Positions 1-64,000 of a stretch of 64,000 nt of DNA are shown here, piece after piece; the first letter of the stretch is position 1, and each line of letters opens with the position of its first letter. Source of the DNA: a bacterium. Its GTDB lineage: Bacteria; UBA8248. The stretch lies in assembly GCA_965261085.1 (NCBI GenBank), contig OZ253442.1, positions 288,001 through 352,000 on the forward strand, in the 5' to 3' direction. A model generated the notes under the pieces. It was not told the origin of the DNA, ran no database searches, and saw only the letters and a list, made by a program, of their open reading frames with translations. The position numbers and the translations under genes are program-made.

Positions 1-1129
1 TCACGGGCATCTTGTCTTTCAAGCCGCCCATGTAGCGCATGTCCTGTTGCTGTTCCTCGGGCGCATGGTGAAGCGCGTGGATCACGCTGCCGCTTCCCAA
101 AAAGAGCAGACCCTTGAAGAAGGCATGGGTCATCAGATGGAAGATGGCGGCCGTGAAGGCGCCCACGCCCAGCGCCATGAACATGAAGCCGAGCTGGCTC
201 ACCGTGCTGTAGGCGAGTACGCGCTTGATGTCGTTTTGCACCAGTCCGATGCTCGCGGCGAAAAGACCCGTGAGCGCGCCGACGATGGCGATGACGCTCA
301 GCGCGTCCGGCCCCATGACGTAGATGGGACTCGTGCGCGCGACCATATAAACGCCCGCCGTCACCATGGTGGCGGCATGGATGAGAGCGCTCACCGGCGT
401 CGGTCCTTCCATGGCGTCGGGCAGCCAGACGTAGAGCGGAATCTGCGCGCTCTTGCCGGCAGCTCCGACGAACAGCAGAAGGCCGACGGCCGTGGCCGCC
501 GCCGCGCTCATCTCGGGAGCCGCCTTGAAGACTTCCGAATAGGTGAGGCTGCCGGTCACCGTCCAGATGAGGAACATGCCGAGCAGAAAACCCGCATCGC
601 CGATCCGGTTGACGATGAACGCCTTCTTGCCGGCGTCGGATGCGGATTTCTTCTCGTACCAGAACCCGATGAGCAGATAGCTGCACAGGCCCACGCCCTC
701 CCAGCCGACGAACATGACGAGATAGTTGTCCCCCAGCACCAGGAGGAACATCGAGAGCATGAAAAGGTTGAGATAGGCGAAAAAGCGCGGATAGCCCGGA
801 TCTTCGTGCATGTAGCCCACGGCGTAGACGTGCACCAGAAAACCCACGCCCGCCACCACCAGCAGCATGATGGTGCTCAAGGGATCGATCAGGAAGCTCA
901 TCGACACGCTGAGGCTGCCCGCCTCCACCCACGTCCACAGCGGAATGGTGTGGCTGCCGCCCGCGCCGAAGATCATCTCAGAAGCTATGCCCAGCACGAC
1001 GAGAAGGGACAAGCCCGCCATGACGGACGCGAGGGGGCCCGCCTTCTCGCCCACGTGCCTTCCGAACAACCCGTTGATCAGAACCCCGATCACCGGGAAA
1101 ACGGGAATGAGCCAAGCCAGTTCGATCAT
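1..1129 (-). CDS. nuoL: NADH-quinone oxidoreductase subunit L, second copy (3' end outside the window)
   Basis: Manual minus-strand translation MIELAWLIPVFP...GWEGVGLCSYLLIGFWY...GKSAQIPLYVWLPDAMEGPTPVSALIHAATMVTAG; absent from the ORF track because the stop lies outside the window. Confidence 0.95.
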   Translation of the reverse strand, partial: MIELAWLIPVFPVIGVLINGLFGRHVGEKAGPLASVMAGLSLLVVLGIASEMIFGAGGSHTIPLWTWVEAGSLSVSMSFLIDPLSTIMLLVVAGVGFLVHVYAVGYMHEDPGYPRFFAYLNLFMLSMFLLVLGDNYLVMFVGWEGVGLCSYLLIGFWYEKKSASDAGKKAFIVNRIGDAGFLLGMFLIWTVTGSLTYSEVFKAAPEMSAAAATAVGLLLFVGAAGKSAQIPLYVWLPDAMEGPTPVSALIHAATMVTAGVYMVARTSPIYVMGPDALSVIAIVGALTGLFAASIGLVQNDIKRVLAYSTVSQLGFMFMALGVGAFTAAIFHLMTHAFFKGLLFLGSGSVIHALHHAPEEQQQDMRYMGGLKDKMPV

Positions 1130-1136
1130 GATTCCC

Positions 1137-1439
1137 CTACCACTTCAAAAGGTTGACTTCGTCCACGTTGACCATCGTGCGGTCGCGGTTCAGGGCGATG
1201 AGAATCGCAAGTCCCACGGCCGCCTCGCACGCCGCCACGGTGATGACGAAAATGGCGAACACCTGGCCCGTCATATCCGCCCAGTGGCGCGAGAAGCCCA
1301 CGAAGGTCACGTTCACGGCATTGAGCATCAATTCGATGGACAACAAGATGATGATGGCGTTTCGGCGCATCAGCACGCCCGCCGCGCCGATGAGGAACAA
1401 AATGGCGCCCAGAGCGAGATAATGAGTCATCTGTATCAT
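1137..1439 (-). CDS. nuoK: NADH-quinone oxidoreductase subunit K, second copy
   Basis: 100 aa, [10 protein letters not shown] and [10 protein letters not shown] motifs. Confidence 0.95.
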
Positions 1440-1458
1440 AACGGGTTCTTTCTCCCCT

Positions 1459-1968
1459 CTATCGGTCTATCGTGCGTTTCGCGAGGACGATGGCGCCGAT
1501 CATCGCGGCCAGCAGGAGGATGGAGGCCACCTCGAAGGGGAACAGGAATTTCGTGTACAAGACCGCGCCCAGGGCCTCGACGTTGCCCGGCGTGGCTCCT
1601 ATGGACCACCCCCATTGCCTGGGCGTCGCGAACTCCACATCCCCCATCACGGCCCATATTTCCAGACCCAGCAAAACGGCCGCCACGAGCACCATGATTC
1701 CCTGGCGGTGCCACTGCCGCATCCGGACGGCCACTTCCACGTTCATCAGCATGATCGAGAACAGGTACAGCACCATGATGCCGCCCGCGTAGAGCAGAAT
1801 CTGCACCGCCGCCAGAAACTCCGCCCCGGCCAGCACGAAGATGCCCGAGAGGAAGAAAAACGTCAGCACCAGCAACAAGGCCGCGTGAATCACGTTCGCG
1901 CGCGTGATCATCAGCAAAGAGGTGATAATCATCCCGCCACCGAACAAATAAAAGAAATATAGCTCCAC
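1459..1968 (-). CDS. nuoJ: NADH-quinone oxidoreductase subunit J, second copy
   Basis: [22 protein letters not shown] and [17 protein letters not shown] motifs. Confidence 0.95.
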
Positions 1969-1987
1969 CCTGCGTCTCTCCCGCGAT

Positions 1988-2959
1988 TTACAAGAACAGG
2001 TACTTCAGGAATCCGGTCAGGAAAATGTTGAACATCACGAGCGGGAACATGAACTTCCAGCCCACGCGCATCAGCTGATCGTAGCGGTAGCGCGGCAGCG
2101 TCGCCCGCAGCCATATGAACACGAATATCATCACGGCGAGCTTGAGGACATACCAGACGAATCCGGGAAGCGGAATGAAGTCCGGCCCCTGCCATCCGCC
2201 GAAGAACAGCGTGACGCCCACCGTCGAGACGACCACGATGTTGGCGTATTCCGCCAGGAAAAAGAACGCGAACTTCATCCCGCTGTATTCGGTATGAAAG
2301 CCCGCCACGAGTTCCGTTTCCGCCTCGGGCAAATCGAAAGGCACGCGGTTCGTCTCCGCAAGCGCTGCGATGAAGAAGACCATGAACGCTATGGGCTGAT
2401 AGAACACGAACCACACGTCGCTCTGGGCGTGCACGATCCCCTGCATATTGAGCGTGCCTGCGAGCATCAGCGGCCCGATGACGGAGAAACCCAGGAAAAT
2501 CTCGTAGCTCAGCATCTGCGCCGCGCTCCTGAGCGCGCCCAGAAGCGAGTATTTGCTGTTCGAGGCCCATCCCGCCATCACGATGCCGAACACGCCGAGC
2601 GAGCTGATCGCCAGGATGAAGAACAGCCCGATGTTCACCTGCGTGATATAGAACGTCGCGCTGAAGGGCAGCACCGAGTAGACGACGAAGGCGGGCACCA
2701 GCACCATGATGGGCGCCAGTACGAACACGATCCGGTCCGCCTTGTCGGGGATGATGTCTTCTTTCAGGAACAGCTTCAGCCCGTCCGCTATCGGCTGGAG
2801 AAGGCCGTGCCAGCCCACGCGCATCGGCCCGAGGCGCATCTGCGCGTGCGCGATCACCTTTCTCTCGGTATACGTCAGATACGCCGCCACGAGCTGAACC
2901 ACGTTCAGCACGATGAATATCTTTATCGCGGCGACCGCGACTTCAAGTGCCATGTCCAA
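1988..2959 (-). CDS. nuoH: NADH-quinone oxidoreductase subunit H, second copy
   Basis: [25 protein letters not shown] and PRYRYDQLM motifs. Confidence 0.96.
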
Positions 2960-2971
2960 CGAAACTACTCC

Positions 2972-4111
2972 TTACCGATCACACTCGCCCAACACGATGT
3001 CGATGCTTCCGATGATGGCCACCACGTCTGCGACCAACTGCCCGATGCACAGCTTCTTCAGCCCGCCCAGGTTGATGAATGAGGGCGGCCGAATGCGCAC
3101 GCGATAGGGCGTCGTCGTCCCATCGCTCACGATGTAAAAACCGAACTCGCCCTTGGGATTTTCAATGCTGTGGTAGATCTCGCCCTCGGGGGGCTTGATG
3201 GTGCGCGGCGTCTTGCAGCTCACCGGCCCGCCGGGAAGCTGCTTGAGGCACTGCTGGATGATGCGGGTGCTCTGGCGCATCTCCTCGACGCGCACCAGAT
3301 ACCGATCATAGATATCGCCGTTCTCACCGACGGGCACGATGAAATCGAGATAGGGATACGCCGCGTAGGGCTTGGCGCGCCTCAAGTCCCAACGCACGCC
3401 GCTGCCCCGGATGATCGGGCCCGTCAATCCTAAGTCCAGCGCGTCCTCGGCGGAGATGACGCCCACGTCGCGCGTCCTCTGCAGCCAGATGCGGTTGTTG
3501 GTGAGCAGCGTCTCGTAGTCGTCGATGCGGCTCGGGAAGATGTCGATGAACTCCTGCGTGAGTTGCAGGAACTTATCCGGCACGTCCTCGTGCAGACCCC
3601 CGAGACGGAAGGCGTTCACCGTCAGGCGGCCGCCGAACGCCGTCTCGAAGAGATCGAGCACCATCTCACGCTCCCTGAAGCACCACAGGAAAACCGTCAT
3701 CGCCCCGATGTCCAGGGCGTGCGTGGCGAGCCAGAGCAGGTGGCTGGCGATGCGCGAGAGTTCCCCCACCATCGAGCGGATGTACTGCGCCCGCATGGGG
3801 ATCTCCCAGTCGAAGAATTTCTCCACCGCCGTGACCCACGCCAGATTGTTCGAGGGAGCCGCGATGTAGTCGAGGCGATCCGTATACGGGATGAACATCG
3901 TGTAGGTGATGTTCTCGCCAATCTTCTCCGTGCCGCGGTGCAGGTAGCCGATATCGCAGTCGAGATCGTTCACCGTCTCGCCGTCGAGCTTCAGGATGAC
4001 CCGGAGCACACCGTGCGTGCTCGGGTGCTGGGGACCCATGTTGATAACGAGTTCTTCTGTCCCGTGCAGGATGCTCTGCTCGATGCGAGACGTATTCGCT
4101 ACGCCGACCAT
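2972..4111 (-). CDS. nuoD: NADH-quinone oxidoreductase subunit D, second copy (short form)
   Basis: NMGPQHPSTHGVLR, GYLHRG, DRLDY and C-terminal DIVLGECDR. Confidence 0.96.
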   Translation of the reverse strand: MVGVANTSRIEQSILHGTEELVINMGPQHPSTHGVLRVILKLDGETVNDLDCDIGYLHRGTEKIGENITYTMFIPYTDRLDYIAAPSNNLAWVTAVEKFFDWEIPMRAQYIRSMVGELSRIASHLLWLATHALDIGAMTVFLWCFREREMVLDLFETAFGGRLTVNAFRLGGLHEDVPDKFLQLTQEFIDIFPSRIDDYETLLTNNRIWLQRTRDVGVISAEDALDLGLTGPIIRGSGVRWDLRRAKPYAAYPYLDFIVPVGENGDIYDRYLVRVEEMRQSTRIIQQCLKQLPGGPVSCKTPRTIKPPEGEIYHSIENPKGEFGFYIVSDGTTTPYRVRIRPPSFINLGGLKKLCIGQLVADVVAIIGSIDIVLGECDR

Positions 4112-4138
4112 ACCCTTATTCCTTCAAAATACGCTGCC

Positions 4139-4729
4139 CTAATCACCGATTTCCTTGCGCTTCGGCTTGGTGTAAATCCGCTCTCCCCTGCCCTCGAGCG
4201 GGTAGTCCTTTCTCATCGGATGGCTGCCCCAGTTATCGGGCAGGAGTATCCGCCGCAAATCCGGATGATCCTGAAACTCGATGCCGAACAAATCGTACAC
4301 CTCACGCTCCATCCAGTTCGCGCTGCTCCATATTCCCGAAACCGTTGGCACGGACTGACCATCCTTGATCCGCACCTTCAGGCGAAGCCTGCGGTTATGC
4401 TCGATGCTATAGAGGTGATACAGCACCTCCAGAGGATTTTCGGCCTCCGGGTAGTGCACCGCGGTCTGGTCGGTGAGGAGTTCGAAATGCGAATCTCCGT
4501 GGTCGCGCAGATGGGTGGCCACGCCGAGGAGGGAATCGAGTCCTATCACGAACGTCGCCTCGTCCTCCTCGTCCCGATAGGCGCTTTGCTCCAGGACGGC
4601 GCCCGGAAACTTCGATTCCACCAGTTCTTTCAAATCCTCACCGGGCGCGGTCTTCACCTCTTCGGGGGATTCATCGGAATCCGGCGCGCCATTTGCCTGT
4701 TCGCTGTTTTCCACCACTTCGTCCGGCAT
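4139..4729 (-). CDS. nuoC: NADH-quinone oxidoreductase subunit C, second copy
   Basis: WMEREVYDLFGIEFQDHPDLRRILL...HPMRKDYP. Confidence 0.95.
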   Translation of the reverse strand: MPDEVVENSEQANGAPDSDESPEEVKTAPGEDLKELVESKFPGAVLEQSAYRDEEDEATFVIGLDSLLGVATHLRDHGDSHFELLTDQTAVHYPEAENPLEVLYHLYSIEHNRRLRLKVRIKDGQSVPTVSGIWSSANWMEREVYDLFGIEFQDHPDLRRILLPDNWGSHPMRKDYPLEGRGERIYTKPKRKEIGD

Positions 4730-4757
4730 CTTCTTCCCTTAGTCCGCCGTATGGCTT

Positions 4758-5234
4758 TTACCTGCGGATGTATTTTTCCTGTTCAATCTTTTTCTGAAGC
4801 TGCATGACGCCCCACATCAAGGACTCGGGCCTGGGCGGGCAACCCGGAACGTAGACGTCCACCGGGATGATTTCATCCACTCCCTGCATCACCGCATAGT
4901 TCGCATACGGGCCGCCGCAGGTGGCGCAGTTGCCCATCGCGATCACCCAGCGTGGCTCGGGCATCTGATCGTAGACCTTGCGAATCGCATCCCCCATCTT
5001 GTGGGTGACGGTGCCCGCCACGATGATCACGTCGGACTGCCTCGGCGTGGCCCGGAAGATGACGCCGAAACGATCAAAATCGTAACGCGCCGCACCTGAG
5101 GCCATCATCTCGATGGCGCAGCACGCCAGACCGAAGGTCATCGGCCAAAGCGCGCTTTTCCTCGCCCAGGCGACCAGGCTGTCGACTTTCGACGTGATGA
5201 AATTGTCGCTGAATTTACCCTCGACTATGCCCAC
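4758..5234 (-). CDS. nuoB: NADH-quinone oxidoreductase subunit B, second copy
   Basis: [15 protein letters not shown] and VPGCPP N2 ligands; GTG start overlaps the nuoA end. Confidence 0.95.
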
Positions 5235-5626
5235 TCCAACGCTCCTTTTTTCCAAGCGTAGAAATAACCCACCAACAAGATGGCGATGAACAGCATCATC
5301 TCGATAAATCCGAACAATCCGAGGGCGTCGAATCGCACCGCCCAGGGGAAGAGGAACAAGGCTTCCACGTCGAAAAGCAGGAACAGTATGCCCAGTAAAT
5401 AAAAACGGATGGAGAAGCGCTCATGCGCCTCCATCAGGGGGGGCATGCCGCACTCGTAAGGTGAGTTCTTCTCGGGATCCGGCAAGTTGGGGCGGATAGC
5501 CAGCGCGACAATCAGTACGCTCGCGGCGAATGCGAACGCCATGAGCGTGAACAAAAATATGGGGATATAGGGATTGATGACCTCATAATCCCTGAAAAAA
5601 GCGCCTACAACCTCCATCGCATCCAT
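5225..5626 (-). CDS. nuoA: NADH-quinone oxidoreductase subunit A, second copy (start uncertain)
   Basis: [16 protein letters not shown] and KKGALEW motifs. Confidence 0.93.
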
Positions 5627-5748
5627 GCGTGGCCCCCACAAAAACACAACTAGCCAGGGGTGATGAAAAATGCACCGCCCTCATCGCTGCCGCGAGGCGG
5701 ACATTTCCCTCGAATACCCCTGGAACAAAAACCTGAAACCGAATAAAC

Positions 5749-5770
5749 CGCCATGACTTATATCATGGCG
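5749..5770. promoter_or_regulatory. Perfect 8-bp inverted repeat between the two nuo operons (operator/promoter or terminator hairpin)
   Basis: CGCCATGA-cttata-TCATGGCG; the minus strand reads TGATATAAG, resembling an extended -10. Confidence 0.4.
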
Positions 5771-5796
5771 ACAGCCCAAAAACCAACCCCTGGGGG

Positions 5797-7275
5797 TCAA
5801 TTAAAAAAGACCGTGGAGCGATGCGCGAAATCGAGCACCGAGGAGGGGAAAATCCCCAGTTGCAGGGTGCTAGCGACAGCGAGCGTCAGCGCCGCAAGCG
5901 CATAGGACCAACCCGGATGCGGGCCGCGCCTCGTGGCTCCGCCTTCGGGTTCGCGCATATACATCACCACGACGAGCCTCAGATAATAGTACACGGCCAC
6001 CACGCTGTTGAGCACCGCGATGACGGTCAGCCAGACATATCCACCCTTCAGGGCCGCGCTGAAAACATGGAATTTCGCCACGAAACCCCCGGTGGGCGGC
6101 AGGCCGGCGAGCGACACCATGAATATGGCCATCGCCGCCGCCAGCCCGGGCCGGAAGGAGGCCAGACCCGCGAGATTATCCAGTTGCGTGCCGCCGTCCT
6201 CGCGCATGTTCGAGATGAGGACGAGCACGCAGAAAGCGCCCATGTTCATGAAAACGTAGACGAGCATGTAGTACAGGAATCCGCTCGTGGCCAACTCCGG
6301 GCTCGAGCGCGAGACCACGAGCGCGACCATCAGATAGCCCGCATGAGCGATGCTCGAATAGGCGAGCATCCGCTTCACGCTGGATTGCCAGATGGCGACG
6401 AGGTTCGCCAGGCTCATCGTGAGAACGGCCATCACCCACAAGACCGAATCGAAACTCCCGCCGGCGTCGCCCGCCGAGAGAAAAACCCGGAAAAACGCGG
6501 CGAATGCCGCCGCCTTCGGACCCACGGACATGAACGCCGTCACCGCGGTGGGCGCTCCCTCGTATACGTCCGGCGTCCACATGTAGAACGGCGCGGCGGC
6601 CACCTTGAAGCCCAGACCCACCACCATGAAGCCCAGACCTATCAGGAAGACTGCTCCTCGCGAGGCGGGATTCTCGTGAAGCCGCGTCGCTATTTCGATT
6701 AAATCGACCGAGCCGGTGGCCCCATAGACGAGCGCCATGCCGTAGAGCAGAAAGCCAGAGGCGAACGAGCCGAGCAGAAAGTATTTCAAGGACGCCTCGT
6801 TACCCTCCGGACGGGCGCGCAAATAACCCGCCAGGACGTAGAGCGACAAGGAGAAAACCTCGAGACCCACGAAGATCATCAGCAGGTTTCGCGTCGCCGC
6901 CATGAGCATCATGCCGGAGGTGGCGAAGAGGATGAGGCCGAAATACTCACCCGCCGGGGTATCGTCCAACTCCCGCTGCGCCGCGGCGATGAGCACCGAG
7001 AAAATGCTCGCGAACAAGATGACGACGTATAAGAACTGTGTGAACCCATCGAAGAGATACATGCCGCCGAACGATGCGGCCAGACCGGGTAGAGCCCGCG
7101 TACCAAGCGTCACGCCCAGAGCGGCGGCCAGTGTCGCCAGCGTGATGGCGATGATGGCGGAGCGCTCGCCTCTAGAGAAAAAAGCATCCCACATCAGCAC
7201 CAGCACCGCACCACCCACCGGCAGAATCACCGGCAGCAGATATCCCCAATGGATCGTAGGATGAACGATATCCAA
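5797..7275 (-). CDS. nuoN: NADH-quinone oxidoreductase subunit N
   Basis: EASLKYFLLG, FKVAAAPFYMWTPDVYEGAP and KRMLAYSSIAHAGY. Confidence 0.96.
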   Translation of the reverse strand: MDIVHPTIHWGYLLPVILPVGGAVLVLMWDAFFSRGERSAIIAITLATLAAALGVTLGTRALPGLAASFGGMYLFDGFTQFLYVVILFASIFSVLIAAAQRELDDTPAGEYFGLILFATSGMMLMAATRNLLMIFVGLEVFSLSLYVLAGYLRARPEGNEASLKYFLLGSFASGFLLYGMALVYGATGSVDLIEIATRLHENPASRGAVFLIGLGFMVVGLGFKVAAAPFYMWTPDVYEGAPTAVTAFMSVGPKAAAFAAFFRVFLSAGDAGGSFDSVLWVMAVLTMSLANLVAIWQSSVKRMLAYSSIAHAGYLMVALVVSRSSPELATSGFLYYMLVYVFMNMGAFCVLVLISNMREDGGTQLDNLAGLASFRPGLAAAMAIFMVSLAGLPPTGGFVAKFHVFSAALKGGYVWLTVIAVLNSVVAVYYYLRLVVVMYMREPEGGATRRGPHPGWSYALAALTLAVASTLQLGIFPSSVLDFAHRSTVFFN

Positions 7276-7277
7276 AG

Positions 7278-8834
7278 TTATTTCACCTCAACTCTTTGAA
7301 CATGAGCGATCACGCTCTTTTGTATTTTCCGCTCAGGCGCGGCTTCGACGCGCAGCACCCGCCGGTTCACCTGCGAGAGCCAGGCCTTGGCCGAGGGCTC
7401 GATGCGGTTGAATAATGGTTTGGGATAAAGCCCGATCCAGAACATGAGGGCCACCATGGGCAGCATGACGAGCCACTCACGCCTGTTCATGTCGGAAAGC
7501 CCCAGGTTCGCCCGCACGTTCACCTCGCCGAACAAAACGCGCTGGAGCATCCAGAGCATATAGACCGCCGAGAGAACCACGCCTAGGGCCGCGAATACGG
7601 CGAACCAGACGTTGCGCTCGAACGCGCCCAGCAGAATCGTGAACTCGCCCACGAAACCGTTCAGTCCCGGAAGGCCGATGCTGCTCAGCGCCGTGATGAT
7701 GAAAAACGTCGAAAACACGGGCATCACCCGAATGAGGCCGCCGAATTCCTCGATAAGCCTCGTGTGCCTCCTCGAATAGATGAAGCCCACGATCAGGAAG
7801 AGCGCCCCGCTGCTGATGCCGTGGTTCACCATCTGCAAAACGCTTCCCGAGGCGCCCAGAAGGTTGAAGGAGAACAGCCCCAGCATCACGAAGCCCAGGT
7901 GACTCACCGAGGAGTAGGCCACGAGTTTTTTTACGTCGGTCTGCACCATGGCCATGAGCGCGCCGTAGATGATCCCCACCAGCGCCAGGCATATGATGAG
8001 AAACGCGAACTCGCGCGCCGCCGTCGGGAACAGCGGCATCGCCAGCCTCATGAAGCCGTATGTGCCCATCTTGAGAAGGACGCCGGCGAGGATGACGCTT
8101 CCCGCCGTGGGCGCTTCCACGTGGGCGTCGGGCAGCCAGGTGTGAAACGGGAAAATCGGCACCTTGATGGCGAAGGATATGGCGAACGCGGCGAACAGCC
8201 ACGGCTGAAGGGCGACGTCCACCGGTTCGCGGAGATGGTCCAGGATGTCGAACGTGCCGACCCCGCTCGCGAAATACAGCCAGATGATCGCCACGAGCAT
8301 CAGCACGCTTCCGGCCATGGTGTAGAGGAAGAACTTCACGGCCGCGTAAATCCGGCGGTCTCCGCCCCAGACCCCGATGATGAGGTACATCGGAATCAGC
8401 ATTCCTTCCCAGAAGACGTAGAACAAGAAGAAATCGAGCGCGAAGAACACGCCGAGCATCCCCGTCTCCAGAAACAGCAGGGACATATAGTAAAGCCGCG
8501 TCTTTTTCCGCACGTCATCGAAGGAGAAGAGAATCGCGATGGGCGTCAGAATGGTGGTCAGCATCACGAGCAGGAGGCTGATGCCGTCCACGCCCACTTT
8601 GTATGCAATCCCGAATCTCGGGATCCACTCGGCTTGCTCGACGAACTGCATGCCCGCGAACCCGGGCCTGAAGCCCACGTACATCACCACCGAGAGGGCG
8701 AACGTGGCCAGGGACACCGCCAACGCGAACGCGCGAACGCCTCCGCTTCCCTTGCGGGCGCCCTCGCGCGCGAAGAGAAGCAGCAGACCCCCGAGCATGG
8801 GCAAAAACAAAATCGAGGTGATTATTCCAGGCAC
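7278..8834 (-). CDS. nuoM: NADH-quinone oxidoreductase subunit M
   Basis: KVPIFPFHTWLPDAHVEAPTAGS, LLKMGTYG and AYSSVSHLG. Confidence 0.96.
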   Translation of the reverse strand: MPGIITSILFLPMLGGLLLLFAREGARKGSGGVRAFALAVSLATFALSVVMYVGFRPGFAGMQFVEQAEWIPRFGIAYKVGVDGISLLLVMLTTILTPIAILFSFDDVRKKTRLYYMSLLFLETGMLGVFFALDFFLFYVFWEGMLIPMYLIIGVWGGDRRIYAAVKFFLYTMAGSVLMLVAIIWLYFASGVGTFDILDHLREPVDVALQPWLFAAFAISFAIKVPIFPFHTWLPDAHVEAPTAGSVILAGVLLKMGTYGFMRLAMPLFPTAAREFAFLIICLALVGIIYGALMAMVQTDVKKLVAYSSVSHLGFVMLGLFSFNLLGASGSVLQMVNHGISSGALFLIVGFIYSRRHTRLIEEFGGLIRVMPVFSTFFIITALSSIGLPGLNGFVGEFTILLGAFERNVWFAVFAALGVVLSAVYMLWMLQRVLFGEVNVRANLGLSDMNRREWLVMLPMVALMFWIGLYPKPLFNRIEPSAKAWLSQVNRRVLRVEAAPERKIQKSVIAHVQRVEVK

Positions 8835-8870
8835 TCGCCCCTCACGCTCCTCAAAGAATCGAAAAAATCA

Positions 8871-10775
8871 TCAGCTCGCCGTGAGATACAGCAAAATCAC
8901 CAGCGCGCCGACCAGCATCGAAACGGCGTAGCTCTTCACATAGCCCGTCTGGAGATGCCTCAGGACGCCGCCCAGGGATCGCACGAAAAAGCCCGCCCCG
9001 TTCACGGCCGCGTCCACCAGGCCGTCCTCGAACACTCTCCAGCACCAAATCGACGCCCGCTTCACCGGTTGAACGATCAAGGCGTCGTATATCTCATCCA
9101 CGTAATACTTGTTCAACAAAAGACGGTGGATACCCGGCCAGAGCTCCGCGTAGGCGCTGCCGCCGTCGTTTTTCAAGACATACAAATTGTAAGCCGCGTA
9201 AATGCCGATGAAGGCGATGGCGAGCGAGAACACCATCATCAGAATCTCGAACACCACCTCATGATGCGCCTCCACGTGGCCGCCGAAAACAGGAGCGAGG
9301 AAATCTCCGAAAACGTTCGCTCCCGCGATGAGGGGAATCCCCACCCAGCCGCCGACGATAGAGAGCGCCGCCAGCGCCTGGAGCGGAAGCGTCATGTTGG
9401 TGGGAGACTCATGGACTTTCTGCTGCTCCGCGAGGCTCAGCTTACATGCGCCGAAGAAAACCCGGAACAGGAGCCGGAACATGTAAAACGCGGTCATCAG
9501 CGCGCCGGCCGCACCGGCGAGCCACAGGAGAATGCCGCCGCGCTCGGCCGTCATGGCGGCGTAGAGAATCGCGTCCTTGCTGAAAAAACCCGCGAAGGGA
9601 AATACGCCTGCAATGGCCAGTGCGCCGATAAGGAAGGTGTTGCTCGTTCGCGGGAGCGCCGCGTGGAGTCCGCCCATCTTGCGAATGTCCTGCTCGCCGT
9701 CCAAGGCATGAATCACGCTTCCCGCGCCCAGGAACAAAAGCGCCTTGAAGAACGCATGGGTCATCAGGTGAAAAATCGCCGCGGAGAACGCCCCCACGCC
9801 GCATGCCAGAAACATATAGCCCAGTTGGCTCACCGTGCTGTAGGCGAGCACCTTCTTGATGTCGGTCTGAACCAGGGCGATGGACGCCGCCATCAACAGC
9901 GTGAGCGCTCCGATGACGGCCACGACCAGCATCGCCGTGGAAGAGAGTTCGAAGAGCGCCTGCGTTCGCGCCACCATGTAGACGCCCGCCGTCACCATGG
10001 TGGCCGCGTGAATCAGGGCGCTGACCGGGGTGGGGCCTTCCATCGCGTCGGGCAGCCAGACGTAAAGGGGAATCTGCGCGCTCTTGCCCGTCGCGCCCCC
10101 GAAGAGCAGCAGGCAGATAATCGTCGCCGCCGCGCTCTCGGGACCGAGCAACTGCGGGGCCTTTGCGAACACCACCGAGAAATCCAGCGAGCCGACGACG
10201 CTGTAGATGTAAAAAAGCGCTATCAGGAAGCAGAAATCACCCACCCGGTTCACGATGAAGGCCTTTTTGCCGGCCTCGGCCGCCGCCTTGCGCTCGTACC
10301 AGAAACCGATGAGCAGATAACTGCAAAGCCCCACCGCCTCCCAGCCCACGAACATGACCACGAAGTTATCGCCCAAGACGAGCGTGAGCATGGAGAGCGA
10401 GAAGAGGTTCAGATAGATGAAATAGCGCACCACGCCGCGATCGCCGTACATGTAGCCCATCGAGTAGAGGTGGATCAGCGTCCCGACGCCGGTGACGACG
10501 AGCGCCATGACGGCCGAGAGCGGATCCAGCGCGAAGCCCGCGTTGACCTCGAGAGCGCCGATGGGGATCCACTCGAACAAGACGACGCGGATGAGCCGCC
10601 CCTTCTCGGGCATCCCCAGAAGGCGGAGCCAGCTCAGGAGCGACGCCGCGAACGCGAGCGCCATCGCCAGCGTCGCGGTCCAGCCGGCGAATTTCTCCCC
10701 GCGCTTCCAGCCGAAGAGGAAGTTCACCAGCACGCCGATGAGGGGGAACGCCAATATGAGTGTCAGACTATCCAT
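8871..10775 (-). CDS. nuoL: NADH-quinone oxidoreductase subunit L
   Basis: 634 aa, GKSAQIPLYVWLPDAMEGPTPVSALIH and THAFFKALLF. Confidence 0.96.
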   Translation of the reverse strand: MDSLTLILAFPLIGVLVNFLFGWKRGEKFAGWTATLAMALAFAASLLSWLRLLGMPEKGRLIRVVLFEWIPIGALEVNAGFALDPLSAVMALVVTGVGTLIHLYSMGYMYGDRGVVRYFIYLNLFSLSMLTLVLGDNFVVMFVGWEAVGLCSYLLIGFWYERKAAAEAGKKAFIVNRVGDFCFLIALFYIYSVVGSLDFSVVFAKAPQLLGPESAAATIICLLLFGGATGKSAQIPLYVWLPDAMEGPTPVSALIHAATMVTAGVYMVARTQALFELSSTAMLVVAVIGALTLLMAASIALVQTDIKKVLAYSTVSQLGYMFLACGVGAFSAAIFHLMTHAFFKALLFLGAGSVIHALDGEQDIRKMGGLHAALPRTSNTFLIGALAIAGVFPFAGFFSKDAILYAAMTAERGGILLWLAGAAGALMTAFYMFRLLFRVFFGACKLSLAEQQKVHESPTNMTLPLQALAALSIVGGWVGIPLIAGANVFGDFLAPVFGGHVEAHHEVVFEILMMVFSLAIAFIGIYAAYNLYVLKNDGGSAYAELWPGIHRLLLNKYYVDEIYDALIVQPVKRASIWCWRVFEDGLVDAAVNGAGFFVRSLGGVLRHLQTGYVKSYAVSMLVGALVILLYLTAS

Positions 10776-10787
10776 GATTCCTTGCTC

Positions 10788-11090
10788 TTATAGCTTCAGT
10801 AAATTGATTTCGTCTAAGTCGGTGGATTCGCGGTTGCGGTAGATCAGCACCACGATGGCCAGCCCGATAGCCGCTTCCGCAGCGGCCACCGCCATCACGA
10901 AAAACACGATCATCTGCCCCGCCATCGAATCCAGGAAGCGGCCATACGCCACGAACGCCAGATTCGCACCGTTCATCATCAACTCGATGCACAAGATGAC
11001 GACGATGGCGTTTCTGCGCACCACGACCCCGACGATCCCCAGGGAGAAGAGGATCGCGCTCAAAATCAGGTAATGCTCGAGTGGCGCCAC
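10788..11090 (-). CDS. nuoK: NADH-quinone oxidoreductase subunit K
   Basis: CIELMMN and AAAEAAIGLA. Confidence 0.95.
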   Translation of the reverse strand: MAPLEHYLILSAILFSLGIVGVVVRRNAIVVILCIELMMNGANLAFVAYGRFLDSMAGQMIVFFVMAVAAAEAAIGLAIVVLIYRNRESTDLDEINLLKL

Positions 11091-11102
11091 GTCCCACCCC
11101 TC

Positions 11103-11621
11103 CTAGCGGCTTCGCCTGCTCGCCAGTACCACGGCGCCGACGATTCCCACGAACAACAAAACGCCCATGGCCTGAAACGGCAGGACGTAATCCGTCAACA
11201 AGAGATTTCCGATCACCTGCGTGTTGCCCAGTTCGCTCACCCGCTCGAGCGGAAAGCTCCCCTTCTTGCCCGTCATGAGGGAGGTGGAGAGGAATACCTT
11301 GAGCAGCACGCTGAAAACGGCGAGCCCCGCAATAGCGCCCAGCATCTTCTGACCGGGCAGGCGCAACTCTCTTTTCTCCTCCCGGCCCAGGTTGATCAGC
11401 ATCACCACGAACAGGAAGAGCATCATGATCGCGCTGGCGTAGATGATCACCTGAACGATGGCGACGAACTGCGCGTGAAGCGAGAGGTACAACCCGGCCA
11501 GACCCAGAAAGGTCAGTATCAGGGCGAGCACGCTGTAGAGCGGGCTGGGAAACGCGACGACTGCTATCGCGCCCACCGTCGTCACCACCGCCAGGAAATA
11601 AAAAAACAAGGAACTGGCCAC
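11103..11621 (-). CDS. nuoJ: NADH-quinone oxidoreductase subunit J
   Basis: QVIIYASAIMMLFLFVVML; position between nuoI and nuoK. Confidence 0.94.
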   Translation of the reverse strand: MASSLFFYFLAVVTTVGAIAVVAFPSPLYSVLALILTFLGLAGLYLSLHAQFVAIVQVIIYASAIMMLFLFVVMLINLGREEKRELRLPGQKMLGAIAGLAVFSVLLKVFLSTSLMTGKKGSFPLERVSELGNTQVIGNLLLTDYVLPFQAMGVLLFVGIVGAVVLASRRSR

Positions 11622-11666
11622 TACCGCCCATCCTCCAGCGGGCGAGCGCCCGCCTGAAATCGAACC

Positions 11667-12146
11667 TTATACATACGTCAGCAGGTTTTTCTCGTCATAG
11701 CGGGCATGAAGCTCCGGATAATCCTCGGTTCGCTTCACGAGCAAATCGCCCTTCTCGTAGAGGAACTTGCCCCGATCGTCCTCACAGAATTCATATTCGT
11801 TGCCCAGTACGACAGCGCCGACCGGGCAGGCCTCCTCGCAGTATCCGCAAAAAATGCAGCGAAGCTCGTTGATCTCGTAAATGCTGGCGTAGCGCTCGCC
11901 CTTCGAGGTGGGCGCGGAGGGGTCGTTCTCCTCCGATTCCACGTAGATGCAGTCCACGGGACACGCCGCGGAGCAGAGCTTACACCCCACGCAGCGCTCC
12001 AGGCCGTCCTCCCAGCGCAGCAGCTTGTGGAGGCCGCGGTAGCCCACGGGCATCTCCTCTTTGACCTCGGGGTATTGCACGGTCACGCGGCTTTTGAAGG
12101 AATGCCTGAGAGTCAGCCACAATCCCCTGCAAATCTCGCCTAACAT
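11667..12146 (-). CDS. nuoI: NADH-quinone oxidoreductase subunit I
   Basis: Two CxxCxxCxxxCP ferredoxin motifs (CVGCKLCSAACP, CIFCGYCEEACP). Confidence 0.96.
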   Translation of the reverse strand: MLGEICRGLWLTLRHSFKSRVTVQYPEVKEEMPVGYRGLHKLLRWEDGLERCVGCKLCSAACPVDCIYVESEENDPSAPTSKGERYASIYEINELRCIFCGYCEEACPVGAVVLGNEYEFCEDDRGKFLYEKGDLLVKRTEDYPELHARYDEKNLLTYV

Positions 12147-12174
12147 AAAACCTCCCCCCCTTTCGAGCGGCCCG

Positions 12175-13155
12175 CTAGCCCATAAAAACGACGGCGCCGG
12201 CCGTGAGCATCACGTTCAGGATGGAGAGGGGCAGTAGCACCTTCCATCCGAAACCCATCAGTTGGTCATAGCGCAGGCGCGGCGTGGAGGCGCGCAGCCA
12301 CATGAAGAAGAACATGAACGCCAGCACCTTGATCAGGAACCAGACGACGGGCGGCAGCAACGGCCCGCGCCATCCGCCGAGGAAAAAAGTCGCTCCCACC
12401 GCCGAGAGCGTAATCATGCTGCAGTACTCGGCGATGGAGTAAACCGCAAAAAGCATGCTGCTGTACTCGGTATGAAATCCGCCAGTGAGCTCGCTCTCGG
12501 CCTCGGGCAAATCAAACGGCGCCCGGTTCGTCTCCGCCAACATGCAGATGACGAAGATCAAAAAGCCCAGGGGTTGCAGGATAATATAGGGCAACTCGGC
12601 CTGACCCCCGACGATTCCCTTGAGGCTCAGGGTGCCCGAGAGCATGACCACGCCCAGAAGCGACAAGCCGAGCGAGAGTTCGTAGCTGATCAACTGGGCG
12701 GCGGAGCGAAGCCCGCCGATGAGCGGATACTTGCTGTTCGACGCCCATGCGCCGAGCACGATGCCGTACACCCCGATGCCCCCCATGGCGAAGATGTACA
12801 GGATGCCGACGTTGACGTCGGCCAGCACCAGATCCACCTTCTGGCCGAACACCGTCACCGAATCACCGAAGGGCACCACGGCGAAGGCGGCCAGCGCCGG
12901 AATGAGCGTGATGGCCGGCGCGAGAACGTAAATCACCTTGTCCGCCTGGGTGGGAATGATGGTTTCCTTGAACATGAGCTTGATCCCGTCGGCGATGGGC
13001 TGTAAAAGCCCCGCCGGACCCACGCGGTTGGGCCCCACGCGCACCTGTATGAGCGCGAACACGCGCCGCTCCATCCAGGTCATGTAGGCGGCGAGCAGCA
13101 AAAGCCCGCTGAAGCCCACGAGCACTTTCCCGATAATAATGAGCAACGAAATCAT
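12175..13155 (-). CDS. nuoH: NADH-quinone oxidoreductase subunit H
   Basis: [11 protein letters not shown] and [14 protein letters not shown]. Confidence 0.96.
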
Positions 13156-15753
13156 CTAAACGCCCACCTCTTGGGGTTTCTCCGCTTTACGGGCCTGAAT
13201 CTCAACTCCCTGGCGGCCCGGCTCACCGCCGGTGTTCAGCGCCGAGGCCCCATGCGCGCGCAAATAACCCTCCGGCGCGAAGGCGACGCCCACGGGCGCA
13301 TTCTTATCCACGTGTACGGGAAGCCGAACAACCTCGCCGCCCACTTCGAATTCCACGAGTTCGCCGTCCATAACGCCCAGATTCTCCGCGTCGCTCGGCG
13401 AGATGGCGAGGGCGGCGCCGGGCATGTCGGCCAGATGATAGGCCGAGGCCGCATAGGCTCCCGAGAGCCACAAGACGGGCGTCAACAGCATCCTGAGTCC
13501 CGGCTCTTGCGTTTCTTTCTCGGGAATCTGCGTGATCTGATAGGCGCGCTGCCCCTCTCTTCTCAGATGCAGACCCACATCGGGAATACGGCCGAAGGCG
13601 TCCGCGTAATCACCGACGAGCGAGCGCGCCTGAATCCGAATCTTGTCCAGCGAGTTCGCCCGTAAGGGCCGCTCCATCGCTTTTGCGATATCGGCGAAGG
13701 CCCGCCAGGCTTCTGGCGCCATCTTGTCGATCATCGGCTTGAGCGCGCGAGGGAGCGACTGCGCCCTGCGCTCTAAGTTCGTGACGCTGCCTGTTTCCTC
13801 ATACAACGTGGGCGCGGGAATCACCACATCTGCGTACTGCGCGCTGGCGTTTAAGTGAGACGTCTGCAGGACGATGAAATCGGCCTTTTCCAGCGCCTCT
13901 CTCACCCGCGCTCCGTCTGGATACTCCGCCACCGGGTCGCAGCCCAGAATATAAAGGCCTTTGAGTTCACCGCTCATGAGTCCACCCAGTATGCCGCTCG
14001 TGTTTCTGCCTGCTTGCGCGGCGGGCGGCTTGCCCCACGCCTCCTCGCAGGCGGCGCGCACACCCTCATCCGACAAGTCGCCGCCGGGCAGGCTCTCTGG
14101 GTGCAGGCCCATGTCCACCGCGCCCTGTAAGTTCGGCGCGCCGGTGGCGAAGAGCATGTTGGCGCGGAGCAACAGTCCCAAATTGATCGCCTCCGAAACG
14201 GCGACCTTCCCCGTCTCCCCCGGGCCGGAGAGTATGCTCACGCCGCCATCAGCCACCAGAATCGCCCGGGCGGCGGCCATGAGGTCCTCGGGCGCCACGT
14301 CCGCCTCTTCACACAGGCGGTTCAAGTCCAAGGAATCGAGGAGCGCGGCGTATTCTTCCGCGTTCGCTCCTTCGGGTCTCGCGCCGCCGTCCACGAGGTA
14401 TGTCGCCAGCGCCCGCAGCGTGCGCGAAATGCCCCCCAGCACCGGCACCAGATGATGCACCCTGCCCTGAACGCGCAAATCGATGCGCCTTTGGTTCACG
14501 TTGATGATGACCGCGCCCGCCCGGTGCGCTTTTCTGATCTGAAGCGCGAGTATGGGATGCTGCGTGAAGGGGTCGCTGCCCACGATGACGACGGCCTTCG
14601 AGCGGCCCAACTCCTCGATGGAACCCACGCCGCCCACGCCGCCAAAGGCGGCGCGCTGTAAGTCCGTCTGTACGATGTCACGCGTGTGAATCCGGCTGTC
14701 GAGGTGGTTGGTTCCCAGAACCGAGCGCATGAAGGCGCCGAACTGATACGCGGTCTCGTTCGTGGAAGAGGCCCCGCCCAGCCCGGCGATAGCGCCGCCG
14801 CCCGCTTGCTCTATGAGAGCACCGAAGTCTCTCGCCGCCTCTCCGATAGCTTCCGCCCAGCCGACGGGCGTCAGTTCACCGTCTTTTCTGATCATCGGCT
14901 GTGTGATTCGCCCTTCTCCGTGCGCCCCGCTCCAGCCGTAGCGCGCGACGTCGCAAATCCAGGTGTCGTTGATTTTTTCGTTCTCAGCCGCCGTCACGCG
15001 CTTGATCTCGCCGTCTTTCGTCCAGACGCCCTGGCGGCAGCCCACGCTGCAAAGCGTGCAGGGGCCTTGGGTTTCCTGCATCTCCCACACGCGCGCGGTG
15101 AAGCGATATTTGTTGTCCGTAAGCGCGCCGACGGGACAGATGTCGATGACGTTGCCCGAGACGACGCTCGTCACGGGCAGGTCCTCATAGACGCCCACCT
15201 CGGTGAGATCGCCCCGCTGCGCCCAGCCGAATTCCGCCCCGCCGTCGATCTCCTCGGTGAAGCGGATACACCGGGTGCAGTGCACGCAGCGGTTCATCTC
15301 GGGCTTGATGAAGGCGCTGATCTCCTTGCTTGGATAAATGCGCCTGAACTCATGCGTCCTGCTGATCGCCTTGCCGTAGGCCATGGTCTGATCCTGCAAG
15401 GGACATTCACCGCCCTGATCGCACACCGGACAATCGAGCGGGTGGTTTTTCAGCAAAAACTCAAAGACCCCCTCCTGCGCTTCGATAACGCGCGGGGTCA
15501 CGGAACTGACTACCATGCCCTCGGCCGCCGGCGTGGCGCAGGAGGCCTGTAGTTTCGGTATCGGCCTGCCGTTGCCCGCGTCGAGCACTTCCACGAGACA
15601 GGCCCTACACTGACCCACGATGGAGAGATTCTTGTGATAGCAAAAATTCGGAACGTGCGCGCCAACGCGCAGCGCAGCCTCCAGGACGGGCAGACCCTTG
15701 TCCATCGTGATGCTCTGATCGTTGAATACGAAGGTTACTTGCTCATTCGACAT
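13156..15753 (-). CDS. nuoG: NADH-quinone oxidoreductase subunit G
   Basis: CYH...CRAC, HPLDCPVCDQGGEC, CVHCTRC and CTLCSVGC Fe-S motifs; molybdopterin-oxidoreductase-like C-terminus. Confidence 0.95.
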   Translation of the reverse strand: MSNEQVTFVFNDQSITMDKGLPVLEAALRVGAHVPNFCYHKNLSIVGQCRACLVEVLDAGNGRPIPKLQASCATPAAEGMVVSSVTPRVIEAQEGVFEFLLKNHPLDCPVCDQGGECPLQDQTMAYGKAISRTHEFRRIYPSKEISAFIKPEMNRCVHCTRCIRFTEEIDGGAEFGWAQRGDLTEVGVYEDLPVTSVVSGNVIDICPVGALTDNKYRFTARVWEMQETQGPCTLCSVGCRQGVWTKDGEIKRVTAAENEKINDTWICDVARYGWSGAHGEGRITQPMIRKDGELTPVGWAEAIGEAARDFGALIEQAGGGAIAGLGGASSTNETAYQFGAFMRSVLGTNHLDSRIHTRDIVQTDLQRAAFGGVGGVGSIEELGRSKAVVIVGSDPFTQHPILALQIRKAHRAGAVIINVNQRRIDLRVQGRVHHLVPVLGGISRTLRALATYLVDGGARPEGANAEEYAALLDSLDLNRLCEEADVAPEDLMAAARAILVADGGVSILSGPGETGKVAVSEAINLGLLLRANMLFATGAPNLQGAVDMGLHPESLPGGDLSDEGVRAACEEAWGKPPAAQAGRNTSGILGGLMSGELKGLYILGCDPVAEYPDGARVREALEKADFIVLQTSHLNASAQYADVVIPAPTLYEETGSVTNLERRAQSLPRALKPMIDKMAPEAWRAFADIAKAMERPLRANSLDKIRIQARSLVGDYADAFGRIPDVGLHLRREGQRAYQITQIPEKETQEPGLRMLLTPVLWLSGAYAASAYHLADMPGAALAISPSDAENLGVMDGELVEFEVGGEVVRLPVHVDKNAPVGVAFAPEGYLRAHGASALNTGGEPGRQGVEIQARKAEKPQEVGV

Positions 15754-15770
15754 CTATCGCCTCTTCCCCA

Positions 15771-17075
15771 TCACGTCGCGGCGGGATACGGGCTGTCCAG
15801 CGGACAGCGGCCCAGAGAGATGTGCGCTTCAAATTCATCGTGAAATTTCGTCAAAAACGCGCCGAACATCATGGCGCACGCATCCGAGAGCACACAGATG
15901 GTGTTGCCGCGCATGTTGGGGTCTATCGACGCGAGCGTCTCCAAATCGTCGGGTACTCCCGCGCCCCTCTCCATCCGGGCGAGAATCTCGGATACCCAGC
16001 CGGTTCCCTCCCGGCAGACCGAGCATTGTCCGCAGGATTCGTGCTCGAAAAAGGCGGCGAGCCTGCCGGCGGCCTGCACCATGCACGTTGTCTCGTCCAT
16101 GACGATGACCCCGCCGCTGCCGCCCATGCTGCCCGCCCGGGCGAGGGAGTCGAAATCCATCGTCACCTTGTCTTCATATACTTCCTTCGCGGTGAGGGCG
16201 GGCGCGCTCGCGCCGCCGGGAATCACCGCTTTCAAGGCCGCGCCGTTTCGCATGCCGCCGCAGTGTTCGTGAATCATCTCCTCGCACGTCAGGCCGAGCG
16301 GCAACTCATAAAGGCCCGGTTTCTCTACGTGGCCCGAGACGCAGTACATGCGGGTGCCCGAGTTTTTCTCATCGATTCCGATGCCTGCGAACCACTCCGC
16401 CCCCTTGTTCACGATGTGGGGGAGATTGGCGAGCGTTTCCACGTTGTTGATGACCGTGGGCCGCGCATACAGACCGACGACCGCCGGAAACGGCGGCTTG
16501 AGGCGCGGATGCCCGCGCTTGCCCTCGAGCGATTCCAAAAGCCCGGTTTCCTCGCCGCAGATGTAGGCCCCCGCTCCGCGGTGGGTGTAGATATCGCACG
16601 AAAAACCACTGCCCATGATGTTCCGGCCGACGTAGCCCTTCTCATAGGCTTCGGCCAGAGCCTTTTCCACCGCGCGCCAGGGGGCGACGAATTCGCCGCG
16701 AATGTAAATGTAGGCCTTTTCGATTCCCACCGCGTAGCAGGCGATGAGGATGCCCTCGATGAGTTGATGCGGGTCGCGCAGCATGAGCTCTCGATCCTTG
16801 AACGTGCCGGGCTCTCCCTCGTCCGCGTTGACGGCCAGGTATTTCGGCCCGTCCACCTGGGGCACGAAACTCCACTTGAGCCCGCAAGGAAACCCGGCGC
16901 CGCCTCGCCCGCGCAGGCCCGAGGACTTCACGAGTTCGATGACGTCTGCGGGTTCGACACCGCCCAGAAGGCGTCTTATCGCCTCATAGCCGCCCGAGGC
17001 CTCATAGCCCGCGATATGCGGCGCATCGGGATTATCGAACCGGCCCGTCACGATTTTTTCTAAAACCAACGCCAT
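15771..17075 (-). CDS. nuoF: NADH-quinone oxidoreductase subunit F
   Basis: GRGGAGFP, NADEGEPGTFKDR, GAGAYICGEET and ESCGQCSVCREG. Confidence 0.97.
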   Translation of the reverse strand: MALVLEKIVTGRFDNPDAPHIAGYEASGGYEAIRRLLGGVEPADVIELVKSSGLRGRGGAGFPCGLKWSFVPQVDGPKYLAVNADEGEPGTFKDRELMLRDPHQLIEGILIACYAVGIEKAYIYIRGEFVAPWRAVEKALAEAYEKGYVGRNIMGSGFSCDIYTHRGAGAYICGEETGLLESLEGKRGHPRLKPPFPAVVGLYARPTVINNVETLANLPHIVNKGAEWFAGIGIDEKNSGTRMYCVSGHVEKPGLYELPLGLTCEEMIHEHCGGMRNGAALKAVIPGGASAPALTAKEVYEDKVTMDFDSLARAGSMGGSGGVIVMDETTCMVQAAGRLAAFFEHESCGQCSVCREGTGWVSEILARMERGAGVPDDLETLASIDPNMRGNTICVLSDACAMMFGAFLTKFHDEFEAHISLGRCPLDSPYPAAT

Positions 17076-17085
17076 CTTCAGACCC

Positions 17086-17685
17086 TCAGCCTTGGCCTTC
17101 GCCGTCTGTTTCTTCAGCCCCGGCCAGTGCGGGCGACGCCACCTCGTCCGCCCCGATGGGCGAGACGGACTCGCCTTTTTCCAGCGCGCTCAAGATATCG
17201 TTCATGATCTCGGGCGTGACGCACTCGAAATAATCTTCGTTTATCTGCACGCACGGAGCGCCGCCGCAAGCGCCCAGGCATTCGACCGCCTCGACCGAGA
17301 ATTTCCCGTCCTCGCGCGTGTGTCCGGCCCGGCAATCCAGGCGGTTTTCAATCTCGCGCAACAGCCTGCCTGCTCCCATGAGGGCGCACGAGAGGTTGTT
17401 GCACACCTGAACGTGGTACTCCCCGATGGGCTGGGTCTTGAGCATGGTGTAAAAGCTCACCACGCCCCACACTTCCATGGGAGAAACCTCGAAAATCTCG
17501 GCCACGTGCTGCATCACCGCGCTGGTGATGAAGCCCGCCTGCTTCTGGGCCAACTGGAGCGCGGGGATGAGCGCCGAGCGCTTCACCGGATACTTGGCGA
17601 TGACGCGCTCGAGTTCCGCGCGGTTCTCGGGCGAGAACTCGAAGCGTTCTTCCTGCTCGGAATGGGGAAACCGTATCAACGCCAA
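17086..17685 (-). CDS. nuoE: NADH-quinone oxidoreductase subunit E
   Basis: CNNLSC and ECLGAC 2Fe-2S ligands. Confidence 0.95.
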   Translation of the reverse strand: MALIRFPHSEQEERFEFSPENRAELERVIAKYPVKRSALIPALQLAQKQAGFITSAVMQHVAEIFEVSPMEVWGVVSFYTMLKTQPIGEYHVQVCNNLSCALMGAGRLLREIENRLDCRAGHTREDGKFSVEAVECLGACGGAPCVQINEDYFECVTPEIMNDILSALEKGESVSPIGADEVASPALAGAEETDGEGQG

Positions 17686-17709
17686 AACGAGGCCATCCTC
17701 TATTTCACT

Positions 17710-18933
17710 CTAACGATCTATCTCGCCCAACACGATGTCGATGCTGCCGATGGCGGCCACGACGTCGCCCATCAGCCCGCCCCGGGTGATCTCGGAGAGC
17801 GTATGGAGATTCGCGAAACTCGGCGCGCGCACTTTTACCTTATAAGGACTCGGGCTGCCATCGCTGATGATGTAATAACCAAGCTCCCCCCGGGGGGATT
17901 CGATGGCCTGGTACACCTCGCCCTCGGGCACGCTGTAGCCTTCGGTGAATATCTTGAAATGATGGATCAACGCCTCCATGTCGTGGGCCAACTGCTCCTT
18001 GGGCGGCGGCACCACCTTGGCGTTGTCCGCCATGAGGGGACCCTCGGGCATTCCCTCGAGCGCCTGCATGGCGATGCGCCGCGATTGGCGCATCTCGGCG
18101 ATCCGCACCAGATACCTGTCCAGAATGTCGCCCCGCTCTCCCACGGGAACCTCGAAGTCGAACTCCTCATACCCCGAGTAGGGCTCGTTCTTGCGGATGT
18201 CGTAGGGCACGCCGCAGGCCCGGAGCAACGGCCCCGTGATGCCGAGGTCATAAGCCTGCTCGACCGTCATGGCGCAAACGCCCTGCGCGCGGCGTCTGTA
18301 GATGGGGTTGTTGGTGAGTAGTTCCTCATACTCGTCCACGCGATCGGAGAAGGGTTCCAGAAAATCCCGGCAATCCTCATAAAACGTCGGGTAGGGTTCG
18401 CGCGCGACGCCGCCTACCCGGAAATAGCTCGTCATCATGCGGACGCCGGAGACTTTCTCGAAAACCTTGAGAAGTTGCTCGCGTTCTCTAAAGCAATACA
18501 AAAAGACCGTCATCGCGCCCAGATCGAGCGCGTGGGTGCCGAGCCAGACCAGATGGCTGTTCAGGCGCGTCATCTCCGCGAGCAGCACGCGCAGATACCT
18601 GCACCGGCGGGGAACCTCCATATCCAGGAGTTTCTCCACGGCCAGAACGAAGCCCAGATTGTTCGACATCGGCGCCAGATAGTCCATGCGGTCGGTCATG
18701 GGGAGGGCCTTGTTGTAGGTTTTCTCCTCCATGCTCTTCTCGATGCCGGTATGCAGGTAGCCGATGATGGGCTTGCACGAGAGCACCGTCTCGCCGTCTA
18801 GTTCGAGCACCACGCGCAGAACCCCGTGGGTGCTCGGGTGCTGCGGCCCCATGTTGAGCGTCATCGTCTCGGTCTGTATCGGACCGAGCATGTCGCTGTC
18901 GAGTGGGTCTGCGCGCTGCGCTTGCGTGGCCAT
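17710..18933 (-). CDS. nuoD: NADH-quinone oxidoreductase subunit D
   Basis: NMGPQHPSTHGVLR, MEALIHHFK and DIVLGEIDR. Confidence 0.97.
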   Translation of the reverse strand: MATQAQRADPLDSDMLGPIQTETMTLNMGPQHPSTHGVLRVVLELDGETVLSCKPIIGYLHTGIEKSMEEKTYNKALPMTDRMDYLAPMSNNLGFVLAVEKLLDMEVPRRCRYLRVLLAEMTRLNSHLVWLGTHALDLGAMTVFLYCFREREQLLKVFEKVSGVRMMTSYFRVGGVAREPYPTFYEDCRDFLEPFSDRVDEYEELLTNNPIYRRRAQGVCAMTVEQAYDLGITGPLLRACGVPYDIRKNEPYSGYEEFDFEVPVGERGDILDRYLVRIAEMRQSRRIAMQALEGMPEGPLMADNAKVVPPPKEQLAHDMEALIHHFKIFTEGYSVPEGEVYQAIESPRGELGYYIISDGSPSPYKVKVRAPSFANLHTLSEITRGGLMGDVVAAIGSIDIVLGEIDR

Positions 18934-18951
18934 CGAAGGCTCCCGTGATCC

Positions 18952-19518
18952 TTATTCCGCCGCCTTGGGCTTGCCCGCGGGCGTATCCCTGAAGGTGAAC
19001 GCCACCGGCTCGGATGAGATGTCGAAATCCTTGCGGTGGGGATAGCCCTCGAAGCCCTCAGGCGTGAGGATGCGCTCGAGTTCGGGGTGTCCCTCGAAAT
19101 TGATCCCCAAAAGGTCGTACGCCTCGCACTCATGGAGCCTCGCGCCGGGCCATATCCCGCAGATGCTGGGCATCGTCGGCTCGAGATCGTCCGCGCAGGG
19201 GGCTTCTATGCGCAGACGCCGCGACTTTTCGGGATTCAGCAGCGAATACGTCACCTTGAACCGGTAGGAAACCGGCAACTCCAGACAATCCACCCCGCAG
19301 ACGAAGCTCAGGAACTTGTACCCTCTCTCATCGCGCAAGAATCGCACCGCATCGAGCAAGGCGCCCGGCGCGACCTGGGTGGATATCTGGCCGCGATGCT
19401 CGCCCGCCCCGAGAAAGCCGCCCCCGATCTTCGCCTGCAACAAAACGAGGTCGGGGTTTTTTCTTTCGATCGGCTCCTCGGTCGGCTCTTCGACCTCCCC
19501 CTGCTCCTCTTCATTCAA
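18952..19518 (-). CDS. nuoC: NADH-quinone oxidoreductase subunit C
   Basis: ECEAYDLLGINFEGHPELERIL...YPHRKDF. Confidence 0.94.
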   Translation of the reverse strand: MNEEEQGEVEEPTEEPIERKNPDLVLLQAKIGGGFLGAGEHRGQISTQVAPGALLDAVRFLRDERGYKFLSFVCGVDCLELPVSYRFKVTYSLLNPEKSRRLRIEAPCADDLEPTMPSICGIWPGARLHECEAYDLLGINFEGHPELERILTPEGFEGYPHRKDFDISSEPVAFTFRDTPAGKPKAAE

Positions 19519-19629
19519 CGGCTCAACCCCTCATTTTCCAAAGGCTTACATCCACTTCACGAACAAGCTCTCACCCCGCATTTGCGTCGACTTTCTACTC
19601 ACATGGCGTGGGGAACTTTCGCACATCAT

Positions 19630-20127
19630 CTAAAGCGAGGTGATGCTGGAATCCTCTCGGTAGAGCGTTTCATCCGCTATCTTCGCCTGGAGCTTCATGA
19701 TCCCGTCGATGAGCGTTTCGGGACGGGGCGGACAGCCCGGCACGTAAATGTCGACGGGCACCACCTCGTCCACGCCCTGCACGAGCGCGTAGTTGTTGAA
19801 TATCCCGCCCGTAGACGCGCACGCGCCCATGGAAATCACCCATTTCGGCTCGGGCATCTGATCGTATATCTGCCGGAGCACGGGCGCCATCTTGCGCGAC
19901 ACCCTGCCCGCCACGATCATCAAATCCGCCTGGCGCGGTGATGCGCGGAACACCTCGGCGCCGAAGCGCGATATGTCGTATTTCGCCGCCGAGGTCGACA
20001 TCATCTCGATGGCGCAGCAAGCCAGCCCGAAAAGCGCGGGCCACAGGCTGTTCTTACGCGCCCATTTGATGACGTCGGTCGCGCGGCCCAGTACCACCTG
20101 GCCTTCTAATTGTTGTTCTAGTCCCAT
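19630..20127 (-). CDS. nuoB: NADH-quinone oxidoreductase subunit B
   Basis: [10 protein letters not shown] and VPGCPPRPE; ATG at 20127 overlaps the nuoA end. Confidence 0.96.
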
Positions 20128-20474
20128 TCGAGCGCTCCCCTGCGCCACTCGTATATCAGACTGGCCACCAGCAAAGCCATGAAAGGCAGAATCGCGAGAA
20201 ACCCGTATACGCCCAAACTCCTCAAGTTCACCGCCCACGGGTACAAAAAGATGGTCTCCACGTCGAAGACGATGAACAAAATCGCCACCAGAAAGAATTT
20301 CACGCTGAAGCGCCCGCGCGCGTTCGTTTGGGGCACGATGCCGCACTCATAGGCGGAGTCTTTCTCCACCGTGGACTTGCGCCTTCCCAACAGGAACGTC
20401 ATGCCGAGGTTCATGATGGCGAACGCCACCGCCAGGGCTATCAAAATCAATATGGGCAAATACTCTTCCGGCAT
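20118..20474 (-). CDS. nuoA: NADH-quinone oxidoreductase subunit A
   Basis: [16 protein letters not shown] and RRGALEWD. Confidence 0.95.
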
Positions 20475-20801
20475 TTCCCGCCCCCACGGCGCTCAGAAGC
20501 GCACTTTTTCCTTATGTCGAATAGGTCGTCGAATCGAGCGCATCTTACGGCTGGCATCCCGTGGTGTCAACAATTCGCCGCCCGGATGCGCCATAAACCG
20601 AAACCCGGCCCGACTTCACCGGACATGTATTCCACATCGCCCCCTCCACTTGGAAATTTTGGTGTTTTTCCTCCCTTGAAAATAGGGTATCTTGAACCTG
20701 TAGCACCTTCGCCTCATCCGCCGCCTATCGCTGTGGAAGGTGGGGCGTCCGGACGAAAACCCGAGGCATCACTCTCGCGTGCGCGCAGGAGGGTTTCAGC
20801 C

Positions 20802-21932
20802 ATGAACAAACAAAATCCACCAACCCGGGCGCGCCTCGACGCCCTGCTGCATGATTTCGAGGCTCTGGCGCAGCGGCAGGTAGGCTACCCCTGCAACCAG
20901 AATTTCGATTTTTCGGATTTGCTGCCCTTTCTGGAATACAGCCTCAACAACGTGGGCGATCCCTTTCACGACAGCAATTTCCGCAGCAACACCCATGAGA
21001 TTGAGCGTGAGGTCATCGCCCGGTTCGCCTCTTTGATGCACCTGGAACAGGATCAGACCTGGGGCTACGTCACCTCCGGCGGAACCGAAGGCAACATGTA
21101 CGGCCTCTATATGGGTCGCGAACTGTTCCCGAGCGGCATGGTGTATTTCTCGCAGGATACGCACTACAGCGTTCTCAAGATCCTGCGCGTACTGAACGTG
21201 CGCAACATCATGATCAAGAGCAGCGAGAACGGAGAGATCGACTACGAGGACCTCCACGAGACGATACGCATCCACCGCGATGCGCCGGTCATCTTCATGG
21301 CGAACATCGGCTCCACGATGAAAGGCGCCGTGGACGACGTGAGCAAGGTGCGCGGCATCCTGGACGACCTGGCGGTCACGAACGCCTACATTCACGCGGA
21401 CGCAGCCCTGAGCGGCATGATTCTGCCCTTCGTCGAGGAGCCCCAGCCCTATGGCTTCGACGCGGGCTTCGACAGCGTCTCCATCAGCGGGCACAAGCTC
21501 ATCGGCTGCCCGCTGCCCTGCGGCGTCGTACTGACAAGGCGCGATTACGTGGCGCGCATCGCGCGCTCGATAGAATACGTGGGCGTACTCGACACCACAC
21601 TGCCCGGCTCACGCAGCGGGCTGACGCCGCTCATGCTGTGGTACGCCTTCGAGCGCTATGGCCTTGACGGTTTTCGAGAACTCGTGGCGGAGATGCTGGC
21701 GGTCGCAGAGTATGCGGTCGAGCGTTTCAACGAACGCGGCGTTCCCGCATGGCGTCACAAGAACTCGGTGACGGTCGTCTTCCCGAGACCCCCGAGCGAG
21801 GTCTTGCGCAAGTGGCAAATCGCCCCGCTGGGAGACATCGCCCACATCATCACCATGCCGCACGTCACGCGCGAGATGATTAACGAGTTCGTCGATGACT
21901 GCGTGAAACTACAACACAGGCAAACGGCCTGA
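20802..21932 (+). CDS. PLP-dependent group II decarboxylase, histidine/serine decarboxylase family
   Basis: GYP..., NNVGDPF, WGYVTSGGTEGN, HADAAL and SISGHK (PLP lysine); AGGAGG RBS before ATG 20802. Confidence 0.88.
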   Translation: MNKQNPPTRARLDALLHDFEALAQRQVGYPCNQNFDFSDLLPFLEYSLNNVGDPFHDSNFRSNTHEIEREVIARFASLMHLEQDQTWGYVTSGGTEGNMYGLYMGRELFPSGMVYFSQDTHYSVLKILRVLNVRNIMIKSSENGEIDYEDLHETIRIHRDAPVIFMANIGSTMKGAVDDVSKVRGILDDLAVTNAYIHADAALSGMILPFVEEPQPYGFDAGFDSVSISGHKLIGCPLPCGVVLTRRDYVARIARSIEYVGVLDTTLPGSRSGLTPLMLWYAFERYGLDGFRELVAEMLAVAEYAVERFNERGVPAWRHKNSVTVVFPRPPSEVLRKWQIAPLGDIAHIITMPHVTREMINEFVDDCVKLQHRQTA

Positions 21933-21944
21933 GGAGGAATTTCG

Positions 21945-22337
21945 ATGAATCGAATCATCATCACGGTGCGGGACGAGGTCGGCGTCATTGCGGATATCAG
22001 CAAGGCGCTGGCCGATGAGTCCATCAACATAGAAGCCTTGAACACCGAGGTCGCAGGCGAGAAGGGCGTCGTCATCCTGACCACGGATGAGTCCGACCGC
22101 GCCCTGCACGTACTCAAGAACGCGGGCTTCCGGGCAATCAGCGATGAGGCGATGATCATCAGGCTGCGCGACGAACCAGGGGCTCTCGCCAAAGTGGCGG
22201 AGAAATTCAAGCAGGCCGGGGTTAACATCCAGAGCATGCACATACTGAACCGTCATGCCGGCTACGCGAACGTCGCCCTGACCGCGGATAATGACGCGAA
22301 GGCAAAGATGCTGCTCGAGGACGAAGACGTGCTTTGA
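21945..22337 (+). CDS. Tandem ACT-domain protein
   Basis: Two DExGxxAxxxxxxxxxxxNI repeats; GAGGAGG RBS; directly follows the decarboxylase. Confidence 0.85.
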   Translation: MNRIIITVRDEVGVIADISKALADESINIEALNTEVAGEKGVVILTTDESDRALHVLKNAGFRAISDEAMIIRLRDEPGALAKVAEKFKQAGVNIQSMHILNRHAGYANVALTADNDAKAKMLLEDEDVL

Positions 22338-22417
22338 AGAGGGAATGCGCGCAAGAGAAATACCAAAGCGCGGCCTCTAAAATCACTCCCCCCTTGAGGG
22401 TCAATTCTGACCGAAGA

Positions 22418-23939
22418 GGGGTTGTTGAATAACCCGGTTTCGGGAGCGGGCGGTATGGAGGGTCACGCGGCGGCGGACAGGAAGCCCGCGCAGCTTGCGA
22501 GGCCGCGATGGACGCACAGAGGCTCTTCCCGGGCCGACCAGGCCCTCCAGAGGGCGAATAACCTTGCAGCAAGTGCGGCGGAGAGCCGCTTGAGGTTGAT
22601 CGCCGCCGCCGTCAGGTAGGACTGTATCTTCATGTTCTCAAGACCGCGCCGCACCGCGCGCGCAAGCCCGTGCCAGGTCTTCGCCTCGCCGTGGTAGCCC
22701 TCCGAGCGCCACATATGACGCCGGTACATCCGCCGCTCCTCCTCCCTCCATCGCGCATGGCGCCGGCGCGCGCGCAACAGCGCCGGATACGCATGCGGAA
22801 CCAACACCACCTTGCTCGACCACGCCTTCGGCAGGCAATCCTCGCGAAGCGCGCAGCCCGCGCAATCACGGGTCTTCGAACGATAATAACGCCCCCCCTT
22901 TGCGGGCCGACGGGGGCTCAGTATCTTGCCGCGCGGACACTTCACGATGTCGTGCCGCGCGTCGTAGCGGAACAGGCGCAACGGAACACGGCTCTGCGAG
23001 GGTTCCCTCTTCGCCGGAATGAGCGCGGCCACACCCCGGCGCTCCAGGGCCGCGTAGACCTTCGAGTAGGCGTAGCCAGAGTCCGCCGTCACCATCGCGG
23101 GCGCGCGCCCCGATACCTCGCATACCGCTTCCACCTGCGATTCGAGCACCTCACGCTCGTTCACCGTACCCTCCGTCACCGATACGTCGAGCACCACCCC
23201 GCGCGTGTCGTCCACCACAGCGTGCTGCTTGTAGCTCGGCTCGAATCCCCCGCCCGTTCTCGCCAGCCGCGCGTCCGGGTCCGTCCGGCTCACCTTCCCG
23301 GAACCCCCGCCACGGCGGCCTCCTCCACCCTTCTTCCCGGCCTCCTCCTCGACGGGGTTCTCCGCTATCACCTCGTCCACGTGACGCTCCACCAGACTCT
23401 CCCAACTCACGTCCGCGCGGATCAATGAGGCGTCCACGTGCACGACTTCGGCCTTGGCCACCTTCGCATCCAGGCACGCACGGACCGTGCGGCGGAATAT
23501 CTCCCGGAACCGGGCCTCCCCCCAGCGCTGCCGTATCCGCGTCAGGCTCGAATGATCCGGCAGCCGATCCTCCAGCCCGTAACCGATGAACCACCGGATC
23601 GCGATGTTCACCTGCGCCTCGCGCATCAACCGACGGTCGTGCACGAACCCCAGCAGAAGGCCCGCCAACATCAACCGAACCGCCACTTCGGGGTCGATCC
23701 CAGGACGGCCGTTGTCCGCGCAATAACAATCCGCCACTTCCTCGCGCAGCCAACTCAGGTCCAGAACGCGGTTCACGCGGGCCAATATGTGATCCTCGGG
23801 AATCAACCTCTCCAGCGAACCGGTGATGAACAAATCCATCTGGGCGCGGTTCTTGCGTCCCAACATCGCGGATATTCCCTTCTCGGGCGCGTAATATCCA
23901 TACATCCAAGCATAGAGTCAGGGGTTTTTCAACAACCCC
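22418..23939 (-). mobile_element. IS1182-family insertion sequence, apparently intact
   Basis: TIRs GGGGTTGTTGAATAACCC / GGGTTTTTCAACAACCCC; direct repeat GAAGA at 22413-22417 and 23940-23944; one transposase inside. Confidence 0.9.
22463..23866 (-). CDS. IS1182-family DDE transposase
   Basis: GRPGIDPE, PDHSSLTR, VDASLI, ADSGY, CPRG...CAGCALREDC and EGYHGEAK...NLKRL. Confidence 0.92.
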   Translation of the reverse strand: MLGRKNRAQMDLFITGSLERLIPEDHILARVNRVLDLSWLREEVADCYCADNGRPGIDPEVAVRLMLAGLLLGFVHDRRLMREAQVNIAIRWFIGYGLEDRLPDHSSLTRIRQRWGEARFREIFRRTVRACLDAKVAKAEVVHVDASLIRADVSWESLVERHVDEVIAENPVEEEAGKKGGGGRRGGGSGKVSRTDPDARLARTGGGFEPSYKQHAVVDDTRGVVLDVSVTEGTVNEREVLESQVEAVCEVSGRAPAMVTADSGYAYSKVYAALERRGVAALIPAKREPSQSRVPLRLFRYDARHDIVKCPRGKILSPRRPAKGGRYYRSKTRDCAGCALREDCLPKAWSSKVVLVPHAYPALLRARRRHARWREEERRMYRRHMWRSEGYHGEAKTWHGLARAVRRGLENMKIQSYLTAAAINLKRLSAALAARLFALWRAWSAREEPLCVHRGLASCAGFLSAAA

Positions 23940-24156
23940 GAAGAGGGAAGGATTGTCGCAGAAGCCGAACCTCTGGTGAAGGCTGATGCGGTGGGGGTAC
24001 GGTTCCAAAACAAAAGCTCCCCCCACCGGTTCGTTTACGGGCTTATGCCCTTACCTCACCGACTCCCCCTCAAGGGGGGAGTGGTTCCCCTCACTTATCA
24101 ATCGTCATCGACCTCAACGGGAAGTGATATTGAATGTGTATCTTCTCGAAGAAGTT

Positions 24157-25026
24157 TCACCCGCCCAGGATCAGCAAAATGATTCCCGCCAGAATCACCA
24201 TTCCCCCCAGGAGCGTTTCGCGAACGCGCTCGCGCTCCTTGAAGAAGACGTAGCCGATGCCGATGGCCAGGAGAATCTCGACCTGCTTCACCGATTCCAC
24301 ATAGGAGATGAGCGTGAGGCGAAAGGCCTCCGCCTGGGCGAGGCTCGCGATGAAGGCGAACAACCCCAGGGAAATGAAGCCCTTCCAGAGTTTGGGGGCG
24401 TCCTTGAAGTGCTCGGCGGATTTCCACAAGGTCAGCGGCAACACAACGACCGTCGCCGCCGCATAGGTGGCGAACGTGCCGAAAGCCGCGTCTGAGAGCA
24501 CTGCCGCCTGCTTGAAGGTAATAACCGAGGGCGCGTACAGCAGCGAGGCGAGCACGGTGTAGCGCATCCCCTTGTCGGTGAAGAGCGCGCGAACAGGCTC
24601 GAACCAGCCGATTCGCGCACGCGAGACGTTCAGTCCGTAGACGCCCGCCAGGGTGACGAAGATGCCCACAAGCCCCCAGGCCGAGGGCGCCTCGCCCAGC
24701 GTGATGAAAGCGAGCACCACCAGCCAGATGGTCGCGAGCTTCCACAGCGAGGTCACCACGCCCATCGAGCCGTACAAGAGCGCTTTCGAAAGCGAGAGCG
24801 TGGCCATGGTCTGCAGGAAGCCGAACAGGATGCAAATCCACCAGAAGCCGGGCTGTATCTCGGGCACGCCCTTCATCCACACCGCCACGGCCGCGAAGGG
24901 GAGCAGGAACGCGAATCGCCCCAACACGTTGATGTACTCATCGAGCTTGTGGCCGATGGATTTCATCGCCGCGTTTCTGAGCACCTGCGCGAGAGCTGCG
25001 ATAACGGCAAGCGTTACCCAGTCCAT
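24157..25026 (-). CDS. EamA/DMT-family transporter
   Basis: 289 aa, about ten hydrophobic segments in two repeats ending LGE / FKE. Confidence 0.8.
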   Translation of the reverse strand: MDWVTLAVIAALAQVLRNAAMKSIGHKLDEYINVLGRFAFLLPFAAVAVWMKGVPEIQPGFWWICILFGFLQTMATLSLSKALLYGSMGVVTSLWKLATIWLVVLAFITLGEAPSAWGLVGIFVTLAGVYGLNVSRARIGWFEPVRALFTDKGMRYTVLASLLYAPSVITFKQAAVLSDAAFGTFATYAAATVVVLPLTLWKSAEHFKDAPKLWKGFISLGLFAFIASLAQAEAFRLTLISYVESVKQVEILLAIGIGYVFFKERERVRETLLGGMVILAGIILLILGG

Positions 25027-25239
25027 TCCATACTCCTCTACCCATTCGCCATACGATGAAAACCAGGGCCTTTTCTACGCGCACAATAGGCCTAAGTCCA
25101 ACGGCGACGGTGTTTCACGGGGCTTGCGCCAAAACGCCGTCTTAAGCCAAGCCGAAAACCCCTCCCCCGTCTGACACGGCCGCGCGCGGTATGCTAATCT
25201 GGCGATGGTTATCCGTTTCCCTGCAAGGAGCCTCGCGCC

Positions 25240-26268
25240 ATGATACGCGACGACGTATTCGTCTTTGACAACGTGGTGCATATGTACGATTACTCGGATG
25301 AGAACCTCATCTCCGAGAAGAGCGAATACGACCGCCACTACCACGTGAGCAAGGTGCTGCGCAGAAGACAAACCGCGCCCACGGACGTATACGCGGGGTG
25401 GGACCCGGTGGAAGGCTTCAAGCGCCGCTGGAGCGTCGAGGACATGGGCCGCCTCGTGTTCGAGGATTCGGGCACCGATATGGCGATGGCCCAGGCCGTA
25501 CCCCTGTTCGACCTCTACAAGGACGGCTTCGCGCCCGTGAAGGCGCAGTATGCCTTCTCGCAGGCGTATCCTGAGCGTTGCCTGTTCTGCGGGGCCGTGG
25601 ACCCCATGTACCCGAGCGTGGCCGCCGCCTGTGAGGAGATGGAGCGCCAGGTGAAGGAGTGGGGGGCGAAATCCATGAAAATCTACAACGCCCACGTGGA
25701 CGGGAAATCCTGGGCGTGCGACGACCCCGAAATCGCCTACCCTCTCTACGAAAAAGGGCGTGAACTGGGCATTAAAGTCTTTCAGTTCCACAAGGGAAAT
25801 CCGATAACGCGGGCTAGGCTGCGCGACCTCTCACCGCTCGACATCGAGGGCGCGGCTCTTGATTTTCCGGATCTGCTCTTCGGCATCCATCATCTGGCGG
25901 TGCCCTATTTCGAAGAAGTGGTCTGGATGGCGAACCGCTACGAGAATGTCTTTCTCGTACTCTCGGGTATCGGCCACACGCCCATGATCGCGCCCAGAAC
26001 CTTCACCGAATGGATGGGCCGGCTCCTGCGCGACGTGGGCTCCGAGAGAGTTCTCTGGGGTTCCGAGATGGCGCTCCTGGGAAACGCGAGGCCCGTCCTC
26101 GAATGGATATGGGAGATGGAAATCCCCGAATCCATGCAGGATGACTACGGCTATCCGCAAATTACCGAAGAGGACAAGCGCAATATCCTGGGCTTGAACC
26201 AGGCGCGTATCTTCGGCGTGGACGTGGAGGCCAAGAAACGAGAGCTCTGGAACGGAGCATCGCGATGA
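25240..26268 (+). CDS. Amidohydrolase_2 family protein
   Basis: DNVVH, FHKG, DFPDLLFGIHH, LWGSE and KRNILGLNQAR. Confidence 0.85.
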   Translation: MIRDDVFVFDNVVHMYDYSDENLISEKSEYDRHYHVSKVLRRRQTAPTDVYAGWDPVEGFKRRWSVEDMGRLVFEDSGTDMAMAQAVPLFDLYKDGFAPVKAQYAFSQAYPERCLFCGAVDPMYPSVAAACEEMERQVKEWGAKSMKIYNAHVDGKSWACDDPEIAYPLYEKGRELGIKVFQFHKGNPITRARLRDLSPLDIEGAALDFPDLLFGIHHLAVPYFEEVVWMANRYENVFLVLSGIGHTPMIAPRTFTEWMGRLLRDVGSERVLWGSEMALLGNARPVLEWIWEMEIPESMQDDYGYPQITEEDKRNILGLNQARIFGVDVEAKKRELWNGASR

Positions 26269-26603
26269 ACGAGCACGACGCCCTCATCACCGACGTCGAG
26301 GACATCATCGAGACGCAGATTCGCCCGCTCCTTAAGATTCACGGCGGCGGCATCACGCTCGAGCGCGTGAGCGAAAAAGGGGAAGTAGCACTCCGCTTCG
26401 AGGGCGCGTGCCGGGGCTGCATGCTCAAGAGCGTCACCTACGCGCTGGGCGTGCGGCAAAAGCTCATGCAGCACCCGGGAGTAACGGACGTTTCCGTCGA
26501 GGGCGTTCGCATCTCCGATCACGCCATCAAGCGGGTGGAGAAATTCTACTCCGGCTATTCGTTTTGGGTGGGAGATCCGCTCAAAAACCATCCCTCATCT
26601 TGA
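26265..26603 (+). CDS. NifU C-terminal-like (NfuA-type) Fe-S carrier domain protein
   Basis: IRPLLKIHGGGI...FEGACRGC; ATGA overlap with the amidohydrolase. Confidence 0.85.
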   Translation: MNEHDALITDVEDIIETQIRPLLKIHGGGITLERVSEKGEVALRFEGACRGCMLKSVTYALGVRQKLMQHPGVTDVSVEGVRISDHAIKRVEKFYSGYSFWVGDPLKNHPSS

Positions 26604-26620
26604 TCGCCTCGCGCTACCAG

Positions 26621-27889
26621 ATGAGCAAAGTACTGCGCCTGTGGTACGGCTGGGTGATCCTCCTCAGTGTCTTCATCATCCTGACGGTAGTCATCGGCAT
26701 CAGAAATTCTATCGGCATCTTCTTTAAGGACATCTCCGGCGAGTTCGGCTGGAACCGCGCGCAGACGGCCGCCGCCTTCACCATGGGCATGCTCGGCCAG
26801 GCTGTGGTGGCCCCCCTCGCGGGCTGGGTGCTCGAGCGCTTCAACATGCGCTGGGTGATCGGCGCGGGTATTTTCGTGAACGGAGCGGCGCTCATCATCG
26901 GTGCCTACATCGGCGCGCTCTGGCATTTCTACGCCATGTATTTTCTGCTCTCGGTAGGCTTCGCCTTCACGGCCAACCTGCCGCAGGTGCAACTGCTCTC
27001 GAACTGGTTCGTCGTGAAGCGCGGATTGGCCATGGGCTTCTCGCACGCCGCCCAGGGCTTCGCGCCCATCGTGAACATTTTCACCCCGTTGCTCATCATG
27101 AGCCTCGGCTGGCGGGGGAGCTATCTCGCGCTGGCGGGAATCGTGCTCCTTCTGCTGCTGCCCTTCGCCGTGACGCTGTTGCGCGACCACCCCAGAGAGA
27201 AACGAACCGCTCCCGACGCGCCCTTTCTCACGTCCGAGGAGTTCTCCCGCGCCCGCGTCAGAAGCGCCGTCATCATTCCAGCGGGCAAGGAAAAAGAAGC
27301 CTTCTCATTCTCTTTTTTCTTCACCCGCAGGTTCATGCTGATCGGAGGTATTTACGGCAGCATCGCGTATATCTTCACCGCCGTATTGGTGCATTTGATC
27401 CCCCACGCGACGGACCAGGGCTTCTCCCCCTCGGGGGGCGCCGCGCTCTTCGCCCTGTATGGAGCGGCCCTCGTCGTGGGAAACGGGTTGAGCGCGGTAT
27501 CGGATCGCATCGGGAGGCTCCCCACCTTCATGGTGGGGGTGGTGTGCGGCGTGGCCGCGTGTTATCTCCTGGCCGCCTTCACGCGCGCATCGCCCGAGTG
27601 GCGAATATACGCGGGCGCCATGGGGGTAGGTTTCGCTCTCGGTTTCGTCCGGCCCACGGCGTCTTCTCTTTTGGCGGATCATTTCGCGGGGCCGGGCTTC
27701 GGCCTGGTGAACGGATGCGCGATGATGGTCTTCTCCCTCATAGGCGCTTTGGGCCCCCTCGTGACGGGGATGCTTTTTGACGCGAACGGAAACTACTACG
27801 CGGGCTTTCTCCTCGTGGGCGGCATGTTCGCCTCGGGCGCGGTTTTCGTCGTAAGCCTCTCGCGCATGCCGCCAGAAGAGCGCGGCTAG
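26621..27889 (+). CDS. MFS transporter (OFA/MCT-like)
   Basis: WYGWV, FGWNR, NWFVVKRGLAMG and SDRIGR; 12-TM pattern. Confidence 0.88.
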   Translation: MSKVLRLWYGWVILLSVFIILTVVIGIRNSIGIFFKDISGEFGWNRAQTAAAFTMGMLGQAVVAPLAGWVLERFNMRWVIGAGIFVNGAALIIGAYIGALWHFYAMYFLLSVGFAFTANLPQVQLLSNWFVVKRGLAMGFSHAAQGFAPIVNIFTPLLIMSLGWRGSYLALAGIVLLLLLPFAVTLLRDHPREKRTAPDAPFLTSEEFSRARVRSAVIIPAGKEKEAFSFSFFFTRRFMLIGGIYGSIAYIFTAVLVHLIPHATDQGFSPSGGAALFALYGAALVVGNGLSAVSDRIGRLPTFMVGVVCGVAACYLLAAFTRASPEWRIYAGAMGVGFALGFVRPTASSLLADHFAGPGFGLVNGCAMMVFSLIGALGPLVTGMLFDANGNYYAGFLLVGGMFASGAVFVVSLSRMPPEERG

Positions 27890-27893
27890 CACA

Positions 27894-29153
27894 TTGACTC
27901 CCATGCGAGACGAATCGCGCCTCTGGTACGGTTGGGTGGTTCTGGCCGTGGTCTATCTCGCCATGATCACGCTCATCGCCTTTCGCGCCACCATCGGGCC
28001 CTTCTTCAAGGAAATCTCGGGCGAACTGGGCTGGAGCCGGGGGGCGACGGCTGCTGCTTTTTCCATCGGCATGCTGGCGCAGGCGGTCATCTCGCCGCTG
28101 GCGGGTATTCTCTCCGACCGCTGGAGCATCCGCGCCACGATGTCGGCGGGCGTTCTGGTGTTCGGCCTCTCCTTGCTCATCGGAAGCTGGATCACCTCGC
28201 TGTGGCAGTTTTATCTCATGTACATCGGCCTGTGCGCGGGCTTCGCCGCGGGCACGTGGGTCGCCCAGCTGCCCACGCTGTCGAACTGGTTCGTGAAAAA
28301 AAGAGGGTTCGCCCTAGGCATCGTCAACACGGCGCAGGGCGGCGCTTTCGTCTTGAACATCGCGACCCCCTACCTCATCGCGGCCCTGGGCTGGCGGATG
28401 AGCTACCTGGCGCTGGCGGGGGTGACTCTGCTGATCGTACTCCCCATCTGCATCGTTTTTCACAGAGACCACCCCTCGGATAAAGGCACCATCGCCGATG
28501 CCCCCTTCGTTGGGGACGCGCCGGATGAGCAACCACCGAAACCAGCGCCTTCATCATCCGGCGACACGCAGGTCCCATTATTCAACCTGCCGTTTTTCTT
28601 GTTTCTTGGCTCGTTTCTGCCCATGGCGTACGCCTTTTCGGGCATGCTCGTCCATCTGGTGCCTCACGCCACGGACCAGGGATTCTCGCTCCAGGCCGCG
28701 AGCGTCCTGTTCGCCATATGGGGATTCTGCCAGATGGCGGCGAACCTCATCAGCCCGGTTTCCGACAGGCTGGGCCGGGTGCCGACGTTCATGATCGGCG
28801 TGGCTCTGGGAATCGTCTCCGCCTTCGTTCTGGCCACTTATGAGCAGGGCGACCCTCAAATCCGCTTCTACCTGGGCACGATAACCAACGGCTTCGCCCT
28901 GGGCCTCATGCGGCCCACCGGCTCGGCCATCCTGGCGGATTATTTTGAAGGCCCGGGCTTCGGGCGCGTGAACGGGGTGGTGATGATGGCCTTCGCCCTC
29001 TGGGGTTCGGCGGGGCCATGGGCCACGGGCGCCCTGTTCGACCTGCACGGCTCCTATCTGTGGGGCTTGTCGATGTTCGCCGTCATGTTTTTTCTCTGCG
29101 GCGCCTTCGCGGTGTTGCTCGTGTGGATAAAACGAGAGAGAAAGCAGGAATAA
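27894..29153 (+). CDS. MFS transporter, paralog of the upstream gene
   Basis: WYGWV, SDRWS, NWFVKKRG and SDRLGR; shares HLxPHATDQGFS with the upstream copy. Confidence 0.88.
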   Translation: MTPMRDESRLWYGWVVLAVVYLAMITLIAFRATIGPFFKEISGELGWSRGATAAAFSIGMLAQAVISPLAGILSDRWSIRATMSAGVLVFGLSLLIGSWITSLWQFYLMYIGLCAGFAAGTWVAQLPTLSNWFVKKRGFALGIVNTAQGGAFVLNIATPYLIAALGWRMSYLALAGVTLLIVLPICIVFHRDHPSDKGTIADAPFVGDAPDEQPPKPAPSSSGDTQVPLFNLPFFLFLGSFLPMAYAFSGMLVHLVPHATDQGFSLQAASVLFAIWGFCQMAANLISPVSDRLGRVPTFMIGVALGIVSAFVLATYEQGDPQIRFYLGTITNGFALGLMRPTGSAILADYFEGPGFGRVNGVVMMAFALWGSAGPWATGALFDLHGSYLWGLSMFAVMFFLCGAFAVLLVWIKRERKQE

Positions 29154-29418
29154 CAAGTCCATCACTTTGTCCGTGGTGCGTTCGAATATGATATCTATCT
29201 GTTTTATTCATTTATTCTTATATTTTCTCATCTCCCGCATCCCCGCCAGGTTAATGCTCAAATACGCACCGGTTCGATGCCGCTCGTATGCGCTTTGATT
29301 GAAGATTTATCCCGGAGGGGGCCATACCCAGAAGAAGCGGGCGCAGGATCACCAAGCCCGCCGGCGGGACGCCCTTTGTTCCGAGGCGCCTCATGGGGTC
29401 CATGACATGAACCACACC

Positions 29419-30447
29419 CTAATTCTGCGACCCCCGGGTTTGCGCTGCGCGTTGTTCCACATAATCTTCCAACGAGAAAGGCGTGCCTGCGTTTTCGGGT
29501 GCGGCGGTCTCAACGCCGGGGAAGTTCGACGCCTCCTCGAACCAGGTCCGTTGCGCGGGCAAGCCCCATCCTCCCTGATGGATACCTGAAACGTCCCATT
29601 CCACCGGCTCTATTTCCATGTCCAGCATTTGATGCGGCGCATCGAGAAGTATTTCGCACCGGTGGCCATCGGGGTCGCGGATGTAGACATACTGGACGTG
29701 CCCCATCGTGTGCCGACCGGGGCCACGTTCCACGGCGTCACCGTAACCCATTTGCCCGGTGATATCACAGGCGCGCATCATATTCTGAAATGAGCGCGTG
29801 ACGTAAGCGAAGTGGTGCATACGCGGCCCCCGACCGGTAAGAAAAACGATATCCCAGGGAATGTCCTTGCGGTAAGAGAAGACCCCCAGTACGTTGTTCC
29901 CTCCTTGCGCCGTCATATAGTCGCTGACCCTGAAACCGAGCCTGCTGTAAAGGTCGAACGCGCTCACAACGTCGGCTGCGTGGAGCTGCATATGATCGAA
30001 GCGCAGACCGCAGGCTCCTTTGTGCGCGTTGTGATCCGAATCGGCGCGATTGACGCGGTCCATGCGGGCGCAGAATTCCAACGGGACCCCGCTGGGGTCG
30101 GAAACCCGGAGCGTCCGGCCTTGATAGGGCGTTTCAACCCAACTTGGCGCGAGGTTCTCGGCAATGAAGAATTGCTCGGCTTTTTCGAGTTCTTCCTCCG
30201 TCAGAACACGGAAGCCGACGGCCTCGCAGACCGGTTCGGCATCGGTGCGCTTGAGCACGAGGCTGTGGTGGCAGGCCTCCTCGATACCGCGAAGGTAGAC
30301 GACATCGCCGTCCTCTTCCGTCACGACCAGGCCATACACTTCCATATAGAAATCCCGGCTGCGCGCGGGATCACGGATGGTGAGAACGGTGTGGCTGATG
30401 CGGGTGATGTTGAACGGTGGGTAGAAGACCGGAGAGGGAATAGGCAT
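29419..30447 (-). CDS. VOC-family extradiol dioxygenase, homoprotocatechuate 2,3-dioxygenase-like
   Basis: FNITRISH, YLRGIEEACHHSL, FDH, GPRMHHFAY, ERGPGRH, YIRDPDGHRCE and WGLPAQRTWFEE; GGAG RBS before ATG 30447. Confidence 0.85.
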   Translation of the reverse strand: MPIPSPVFYPPFNITRISHTVLTIRDPARSRDFYMEVYGLVVTEEDGDVVYLRGIEEACHHSLVLKRTDAEPVCEAVGFRVLTEEELEKAEQFFIAENLAPSWVETPYQGRTLRVSDPSGVPLEFCARMDRVNRADSDHNAHKGACGLRFDHMQLHAADVVSAFDLYSRLGFRVSDYMTAQGGNNVLGVFSYRKDIPWDIVFLTGRGPRMHHFAYVTRSFQNMMRACDITGQMGYGDAVERGPGRHTMGHVQYVYIRDPDGHRCEILLDAPHQMLDMEIEPVEWDVSGIHQGGWGLPAQRTWFEEASNFPGVETAAPENAGTPFSLEDYVEQRAAQTRGSQN

Positions 30448-30566
30448 TGTTTGCTCCTTTTCACCAAAGTTGCGCTCTTCATCAGAGGCAGATCCGGCGG
30501 AGTCGGCCGCACGGTGTGCTCTGCGTTTTTCCCGCTGCCGAGGGACATCCGTCAGCAGCTTCATAG

Positions 30567-31226
30567 TCATTCGGGACCCGGGTTTCCCACGAAATGCGAT
30601 ATGGGAGCGACAATGCAGCCTTCGGAAATCGGAATGCACGCGGGCGAGATTTCCTGTTTGATCGCGATACCGCGATCACGCGCTTCATCGATGAACCGGC
30701 CGAGGTGCCGCATGGCGCCGGTGGGAATGTCGTGGAGGACCATGACGCTCCAGTCCTGGCCCTCGCAGTGTTCGAGCGCCGTTTCCACCCAACCGTCCGG
30801 CTGCTCCCAATCGCGCGGGATGCTGTTCCACAGCACCATGGTGAAGCCATCTTCCAGGAGTATGTCCCGCGCCTGCGGGCTGAGCAGATGGTCGCCCAAC
30901 AAGCCGCCATCGCCTTTGGGACGAAACATGCGGCGGTTCGAGCCGACCTCATCGATCAGTGCTTGAGTCCCGCGAATTTCGCGCTCGACGACCTCATCGA
31001 GTGGCTGACGGCCCAACGGTACCGAATGCGACCAGGTGTGGTTCCCGATCCAGTGCCCTGCTGCCAGCACGCTTTGCGCAAGCGGACGACCGTCCGGCAG
31101 CGCCAGCCTCTCGCCAAGCATAAAGAAAGTGGCCAGAACTTCCTTCTCCTCCAGCACGCGGAGAACCTGCGGGGTAACGTCGGCAAACGGGCCGTTGTCG
31201 AAAGTGAGGGTAAGAGATTTCGTCAT
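30567..31226 (-). CDS. Polysaccharide deacetylase (NodB/CE4) family protein
   Basis: LTFDNGP, ATFF, GNHTWSH, FRP, DW and VLHD. Confidence 0.85.
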   Translation of the reverse strand: MTKSLTLTFDNGPFADVTPQVLRVLEEKEVLATFFMLGERLALPDGRPLAQSVLAAGHWIGNHTWSHSVPLGRQPLDEVVEREIRGTQALIDEVGSNRRMFRPKGDGGLLGDHLLSPQARDILLEDGFTMVLWNSIPRDWEQPDGWVETALEHCEGQDWSVMVLHDIPTGAMRHLGRFIDEARDRGIAIKQEISPACIPISEGCIVAPISHFVGNPGPE

Positions 31227-31230
31227 GGGC

Positions 31231-31776
31231 TTAGAAAGGCGCTGAAGCACCGGAGGGAAGGTCGAACTCGGCCGCGTTGAGAGTTGCCGCGCCGATGATG
31301 TAATGCCCGATGAGACCCGAAATCTCAATGATGCCAGGAACACCGAACCTTTCCCGCACCGCATGGAACTGCTCGTCGGACACGCGGCGGTCCTCGAGCA
31401 GGGTCTTCACATAGGCGTACACCGCTGCTTCGGTGTCGTCGTCGAAATGCGGGGGGCGTCCGGTGCGGATGGACTCGATTATGTCGCCGCTCAACCCGTT
31501 CCTTCGCGCAATAGGCTCGTGCACGAGCCACTCGTGGTAACAGCGCCAGTCGCGGGCGACAGTCAGGATTATCAACTCTCTGATGTTGCCTGGCAGCGAC
31601 GCCTTGAAACGCAGGTATTCGCCAACCTCCTGGGTGCGGTCTGCAAAATCGGGCTGATGGAGCCACAACCCCATAAGTCCCGAGGCATGGCCGCGTCCAC
31701 CTGCGATCATCCGCTCCGCCACTTCACGCTGACGGGCTGTCATATCTTTTTCGTCGACGCCGTAAAAGCGAGCCAT
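31231..31776 (-). CDS. Carboxymuconolactone decarboxylase/AhpD-like protein
   Basis: GEYLRF...RELIILTVARDW...EWLVH...GL pattern. Confidence 0.8.
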   Translation of the reverse strand: MARFYGVDEKDMTARQREVAERMIAGGRGHASGLMGLWLHQPDFADRTQEVGEYLRFKASLPGNIRELIILTVARDWRCYHEWLVHEPIARRNGLSGDIIESIRTGRPPHFDDDTEAAVYAYVKTLLEDRRVSDEQFHAVRERFGVPGIIEISGLIGHYIIGAATLNAAEFDLPSGASAPF

Positions 31777-31955
31777 GAACCCCTCCTCACCTGGATTCTG
31801 GAAGGAACGAGACCATGTCGGCGTTCCTTCCCTTGGATTTACCATAGTTTCACGAATCCGCTTTCATTTCGATTACATACTGCAGAAGATAAATTCCGAA
31901 CCAAATTTGGAATAATGAATAATTCATAACAATGCCAATATGATAAAAGGATTTC

Positions 31956-32950
31956 ATGGCTTATGAAAACGGCTTGATGTATCTAAAAAGATATGAGGGA
32001 GAAATCTCCCGCCTGAGCGATCTGACCATGAATCAGAGGATGAACATGCCTATCGAAAAAGTCGATGGATTCTATTTTCACCCCGACTCGCGTGATCGCG
32101 TCCTGGCGCAGCGCTATGCGGACCGGGCCAAAACGCCCTGGACGCCGATGGAAAAACCGCTCGAACAATGCAAGGTCACCTTGGTCTCCACGGCCGGCAT
32201 TTTCATGAAGGACGACGTCTCCTTTGATTATGAGAGAGAACACCGCGAGGGCACCTGGGGCGACCCCACCCACCGGGAGATTCCCAAAACGGCGGGGCAG
32301 CACGACGTGGCGTATTCCCACCTGCACGTCGACACCTCGTTCATGGCTGAGGACAGAAACGTGGCCTGGCCGGTCGACATCTTTTTCGATTTCGAGAGGG
32401 AAGGAAAAATCGGCGCGCTGGCCGATACGCTGTATTCCATCATGGGCTACATCCCGAATTTCAGCCCGCTGGTGAAGCGCACGGCACCTCTGATGATCGA
32501 GAAGATGAAGGAAGGGGGCGTGGACGTGGCTTTTCTCTACCCGGTCTGACCCTTGTGCAACCGGTCCGGCGGACTGCTTCAGCGCGAAATCGAAAAGGCG
32601 GGCATTCCCACCGTCATCATCTCCACGTGCCAGAAACCACCGAGCGTGTCTGCGTGCCCAGAGCGGTGTTCGTCCAATATCCCTTCGGACGTCAACTGGG
32701 CCTCGTGGGCGATTACGACGGCCAGCGCAGGATTTGCGAGGACATGGCGAGGGTGCTGGAAGAAGCGCAGTCACCCAACGACTACCGGCACCTGCCCTAT
32801 GAGTGGCCCGAGCCGCCCGAGACCACCAAATGGCGTCCGGATGTACCGCCTCCCATCTTCGCCATCCGGCAGGCCAAAGAGGGTGGACACAATCTGATGG
32901 ATGATTTCAAGGACGAGGAGCGGGCCGCGTATTCGGACACCAGTCGCTAG
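31956..32950 (+). CDS. PrdB/GrdB-like selenoprotein (Sec UGA at 32547-32549), with a 1-nt frameshift near 32621-32632
   Basis: PWTPMEKPL...LVSTAG...GDPTHREIP...DRNVAWP...EGKIG...VDVAFLYPV-TGA-PLCNRSGGLLQREIEKAGIPTV gives UxxC; the family-like tail PRAVFVQYPFG...QR...LPYEW lies in the -1 frame. Confidence 0.82.
32550..32580 (+). promoter_or_regulatory. Putative bacterial SECIS hairpin
   Basis: CGGTCC-GGC-GGACTG stem-loop with a G-led apical loop 18 nt after the in-frame UGA. Confidence 0.6.
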
Positions 32951-32960
32951 CAAAAGGCCC

Positions 32961-32995
32961 GGAGCGCGCCGTCGGCCTTACCGCGCGCTCCTTTT
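32961..32995 (+). terminator. Intrinsic terminator after the selenoprotein gene
   Basis: GGAGCGCGC...GCGCGCTCC followed by TTTT. Confidence 0.6.
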
Positions 32996-33007
32996 ATGAC
33001 CCCCAAA

Positions 33008-34417
33008 TTACGCTTTTTCCAGCCTGGCGAAATTGAGATAAAACCGCCCGTCTACCTCCGTGCGCGAGAGGGTTTGCGCAAAATCTTTGGATTCAACCCG
33101 GTAAATCTGCTCTTTTCCTCGCGCTCTGGCAACCTCGGTGAGCGCCTCTCCATCGAGACCCTCAGGCGGCTTTTTCCCTATGAGAGAGAGTATCGTGGGA
33201 GCCAGGTCTATGTTGCCCGTCGGCGCGTCCACACGCGCGCCCGCCGGAAAACTGGGTCCTTGGGCAATCAGGAAATTACAAAGTTCATACGGGCTGCACG
33301 AGCCGTGCGTTCCGCCGCTTCCCTTGTTGTTGGCCGATGAATATCCCCAGCCCGGAAGTGCGCCCTCGCGCTTCTCACCTCGCAAGAATCCATCGCCCCA
33401 CTGAAAGCCCATGAGCAAATCGGGCGCGCGGGGTCCGCCGCAGCCCACTAGCCTTAAGGACATCGTTCCCGGCAGCGCGCCCGCGGCTCCTTCGCCGCCT
33501 TTTGAAAACAAAGGCCCCGCCCAATCCTTCGTCCGCAAAAACGCGACAAGCTCCAAAAGCGTTTTTTCCGATTCGGCGTAAAAAAGGGCGGCCCCCTCGC
33601 TGTGCGCCACCTGCCACCTCTCACCGCGGCCCGGGAGGTCTGCGAGTTCGGCTTCCAAATCGATCATTCCCGCCGTCGCCACCACTCCGTGGTCCGAGAA
33701 CAAAAGAAGATTCGTCTGCAATAAATCATCGCGCTCTTTTCTCAGCCTCTCCCAGAACGCGCCGAACAACCGATCCACTCCCGTAAGCGCTTCGAGATAA
33801 CCCGCCCCGGCGGCGCCTTGGTGATGCTGGGTGCTGTCCGGCTCGCTCAGGTGAACCACGAGCACGGCAGGTTCTAATTCGGGGATCACGTAATCGAGCG
33901 CGAAATCGAGCGCCCAAGCGCAGCGCGCAAGGTCGGGTTCACCGGCGGCGGGGATTTCTGCCGCCTTCTCGAATTTTCCGCGCCATTCAGCGGGATGCGT
34001 CGCCTTTGGATGGATCAGACACGCAGGCCGGCCCGCGTTCCAAAGCCAAGCGGAACCGCTCGACGCAGCACTTATGATGACGCCGCCGCCGAGACGCTCG
34101 AAAAAAGTGTCCCGCAAGAGAAGACGCCCGCCCAGGGCGCGCTCCCAGGCGAGGAGGCTCTCGTAGCGGCCCGTGGTGATGGTTTCGCCCAACTCGCGCG
34201 CGAAGAGCGAATTTCCCGGCAGGCCGTGCTTTTGGGGGTAGACGCCGGTGGCGAGGCTCGAGACGCAAACCCTCGTCGAAGTGGGAAACACGCTGCGGTG
34301 ATTCTGAAACCACGTGCCTCGCTCCGCCGCTGCCAGGAGATTCGGCGTTATCTGCTCACTCAAAGCGTCCGCGCGCAGACCATCGAACTGAATTGCGATG
34401 ACTCGTGGCGAGGCCAT
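33008..34417 (-). CDS. Alkaline phosphatase superfamily (nucleotide pyrophosphatase/phosphodiesterase) protein
   Basis: FDGLR, FPTSTR, TGVYPQKHG, EPDSTQH, SDHG, THG and DLAPTIL. Confidence 0.87.
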   Translation of the reverse strand: MASPRVIAIQFDGLRADALSEQITPNLLAAAERGTWFQNHRSVFPTSTRVCVSSLATGVYPQKHGLPGNSLFARELGETITTGRYESLLAWERALGGRLLLRDTFFERLGGGVIISAASSGSAWLWNAGRPACLIHPKATHPAEWRGKFEKAAEIPAAGEPDLARCAWALDFALDYVIPELEPAVLVVHLSEPDSTQHHQGAAGAGYLEALTGVDRLFGAFWERLRKERDDLLQTNLLLFSDHGVVATAGMIDLEAELADLPGRGERWQVAHSEGAALFYAESEKTLLELVAFLRTKDWAGPLFSKGGEGAAGALPGTMSLRLVGCGGPRAPDLLMGFQWGDGFLRGEKREGALPGWGYSSANNKGSGGTHGSCSPYELCNFLIAQGPSFPAGARVDAPTGNIDLAPTILSLIGKKPPEGLDGEALTEVARARGKEQIYRVESKDFAQTLSRTEVDGRFYLNFARLEKA

Positions 34418-34433
34418 CCGTTCCTCATCCCGC

Positions 34434-34468
34434 AAAAGAAAAGCGGCGGGGGATTCCGCCCCCGCCGC
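34434..34468 (-). terminator. Intrinsic terminator after the nitrile-hydratase-like genes
   Basis: Perfect 10-bp stem GCGGCGGGGG/CCCCCGCCGC with a T-rich tail on the minus strand. Confidence 0.7.
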
Positions 34469-34489
34469 CTGGAAAGATCGTGCCCCCGA

Positions 34490-35251
34490 TCAGGTGGCCT
34501 GTCCCGCCGCCTGTGTGGCTTTTTCGAGTTCCTCGGGCGTTAGGGGATCGCCCACGCCGATCATCGAATCGCGCGTTACGAGCTGGAAGAGTTGCGCTTC
34601 ACTCCAGTCTTCGGTTCCCTTCGGACGCTGGGGGATGATGAGGTAGCGGCAGTCCGCGTTCGAGTCGATGACGATGAGTTCCACATCATCAGGCGCCTCG
34701 AAGCCCATGTCCTTGAGGGTGCCCCTCGGGTCCGTTACGGCTTTCGAGCGATAGGGGAAGCTCTTGTACCAGGTGGGGGGCTGTCCGAGGATTTGCCTCG
34801 GGTAGCACGAACACAGCGTGCACACCACCATGTAGCGGGTCGTGTCGGTATTCTCGAGAGCCACCACGCGGTTGATGCCCGTGGTATCGACGCCCATTTC
34901 GGAGCAGGCGGCGTCCGCGTCCGCCAGGAGCCTTTCCTTGAAGCCCTCATCCACCCAGGCGCGCGCGATGATGCGCGAGCCAATAGCGGGGCTTTGGCCG
35001 TAAATCTCCTCCACCGCGCGCCTCATCTCATCGGTCGTGAGAATGCCCTTCTCGCGGAGGACGCTCATCAGGGCCATCATGCGCACCTGGTAGTAGTCCA
35101 GATCGTGCTCCACCTGGGTTACGGCCCCCTCGCGGTAGGCGTCGTCGGACTGCATGCGCGCGTTGTGCGCCGCGGGGTCCTGACTGTAGGTGTGGGGATG
35201 GTCGCCGTGGTGGTGAGTATGTCCGTTGTGATGATCGTGAGAGTGCGCCAT
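34490..35251 (-). CDS. Cobalt-type nitrile hydratase alpha / thiocyanate hydrolase gamma-like subunit with a His-rich N-terminus
   Basis: ARAWVD, VVCTLCSCYP, PPTWYKS..YRS and RYLIIPQRP; GAGGAG RBS before ATG 35251. Confidence 0.92.
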   Translation of the reverse strand: MAHSHDHHNGHTHHHGDHPHTYSQDPAAHNARMQSDDAYREGAVTQVEHDLDYYQVRMMALMSVLREKGILTTDEMRRAVEEIYGQSPAIGSRIIARAWVDEGFKERLLADADAACSEMGVDTTGINRVVALENTDTTRYMVVCTLCSCYPRQILGQPPTWYKSFPYRSKAVTDPRGTLKDMGFEAPDDVELIVIDSNADCRYLIIPQRPKGTEDWSEAQLFQLVTRDSMIGVGDPLTPEELEKATQAAGQAT

Positions 35252-35290
35252 GGTGTGCTCCTCGTTCACGGGGGCGCCGGCGGATTCGTT

Positions 35291-35578
35291 CTAGACCGGC
35301 TCCAGCCAATGTTCATAAATTTCGATATAGATTTTGTCCTGTTTTTTCCCCGCCTCGTGATCCCACAGATCGTTGATGTCGAACTCCACCCAGTAGAGTT
35401 CCCTGAGCGGCAGGCCGTCGCCGCCGTAGGCGAGATTTTCCGGGTTTTTGTATTTGCCGAAATAGCGGTTGACCACCCCGGTCTTTCCCTTCACGAAATA
35501 TGTCGTTCGATGATGGCCGTCGGGGTACATCTCCTTGATGCGCACCCTGTCGCCCATGCGGAACCGGGTTTCCTCCAT
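35291..35578 (-). CDS. Nitrile hydratase beta C-terminal SH3-like / thiocyanate hydrolase alpha-like subunit
   Basis: FRMGDRV, GHHRT..VKGKTG, NPENLAYG, LYWVEF..DLW and EIYEHWLEP. Confidence 0.88.
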   Translation of the reverse strand: MEETRFRMGDRVRIKEMYPDGHHRTTYFVKGKTGVVNRYFGKYKNPENLAYGGDGLPLRELYWVEFDINDLWDHEAGKKQDKIYIEIYEHWLEPV

Positions 35579-35604
35579 CAGAACATCCCCTTCTCAGTTG
35601 GAAC

Positions 35605-35658
35605 GACTCGACAAAGAGAACATTTCAATTTTACACCGCGAAGACTCTTTGTCCAGTC
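35605..35658 (-). promoter_or_regulatory. Putative sigma70 promoter overlapped by a 14-bp inverted repeat
   Basis: Minus strand TGGACA-N16-TAAAAT; arms GACTCGACAAAGAG / CTCTTTGTCCAGTC (13 of 14 match). Confidence 0.4.
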
Positions 35659-35659
35659 C

Positions 35660-36676
35660 CTATATTTTAAGCCCATAAACGCGCCGGGCGTTACCCGTGA
35701 GAATCATCTCCTGCTCGGACTCCGAGAGCCGGTTCAAGCCCGGAATATCCCGTGCGGGCTGGTGATAGCCCATATCCGCCGGATAGTCCGTGCCGTACAG
35801 AATCCGCTCCGCTCCCAGCGTTTTGGCCGCAAATTCGAAGGCGTCCGCGTTGTGGATGATGGTGTCGTAGTAAAAACGGCCAAAATACTCCTCGGGGTCT
35901 TTCGCGCCATAGACCTTGGGTTCTCTGCGCTCGCCGTAGCCGTGTTGCCAGCGGCCCCGAATCCAGGGCACGAAACCGCCTACGTGGGAGAGATAGAAAT
36001 TCAGTTTCGGGAACCTGTCCATCACGCCGCCGAAGATGAGGCACGCCACCGCGATGGTGGTGTCGAGCGGGTTTCCGATGAAATTCCTCAAGTAGAAATC
36101 CTTGAGACGATCCTCTGAACCAAGCACGTTCGTGGGATGCACGAACACGGGCATATCGAGCGCCTCGGCCTTGGCCCAGAAGACGTCAAGTTCCCGATCG
36201 TCGAGGTTCTTCCCCGCCACGTTCGAGGCGATCATCACGCCGAGGTGGCCGTTCGCCTTCGCACGCGCAAGTTCGTCCGCCGCGGCCTCGGGCGCCTGAA
36301 GGGGCGCCGTGGCCATGCAGGAGAATTTGTCGGGATACTCCCTCGCCAGCGCCGTCAGGCCGTCGTTCAGCGAGGCGGCCAACTCTTTGTTCGCCTCCGC
36401 TTCGAGCGTGTAGAGCGTCATGGCGGGGCCGATGGAGAGCACCTGATGCGCGACGCCCATGCGCTCCATGTCGGCGAAGCGCGACCCCAATTCATAGTAA
36501 AGGGGAGTGAGCTTGTTCCTGAGTTCCGTCTCTCGCCCCAGAACTTTTCCTCGGGTGATGAGCCACTCGCCTTGCGCGTCGGCCTCTATCGTCGCCGTGC
36601 GGCCGAAGCGGCCCGCGCGCACATCCGCAATAAAACCCTCGGGGTAGATATGGGTATGGGGATCGATCGCCGTCAT
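35660..36676 (-). CDS. Amidohydrolase_2, ACMSD/decarboxylase-like
   Basis: IDPHTH, VFVHP, GNPLDTT, SHVGG, YYDT and YGTDYP. Confidence 0.88.
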   Translation of the reverse strand: MTAIDPHTHIYPEGFIADVRAGRFGRTATIEADAQGEWLITRGKVLGRETELRNKLTPLYYELGSRFADMERMGVAHQVLSIGPAMTLYTLEAEANKELAASLNDGLTALAREYPDKFSCMATAPLQAPEAAADELARAKANGHLGVMIASNVAGKNLDDRELDVFWAKAEALDMPVFVHPTNVLGSEDRLKDFYLRNFIGNPLDTTIAVACLIFGGVMDRFPKLNFYLSHVGGFVPWIRGRWQHGYGERREPKVYGAKDPEEYFGRFYYDTIIHNADAFEFAAKTLGAERILYGTDYPADMGYHQPARDIPGLNRLSESEQEMILTGNARRVYGLKI

Positions 36677-36760
36677 CTTCTTCTCTATCTCTGCTGGGGG
36701 GAGGCCCACTCGGGCCTCCTCACCGCATATTTGTCGAGTTGCTTTCGCCGCCGCAAGCTC

Positions 36761-37777
36761 TTACACATCCAGTTTGTAGAGCTTCTTCACGTTTCCGTAG
36801 AGCATTTTTTCCTGATCTTCTTCCGAGAAGCGCGAAAGCCCCGGAATTTCCTTCGCCCCGGCCAGATAGCCCATGTCGAAGGGATAGTCCGTACCGTAGA
36901 GAATCTTGTCCACGCCGAGCGTCTTCACGGCGAACTCGAAGGAATCCGCGTTGTGGATGATGGTGTCGTAATAAATCTTGCCGAAATACTGCTCGGGATC
37001 TTTCGCGCCGTGCACCTTGGGTTCTCTGCGCTCGCCGTAGCCGTGCTGCCAGCGGCCCCGGATCCAGGGCGTGAAGCCGCCCACATGCGAGACCAGAAAC
37101 TTGATGTTCGGGAAGCGGTCGAACACGCCGCCGAAGATGAGGCAGGCGATGGATATCGTGGTGTCGAGCGGGTTGCCGATGAAGTTTCTCAGGTAATAGT
37201 CCTTGAGCCTGTCGTTGACGCCCATGACGTCCACCGGATGAATGAAAATCGGCACGTCGTGCTCGCACGCTTTGGCCCAGACGACGTCGAGCGCGGGGTC
37301 GTCCAGGTTCGTCCCCGCGACGTTCGAGCCGATCTGGCAGCCCAGATGACCGTTTTTCACCGCGCGGTCGAGTTCGGCCGCCGCCGCTTCCGCGTCCTGG
37401 AGCGGAATCTGCGCCATGCAGAGAAAACGCTCGGGGTGTTCTTTCGTGAGTGCGGTGAGCGCATCGTTCAAAGATGTGGAGAGTTCCCTGTTCAGGCCCG
37501 CGTCGAGCGCATAGTGCGTCATCGGCGGAACGACGGAGAGAATCTGTATGTCCACGTTCTGGTTGTTGTCCATGTCGCTCAGGCGCATTTCGACGTCATA
37601 GGTTTCCTTCGGCAGCGGGTTCTTGTGAATCCGCTCTTCGCCGAGGACGGTGCTTTTCGTGACGAGTTGCTCCCACGGATCGCCTGCTTCGATGGTGACG
37701 GCGTCGCCGAAACGGCCTTGGCGCACGTCTTCTATGAAACTCTCGGGAGCGATGTGGGCATGGGGGTCGATGATCAC
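36761..37777 (-). CDS. Amidohydrolase_2, ACMSD/decarboxylase-like paralog
   Basis: IDPHAH, IFIHP, GNPLDTT, SHVGG and YGTDYPFDMG. Confidence 0.88.
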   Translation of the reverse strand: MIIDPHAHIAPESFIEDVRQGRFGDAVTIEAGDPWEQLVTKSTVLGEERIHKNPLPKETYDVEMRLSDMDNNQNVDIQILSVVPPMTHYALDAGLNRELSTSLNDALTALTKEHPERFLCMAQIPLQDAEAAAAELDRAVKNGHLGCQIGSNVAGTNLDDPALDVVWAKACEHDVPIFIHPVDVMGVNDRLKDYYLRNFIGNPLDTTISIACLIFGGVFDRFPNIKFLVSHVGGFTPWIRGRWQHGYGERREPKVHGAKDPEQYFGKIYYDTIIHNADSFEFAVKTLGVDKILYGTDYPFDMGYLAGAKEIPGLSRFSEEDQEKMLYGNVKKLYKLDV

Positions 37778-37903
37778 CGGAACTTCTCCTTATCGGTACG
37801 TGAATGAGGAAAACCTGTTTTCAGAAAAAAGATTTTTGGAATTTTCGAGGGCCGATTATGCACATTTTGCCGCCGCCACGCCAGAGCGCGGGGCCTTGCG
37901 CCG

Positions 37904-39133
37904 TTAAAACGCCTTGTCGATCACGATTCGCACGTCCTTGGCTCCCACCCGCACGGGGCGCGCCGTGCGGCCTTCCAGATCGCCTGCGCCGGCGGGACCC
38001 GCCGAACCATCCGCGTCCAGGCGCGCTGCGAGCGAAACCATTCCCTCGAAAGGAACGCCGGGAATCATCACGTTTCTCTTTGATATCTCAAACGCCAGCG
38101 GGAACCTCGGATTCGCCACGCGCACGACCGCCAGCGGGGGACCTCCTCCACCCTTGCGCGCGATCAAAAACAAGACGGGCTTGCCCCCGGTCTTGGAGCG
38201 CAAGGCGGGAGCAACCTCGATGGTGCCCGAAATCACTCCTTCTTTCCCTTGTGTCTGAGCGGGTTTTCTCTCCCCTGCTCCTTTTACCTCTTGCGCCAAA
38301 AGGATCTCCACATCGCGCGCGCCCACCTGAACCGGCCCGCGAGTGCCGCCGAAAATATCGCCCGCCTGCGTCCCGACCTTTCCGTCGCCATCGAGCTTGG
38401 CGATGAGGCTGACCTCACCTGCGAACGCCACCCCCTGGAGCATCACGTTTTGCTCGCTCATGGTGAACTCCAGGGGAAAGCTGGGATTGAGAATCCGCAT
38501 GACCGCCAGGGGCGGGCCGGGCTGCTTACCACGCGCGATGATGAAAATAGCCGTCTTGCCCTTCGCCTTTTCCGCCAGTGCGGGGGCGACGCGAACCACG
38601 CCGCGAATCGTCTTGCCACTCGCGGTGGGTGGCTTTGCCTGCGAAGACGAGACCGGCTTTGGAAGAGATTTTTTCACCACCTTCGGTGGGGGCGCGGTAC
38701 CGATTTTATCGATCACCATGTCCACGTTCTTCGCACCCACGGTAACCACGCCGGAGGTCCTCCCCTCGAAATCACCTTTGACCAGTGGCCCGGGGACGCC
38801 ATCCGCATCGAGGCGGGCGCGCACGCGGACACGGCCGGCAAATTTCTGCCCGCGAATCATCACGTCGTCTTTTGTGATGACGTAGCTATAGGGAAACCTC
38901 GTCTCCACGAGACGCTGCACGGCCAGGGGCGGGCCACCTCCCTCGCGCTCCAGTATGATGAAGAGCGTGCGCGTGCGCCACGCCTTTACAGGCAGCTTCC
39001 CGCTCATCCGAATGACGCCCGAGACGGATTTTTCCGGCGGGCCGAGTGCGGGCAGCAGATCGCAACCACCCAGAATCAATGAGAAACAAATCGACGCAAG
39101 AGCGACGCAGGAATTTTCGAATATGCGCATCAT
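37904..39133 (-). CDS. Lipoprotein with three CycH/CcmI C-terminal-like domains
   Basis: Lipobox LILGGC; three repeats of G...F(I/L)I...PPLAV.R...FP...VM..G..F.G.V...A(R/K)LD.DG...GD..G...VGA..V.I. Confidence 0.7.
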   Translation of the reverse strand: MMRIFENSCVALASICFSLILGGCDLLPALGPPEKSVSGVIRMSGKLPVKAWRTRTLFIILEREGGGPPLAVQRLVETRFPYSYVITKDDVMIRGQKFAGRVRVRARLDADGVPGPLVKGDFEGRTSGVVTVGAKNVDMVIDKIGTAPPPKVVKKSLPKPVSSSQAKPPTASGKTIRGVVRVAPALAEKAKGKTAIFIIARGKQPGPPLAVMRILNPSFPLEFTMSEQNVMLQGVAFAGEVSLIAKLDGDGKVGTQAGDIFGGTRGPVQVGARDVEILLAQEVKGAGERKPAQTQGKEGVISGTIEVAPALRSKTGGKPVLFLIARKGGGGPPLAVVRVANPRFPLAFEISKRNVMIPGVPFEGMVSLAARLDADGSAGPAGAGDLEGRTARPVRVGAKDVRIVIDKAF

Positions 39134-40065
39134 GGGCTTTTCCCTGGTGAGTTCGCCCGTAAAAAGGCTTCCACCTCGTTCAGGCGGGGAATCGCGGCCC
39201 TTCCCCCGAGAGCGGTGCAGTTCATCGCGGCGACCGCGTTTGCGAAGCGCAACGTATCCTCAAGACCCATCTTTCGCAATACGCCGTACAAAAACCCGGC
39301 ATGAAACGCATCCCCCGCCCCCGTGGTATCCACCACATCCACGTGAAAGCCCGGCGATACATAAAACCGCGCTCCATCGTATGCGAGCGCGCCGCAACCA
39401 CCCAGGGTGACGCCCACCACTTTGGGCCCCATCGCGTGCAGCAAGCGCAAGGCTTCGCGGTGATCGGAAACGCCGGTGAGCAGAGCGGGGAAATCCTCCG
39501 CCGCCATCAGGTAATCCGTGAGTCCGATGAGTTCTTCGATTCCCTCGGGCGCGCGCTCCGCATCCAGGAACACAGGCGCGCCCTCCTCGCGCGCCCACCG
39601 GGCGGCCAGGATTTCCGCCTCGATTTGGTGGCCGTCCAAATGCAGGGAGCGGCCTGCTCTCACAACCTCCTCGCGCACATCTTCGGGAGCCAGTGAGACC
39701 TCGCGCCGCCACAGAATCGTCCGCGAGCCTTTCTCCTCCTCGTCGCCTTCTTGCTGCACGATGATCAGGGCGAACTGGCTCGCGCGTCCTTTCTGGGTGA
39801 TGACGCCGTCTACGTTCACGCCCTCCGCCTTCAAACTCGCAAGAGAAAACGCGCCCGTCTCATCGTCACCCACCGCGCCGATGTAGGCCGCGCACAAACC
39901 CAGACGCGCCAGCGCCACCATTGCCGTCGCCGCCTGGCCGCCACCCTCGCGCGCCATCTCCAGAATCCCGCTCTTGGTGTTGGCCTGCGGATACTCATTC
40001 ACCACGCAGAACTGATCCACTGAATTCAAGCCGATTCCCACGACGTCGAATTTTTTCTGCGTCAT
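39130..40065 (-). CDS. PfkB-family carbohydrate kinase
   Basis: GGQAAT...ARLG, GAVGDD and VVDTTGAGDAFHAG. Confidence 0.92.
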   Translation of the reverse strand: MTQKKFDVVGIGLNSVDQFCVVNEYPQANTKSGILEMAREGGGQAATAMVALARLGLCAAYIGAVGDDETGAFSLASLKAEGVNVDGVITQKGRASQFALIIVQQEGDEEEKGSRTILWRREVSLAPEDVREEVVRAGRSLHLDGHQIEAEILAARWAREEGAPVFLDAERAPEGIEELIGLTDYLMAAEDFPALLTGVSDHREALRLLHAMGPKVVGVTLGGCGALAYDGARFYVSPGFHVDVVDTTGAGDAFHAGFLYGVLRKMGLEDTLRFANAVAAMNCTALGGRAAIPRLNEVEAFLRANSPGKSP

Positions 40066-40082
40066 GAAAGGAAGTTTCCGCT

Positions 40083-40835
40083 TCAGATGAATTCGCGCAG
40101 GCGAACACCTTCGGGGTCTGCGGCGCCGAGTGCGGCGCGCTCGGCGGCGGTGGGTTCCGGCGTGGTGGGCACAGGTTCCAGATCGCCCAGGTCGAATCCC
40201 GTGGCCGCACGCAAGGCATCGGGCGTCACATCCTGGTGAATCGACTTGACCCGGAGGCGGCCATCCACCTTTTCAAATATGCACAAGGGAGTCACGACCC
40301 CCTCCACGTTGCCCGAGGCGGTCACGAAATCGCAACGCTCCGGAAAGCTCCTCGCGTCGTGCACCGTCCGCCAGAGCACAGTGCGCCTGGCCGTGGGCAG
40401 AATATGCGCACTGCCCGCACCACCCGGAAGGCGCACCTTGGGTGCCGCAGGATCCCCGATGAAGGAGAGGTTCATGTCACCGCGCTCGTCGATTTGCGCT
40501 CCACCCAGGAACGCCAGGTCGAGCTTGCCGCGAGCGGATAGATCAAAGATTTCCATCAAGTTGAAATAGGAAAGCGCGCCTTCCATGAGCTGCCGCGCCA
40601 CCGTGGAGCCCGGAAGATAGGAAGGCCTGGGGTCCACGCCGCCCGGTATGTTCAGATAGGTCAGGTTCGGCGCATGGGTTTTCCGGGCCATGACGATCGC
40701 CGACATCGGCAGCGGAGAGGCCACGCCGTGGAATACGAGTTCCCCATCGCGAATGAATCTGGACAGGAAAACCGCCATCTTATCGGCGAGGGCGCACACC
40801 TCCTCGGACGCGCCTTCACGCAAGTCGACGCTCAT
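40083..40835 (-). CDS. CoA-transferase beta subunit (glutaconate CoA-transferase-like)
   Basis: FLGGAQIDERGDMN, RLPGGAG and HDARSF; ATG at 40835. Confidence 0.85.
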   Translation of the reverse strand: MSVDLREGASEEVCALADKMAVFLSRFIRDGELVFHGVASPLPMSAIVMARKTHAPNLTYLNIPGGVDPRPSYLPGSTVARQLMEGALSYFNLMEIFDLSARGKLDLAFLGGAQIDERGDMNLSFIGDPAAPKVRLPGGAGSAHILPTARRTVLWRTVHDARSFPERCDFVTASGNVEGVVTPLCIFEKVDGRLRVKSIHQDVTPDALRAATGFDLGDLEPVPTTPEPTAAERAALGAADPEGVRLREFI

Positions 40836-41674
40836 GCGACGCCCCCGGAGGCCGCCGCGCTTACCGCATAATCGTGCTCCTCCCAGGAATCCAGATGGGC
40901 GCGCAGGGTTTCCGTACGAGAGGCCGAATCGAGGTACGCGCCCACCGCGTCCTCGTCGATATCGTAAAACGGATGGCATCCCCCGGGCCGCGCTCCTCCC
41001 GGCGTATGCACGACCGCCTGCACCATAAAGGCGGGAATCGCCGTTCTGTCGGGTTTCTCGACGAAAAACGCGGTCTCCTCGATTCGCTCTGCCGTCAGAA
41101 TCACCGCCTCGGCCGCTCTGGACATCAAGACGTCCTCGAACGCGCCGCCATCTATCCGCGCGTTCCCCTCCGCGTCGGCATACGTCACGTGGAGAACCGC
41201 GAACCGGGGCCTGATCCTGGGAACCATATAGACCAACCCGCCCGTGTAGGGATCCTTGACCTGCCGGAAACCCGTATGCGCCGCCACGTCGCTGCCCTCC
41301 AGACCCGCCGTGGGCTGGCTCGGGAGACCATAGGCGGAAGCCCTGAGGCCTGCGATGACCGTGGAACAGGCGTGTTCCACCACCTGCACGCGGCCTTCCT
41401 CCACGCTGCGGCGGTAGGAAGGCGCCAAGCCGAAGAGGTTCTCGAATCCCACGTAGCCCGTCTGCGTCTGCGCCACGGCCCCCGCCGCACACAGCAAGTC
41501 GACATCATAGGCGCCGGCCGTCTTCACGAGACGCAAACCCTTCCGCCCCTGCCGAGCGAGTTCCCGGACGAAGGCGGCGGGAATCCTCGTGAGCGCGTTT
41601 CCGCCCAAAGCGAGCAAATCTCCATCCTGCACGAAGGCTGCCGCTTGCGTGAGAGACATTATCTTGCCTGCCAT
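40832..41674 (-). CDS. CoA-transferase alpha subunit (glutaconate CoA-transferase-like)
   Basis: VQDGDLLALGG, GLAPSYRR, ADAEGN and GARPGGC; GAGGAG RBS before ATG 41674. Confidence 0.85.
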   Translation of the reverse strand: MAGKIMSLTQAAAFVQDGDLLALGGNALTRIPAAFVRELARQGRKGLRLVKTAGAYDVDLLCAAGAVAQTQTGYVGFENLFGLAPSYRRSVEEGRVQVVEHACSTVIAGLRASAYGLPSQPTAGLEGSDVAAHTGFRQVKDPYTGGLVYMVPRIRPRFAVLHVTYADAEGNARIDGGAFEDVLMSRAAEAVILTAERIEETAFFVEKPDRTAIPAFMVQAVVHTPGGARPGGCHPFYDIDEDAVGAYLDSASRTETLRAHLDSWEEHDYAVSAAASGGVA

Positions 41675-41811
41675 CGACTCCTCCTCGTCGTGATTACCAG
41701 AACCCCGATTATCCCCCAGAGGCGCGCGCCTCTCAAGGCGGGCGAGCGGACGCACCGCGAAGTTCACGCATAAGGGGTTGAATTTTTTTCAAAAAGACAG
41801 ATTTCCCCTAT

Positions 41812-41840
41812 TTGACAAGAACATCCATATTTCCTAGGCT
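41812..41840 (+). promoter_or_regulatory. sigma70-type promoter for scpAB
   Basis: TTGACA-N17-TAGGCT with AT-rich upstream DNA. Confidence 0.6.
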
Positions 41841-41936
41841 TAAAAGTAATTCTGGGGCAATGGAGAGCCTCCCCGCCCACAGGCTCGTCAAATTGCCCGC
41901 CTAACGCTCCTCACGTTCCGCCCATCCGGGGTCTGC

Positions 41937-42866
41937 ATGAATCCCCAGAAAAATACACTGGCTCCTGAAGGTCCGGCTGCGCCTTCAGAGGTATTTGATC
42001 TGGCCGACCTCCCATTGGGCCGGGACATGTCCGCAGGAAATCCCGAGAACTGGGAAATCCTGGAAACTTCTCCCGCGACCGAGGCGGATTCTCCCGTGAG
42101 CAGCGTCGCCGCTCCCGGCATTCCCGATGATTCGGAGCGATTCAACGTCAAAATCGACGTCTTCGAAGGGCCGCTCGAACTGTTGCTCCATCTGGTGCGC
42201 GAGCACAAGCTGGACATCCACGATATTCCGGTCGCCTTCATCACGGATCAATACCTGAAATACGTGGAACTGCTCAAAAAGCTGAACATCAACATGGCGT
42301 CGGAATACCTCGTCATGGCTTCCTACCTGGTCTACATCAAAAGCAGAACGCTTCTGCCCCGAACCGAAGATGCCATAGAAGAGGAAGACCCCGAAGTCCT
42401 GCGCCAGGAACTCCAGCGCCAGCTCATCGAATACCAGAAATTCAAAAAAATCAGCCAGGTGTTCCGCCACGCCGAGGAGGAGCAATCCTGGCTCTATACG
42501 CGGAGCGGTGACCCTCTCCTGCTGGAGGATAACGAGGAAGAAGAAGCGCCCAAACTGCAAGTGACGGTGTTCGACCTCATCAGCGCGATGCAGCATCTCA
42601 TCGAATCCATCGGGGAAGAGGGCGTTTACCTCGTGGACATCGATGAGCTCGAAGTCGCCGACATGAGAACCAAACTGCTGGACACCCTGGAGAATGCAGG
42701 CGAGCAGGGCATCTATTTCCACTCATTGTTCCAAACGAGGCGCACGCTGGAAGTGGTGGCGATATTTCTGGCGCTCTTAGAACTCATCAAGGGAAATCTC
42801 ATCGTGGCGCATCAGGCGTCGAATTTCGGAGAAATCCGTATTACGAAGGCGGTGAATGATGAATAA
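41937..42866 (+). CDS. scpA: Segregation and condensation protein A
   Basis: FEGPLELLLHL, ASEYLVMAS, KSRTLLP, FLALLEL and FGEI. Confidence 0.93.
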   Translation: MNPQKNTLAPEGPAAPSEVFDLADLPLGRDMSAGNPENWEILETSPATEADSPVSSVAAPGIPDDSERFNVKIDVFEGPLELLLHLVREHKLDIHDIPVAFITDQYLKYVELLKKLNINMASEYLVMASYLVYIKSRTLLPRTEDAIEEEDPEVLRQELQRQLIEYQKFKKISQVFRHAEEEQSWLYTRSGDPLLLEDNEEEEAPKLQVTVFDLISAMQHLIESIGEEGVYLVDIDELEVADMRTKLLDTLENAGEQGIYFHSLFQTRRTLEVVAIFLALLELIKGNLIVAHQASNFGEIRITKAVNDE

Positions 42867-43839
42867 TTCTCAACCAGAAAATCAGGAAACAGCGCAGATA
42901 GAAACGGAAGCTCCCTTCGAACTCGCGGAGGATGGGGCGTCGTCTCCGGACGCAGCGGCCAAGGCTCTGGCGGAGCATCAGATGGAGGCGATGGAGGAGC
43001 TTCGCGAGGAGACGCCTTTCGAAATCGATGAGTCGCAAGATCGCCTCGAAGTGGCCGAAGACGCGCCCGATGACGAGGAAGCCGGAGAAATCGATAAGGA
43101 CGCGCCGCTCGTCATGGACCTCGTTGAGACGAAAAAAATTATCGAATCCATCCTCTTCGTCGCAAGCGAGCCGCTCAGACCACGGGACCTCTCTTTTCTG
43201 TTCAAGGGCGTATCCAACGTGAACGCCAAGGTCGTCCGAAAACTCCTGGCCGAACTGGTGGAAGAATATCAGGAGAAAACCTTGCAGATCATCGAAGTGG
43301 CTGAGGGCTTCCGCCTGTGCACGCGCGCAGAGTTCTCCCCCTGGGTGAAACGGTTCTCCAAAACGGCAAAGAAAACCAAGCTGTCCCAGGCGGCGCTCGA
43401 AACCCTGGCCATCCTGGCCTACAAGCAGCCCATTACCAAAGCGGAGGTCGAAGAGATCAGGCGGGTGGATTGCGGCGGCGTGGTGCATACCCTGCTTGAG
43501 CGCGGCCTCATCCGCATCCTGGGACGTCGGGATGTCGTGGGCCGGCCCATCGTTTATGGCACCACCCCCTTGTTCCTGGAGCATTTCGGCTTCAAGAACC
43601 TCTCGGATATGCCGAAGCCCGAGGAGTTCGAAACGTCCGAAAGACTGGATTTAGGACCATCGGAAGGTATAGAGGAAATCATCGCGCTCGACGCCGAGGA
43701 AGAGACACCGCCACCCAACGGCCAGTCAAACGGACATGAGAACGGCCATGCGGACGCGGGCGCCGTCCCTGACGAGGCGCTCACGGAAGCGGCCACTGCG
43801 CCCGAAGATCTCGATAAGAAGTTGGAGAACACAGCCTGA
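42856..43839 (+). CDS. scpB: Segregation and condensation protein B
   Basis: IESILFV, LSQAALETLAILAYKQPIT and GRPIVYGTT..FLEHFG. Confidence 0.95.
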   Translation: MMNNSQPENQETAQIETEAPFELAEDGASSPDAAAKALAEHQMEAMEELREETPFEIDESQDRLEVAEDAPDDEEAGEIDKDAPLVMDLVETKKIIESILFVASEPLRPRDLSFLFKGVSNVNAKVVRKLLAELVEEYQEKTLQIIEVAEGFRLCTRAEFSPWVKRFSKTAKKTKLSQAALETLAILAYKQPITKAEVEEIRRVDCGGVVHTLLERGLIRILGRRDVVGRPIVYGTTPLFLEHFGFKNLSDMPKPEEFETSERLDLGPSEGIEEIIALDAEEETPPPNGQSNGHENGHADAGAVPDEALTEAATAPEDLDKKLENTA

Positions 43840-43867
43840 CGAAACCCTCGCGATTCTGGTAAAACCA

Positions 43868-43901
43868 AAAGGAGGAGAGCCTGGGCTTTCCTCCTTTTTT
43901 T
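43868..43901 (+). terminator. Intrinsic terminator after scpB
   Basis: GGAGGAGAGCC/GGCTTTCCTCC stem followed by T7. Confidence 0.75.
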
Positions 43902-43944
43902 CCACGCGCGGCGGGGTTAAACCGTCTTCTCTTAAGGGTCGAAC

Positions 43945-44889
43945 ATGCGTTTTGGAATCATGGCGACAGGAGGCGTGGGCGGCTACTTCGGCCCCATGCT
44001 GGCGAGGGGCGGTAAAGATGTCGCCTTCATCGCGCGCGGCGCGCACCTGGAAGCCATGCGAAAAAACGGGCTTCGCGTGGAAAGCGTAACCCCCGGAGAA
44101 TTCAGCGTACAAGAAGGAGTGTTCACGGATTCTCCTGTGGAAGCAGGCGTGTGCGACGTCATTCTCTACTGCGTGAAAACGACCGCCAACGACGCCGCCA
44201 TTCCCGCCATAGCACCCATGGTCGGCCCGGACACGGTAATCATCAACCTGCAAAACGGCGTGGACAACGAGAAAAAACTCGCGGCCGTCTACGGCGCTAA
44301 GCGGGTGATGGGGGGGGCCGCCTACATTTTCACCTCCATCGCGGGACCGGGGCGCATTCGGCAAATCGGCGGGCCGAGGCGGCTGGTTTTCGGCGAACTT
44401 AGAGGAGGCGCAAGCGAACGGGGCGATGAGATACTGGCCGAACTGAAAGAGGCGGAAATCAACGCGGAATACTCAGTAGACATCGAGGCGGAGCTTTGGA
44501 CGAAGTTCATCTTCATCTGCGCGGTCGGCGGAATGACGGCGCTCACGCGCTCTACCATCGGCGAAGTCATGGCCTATGAGGGCACCCGGAAGATGATGCG
44601 CGAGACGATGCGAGAGGTTTATCTCGTAGGCCGGGCCAGGGGCGTGCGCCTTCCCGAGGGCGCGGATGAGGGCCGCTACCGCTTTTTGGATGAGCAAAAC
44701 CCGGCCAGCAAGGGCAGCCTGTGCCACGACCTGGAAGCGGGCAGACGTCTCGAGGTCGACGCGCTGTGCGGAACAGTCTCCCGCATCGGGACGGAGGTGG
44801 GCGTGAAAACGCCGTGTAACGATTTCATCTTCCACACACTGAAACTCGCCGACCTTCAAATTGCGGGCGAAGTGAAACCCGCATCATGA
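43945..44889 (+). CDS. panE: Ketopantoate reductase family protein
   Basis: ATGGVGGYFG, CVK, LQNG, LWTKF and SLCHDL..GRRLE. Confidence 0.85.
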   Translation: MRFGIMATGGVGGYFGPMLARGGKDVAFIARGAHLEAMRKNGLRVESVTPGEFSVQEGVFTDSPVEAGVCDVILYCVKTTANDAAIPAIAPMVGPDTVIINLQNGVDNEKKLAAVYGAKRVMGGAAYIFTSIAGPGRIRQIGGPRRLVFGELRGGASERGDEILAELKEAEINAEYSVDIEAELWTKFIFICAVGGMTALTRSTIGEVMAYEGTRKMMRETMREVYLVGRARGVRLPEGADEGRYRFLDEQNPASKGSLCHDLEAGRRLEVDALCGTVSRIGTEVGVKTPCNDFIFHTLKLADLQIAGEVKPAS

Positions 44890-44988
44890 GCGCGGCGATC
44901 ACTCACTTACATTTCCCCGCCATACGCGACGTGGCAATCTTTCCGCAACCCCCATTCACCCACACCAATACATGGAGATGCGCTTTCG

Positions 44989-45456
44989 ATGGCCCGAAAA
45001 TACTGGCTCATGAAGAGCGAACCGGACGCATATTCGTTTGACGATCTGATGGCCGAACCCGAGCAGACCGCCTGTTGGGACGGCATCAGAAACTATCAGG
45101 CCAGAAATTTCATGATGGAGATGAAGGTGGGCGACTTCGTTCTCTTTTATCATTCGAGCGCGAAGCCGCCCCACGTGGCGGGCACCGCCCGGGTGGCGCG
45201 GGAATCCTACCCCGATCACACCCAATACGACGAGAAATCGAAATACTACGACCCGAAAGCTCCCGCCGACGCCCCCCGCTGGCACATGGTCGATTTACAG
45301 GCGATGGAAAAACTCCCCCGGCCCGTTTCGCTCAACGAACTGAAGGAAAATTCCAGGCTGGCCGATATGCGCGTCACCCAGAAAGGACAACGCCTGAGCG
45401 TTCAGCCCGTGACCAAAAAGGAATTCGACGAAGTGTTGCGCATGGCGAGGAACTGA
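44989..45456 (+). CDS. EVE domain protein
   Basis: YWLMKSEP, WDGIRNYQARN, FYHS and RLSVQPV. Confidence 0.93.
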   Translation: MARKYWLMKSEPDAYSFDDLMAEPEQTACWDGIRNYQARNFMMEMKVGDFVLFYHSSAKPPHVAGTARVARESYPDHTQYDEKSKYYDPKAPADAPRWHMVDLQAMEKLPRPVSLNELKENSRLADMRVTQKGQRLSVQPVTKKEFDEVLRMARN

Positions 45457-45484
45457 TGTTCGCAGCGCGCAGAACCGGCGCCTC

Positions 45485-46903
45485 CTAGCTCGCGAGACGC
45501 TGCTTCATAGCCTCGAAGTCCGCTTCGAAGAAGAACTCATCCTCCCCGAACGCAGGTTTGAGCCCGGTGAGCCAGGTGGTGTTTTCGTCATACTCGGCGA
45601 AGAAGACGCGGCCCATCCATTCGGGGTTTCTCGCCTGAAGGAACTGAAGCGCGAACACACGCTCGCCGCGGATCTCCTCGACCCCTAAGACTTGCACCTT
45701 GCCGGGTGCTGCGCTCATTGTGGGCCCGCGCGCGGTTCGCGCCAGACCCGACACCTGGGAGATGGCTTTTCGGTAAATCGCATGAGCTTGCGCCAGAGGC
45801 AACTCGAAGTAGCGCTTGGCGCCCGTGTCCCTTTCCACGAACATGTAATAGGGTATCAGACCCAGCCGAACCTGCTCTTTCCACATGCTCGCCCACATAT
45901 CCGCGTCGTCGTTGATATGCCTGAGAAGCGGCGCCTGCGTCCTGATGACGGCGCCCGTATCCCGCACTCTTCTGATCGCCTCGCGCGCCATCGGGGTCTC
46001 GACTTCACGCTTGTGATTGAAATGCGCCATGATGGCTACGTGCTTGCCCCCCTTCACCAGCTTCTCTAAAAGGCGAAGCACATCGTCCGCATCGGCGTCC
46101 GAGGTGAAGCGATACGGCCAGAAGGTCAGAGCCTTCGTGCCGATACGGATATCGCGGATGTGAGCGAAGCGCGAATCGTCGAGCAGGGGCAGCATATAGC
46201 CTTCGAGCGCCTTGGTTTTCATGATCATGGGATCCCCGCCGGTGAAGAGGACGTCCGTCACCTCCTTATGCTCGGCGAGATACCTGTGGAGGATGTCCCC
46301 GTCCGTGGAGATGAAGCGCAGTTCCTTGTCTCCCACGAACTGCGCCCAGCGGAAACAGAAGGTGCAGTAGGCGTGGCACGTCTGTCCCTGACCGGGGAAG
46401 AAGAGCACCGTTTCATGGTATTTGTGCTGCATGCCCCCCAGGTGCTCATCATCGAGGGTGGGCACGTTCAGCGCCTGCTGTCCGCCGGGGTGCGGGTTCA
46501 GGCCGGCCCTGATCTCGTGGATGGCGGCGTGGAGTTGGTCCTTGGGCGCGTCTCGCCTCAACAGGTCCGCCACGCACTCAAAATCCTCTTTCGAGATCAT
46601 TCCCTCCTGGGGAAAAGAGAGCTGAAACAAGGGGTCCTCGGGCACATTGTCCCAATCGATGAGATTCTCCACCATGTAGCGATTCGTGCGGAAGGGCAGC
46701 ACATGCCCCACCACCTTCATGCTGAAGCGAATGTCCTCGGGCAGGCTCTGTAACTCGGGAACTTTGTCTATTTGCTGGACCACAATCGGCTTGTAGCGAG
46801 GCGGTTCCAGGGAAATCAGGTTCTGGCCGTTCGGGCCGCCGTTACCGGCTTTGGCTGTTCCCGCCTCAGTCGGAACGGGATTCTCTGAAGATGGTATGTT
46901 CAT
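45485..46903 (-). CDS. KamA-family radical SAM protein (lysine 2,3-aminomutase-like)
   Basis: HKY, CHAYCTFCFR, TGGDP, QAPLL, PYYMF and PGK. Confidence 0.88.
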   Translation of the reverse strand: MNIPSSENPVPTEAGTAKAGNGGPNGQNLISLEPPRYKPIVVQQIDKVPELQSLPEDIRFSMKVVGHVLPFRTNRYMVENLIDWDNVPEDPLFQLSFPQEGMISKEDFECVADLLRRDAPKDQLHAAIHEIRAGLNPHPGGQQALNVPTLDDEHLGGMQHKYHETVLFFPGQGQTCHAYCTFCFRWAQFVGDKELRFISTDGDILHRYLAEHKEVTDVLFTGGDPMIMKTKALEGYMLPLLDDSRFAHIRDIRIGTKALTFWPYRFTSDADADDVLRLLEKLVKGGKHVAIMAHFNHKREVETPMAREAIRRVRDTGAVIRTQAPLLRHINDDADMWASMWKEQVRLGLIPYYMFVERDTGAKRYFELPLAQAHAIYRKAISQVSGLARTARGPTMSAAPGKVQVLGVEEIRGERVFALQFLQARNPEWMGRVFFAEYDENTTWLTGLKPAFGEDEFFFEADFEAMKQRLAS

Positions 46904-47146
46904 TTCCTTGCCCTCCTGCGCTTGACGTTCAAGTCGATTCGTTCGTCGTCGGTTCTCTCGTCTTCCTTATATTAATTTAGTTCTATCTTTCGCGATGCGC
47001 CATACCCGCATCGGCATCATACTAGCATGAATCGACCGGGAAGGCTTGCTTTCGCAATAATACGCCGCACGAAACCGATAATTCGTAAAAAGGCGAAGAA
47101 ACCCCCACATATGCGGCGTCTGCCGAACAGGCGGGGTTTCCCCCTC

Positions 47147-47890
47147 TTAATGCGGCATGTGGGCGGGGTTCCAGAACTCGCCCGTTCGAATGGTGTGGGC
47201 CTGCCGATCTCCGTCCGGATGCCAGCTATCCTCGTTCTTGCGCGCCTGTTCCTCGAAATCATACTCGACCCGGTGGATTTCCCCTTCCCATTTCCCGCCT
47301 CCCTGATATTCGAGCAGGACGTAGGCGGGGCGGTTGTCCCCATCCCAGTTCACCGCAGCGGAAGCGGCGCATACGAAGGTCTGGTTCCCGACTTGTCGGA
47401 TATAGGGGCCGTGCACCTGCCCGAAGGCCACGATTTCGGATTTCTCCCCCGCCAGTCGTTCGATGATCTCATCATCACGCAAACGAAGCGGGAGCGCGCC
47501 CTCGTCATTGCCCGGCGCGCCGTGAAAGATGCGAAGATCGTGCCCGGGTTCGGGCGTAATCGTCAGTTCGCGCGGCAGACCCCGAAGCCAGTGGAGTTGT
47601 TCTTCAGTGAGGTGTTCGCGCGTCAGGCGGGAGCTCTCGTTTCTCCCGGGAAAGGGGTTGTCCTGCTCATCGACATGCTCGATGACCCAGCGATCGAAAT
47701 TTCCCAGTATGGGCAAACAGTTTTCCCGGGAACGGAGGCGATCGACCACTTCGCCCGGCTCAGGCCCGCCCATGACGTGATCTCCGGGCACGATCTCCCA
47801 GTGTACGTCGTCGTGCTTGTCGATTTCCGCCAGAACGACGTCCAGAGGCGTGAGCTGGGCATGAATATCGGAATAGAGCGCCAGTTTCAT
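47147..47890 (-). CDS. Metallophosphoesterase family protein
   Basis: SDIH, GD, GNFD, FHG, GQVH and RVEYD. Confidence 0.8.
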   Translation of the reverse strand: MKLALYSDIHAQLTPLDVVLAEIDKHDDVHWEIVPGDHVMGGPEPGEVVDRLRSRENCLPILGNFDRWVIEHVDEQDNPFPGRNESSRLTREHLTEEQLHWLRGLPRELTITPEPGHDLRIFHGAPGNDEGALPLRLRDDEIIERLAGEKSEIVAFGQVHGPYIRQVGNQTFVCAASAAVNWDGDNRPAYVLLEYQGGGKWEGEIHRVEYDFEEQARKNEDSWHPDGDRQAHTIRTGEFWNPAHMPH

Positions 47891-47948
47891 TCTTGATTCT
47901 CCATAAATGATGTGCGAATATCCAATATGATATGTGGCGATGAGCGCG

Positions 47949-49283
47949 CTAGTGTAGCAATCTCCTGCCCGATTCCGCCAACGCCTCCATTTTTTCCCTC
48001 AAGTGCGGATAGAGCAGTTTCCCGTCTTTCTTCACGATTTTTCCGGCCACGAACACCGTATCGACATTTGCGAAAGACGCCTGGAAAACGACCGTCTCGA
48101 GCGCGTCGTGCACGGGGAAGAGGTTCAAATCGCTCTTTCTGATCAGGATGACGTCCGCCTGCTTGCCGGGCTTGAGCGTTCCCGCCTTGAATCCGAGCCC
48201 CAAGGCGTTGGCGCCGTCTATCGTCGCCCACTCCAGCGCGCGCCTCGCCGGAACCGCGATTTGCGTCGGCGAGGTTTTCCCGTCCAGTATCTTCTGGTTC
48301 TCTTGCGCGCGGGCGAACTGGAGCCCCACCCGCATCATGGTGAACATGTCGCCGCTGATGTTTGATTCCACGTCGATGCCCAGCGTCGGCCTGCCGCCCA
48401 GCGCCAGAACCCGCCCGATGACGGGCTCGCCGTGGCCCATCTGCATCTCCACTTCGGGACACGAGGTTACCGAACAGCCCGAATCGATGAGGATTCTCAA
48501 TTCCTCCTCGCTCAACTGATTCGCGTGCACGGCGTTGAAATCGGGACCCAGAAGCCCCCTGCGCTCCAATTCCCTGATCCCGTCGGGCGCTTCGCGGTGA
48601 AAACCGCCTCCGATGTGCGCGCTCCAGAGCAAATCGTATTCGCGGGCCAGGCAAATATCGTGCACGCACATCTCGAGTGTGGAAAGATCGGGCCCCCTCG
48701 TCGCCAGGGCCAGGGTGATGAGACCGCCGTCCGAAGCCAGCCTTCCCGCCCGCAAGCGTCTGACCTCCTCGGGGGGATGCGGCCTGTGGCTGAGCGGCAA
48801 CTCGCCCTCGGCAATCCTGGGCTTGGGTGTTCCATGTCCGAAGACCGCGCGAATACCCGCCTCCGCCAGGCCGTCGAGGCCCGCGTCGGTATGCTCGGGC
48901 GTGGGATTGTTGTGGCACCAATCAAAAAGCGTCGTGACGCCGCCATTGAGCTGGTTCAGCGCACCCATCAGGTTCGCCAGATAGACATCTTCAGGCCCAA
49001 ACCTGGGCCCGAAGCCCTGGTGCACGTTGTGGAAATACTGCGCCAGCGACCAATCGCCCGCGACGCCGCGTATGCCCGTCTGCCAGGTATGCTGGTGGGC
49101 GTTCACGAAACCGGGCATGACGATGAAATCGCTCGCGTCGATACTCTCGGCCTCGGGCGCATGAAGCCTCTGGCCGATATCCTTGATCTCATCGTCCTCG
49201 ATGAGCAGGTCGCCGTTTTCGATGTCGCCGAGTTCGGGATTGAGGGTGAGGAGGCTCCCCCCGCGCAAAAGCGTCCTTCCCAC
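47949..49283 (-). CDS. Amidohydrolase (deaminase/chlorohydrolase-like)
   Basis: MPGFVNAHQH, GVTT, AVH, GID and GKQAD. Confidence 0.88.
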   Translation of the reverse strand: MGRTLLRGGSLLTLNPELGDIENGDLLIEDDEIKDIGQRLHAPEAESIDASDFIVMPGFVNAHQHTWQTGIRGVAGDWSLAQYFHNVHQGFGPRFGPEDVYLANLMGALNQLNGGVTTLFDWCHNNPTPEHTDAGLDGLAEAGIRAVFGHGTPKPRIAEGELPLSHRPHPPEEVRRLRAGRLASDGGLITLALATRGPDLSTLEMCVHDICLAREYDLLWSAHIGGGFHREAPDGIRELERRGLLGPDFNAVHANQLSEEELRILIDSGCSVTSCPEVEMQMGHGEPVIGRVLALGGRPTLGIDVESNISGDMFTMMRVGLQFARAQENQKILDGKTSPTQIAVPARRALEWATIDGANALGLGFKAGTLKPGKQADVILIRKSDLNLFPVHDALETVVFQASFANVDTVFVAGKIVKKDGKLLYPHLREKMEALAESGRRLLH

Positions 49284-50392
49284 TACAAAGACCCTCCCTC
49301 TGGCGGGGCGAATTCCTTAAGCGCCTCATCGTTCCATTCCAGTCCGAGTCCGGGCTTATCGGAGAGAATCAGGTTTCCGTCCTTAAACTCCATCGGCTCC
49401 TTGATGATGCACTCCCACCAAGGCATGTGCTCGCACCAGACGCCGTGCGGCTCCGCGCTCAGGAGATGCGCCGATACTTCATGGAACAAATGCGGGGTCA
49501 CCGGCTTCCCGAATTCCTGCGCCAGCGCCGCCGCGCGACGCCAGCCCGTGACGCCGGAGCAACGCTCCAGATCGGGCATCAGGATATCGGCCGCAGCCGC
49601 GACGAGCAGGTGCCGCATCCCCCGGGGGTTGTAGTTCGTCTCACCGGTGCAGATCGGAATGCTGCTGGCCTTGGCGACTTCCGCGCATCCCCTGATGTCT
49701 TCGTGATCGACCGGCTCCTCCACCCAGTAGAGGCCAAAGGGTTCAAACGCCTTGCACGCTCTTTTCGCGGTTTCCACGTCCCATGCCTGGTTGGCGTCCA
49801 CCATGAGCGCGACTTCTGCACCTATCGCCTCGCGCACCGCGCGAACCCGCTCGACGTCCTCATCCACGCTCCCACCCACGCGGAGTTTCATGGCCTTGAA
49901 ACCACGCGCCTTGAGGGCGGCGGCCTCCTCTACGAGTTCGTCTATCGTCAGATTGAGCCAAAGGCCCTCGCTCGCGTAGCAGGGAATCTCCCGCCTCTCA
50001 CCGCCGATGAACTTCCAGAGCGGCTGGCCCGCCGCCTGTGCGGCCAGGTCCCAACACGCGGTATCCAGCGCGGACATCGCCAGGGCGCTGATGCCGTCGC
50101 GACCGACGAAGCTCACCGCCTTGCGCATCGCCTCCCAGTTCGCCTCGGCATCCGCCGGATCCTTGCCCAGCAGATTGGCGAACAGATCGCGCGCCATCGC
50201 AATCATCGCGCGGGTGCGCTCGGGGCCGAAGGCGAAACACCAGCCGTGGCCTTTGAGACCCTCTTTCGTGCGAAGGGTGACGCAACAGGTGTCGACTGCA
50301 TGGACCTCGAAAGTGGCCACCTTGAGCGGTCGTTCCAGCGGCACGCAAACATGCGCCGGCGTCATGCTGATGATGGTTTGAGAAGACGGCAA
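49283..50392 (-). CDS. Mandelate racemase/muconate lactonizing enzyme family protein
   Basis: KAMKL, MVDANQ, WVEEP, GE, PD and E metal/catalytic positions. Confidence 0.88.
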   Translation of the reverse strand: MPSSQTIISMTPAHVCVPLERPLKVATFEVHAVDTCCVTLRTKEGLKGHGWCFAFGPERTRAMIAMARDLFANLLGKDPADAEANWEAMRKAVSFVGRDGISALAMSALDTACWDLAAQAAGQPLWKFIGGERREIPCYASEGLWLNLTIDELVEEAAALKARGFKAMKLRVGGSVDEDVERVRAVREAIGAEVALMVDANQAWDVETAKRACKAFEPFGLYWVEEPVDHEDIRGCAEVAKASSIPICTGETNYNPRGMRHLLVAAAADILMPDLERCSGVTGWRRAAALAQEFGKPVTPHLFHEVSAHLLSAEPHGVWCEHMPWWECIIKEPMEFKDGNLILSDKPGLGLEWNDEALKEFAPPEGGSL

Positions 50393-50534
50393 AACAGGCC
50401 TCCTTCGAAACGAGTGTGAGTTGTTTCTCTGTCCTTCATGAACTTTGCGCGACAGGTTACCCTGTTCGGCCCCGAATGGCTATAATCCCATGGACCGTAA
50501 TTTTCGAGGGAAAACCCAGGGAGTAAAACTACCG

Positions 50535-51404
50535 ATGAGCGCCATCAGGCTTCAGAAAATTATCGCCCAGGCAGGCCTCTCCTCGCGCCGGGAGGCGGAG
50601 CGTTTGATCGAGGAGGGTTGCGTTCAGGTGAACGGAGCACGCGTGCTCACCTTAGGCGCCAAGGCGGACCCGCTGACCGATTCCATCAAGGTGAATGGAA
50701 AGCTCATTACGAGAAAGGAATCGCCCATCTATCTCGTGCTGAACAAGCCCAGGCACGTGCTCACCACCATGCGGGATGAGGAAGGCAAGGACAGGCCCAC
50801 GGTGGCGGATTTACTGCCCCAGGGCCTTCGGCGCGTATTCCCAGTCGGCAGGCTCGATTTCGACGTCGAGGGCGTATTGCTTCTCACCAACGATGGTGAA
50901 ATGGCGAACCGCCTCGCTCACCCGAGTTACGAGATACCCCGCGTCTATGAGGCGAAGGTGAAGGGGATGCCCTCCGAGGCCGCCCTCACCCGGATGTCGG
51001 ATGGTTCATGGATGCGCGGGCGGGGCGGAAAGCCCCTGCCGGCTCACGTGCGGATAATCCGCGGCAAAACGGAGAAGAACACGTGGCTCAGAATCGAACT
51101 CCGCGAGGGCAGACAACACCAGGTCAAGAAAATGTGCGAGGCCGTGGGGCATTCCGCCATCAAGCTCATCCGGCGCGCATACGCAGGGATTACGGCCAGG
51201 GGCCTTCCCGGCGCTCGCGTCCGAACGCTCACCCGCGATGAGGTCGAAAAACTCAAGGAAATGACGAAAATTCAAGCCGCCCCGGCGAAGCGCCCGCCTT
51301 CCAGGGCAGGCTGGGCCAAGGCCAGAACGAACCCGAAACGAACGGCGCGCAAAGGAGCCGCGAATCAGAAAACGAAGGAACCGGGGAAATCCGGCCCTCG
51401 ATGA
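50535..51404 (+). CDS. rluB: Pseudouridine synthase, RluB/RsuA family
   Basis: S4 domain RLQKIIAQAG..SRR, LNKP, VGRLD, LLLTNDG and EGR..QVKKM. Confidence 0.88.
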   Translation: MSAIRLQKIIAQAGLSSRREAERLIEEGCVQVNGARVLTLGAKADPLTDSIKVNGKLITRKESPIYLVLNKPRHVLTTMRDEEGKDRPTVADLLPQGLRRVFPVGRLDFDVEGVLLLTNDGEMANRLAHPSYEIPRVYEAKVKGMPSEAALTRMSDGSWMRGRGGKPLPAHVRIIRGKTEKNTWLRIELREGRQHQVKKMCEAVGHSAIKLIRRAYAGITARGLPGARVRTLTRDEVEKLKEMTKIQAAPAKRPPSRAGWAKARTNPKRTARKGAANQKTKEPGKSGPR

Positions 51405-51505
51405 AACACACGCTCGATGAACGAGCCGGACAAGGGAAACCACGAGACTTCCTGTGTTATGATGAGTAAACATACACGAGGAAAGTACAAAAGGCCGCTT
51501 CGACG

Positions 51506-52111
51506 ATGAGCGCACCCGCTTCAAACAGATTAACGCTGGCGACCAAAATCACGCTGGTCCGGGTTTTCTTGATCCCCGTTTTCGTGATGTGCCTTGCCTA
51601 CAAGAAACCGGGAATCGCTCTGGCCGTCTTCATCATCGCGGGGGTGGCGGACGGCGTGGACGGCTATATCGCGAGACTGCGCGGCGAAATGACGGAACTG
51701 GGCGCCATGCTCGACCCCATCGCGGACAAGCTGCTCATGTTCACCGCATACATCATGATGGGGGTTACAGGACAAATTCCGATCTGGCTGGCCATCGTCG
51801 TCGTGAGCCGTGATCTGTTGCTTTGCATCGGCTGCATGGCGTTGTTCATGACGGTGGGCTTCAAAACGCCATCGCCCTCGTTTTTGGGAAAAGCTACGAC
51901 GACCGCCCAAATGATCACCGCAGGGGCCGCTCTTCTGGCGGCGGCGCTGGGAGCGGAGACGAACATCGTGCTGTTGTCTACGTTCCTGATCACCTGCGCC
52001 CTGACGCTCGCCTCAGGTGTCCATTATCTTTTTTTCGTGGGCACCCGTATGATTTACCAGAAACCAGACAGCGGCCAGGTGGAGAAATCCACCTCTGCAG
52101 CCCGGGACTGA
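51506..52111 (+). CDS. CDP-alcohol phosphatidyltransferase (PgsA family)
   Basis: DGVDGYIAR...GAMLDPIADK. Confidence 0.9.
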   Translation: MSAPASNRLTLATKITLVRVFLIPVFVMCLAYKKPGIALAVFIIAGVADGVDGYIARLRGEMTELGAMLDPIADKLLMFTAYIMMGVTGQIPIWLAIVVVSRDLLLCIGCMALFMTVGFKTPSPSFLGKATTTAQMITAGAALLAAALGAETNIVLLSTFLITCALTLASGVHYLFFVGTRMIYQKPDSGQVEKSTSAARD

Positions 52112-52127
52112 GGCCAGGTCACCCGAC

Positions 52128-53186
52128 ATGGACAACCCATCCCAAATCCTCACGTGGAAGAGAATCTGGCTGATTCTGATACTCATCGCCATTATCTGGC
52201 TTTTGTTGAGCGCCCGGGCGGCTCTGGTTCCACTGGCGGCTTCCTTCATCCTCGCGTATTTGCTCCAGCCTCTGGTCGACAGGCTGGAGACATGGAAAAT
52301 ACCGCGACCCCTCGCCGTCTTGATCCCCTTGCTGGGCTTGGGCCTGGTTCTGTTCATCTTGTGGGTGAGCATATCGCCCGTGGTGCAGGAGCAGGTGACG
52401 GCCTTCGCCCAAAAACTTCCCGGCTACATCACCGTCATCCAATCATGGCTCATCGCCACGATCGATAGGTTTGACCTTCCCCAGACCGCCGAACTGAAGA
52501 AGTACTTCACCGAAAACCTCTCCCTCCTGGGGCAGTTGCCCATGTCGGCGCTCAAGACGGGCGGCTCGTTTCTGCTGAAAACGACCAGCGGTCTTTTCTC
52601 CATCGCCATCGGCATGATCTACATCATCCTCATTCCAGTCATGACCTTCTACTTCTTAAGAGATTGGAAACAGATATCGGCGGCGTTTTTCGCCTACGTT
52701 CACCGCGATTACCGCAAAGAGGTGGAAAAAAGGGTATTCCGGCTCGACGAGCTCCTCGGCTCGTTCATCAAAGGCCAGTTGCTCATCGCCATCATCCTCT
52801 CCGCTTTGTACGTCCTGGGCTTTTTCATCGTGGACATGCCGCTGTGGCTGGTGCTGGGCATCTTCACGGGAATATCGTGCATGTTTCCCTACGTGGAATG
52901 GATTATCGCCCTGCCGATCGCCTTGCTGCTCTCCGCACTCGCGCATCAGGACTGGCTCCACCCCTTGGTGACGCTGGCCGTGTTCGGGGTCATCTCGCCC
53001 GCCGCGGGTGTTTTCCTCGTGCCTCGCATACTGGGCAACCGCATCGGGCTTCATCCCGTGGTGGTGCTCGCGTCCATCATGATAGGAGGTGAATTGATGG
53101 GGTTCGCGGGAATTCTCCTCGCCGTGCCGCTCGCGGCGGCCATCAAGGTGGGACTCGAGGCCATCAGCGACTACTACCTGACGTAA
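52128..53186 (+). CDS. AI-2E (PerM) family transporter
   Basis: AYLLQPLVDRLE, FYFLRD, GQL, PRILG..IGLHP and LAVPLAA. Confidence 0.9.
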   Translation: MDNPSQILTWKRIWLILILIAIIWLLLSARAALVPLAASFILAYLLQPLVDRLETWKIPRPLAVLIPLLGLGLVLFILWVSISPVVQEQVTAFAQKLPGYITVIQSWLIATIDRFDLPQTAELKKYFTENLSLLGQLPMSALKTGGSFLLKTTSGLFSIAIGMIYIILIPVMTFYFLRDWKQISAAFFAYVHRDYRKEVEKRVFRLDELLGSFIKGQLLIAIILSALYVLGFFIVDMPLWLVLGIFTGISCMFPYVEWIIALPIALLLSALAHQDWLHPLVTLAVFGVISPAAGVFLVPRILGNRIGLHPVVVLASIMIGGELMGFAGILLAVPLAAAIKVGLEAISDYYLT

Positions 53187-53228
53187 CTTCTCCTAGACGC
53201 TCTTGCCGGACGCCGGAAGCGTTCTCTC

Positions 53229-53891
53229 TCAGCCATCCTCTAGTTGAATTTTCCCTTCAATAAAGGCTCTGGCGCACTCATAGTGCCAGTTGATTCTGGT
53301 CCTCGTATGGAACCGCCGCAGTACGCAGCCGGGCGCTTTCGGCGCGCTTTTCGAGTTGCACCAGAGATACCGAGTCCCTCTGGCGCCATCGGTCAATGCG
53401 CAAAACAGTCCCACATAATCCTTACCGCCGAAGAAAACGATGTCATCCCCGGTTTCTTTCGGCAGTAAATTAAAATCGTCATATTGGTCTTTCTTACGTC
53501 TGCGTTTGTACTTTTCGGCGCCGGGGCTGAAGGTGACGTCATAAACCGGGGTCAGGAAATCAGAGCGGATCAAGCCCCACCCCGCAGAGAGGATATAGAA
53601 ACGCTCCGGCCCGCAATGTTCGGCCAAAAGCCCATAGATCGGGTTTTCGTAGAGCCGCCAAGCGGGAAGAAGTCCGTGCGGGTTGTCACATGGATCGGCA
53701 TTGTATTCAGAAAGCATGGTTCGCCACGGTTTTCCAGTATCGGAAACATCGTCCGGTCGCGCATAAGAGCAATTTGGGTCGTTGGGTGCGATGCCTGGGT
53801 CAGCGACGAACATCACCTTTCGTCCGTCTCGTCCGCGGAGATATCCGGCTTCGGGTCTCTTCCTCGCGGCGCATTGAATGACGAGGATCAT
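53229..53891 (-). CDS. Hypothetical protein, DUF6884/YaaA-like
   Basis: VIQCAARK, PAWRLY, YILSAGWGLI, YDVTF and FFGGKDY resemble the YaaA/DUF6884 pattern; ATGA overlap with the upstream gene. Confidence 0.6.
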   Translation of the reverse strand: MILVIQCAARKRPEAGYLRGRDGRKVMFVADPGIAPNDPNCSYARPDDVSDTGKPWRTMLSEYNADPCDNPHGLLPAWRLYENPIYGLLAEHCGPERFYILSAGWGLIRSDFLTPVYDVTFSPGAEKYKRRRKKDQYDDFNLLPKETGDDIVFFGGKDYVGLFCALTDGARGTRYLWCNSKSAPKAPGCVLRRFHTRTRINWHYECARAFIEGKIQLEDG

Positions 53892-54624
53892 GCGGAAATC
53901 TCCATCTCAGCGACCAAGCGCGTAAGAACGCCAAGAAAGGCCGGGTCGTAGTCTTCATTGACGTGATTTGAGTTCCACAAGCCGGAGGCCCGTACTTTTT
54001 CCCTGTTGCAATGATGGCCGAGCCACGAAGAAGAGGGCTGATCGATGGGATGCCTGCCATAATTGCTCAGGAGGGCGATTGCGTTCCTTTCGATGTATCC
54101 GCGCCGGCTGCCACGTCCCGCTTCGTCCTCGACGGCGAGCCAGAGGAAAGGCATCTCACCGATGCGCGTACTGACTATTCTTTCCAATGGTTGTTCGAGT
54201 TTTCTGACCTCACGGGGCGCGGAGTCGTCCTTTCCCCAAGAGGGATAGTTCAGACCGTCTTTTTTTTCAGGGCCGCTCCCACGATGAGTCTGAAGATCGA
54301 GCCCCCATGATTGCCGCCGCCGGTGCTCGCTACTCCTTTATGCTGCCTGAGGCGGTTCCAGAGTTTGGTTTTGGAGCCGGCTTTCAGAGCGTGCGTGCCC
54401 ACCCGCACGATGCGCGGGCCATTCCCGGTGTCGGCGCGAACCTCGCCCGCCTCCATGAAAAAATAGATTCCGCGCGCAGGCCATTTCATATAGCCGGAAC
54501 AATCGGACAATCGGCGCGCTCCGCCGAGACGCACTTCAAGCGATGCGAGAAGAGCATAAAACTGTTTCAAATGGTCGAGGCGTTGCGTGGCGCAGGCAAG
54601 GTCATCGATTGCATTTCTCGACAT
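53888..54624 (-). pseudogene. GIY-YIG-like nuclease gene split by a -1 frameshift at an A8 tract (pseudogene, programmed frameshift or sequencing error)
   Basis: GIYFF...RIVRVGTH...LWNRLRQH; ORFs 54250-54624 and 53888-54187 join into about 245 aa if one A is added at 54260-54267. Confidence 0.65.
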
Positions 54625-54691
54625 GAATCATCCTGAAAAAACATTTCGAAACGCCGGAGTTACTCGAAGACGGCGCGCATTTTCACGCCAA

Positions 54692-55216
54692 TCAGGCGGG
54701 TACTTCCACGTCCCGGTCCACCGCACGCGCCATGAGAAAGAGAAGGTCTGAGACGCGGTTGAGGTAAATGAGGAGGTCTGGATTGTCGATGTAGCCCTCA
54801 TCGCGCAGCTTCACCGACCACCTCTCGCCCCGGCGGATGATGGTGAGCGCCATATCCAGGGCGGCGCCGCAGGGGGAATCACCTGAGATCACCCAGTCGG
54901 TGATTTGAATCTCTTTTTCATAGCGCGCCACCTGCGCGTCGGCCCACGCGACCTGCTCTGCGCCCACGCGCTCCTTAAGCCTGCCGATCTTGCCCCTCAG
55001 CGTCGCCAAGTCGCTGCTCACGAGATAGAGATCTTTCTGGATTTTGAGAATTTCGGGCTTCAGCCATTCGGGCGCGGTCGAGCGGGCGAGGCCGAGCGCC
55101 GCCTTCGCCTCATCGAGCGCGCCGTAGGCCTGCACCTGGGGATGATACTTGGGAACCCTGTCCGCGAACCACAAGTCGGTGTTCCCATCGTCTCCTCTTC
55201 TTGTGACGATGGACAT
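54692..55216 (-). CDS. PduO-type cob(I)alamin adenosyltransferase
   Basis: TRRGDDGNT, AYGALDE, RRGER and YLNRVSDLLF. Confidence 0.9.
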   Translation of the reverse strand: MSIVTRRGDDGNTDLWFADRVPKYHPQVQAYGALDEAKAALGLARSTAPEWLKPEILKIQKDLYLVSSDLATLRGKIGRLKERVGAEQVAWADAQVARYEKEIQITDWVISGDSPCGAALDMALTIIRRGERWSVKLRDEGYIDNPDLLIYLNRVSDLLFLMARAVDRDVEVPA

Positions 55217-55233
55217 CGAATCACTCCTTCAGG

Positions 55234-56295
55234 CTAGAGTCTCTTGATGACGTCTGTGGCGACGGACTTCGTCGTCCCGGTGCCCCCTAAGTCCGCCGTC
55301 CGGTTTCCCTCGGCCAGATGCGCGCGAACAGCACCGTCGAGCCGTTTGGCGGCGCGCTCCTCGCCCAGATAATCGAGCATCAAGGCGGCGGAGAACAACG
55401 CGGCCACCGGGTTGGCGATTCCCTTGCCCATGATGTCGGGCGCCGAGCCATGCACGGGCTCGAACAGGCCGGGCGCGTCTCCCCTGGGGTTCGTGTTCGC
55501 GCTCGCGGCGACTCCCAGTCCGCCCACGATGGCGGCGCCCAGGTCCGTCAGGATGTCCCCGAACAGGTTCGTTGACACCACGACGTCGAATACCTCGGGC
55601 TTTCTCACGAACTCGAGAGCCGCGGCATCGACGAGATACTTCGCCGTCTTGACTTTCTTGTAGCGGGGCCTTGCGGCGACTTCCTCGAAAATCTCATCCC
55701 ACATCACCAGCGTATGGCCCTGCGCGTTTGATTTCGTGATGTTGGTCACGTGTTTTTTCCGCTTGAGCGCCGCCTCGAACGCCGCCTCGATAATGCGCTC
55801 ACAGCCCGCCCGCGTGAAGAGCGTTATCTGGGCGGCCAGCTCCGATGGGTGTCCCTCGTAATGCCTGCCGCCGATGGGACTGTATTCCCCCTCGGTGTTC
55901 TCGCGGAAGAAGAGCATGTCGATGTCGCCCGGCACGTAACCGCGCAGCGGCGATTCCAGCCCCTCGTATAAAACGATGGGACGCATGTTGACGTACAAAT
56001 CAAAACCCCGGCGTAGGGGCAGGAGGAGTTGATTGAGGGTGATGTGGTCGGGAATGTCGGGCCGGCCCACCGCGCCGAGCAGAATCGCGTCGTGCTTTCT
56101 GACGCGGTTCAGGAAATTCTCCGGGCACATCCTGCCCGTCTCGTGATAAAAATCGCTCCCCCAGGGGTATTTCGTAAAAGAAAATTCGAGTTTGGGCTCG
56201 CTCTTGGCCAGCGCCCGCAAGACGCGCACCGCCTGGCTGACGACCTCGGGCCCGATTCCATCCGCGGGGATTAAGCCAATATTGTGTTTCGCCAT
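55234..56295 (-). CDS. Tartrate/D-malate dehydrogenase-like (isocitrate/isopropylmalate dehydrogenase family)
   Basis: DGIGPEV, RENTEGEY, TKSNA, NLFGDILTD and FEPVHGSAPDI. Confidence 0.88.
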   Translation of the reverse strand: MAKHNIGLIPADGIGPEVVSQAVRVLRALAKSEPKLEFSFTKYPWGSDFYHETGRMCPENFLNRVRKHDAILLGAVGRPDIPDHITLNQLLLPLRRGFDLYVNMRPIVLYEGLESPLRGYVPGDIDMLFFRENTEGEYSPIGGRHYEGHPSELAAQITLFTRAGCERIIEAAFEAALKRKKHVTNITKSNAQGHTLVMWDEIFEEVAARPRYKKVKTAKYLVDAAALEFVRKPEVFDVVVSTNLFGDILTDLGAAIVGGLGVAASANTNPRGDAPGLFEPVHGSAPDIMGKGIANPVAALFSAALMLDYLGEERAAKRLDGAVRAHLAEGNRTADLGGTGTTKSVATDVIKRL

Positions 56296-56358
56296 CGTTT
56301 CTCCCTCATGCTCCCGCGCGCCGCGTGGGGGTCGTACACGCCCGTGCGCCGGGGAAAA

Positions 56359-57942
56359 CTAGAGTCCTTTTTCAATGAGATATTCCACTGGATTGTAATC
56401 GTCCGTCAAAACCGGGCCGTAGGTACGGGGGTCCGGCGGCGCCACACGCGCACGCGCGGCGAACGCGAACCGAGGGTCGCTGCGCATCATCTCGCGCACG
56501 CGGCGGAAGCGACCCGCATCCTCGTCTCGAAAACCGAAGATCAGGATGTTCTGCGCCAAGGCTGGGGTGGCGGGGTCCGTGCTGTAGATGAAAACTTCCG
56601 GAAACACCGACTCCATGGTCCGGTAGACAGATGCGTATATCGCCCCGCCCGCACCCGTGCGGTAGCCGATCAGGTTCAGCATGAATACGCCGCCGGGCGC
56701 CAGGCGCTCGTGCGCTTCTTCGAAAAACTCCTTTGTGACCAGATGCGGCGGTATGTTCCTCAAGCCCCGGTAGGCGTCGCCCACGATGAAATCGTATTTT
56801 TCTTGAGATGACCGCAGAATGCGCCTGCCGTCTCCCACCAGGGTCTTTAACTTCGGGAATTTTTCGAGCCGAAAAAATCTTTTCCCCGCATCGACGACGT
56901 CCGCATCGAGTTCGGCCACGGTGATGGCCATCTCCGGCTTGATGAGATGGAGCGCCTTGGGCATCGTGAAAGCGCCGCCGCCGATGAAAATCGCGCGCTT
57001 CATGTGGGGGGCGAACAGCGGCCCGAGTTCCAGGAAGCGGGTGTATTCATAAAAAAACTTCTTGTCATCGCCTATGACCATCGCCCCTTCGGGCTGATGA
57101 TCCAGGTACAACTCGCGCACCTTTGCGCCGTCCGCCTCGGCCCTCTCGAATACGCGAATCATGTGGTACATGTTCTCGCGCACCCACACCGTATCCTTCC
57201 CCACTCCGGGGATGACACCCAGCCATGCGGCGCCCGTCCCCATTGAGGCCAGGACGAAAACCGCGAGAAACATGCTCGCCCTTGCGTTTCGCTTCGAGAA
57301 AAGAGTGGTGAAATCGCCGCAGAGGTAGAGCCCCAACAGCGCCGCCAGCGCCAGGGCGCCCGCCGTCGTCAGGAAGATGCCGTTCAGTCCGAAGAAAGGA
57401 ATGAAGACGAAACCCGTCGCGAACGTGCCGACGATGCTCCCGACGGTGGACCAGGTGAAGAGGTTTCCGGTCACCGCCCCCAGGCTCCCCTCTCCTCGCG
57501 CCGCGAGTTTCACCGCGAAGGGCGTCAGCGTGGCGAGCACGCAACTCGGAGCGGCGAAGAGCAAAAGACCGGCGAACACAGGCCCCGAGCGGAGGCTGAA
57601 GCTCTCCTCCATCGTCGGTAGCAGAAACCCCCGCAAGGCCGGCACCAGGGCCACGAGGCCCGCGCCGCCCAGCATGAGCATAAAAAACAGCTTGCTCGAT
57701 GGTTTTTGGTCCGCGAGCCTTCCCCCGATGGAATAGCCCAGACTGAGCGCGGCCAGGATGATGCCGATCATCGAAGTCCACGTGTAGAGCGTGTTGCCGA
57801 AATGGGGCGCGAGCACGCGGCCCGCCGCGATTTCCATGACGAGAATCGAGCCGCCCGAGAGAAAAACCGCGAAATACAGATACAAGCCCACCACACTCTT
57901 CTCTTTGGTCTCCGGCGCTCGCCTGGGCTGTTTCGCCACCAT
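56359..57942 (-). CDS. Fused membrane domain/spermidine synthase-like methyltransferase
   Basis: EIAAGRVLAPHFG and GSIVGTF in the TM part; IGGGAFT, ELD, GDGR, DAY and PPHLVTKEF in the SAM domain. Confidence 0.87.
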   Translation of the reverse strand: MVAKQPRRAPETKEKSVVGLYLYFAVFLSGGSILVMEIAAGRVLAPHFGNTLYTWTSMIGIILAALSLGYSIGGRLADQKPSSKLFFMLMLGGAGLVALVPALRGFLLPTMEESFSLRSGPVFAGLLLFAAPSCVLATLTPFAVKLAARGEGSLGAVTGNLFTWSTVGSIVGTFATGFVFIPFFGLNGIFLTTAGALALAALLGLYLCGDFTTLFSKRNARASMFLAVFVLASMGTGAAWLGVIPGVGKDTVWVRENMYHMIRVFERAEADGAKVRELYLDHQPEGAMVIGDDKKFFYEYTRFLELGPLFAPHMKRAIFIGGGAFTMPKALHLIKPEMAITVAELDADVVDAGKRFFRLEKFPKLKTLVGDGRRILRSSQEKYDFIVGDAYRGLRNIPPHLVTKEFFEEAHERLAPGGVFMLNLIGYRTGAGGAIYASVYRTMESVFPEVFIYSTDPATPALAQNILIFGFRDEDAGRFRRVREMMRSDPRFAFAARARVAPPDPRTYGPVLTDDYNPVEYLIEKGL

Positions 57943-58095
57943 CCGCTCCTCGTAAAAACGAAAACCGCACTCTATGGCACTCAAAGCGCGTAGGCAAGCC
58001 TGGGGTCCGCCTGGATTTTTTCGGGTCGATGCCGCATAAATGAAATTCGCGCGGAAATGCGCTACATGGACTTTTCCTCAAAAGAGAACGACGAC

Positions 58096-58785
58096 TTGGC
58101 TTCCGATAAGGTATATCCATCATCCAAAGCCGCCATCGCCGATATACCCGATGGCGCCACCATTCTGCTGGGCGGGTTCGGCGGCGCTGGCATCCCGGAA
58201 AATCTCCTGCTCGCCATGGCCGATCATCCCGCGCGTGATTTGACCATCGTCACCAACCACGCGGGTTTCGGCGAGCGCGGCCTGGCCGTCCTGCTCAGGC
58301 AGGGGAAGGTGAAGAAGATTATTTGCAGCTACGCCTTCCACAGGAGCGCGTTCGTCTTCCGGGAATTGTTTCTGGAGGGGAAGATCGAACTGGAACAACT
58401 CCCCCAGGGGACCATGGCCGAGAGAATCCGGGCGGCGGGCGCGGGAATTTCCGCTTTCTACACGCCCACCGGCGTCGGCACTCAGGCCGCAGAGGGAAAA
58501 GAGACCCGCACCATTAACGGACGCGAGAGCGTGCTCGAATATCCCCTTCCCGGTGACGTCGCCATCATCAAGGCGTATCGGGCCGACAGTACGGGAAACC
58601 TCACCTACCGGGGCACGGCGGGAAACTTCAACCCCGTCATGGCGACGGCGGCTCCGCTCACCATCGCCGAAGTGGAGGAAATCGTGGCCCCCGGCGTCAT
58701 CGCGCCCGAGAGCGTGCATACGCCGTCAATATACGTGCAAAGAGTCGTGAGAGGAGAAGACCTTGGCCTTCGATCCGAGACTTAG
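58096..58785 (+). CDS. 3-oxoacid CoA-transferase subunit A
   Basis: GGFG..GIPE, PQGTMAERIRAAGAGI..FYTPTG and NFNP. Confidence 0.92.
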   Translation: MASDKVYPSSKAAIADIPDGATILLGGFGGAGIPENLLLAMADHPARDLTIVTNHAGFGERGLAVLLRQGKVKKIICSYAFHRSAFVFRELFLEGKIELEQLPQGTMAERIRAAGAGISAFYTPTGVGTQAAEGKETRTINGRESVLEYPLPGDVAIIKAYRADSTGNLTYRGTAGNFNPVMATAAPLTIAEVEEIVAPGVIAPESVHTPSIYVQRVVRGEDLGLRSET

Positions 58786-59458
58786 AGGCTGCGCCCTCAA
58801 GCCGGCCGACATCGCGCGGCGCGTGGCCGCGGAACTGCCCGACGGCGCGGTGGTGAACCTGGGCATCGGCGTGCCCACGCTGGTGGGCAATTACGTGGAA
58901 GCTGAGCGCGGCGTGATGTTCATGGCGGAAAACGGCATCATCGGCGCAGGCCCGAGACCGGAGGCCGGCCAGGAGGATAAGGATTACATCAACGCATCCA
59001 GAGAACCCATCACCACGCTTCCGGGCGCCTCGGTGTTCGGACACGCCGACGCCTTCGCCATGATACGCGGCGGCCACATCGATATCGCCGTCATGGGCGC
59101 GCTGCAAGTCTCGGCCCAAGGCGATCTGGCGAACTGGACGGTTCCCGGTCTGGGCAAGGGCGGCATCGGCGGAGCGATGGACCTGGCCGCAGGCGCGCGC
59201 GAGGTCTACGCCGTCATGACCCACACCATGAAAGACGGCGGCCTGAAGCTTTTAGAAGAGTGCGCCTACCCCCTCACCGCGAAAGGCGTCGTCACCAAGC
59301 TGTTCACCGACATCGCCTTCATCGAGTTCACGCCCGAAGGCCCCCTTCTCAGGGAAGTGGCCGAAGGCCTCACGATAGAGGACGTGCAGGAAGTGAGCGA
59401 GCCTAAGCTCATCACGAACGGGCCGCTGGGCGTGCTGACGCGCGAGGAAGCCCCATGA
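58763..59458 (+). CDS. 3-oxoacid CoA-transferase subunit B
   Basis: VNLGIGVP, AENG, IRGGH, GDLANW and GGAMDL. Confidence 0.92.
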   Translation: MAFDPRLRGCALKPADIARRVAAELPDGAVVNLGIGVPTLVGNYVEAERGVMFMAENGIIGAGPRPEAGQEDKDYINASREPITTLPGASVFGHADAFAMIRGGHIDIAVMGALQVSAQGDLANWTVPGLGKGGIGGAMDLAAGAREVYAVMTHTMKDGGLKLLEECAYPLTAKGVVTKLFTDIAFIEFTPEGPLLREVAEGLTIEDVQEVSEPKLITNGPLGVLTREEAP

Positions 59459-60675
59459 CGCGCGCAGGCAGTGGACTCTCCGCCAACCCCGACTCCGCCG
59501 CCGCCGCGCGCGAAGCGATTGAAGAGGCCATGGCGGAGGCGAAGCTAGACGCTGCTTCTCTCGTCTTTTTGTTCGCGACGCCCGGACACCTGCAACGATG
59601 GCCCGAGGTGATCGCCGCCGCTGTGGAGGGAACGGGCGGAGCGCGCGTCGTCGGCTGCACAGGCTTCGGCGTCATGACGGCTCAGGGCGAAATCGAGCGA
59701 ACGCCGGGAATCTCGGTTCTGGCGGTCGGCGGCGACGCCCCACCCGCAGCGCCTTTTCTCGTCGAGGGTCTGGGCGACGCGCCCTTGGAGTGCGGGCGCG
59801 CCATCGGCCGGGCGGCGAAAAAAGACTTAGGCGATGCGCTCGTTCATGAGAGTCCGCCCCTGGTCGTCATCATGCCCGACAGCTATCACCTCCGCGCGGA
59901 AGCGCTTTTCCAGGGAATTCACGAGGAACTTGGGAGTGAGGCCATCATCGTGGGAGGCGGCGCCGCAGAGGACGGCTCGACCGGGAGAACCTTTCAGTTC
60001 CTGGACGGACAGGTGCAGACCAACGCCGTCTCGGGCGTGGTATTCGCGGGCGCGCCGAAGCGGTTCATCGGGATATCGCAGGCTTATCTGCCTACCGGCG
60101 AGCCGAAACTCATTACGCGGGCGGAGGAGAACATCATCTGGGAAATCTCCGGGGAGCGCGCGTTCGACGCCTTCGCCGAGGCGGCGGGTCCGGAATGGAT
60201 GGAGAACATCCAGCACGCCGCCATGAACCTGTTCATCGGTATTCCGGGAGATCCGGACAAGGTCGTTCTCGATCACGGCGAGTACATCGTGCGGCCCATC
60301 GTGGGGGCGGACGAGGAGCGAGGCATCATCGCCCTGCCGACGCCGGTGAAAACCGGCCAGGCCATCACCTTCGCCAAACGGGACGGCCCTCGCGCGAGAG
60401 AGGACCTCCGCACGATGCTGGAAAAAGGGGCGCGGCGCTTCTCCACTCCCCAGGGAGAAAACGCGCGCGCGTTCGGCCTTTATTTCAATTGCGCGGGCCG
60501 GGGCAGTTCCCTCTACGGGGAGACGGATGTGGACGCAGGCGCGATTCGGGAGAAGATGCGCGGGTTGCCCGTCGCGGGTTTCTTCACGGGTTCCGAGATT
60601 GCGCCCATCGGAGAAATCGACCACCTCCACCAGTATTCCGGCGTCCTGGTGCTGCTGGGAGAGGACGCGGCTTAA
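59455..60675 (+). CDS. FIST N/C domain protein
   Basis: VGCTG...GEIE, GGGA, FNCAGRG and GFFTGSEIAP. Confidence 0.85.
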   Translation: MTRAGSGLSANPDSAAAAREAIEEAMAEAKLDAASLVFLFATPGHLQRWPEVIAAAVEGTGGARVVGCTGFGVMTAQGEIERTPGISVLAVGGDAPPAAPFLVEGLGDAPLECGRAIGRAAKKDLGDALVHESPPLVVIMPDSYHLRAEALFQGIHEELGSEAIIVGGGAAEDGSTGRTFQFLDGQVQTNAVSGVVFAGAPKRFIGISQAYLPTGEPKLITRAEENIIWEISGERAFDAFAEAAGPEWMENIQHAAMNLFIGIPGDPDKVVLDHGEYIVRPIVGADEERGIIALPTPVKTGQAITFAKRDGPRAREDLRTMLEKGARRFSTPQGENARAFGLYFNCAGRGSSLYGETDVDAGAIREKMRGLPVAGFFTGSEIAPIGEIDHLHQYSGVLVLLGEDAA

Positions 60676-60713
60676 AGAAAAACATTTCCTCATCATTCAC
60701 GGGAGCGGGTCTT

Positions 60714-61142
60714 ATGGGATACAGCACGGGAAACATCATCGTCACCACCCTGCATGTTCTGAGCGCCATTCTGGCGGTCGGCGGCGTGGCCTTTCTTCGT
60801 TTCGTGGTCATCCCGACGGCGGCGTCATTGCCCGAATCCGAGCGTGGGCCCTTCATGGGGAAAATCCAGAAAAGATTCGTGCCGATCCTGCACGGCTCGT
60901 TCTTGATCCTGATATTGACGGGGCTTCACCACCTCACCCGCCTCGTGCGGAGCGGACTCGCCATTCCGGGATCGCTGGTCGTGAAAATCATCCTGGCGCT
61001 CGTCATCATCTTCGTGGGCGTCGCGCTCACCATCCCCAGAGGCTTCGAGGGCATGAAGGCGCAGCGCAAGACGTGGCTCCTGTTAAACCTCATCCTCGCC
61101 CTCATCGTCGTCTACCTGGGCATCTCGGTCACCCACGGATAG
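60714..61142 (+). CDS. Four-TM membrane protein (CopD-like)
   Basis: LHVLSAILAVGG..F, LTG and KIILAL pattern; ATG at 60714. Confidence 0.6.
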   Translation: MGYSTGNIIVTTLHVLSAILAVGGVAFLRFVVIPTAASLPESERGPFMGKIQKRFVPILHGSFLILILTGLHHLTRLVRSGLAIPGSLVVKIILALVIIFVGVALTIPRGFEGMKAQRKTWLLLNLILALIVVYLGISVTHG

Positions 61143-61165
61143 GGAATCAAAGGAGAGCGCAGGCG

Positions 61166-62167
61166 ATGCGAGCAGGCTGGTACGAGCGCAAGGGAGACGC
61201 GCGCGAGGTCATCGAAATCGGGGAGATGGAAACACCCGAACCCGGCCCCGGGGAAATCAGGGTCCGGCTTCACGCATCTGGCGTGAATCCCACGGATTGC
61301 AAGCGCCGCGCCGGCCATGGGGCCGAGGATTGGGGCTATTTCGAGCATTTTCCGGATTTTCCGAGAACCATCCCGAACAACGACGGCGCGGGCGTCGTGG
61401 ACAAAATTGGACCGGGCGCGAGTGGGCATGAGGTCGGCGCGCGGGTGTGGGTCTACAACGCGCGCTACAAACGCGCGTTCGGCACATCAGCGCAATACGT
61501 CTGCCTGCCCGATAAGTTTCTGTTTCGGCTTCCGGAGGAAACCACCTTCTCAGAGGGAGCGTGCCTCGGCATTCCCGCCATGACGGCCCACCGCTGCCTG
61601 TTCGCGGACGGCCCCATCACAGGCAAAACGGTGCTGGTGACGGGCGGCGCGGGCCGCGTGGGAACCTACGCGGTGCAACTGGCGAAATGGGGGGGTGCGA
61701 GCGTCATCGCAACGGTGAGTTCAGACGCCAAGGGGAAGCGCGCGTCTTCCGCCGATCATCTCATCAACTACCGCGAAGAAGACGTCGCAGAAAAGATACT
61801 GGAAATCACCGATGGCGCGGGCGTGGACCGCGTGGTGGACGTGAACCTGGGCGTGAACTGGGAGACGAACTACAAAATCCTGAAAATCGGCGGCGTCATC
61901 GCTTCTTATTCCTCGATGGGGGATCGAATGCCCCGCTTTCCCCACTATGAACTCATGCTCAACAACATCACCATTCGCCTGGTGATGATCCACTGCTGTC
62001 CGCCCGAGGCCCTGGCCCATGCGGGGAGAGACGCCACCCGCGCGATGGACGATGGCGCGCTCTCCCACCACATCGCGGAGCGTTTCCCGCTCGATGAACT
62101 CGCAAGCGCGCACGAGGCCGTGGAGCAAGGCGAAGCGGTGGGCAACGTAGTGGTGGAAATCGACTAG
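61166..62167 (+). CDS. NADPH:quinone reductase (zeta-crystallin/MDR family)
   Basis: SGVNPTD, DGAGVV, GIPAMTAH and GGAGRVG; AGGAG RBS. Confidence 0.9.
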   Translation: MRAGWYERKGDAREVIEIGEMETPEPGPGEIRVRLHASGVNPTDCKRRAGHGAEDWGYFEHFPDFPRTIPNNDGAGVVDKIGPGASGHEVGARVWVYNARYKRAFGTSAQYVCLPDKFLFRLPEETTFSEGACLGIPAMTAHRCLFADGPITGKTVLVTGGAGRVGTYAVQLAKWGGASVIATVSSDAKGKRASSADHLINYREEDVAEKILEITDGAGVDRVVDVNLGVNWETNYKILKIGGVIASYSSMGDRMPRFPHYELMLNNITIRLVMIHCCPPEALAHAGRDATRAMDDGALSHHIAERFPLDELASAHEAVEQGEAVGNVVVEID

Positions 62168-62175
62168 GCGGAGAA

Positions 62176-63399
62176 TCAGACGACGCGCAGTTTCTTGAGG
62201 CCGGACTCCAGGGCGTCGAGCGTCTTGTCGATCTGGGCTTCGGTGTGCGTCGCCATCAGGGTGGCCCTGAGCCTGCTCGTACCCTCGGGCACCGTGGGCG
62301 GGCGAATGGCCAGCAGGTAGATGCCCGCCTCCATCAGATACTCCGCGAGCGCCAGCGTTTTTTCCGTATCCTTGATGATGATGGGGAAAATCGGAATCTC
62401 GGCCCCCGGCGGCGGATCGTTCACCCGGATACCAATGTAGCGCAATCCGGCGCGAAAGCGCGCGCACAGGCTCCCCAGATTCTCCCGGCGGCGCTCCCCC
62501 TCGGCTCCCTCTACAATGCGAATGGCGGCGCGAGAGGCGGCGGCCACGGCGGGCGGGAGGCTCGTCGAGTAGATATAGGGCCGCGCCTTGTTGATGAGGT
62601 AATCCACGACCTCCGAATCCGCGCAGGCGAACGCGCCATAAGAGGCCAGCGCCTTTCCCAGCGTGCCCATCGATACCGAAACCTCATCCTCCACCCCGAA
62701 ATAAGCGCCACTCCCCCTGCCTCCTTCACCGAGAACCCCCGTGCCGTGCGCGTCATCCACCACGAGCATCGCGCCGTATGTACGCACGAGGGAGCAGATT
62801 CCGGGCAGCGGCGCCAAATCCCCATCCATGCTGAAGACCCCGTCCGTCACGATGAGCTTTCGTCGCGCGCCGGAGGCTTTCTTCAAGGCGTCTTCCAGGT
62901 AATTCAGGTTCCCGTGCGGATAGACGTGCACGCGCGCCCGGGAGAGCCGGCAGCCATCCACGATGCTCGCGTGGTTGAGCGCGTCGCTGAAAACTGCGTC
63001 GTCCTCACCGGCCAGAGCCGTGATGAGTCCTAAATTCGCCAGAAACCCCGAGCCGAAAACGAGGGCGGCGGCCTTTCGCTTAAAAGCGGCCAGCGCCCTC
63101 GCCAACTCCTCATGCGCGGCCATGTGGCCGGAAATCAGCGGGGAGGCTGCGCCGCTCGCGCCCGCGGCCCGCGCGGCTTCCACGGACGCCTCGATCAAGG
63201 CGGGATAGTTGGCGAGGCCCAGATAGTTGTTGCTCGAGAAGTTGACGAGGGTTCTCCCGCCATAACGCATGGTCGGCCCCTGCATCCCCTCGATGGTGCG
63301 CAAACCACGGCGCAGGTTGGCGCCTGAGAGTTCGCGCAACTCATGGTCGAGCTGCGCCTTCCAGTGCTGTGGGGTGATTTCTTCGCGCGCTTCATCCAT
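62176..63399 (-). CDS. bioF: 8-amino-7-oxononanoate synthase
   Basis: SSNNYLGL, NHASIVDG, DGVFSMDGD, DDAHG, GTLGKA and IRPPTVP. Confidence 0.9.
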   Translation of the reverse strand: MDEAREEITPQHWKAQLDHELRELSGANLRRGLRTIEGMQGPTMRYGGRTLVNFSSNNYLGLANYPALIEASVEAARAAGASGAASPLISGHMAAHEELARALAAFKRKAAALVFGSGFLANLGLITALAGEDDAVFSDALNHASIVDGCRLSRARVHVYPHGNLNYLEDALKKASGARRKLIVTDGVFSMDGDLAPLPGICSLVRTYGAMLVVDDAHGTGVLGEGGRGSGAYFGVEDEVSVSMGTLGKALASYGAFACADSEVVDYLINKARPYIYSTSLPPAVAAASRAAIRIVEGAEGERRRENLGSLCARFRAGLRYIGIRVNDPPPGAEIPIFPIIIKDTEKTLALAEYLMEAGIYLLAIRPPTVPEGTSRLRATLMATHTEAQIDKTLDALESGLKKLRVV

Positions 63400-63533
63400 C
63401 TGGTCATTGTAGAAAACAAAAGCGCGCCCGAAAAGCCGGGGGCGGCGAAACTCTTGCGCCGCCGGCGCAATGGTGTCATTTTCTGAAGAGATAGCGGTGG
63501 TGCGGATTCATCCCGACTTGAAAGGAGCTTCAT

Positions 63534-63908
63534 TTGAACTGGCTTTGGGTGGCGGGAGGCGGCGCAATCGGAAGCGCGCTTCGCTACGGACTCGCACTCT
63601 TCGTGCAAAGATCGCTGGGCGCAAGCTGGCCCTTCGGCACACTGATGGCCAACCTCATCGGCTCATTCGTCATCGGGTGCATGTACGAGTTGCTCGTCTC
63701 CAGGGAACTGTTCAGTGAGGAAGTCCGCCTGTTCGCCATGGTAGGGCTCCTGGGCGGGTTCACCACGTTTTCCGCCTTCAGCCTGGAGACCCTCCTCATG
63801 TTCCAGGAAGGCGACTGGCTTCTCGCCGCGTTCTACGTCGCCCTCTCGGTCGCGGGGTGCCTGCTCGCAGTCTGGGCGGGGTTTCAGTTCACCGCCGCGG
63901 TTGGGTGA
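63534..63908 (+). CDS. crcB: Fluoride efflux channel CrcB/FluC
   Basis: GGAIGSALRY, PFGTLMAN and GLLGGFTTFSAFS. Confidence 0.93.
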   Translation: MNWLWVAGGGAIGSALRYGLALFVQRSLGASWPFGTLMANLIGSFVIGCMYELLVSRELFSEEVRLFAMVGLLGGFTTFSAFSLETLLMFQEGDWLLAAFYVALSVAGCLLAVWAGFQFTAAVG

Positions 63909-64000
63909 GGCATCAAGGTTTACACCCTGCCTCATCTAAGACAAGACGCTTTTATCCATTTGATAAATTTTCTTTTGTGCGGAAGAAATGAAAACTTCGG

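Follow-up and report, generated by a model that had tools for sequence, protein, structure and literature searches.

A frameshifted copy of a stand-alone PrdB-like selenoprotein gene in a bacterium of the UBA8248 lineage

Organization of the locus

The window analyzed here is a 64,000-nucleotide stretch of contig OZ253442.1 (positions 288,001 to 352,000; assembly GCA_965261085.1) from a bacterium of the UBA8248 lineage. ORF calling places on its forward strand a 197-aa ORF (31956..32549) whose terminal TGA (32547-32549) falls within FLYPV-U-PLCNRS, as the original prediction had it. Past this TGA, the same frame continues with the family-like sequence LLQREIEKAGIPTVIIS. The predicted in-frame continuation holds for the 25 codons that follow the selenocysteine (Sec) codon, but not beyond: the read-through then no longer makes sense and runs into a second TGA (32895-32897), while the conserved C-terminus, 107 codons long (VPETTERVCVPRAVFVQYPFGR...AAYSDTSR) and closed by a TAG (32948-32950), lies in the -1 frame. 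At the other end, stop codons of the orthologs fall within the first 30 codons of the 197-aa ORF, so that this stretch is not conserved and the upstream in-frame extension (31956..32045, forward strand) is probably untranslated. The family start is the ATG at 32046, 167 codons before Sec, and a Shine-Dalgarno-like AGAGG (32035..32039, forward strand), spotted by inspection 6 nt upstream, may serve it. Given the frame break at 32625/32626, the second TGA and this later start, the joined product of about 331 aa proposed earlier has to be abandoned; the intact orthologous protein would be about 301 aa long, with a mass of about 33 kDa.

The N-terminal coding part (32046..32546, forward strand; 167 codons, MPIEKVDGF...FLYPV) carries the Pfam match described below and is 93% identical (156/167) to that of an intact ortholog, locus L002. 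It is followed by the TGA standing for the U of U-P-L-C (32547..32549, forward strand), and by 25 in-frame codons (32550..32624, forward strand; PLCNRSGGLLQREIEKAGIPTVIIS) that include the resolving Cys of UxxC and are identical or nearly so in orthologs. The C-terminal coding part, in the -1 frame (32627..32950, forward strand; VPETTERVCVPRAV...AAYSDTSR and the TAG), is 95% identical (99/104) to residues 195-298 of L002, and a tblastn search with this piece gave matches in 78 of 80 related loci. All related-locus counts given here cover these 80 loci, out of 533 PF07355 loci in the species-representative genomes scanned. Estimates of dN/dS are 0.07-0.15 for the N-terminal part (versus eight orthologs) and 0.10-0.15 for the C-terminal part.

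The terminator announced downstream of 32950 is only partly borne out. A GC-rich hairpin with a 9-bp outer stem (32961-32991) does follow the stop codon and is itself followed by UUUUAU (the whole at 32961..32997, forward strand), with convergent genes on either side. The fold, however, is not distinctive (z -0.55 versus shuffles), is not among the calls of a consensus terminator scan, and is kept only in the two closest loci, L001 and L003.

A UGA codon read as selenocysteine

The Sec column contains a TGA in all 80 related loci (79 by script, L003 by DNA alignment), and 79 of them encode U-P-x-C, after which the frame remains open for 115-138 codons (script). Alignment of homologs at this column, which had been suggested as a check, also revealed Cys forms. 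Among 16 aligned database homologs, 4 carry CPLC and 12 stop at the Sec column, i.e. standard annotation cuts the gene at the TGA, as anticipated. Among the 150 best cluster representatives, CxxC is present in 63, and 23 others end just before the Sec column. An in-frame UGA at the Cys column of homologs, with conserved coding sequence downstream, is what is expected of a bacterial selenoprotein gene. Since TGA serves as the ordinary stop of 19 of the 40 window genes, more than any other stop codon, recoding is local. These comparisons provide good support for the view that the UGA at 32547-32549 is almost certainly decoded as Sec.

Use of Sec by this lineage is supported by BSepDB, which reports 48-54 selenoprotein genes in each of three 'Nitrospinota' MAGs belonging to GTDB phylum UBA8248, one of which shares its isolate name with the genome of locus L025 (PMC13326102). 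Within the 64-kb window itself, selA, selB, selD and tRNA-Sec were all searched for and none was found. The tRNA scan returned no tRNA at all in the window and, in 55 related loci, only two tRNA-Ser and no tRNA-Sec. A crude scan of the window for further in-frame TGA selenoprotein candidates gave nothing convincing, and the neighboring CMD-family gene showed no Sec upon examination.

A SECIS-like hairpin downstream of the UGA

A hairpin, CGGUCC-GGC-GGACUG, is located at 32562..32576 (forward strand), with a 6-bp stem (32562-32567/32571-32576) and a GGC loop (32568-32570). In the single-sequence fold, the stem begins 12 nt after the TGA, and the first loop position is a G (32568) located 18 nt after the TGA, in agreement with the G-led loop originally described. 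Bacterial SECIS elements consist of a stem-loop just 3' of the UGA whose small apical loop contains a G (PMC1088965), a description that the hairpin fits. Taken alone, it does not exceed shuffles in stability (z -0.04), so that its support comes from comparison across loci. For a 21-sequence subset including the window, RNAalifold predicted the hairpin de novo, with 99.2% of cells paired versus at most 54.8% when slid, and two of its pairs show compensatory changes. In 13 Desulfobacterota-like sequences (RNAalifold subset), the stem lengthens to 10 bp. All 70 of 70 sequences have the loop G (column 22). Synonymous-codon entropy collapses at codons +4 to +10, i.e. over the hairpin, in three clades (0.21 versus 0.4-0.7 elsewhere, 0.04 versus 0.5-0.67, and 0.37 versus 1.0-1.5). 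RNAalifold gave no consensus structure for all 70 post-UGA sequences taken together, and two of the six hairpin pairs are broken in the second Nitrospinota paralog (20-21 of the 70 rows). Against Rfam, the full window gave no family at gathering scores, and a search near the site with E relaxed to 10 gave none either.

Relationship to PrdB, GrdB and marine homologs

The region 31956-32546 matches the Pfam GRDB family (PF07355) with 36.7 bits (E 3.8e-9, cut-off 22). With the TGA column found in 80 of 80 loci and the UxxC motif of PrdB and GrdB (U-P-L-C in the window, U/C-P-x-C in 79 loci and in the Cys homologs), the original assignment to a PrdB/GrdB-family selenoprotein stands. The best NCBIfam match is PrdB (TIGR04483), over nearly the whole model length. 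Homology with PrdB of Clostridioides difficile and Clostridium sticklandii extends over essentially the whole of that protein (model positions ~18-234 of 238; 13-20 to 234-235 in intact relatives, which score 120-156 bits), and in both cases Sec occupies the equivalent place in UxxC, through an in-frame UGA and a downstream SECIS. In C. difficile PrdB, this residue is Sec151, and the U151C variant is inactive (PMC11229817). The family of the window gene nevertheless differs from PrdB in several respects. Its scores (102.1 bits for the window read-through, 132 for L002, 120-156 for four others) are below the equivalog cut-off of 300, its members are ~60 residues longer, and the window gene has no adjacent prdA, prdC, prdH or prdF. 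Furthermore, while PrdB is found in Stickland fermenters, this family occurs in Nitrospinota, Desulfobacterota and Dehalococcoidia MAGs.

GrdB, GrdF and GrdH of the glycine, sarcosine and betaine reductases (TIGR01917, NF040794, NF040795; ~431-435 residues) belong to the same Pfam family, and our family matches their C-terminal half, UxxC included. It lacks their N-terminal ~200 residues, however, and scores 33-63 bits against cut-offs of 600-800; for TIGR01917, only ~209-421 of 431 model positions are covered by a protein of ~301 aa. No grdA, grdE, grdC or grdD is located near the window gene. The subfamily model TIGR01918, for glycine/betaine/sarcosine/D-proline family reductase selenoprotein B (cut-off 65.45), gives 55 bits for the window read-through, 58.3 for L002 and 35.9-52.6 for others.

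The marine 'Proline reductase PrdB' family, compared here by description only, shares the same pfam07355, the same UxxC and the same mix of Sec and Cys forms. In the surveys by Zhang and Gladyshev, it comprises 42 Sargasso Sea genes (PMC1088965), as well as 235 selenoproteins and 110 Cys homologs in GOS (PMC2398784). The window gene most probably belongs to this kind, catalogued since 2005, and cannot be regarded as hidden as a kind. Both sources speak of proline reductase; the GOS text contains neither 'PrdA' nor 'pyruvoyl', and the passages of the Sargasso Sea report considered here raise no partner. Our literature search yielded no paper on the stand-alone PF07355 branch and no report of its function.

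Stand-alone GRDB proteins with Cys (for example P0005-P0008 and P0023) are of the same length class (280-299 aa), and P0005-P0008 are 39-41% identical to intact L002. They carry CPLC or CPDC in place of the UPLC of the window, and therefore need no recoding. The tree places Cys forms within the Sec clade (49 rows, support 99). Their database name is 'glycine/sarcosine/betaine reductase selenoprotein B family protein', and P0023, used as query in a protein cluster search, matched GRDB-family clusters only. Overall, the region 32046..32950 (forward strand) is best explained, with a probability that we put at about 0.8, as a copy of a stand-alone PrdB-like selenoprotein gene (PF07355) of ~301 residues.

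Assembly error or recent inactivation?

The break is located at 32625..32626 (forward strand), where the window reads AC and the orthologs carry AAC or AAT (Asn), i.e. a 1-nt deletion with a resulting -1 frame shift. The extra A is present in all eight orthologs of the DNA alignment, and six of six pairwise blastn comparisons show a gap at this site. The Asn codon concerned is located 26 codons after Sec, and its alteration changes the intact form TCCAACGTG into the deleted form TCCACGTG. As assembled, the gene would give a product with its last 90 residues out of frame. Frameshifts also affect the same gene in the closest relatives (L001 and L003) and in database protein P0002. Three distinct deletions are observed, each shortening a homopolymer run (AA, CCC and GGGGG) by one base. 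This odd clustering of frameshifts could mean real decay in the sub-lineage. A generally noisy assembly was considered and rejected: the nuo genes are undamaged, and over the ~20 kb compared the window has no further coding frameshift of its own. A second multi-frame match corresponds to a 2-nt indel near the 5' end of another gene, an indel that is polymorphic among the relatives (five of eight loci are like the window and three carry the deletion).

The TGA might be thought to be a plain stop, followed by chance or separate downstream ORFs, or the locus to use a programmed -1 frameshift. Standard ORF calling does yield the 197-aa ORF, and TGA is a normal stop in the window. Yet in related loci the frame is conserved for 115-138 codons beyond the TGA, with dN/dS ~0.1, and homologs have Cys at the TGA column. 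As for programmed frameshifting, it can be rejected because there is no slippery heptamer at 32620-32630 and none of the eight orthologs is shifted or needs a shift. Such explanations thus have almost no chance of being correct. More weight should be given to a genuine pseudogene, in which a real 1-nt deletion would just have inactivated the selenoprotein gene in the source organism, although we still regard it as rather doubtful. Of nine aligned sequences, only the window has the deletion, which is also the sole coding frameshift unique to it across the ~20 kb compared, the frameshifts of L001, L003 and P0002 fall in the same gene, and a three-gene insertion in the window separates the gene from the upstream MFS genes. 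On the other hand, dN/dS is 0.10-0.15 downstream of the break, and comparisons between the three broken copies give 0.126, 0.126 and 0.244. L001 and L003 have one deletion in common, yet they are diverging under constraint (12.5 synonymous versus 10.5 non-synonymous changes between them). Moreover, all deletions are located in runs of identical bases, which base-calling errors often hit. As dN/dS is ~0.1 on both sides of the break, the deletion is either an assembly error or very recent, and an assembly or base-calling error has, in our view, about two chances in three.

Genomic neighborhood and possible function

No member of the Gly_reductase, PrdA, GrdE, GrdA or PrdC families was detected among the 64 ORFs of the window. 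Similarly, PrdA, GrdE, GrdA and PrdC families are all missing from the related-locus set of 84 ORFs (72 flanking 13 loci, plus 12 cluster representatives). The gene is thus not encoded beside PrdA (with PrdC and PrdH), and the reported absence of flanking PrdA/GrdE-type partners is confirmed on a wider sample. The aromatic-catabolism setting proposed at the same time turned out to be weak: the three genes directly upstream in the window (an HpaD-like extradiol dioxygenase, a deacetylase and the CMD-family gene) are common to only one of the 80 loci, L003. At other syntenic loci, the gene is located directly behind Amidohydro_2-MFS-MFS. In L002, for example, the gene begins at 10049, shortly after the end of the second MFS ORF (10026) and in the same orientation, which hints at an operon. 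Neighbors are wholly different in other clades, and none was found to be conserved across clades. A DinB/MDMPI-type gene located next to the second paralog is the leading candidate for a recurrent partner.

By homology with PrdB, the U-P-L-C motif, located at the end of a beta-strand-like stretch, would form the active site. Its selenolate may attack a small substrate at an electrophilic carbon or chalcogen, the neighboring Cys would resolve the adduct to give a selenenylsulfide, and the latter could be re-reduced by a dithiol or thioredoxin-type donor. Since no pyruvoyl partner (PrdA/GrdE) accompanies the gene, this substrate is probably neither D-proline nor glycine. The location of intact orthologs behind Amidohydro_2 and two monocarboxylate-type MFS transporter genes suggests that it may be an imported small carboxylic acid, a possibility that we place below even odds and that draws on homology and on the synteny seen in a single clade. 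AMP-binding fusions hint at an acyl-adenylate or thioester substrate. We tentatively propose that stand-alone PrdB-like selenoproteins might constitute a separate enzyme class, performing Se-dependent reductive cleavage without a pyruvoyl partner, either on a small carboxylic acid entering via MFS or on an acyl-adenylate or thioester.

Instead of cleaving a substrate, the protein could be a general thiol/selenol-disulfide oxidoreductase (antioxidant or redox relay) with a thioredoxin-fold-like U-x-x-C. This is consistent with the position of U/CxxC between a hydrophobic strand and a helix-like stretch, with a gene neighborhood that differs between clades, and with the listing of PrdB among thiol-dependent redox selenoproteins (PMC1088965, Table 3). 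The sole PDB sequence match of the family profile, a glutaredoxin, is aligned exactly at the motif, at a non-significant E of 0.54. We nevertheless consider a relay unlikely, as conservation extends over the entire PrdB core of 230 residues, where many non-Cys positions are invariant (WGDP, HLH, R206, W254, W263), and as 35 of the 150 best cluster representatives have neither Cys nor Sec at one of the two CxxC positions, which a pure relay would not tolerate. It is far less probable still that the gene provides PrdB to a genuine D-proline (or glycine-type) reductase, with the pyruvoyl partner encoded elsewhere in the genome. The nearly full-length match to TIGR04483, the UxxC motif shared with PrdB and GrdB (PMC13188914) and the JGI label 'D-proline reductase (dithiol) PrdB' given to homologs all point in that direction, but the scores do not (102-156 bits, far under the equivalog cut-off of 300, and 36-58 versus 65.45 for TIGR01918). 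In addition, these proteins have extra N- and C-terminal stretches of ~30 and ~45 residues, and no PrdA, GrdE, PrdC or GrdA is encoded in the window or related-locus ORFs, although genuine prd and grd genes occur in clusters (PMC11229817, PMC13188914).

Implications

The window gene itself is ordinary, being one more, broken, member of a family known since 2005. It illustrates that annotation pipelines can overlook a selenoprotein on two counts, the UGA and a one-base gap. PF07355 U/CxxC proteins lacking a PrdA/GrdE partner are numerous, with 533 loci in species-representative genomes and 3601 clusters in the protein library. If stand-alone PrdB-like selenoproteins do form a separate enzyme class, the 'proline reductase' label would be wrong on hundreds of marine and sediment genes. 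A biochemical assignment would allow many annotations to be corrected, and could reveal Se-dependent chemistry in non-fermenting Nitrospinota, Desulfobacterota and Dehalococcoidia.

Reading frame and family placement

The 197-aa ORF at 31956..32549 is terminated by a TGA codon (32547-32549) lying within FLYPV-TGA-PLCNRS. When this codon is read as selenocysteine (Sec, U), the frame runs on as PLCNRSGGLLQREIEKAGIPTVIIS, and direct reading of the sequence confirms the U-PLC motif and in-frame continuation described in the original prediction. A joined product of roughly 331 aa, as proposed there, is wrong: the in-frame part is family-like for 25 codons past the TGA, after which read-through yields low-complexity nonsense and a second TGA (32895-32897). 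The remaining family-like continuation, VPETTERVCVPRAVFVQYPFGRQLG...DEERAAYSDTSR followed by a TAG at 32948-32950, is in the -1 frame (ORF 32555..32950). The family-wide start is located 167 codons 5' of the Sec codon, i.e. at ATG 32046 in the window, where AGAGG precedes the ATG; orthologues carry stop codons upstream of the equivalent position. From this conserved start to its stop, the window gene measures 905 nt, which is 302 codons minus one nucleotide. As TGA is the commonest ordinary stop in the window (19 TGA, 13 TAG and 8 TAA among 40 Pfam-supported genes), recoding is local and the genetic code unchanged.

Pfam assigns the N-terminal piece to GRDB (PF07355), with E 3.8e-9 and 36.7 bits against a cut-off of 22. 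The top NCBIfam model is PrdB (TIGR04483, cut-off 300), with 71.7 bits for the N-terminal piece, 102.1 for the in-frame read-through and 120-156 for intact relatives, which align from model positions 13-20 to 234-235 of 238. Intact relatives score 35.9-58.3 bits with the broader subfamily model TIGR01918, below its cut-off of 65.45, and align to the GrdB, GrdF and GrdH models over the C-terminal half only. Given this near end-to-end alignment to TIGR04483 with scores below the cut-offs, the predicted protein is a PrdB homologue across the entire PrdB core; by curated cut-offs it qualifies neither as a PrdB equivalog nor as a GrdB. A sequence search of solved structures with the family returned no significant match.

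Conservation of the selenocysteine column

A word-indexed search retrieved 18 protein relatives, 16 of which were aligned (left out were P0019, a distant one, and P0002, in which reading frames are likewise mixed). Twelve of the 16 end exactly one column before the TGA. As the original prediction had proposed to look for, the column itself holds Cys in the other four (P0005-P0008, 293-299 aa), which run on with CPLC, and TGA in related loci. Scanning a single genome for each species gave 533 loci that encode a relative; the 80 best of these were analysed. By script, 79 of these 80 carry a TGA at the U-P-x-C site followed by 115-138 open codons; the 80th, L003, has a frameshift upstream, yet DNA alignment places a TGA at the equivalent position. 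The -1-frame C-terminal piece of the window gene matches 78 of the same best 80 loci (tblastn).

An exhaustive profile search returned 3601 cluster representatives at E<=1e-3 (1522 at 1e-10, 193 at 1e-30). Of the top 150, CxxC occupies the Sec column in 63, while 23 stop just before it and 25 have a gap there, several of them ending one or two residues sooner; the remaining ones carry S, G, W or other residues. Trp (WxxC in P0055, P0056 and P0059) and Gly (GxxC in P0066, P0073, P0074, P0136 and P0153) could be genuine substitutions, or TGA codons to which the gene caller applied a different genetic code. A FastTree phylogeny was built from 112 rows: 43 Sec rows drawn from the loci, five Cys proteins from the word search and 64 representatives of full length, truncated ones being excluded. 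It places all 43 Sec rows in a single clade of 49 (support 99), within which six Cys forms are nested, and groups the Nitrospinota sequences in a clade of 27 made up of Sec forms alone (support 100).

A SECIS-like hairpin downstream of the TGA

In the fold of the 74 nt from the TGA, a hairpin, CGGUCC / GGC / GGACUG, occupies 32562-32576 (+ strand). As this single-sequence fold is no more stable than shuffles (z -0.04), support for the hairpin comes from comparison across sequences. Across 70 distinct sequences following the UGA, the loop always opens with G (column 22), and 87.6% of hairpin cells are paired, versus at most 56.9% with the partner slid, with two compensatory pairs. RNAalifold gave no consensus structure for the full set of 70; in the second Nitrospinota paralogue, two of the six hairpin pairs are broken in 20-21 rows. 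In a 21-sequence subset including the window, RNAalifold finds the hairpin de novo, with 99.2% of cells paired (at most 54.8% slid), a value equalled by none of 500 shuffles, and two compensatory pairs (C-G to A-U; G-C to A-U), as many as three of 500 shuffles reach. In 13 Desulfobacterota-like sequences, the stem is 10 bp long, with 96.9% of cells paired (at most 50.8% slid), without covariation.

Independently of these pairing counts, the entropy of synonymous codon choice drops at codons +4..+10 past Sec, exactly at the hairpin position: 0.21 versus 0.42-0.71 elsewhere in orthologues, 0.04 versus 0.50-0.67 in the paralogue, and 0.37 versus 1.02-1.53 in the Desulfobacterota-like group. No Rfam family matched the window or the surroundings of the Sec site.

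Origin of the one-base gap

The frame change results from a single missing base: the window reads TCC-ACGTGCC where all eight orthologous loci read TCCAA(C/T)GTGCC, and six of six pairwise blastn comparisons show the same gap. Identity to L002, an intact orthologue, is 93% (156/167) before the break and 95% (99/104) after it, and Nei-Gojobori dN/dS, computed against eight intact orthologues, is 0.07-0.15 for the part upstream of Sec and 0.10-0.15 past the break. A different one-base deletion (ATT-CCACC) is common to the two closest loci, L001 and L003, and a third distinct one (GGA-AGGGGC) occurs in L003. Recent, real decay of the gene might explain such breaks, which cluster in one gene (32500-32640 in the window, near 10500-10640 in L001/L003; the flanking genes compared are unbroken). 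However, dN/dS among the three broken copies is 0.126, 0.126 and 0.244, against 0.076-0.124 for intact pairs, so that purifying selection has continued to act on the gene even where its frame is interrupted. This favours assembly errors in short base runs, to which we assign a probability of about two in three for the window gap; decay is the less likely explanation, retained at about half that weight because the clustering is unexplained.

No other coding frameshift unique to the window was found in the roughly 20 kb comparable, and its nuo genes are whole. A 2-nt indel (18944-18945) is polymorphic close to the 5' end of a - strand gene (17710-19133), where five of the eight loci compared have the window's state; it is probably natural variation of the start region rather than an error. 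Window positions 1140-17075 contain two NADH dehydrogenase (nuo) gene sets with two NuoH-type genes (1991-2959 and 12178-13155), which suggests two complex I-type gene clusters.

Gene neighbourhood

Upstream of the selenoprotein gene, on the - strand, are genes of the CMD family (31231-31845) and the polysaccharide deacetylase family (30570-31364) and, at 29422-30639, a gene for an HpaD-like extradiol dioxygenase (264.9 bits against a cut-off of 321.4), with two MFS genes and an Amidohydro_2 gene farther upstream; a convergent type I phosphodiesterase-family gene lies downstream. As the three-gene block (29422-31845) is present only in the window and L003 among the best 80 of 533 loci, it looks like a lineage-specific insertion. 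In L002, Amidohydro_2-MFS-MFS stands immediately upstream of the selenoprotein gene and in the same orientation, with a gap of 22 nt to the start of the latter, and match positions indicate the same arrangement in the other syntenic loci. Outside the orthologue clade, neighbours are unrelated and include radical SAM, methyltransferase, aldehyde ferredoxin oxidoreductase, CBS/DUF1847 and TPP-enzyme genes. At 20 loci of the second Nitrospinota paralogue (within L028-L048 and L058-L060), a DinB/MDMPI_N + SCP2 gene (TIGR03083, mycothiol-dependent maleylpyruvate isomerase family) lies about 0.9 kb upstream of the match on the same strand, and its product is a possible functional partner. Among 21 longer representatives, P0050, P0065, P0028 and P0132 are domain fusions (AMP-binding, i.e. 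adenylating, domains in two, HTH_3 in one, protein kinase in one). PrdA/GrdE, GrdA and PrdC families were absent from the scanned ORFs of the window and around related loci, in agreement with the original claim that no pyruvoyl partner flanks the gene.

Elsewhere in the window, no Pfam or NCBIfam model matches two tandem long ORFs in the same frame (34592-36118 and 36137-37807, +). Both are conserved in syntenic loci, and blastn cross-matches between the two give about 72-75% DNA identity. A DDE transposase gene (DUF772, DDE_Tnp_1_6; 22466-23905, -) lies between ACT-domain and EamA genes, with relatives in two of the best 80 of 533 loci, at other positions.

A catalogued branch of partner-less PrdB-like proteins

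The 64-kb window contains no tRNAs and no SelA, SelB or SelD family members. Three 'Nitrospinota' MAGs of GTDB phylum UBA8248, with 48-54 selenoprotein genes, are among the ten richest organisms of BSepDB, and the isolate name of one is that of the genome carrying the related locus L025 (PMC13326102), which lends indirect support to the presence of Sec machinery. 'Proline reductase PrdB' (pfam07355, UxxC) ranked third in selenoprotein family abundance in the Sargasso Sea set, with 42 genes, and the passages on PrdB in that account raise no partner (PMC1088965); GOS added 235 selenoproteins and 110 Cys homologues, in a text where 'PrdA' and 'pyruvoyl' are absent (PMC2398784). Reviews of 2022 and 2026 include GrdB (PF07355, UxxC) and D-proline reductase (TIGR04483, UxxC) among characterised families (PMC9312934, PMC13188914). 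Literature searches by family name and by PF07355, IPR010187 and COG5275 returned no paper devoted to the stand-alone branch.

The window gene is thus best read as a true selenoprotein gene of this already catalogued PrdB/GrdB-family branch; from sequence comparison, UGA as its Sec codon and the predicted SECIS are well supported, and the gap in this copy is probably an artefact. True PrdB works by an attack of Sec151 on the alpha-carbon of D-proline, which is bound to the PrdA pyruvoyl group; the enzyme is regenerated by PrdC, and the U151C variant has no activity (PMC11229817). The point of interest is what the partner-less PrdB-like proteins reduce.
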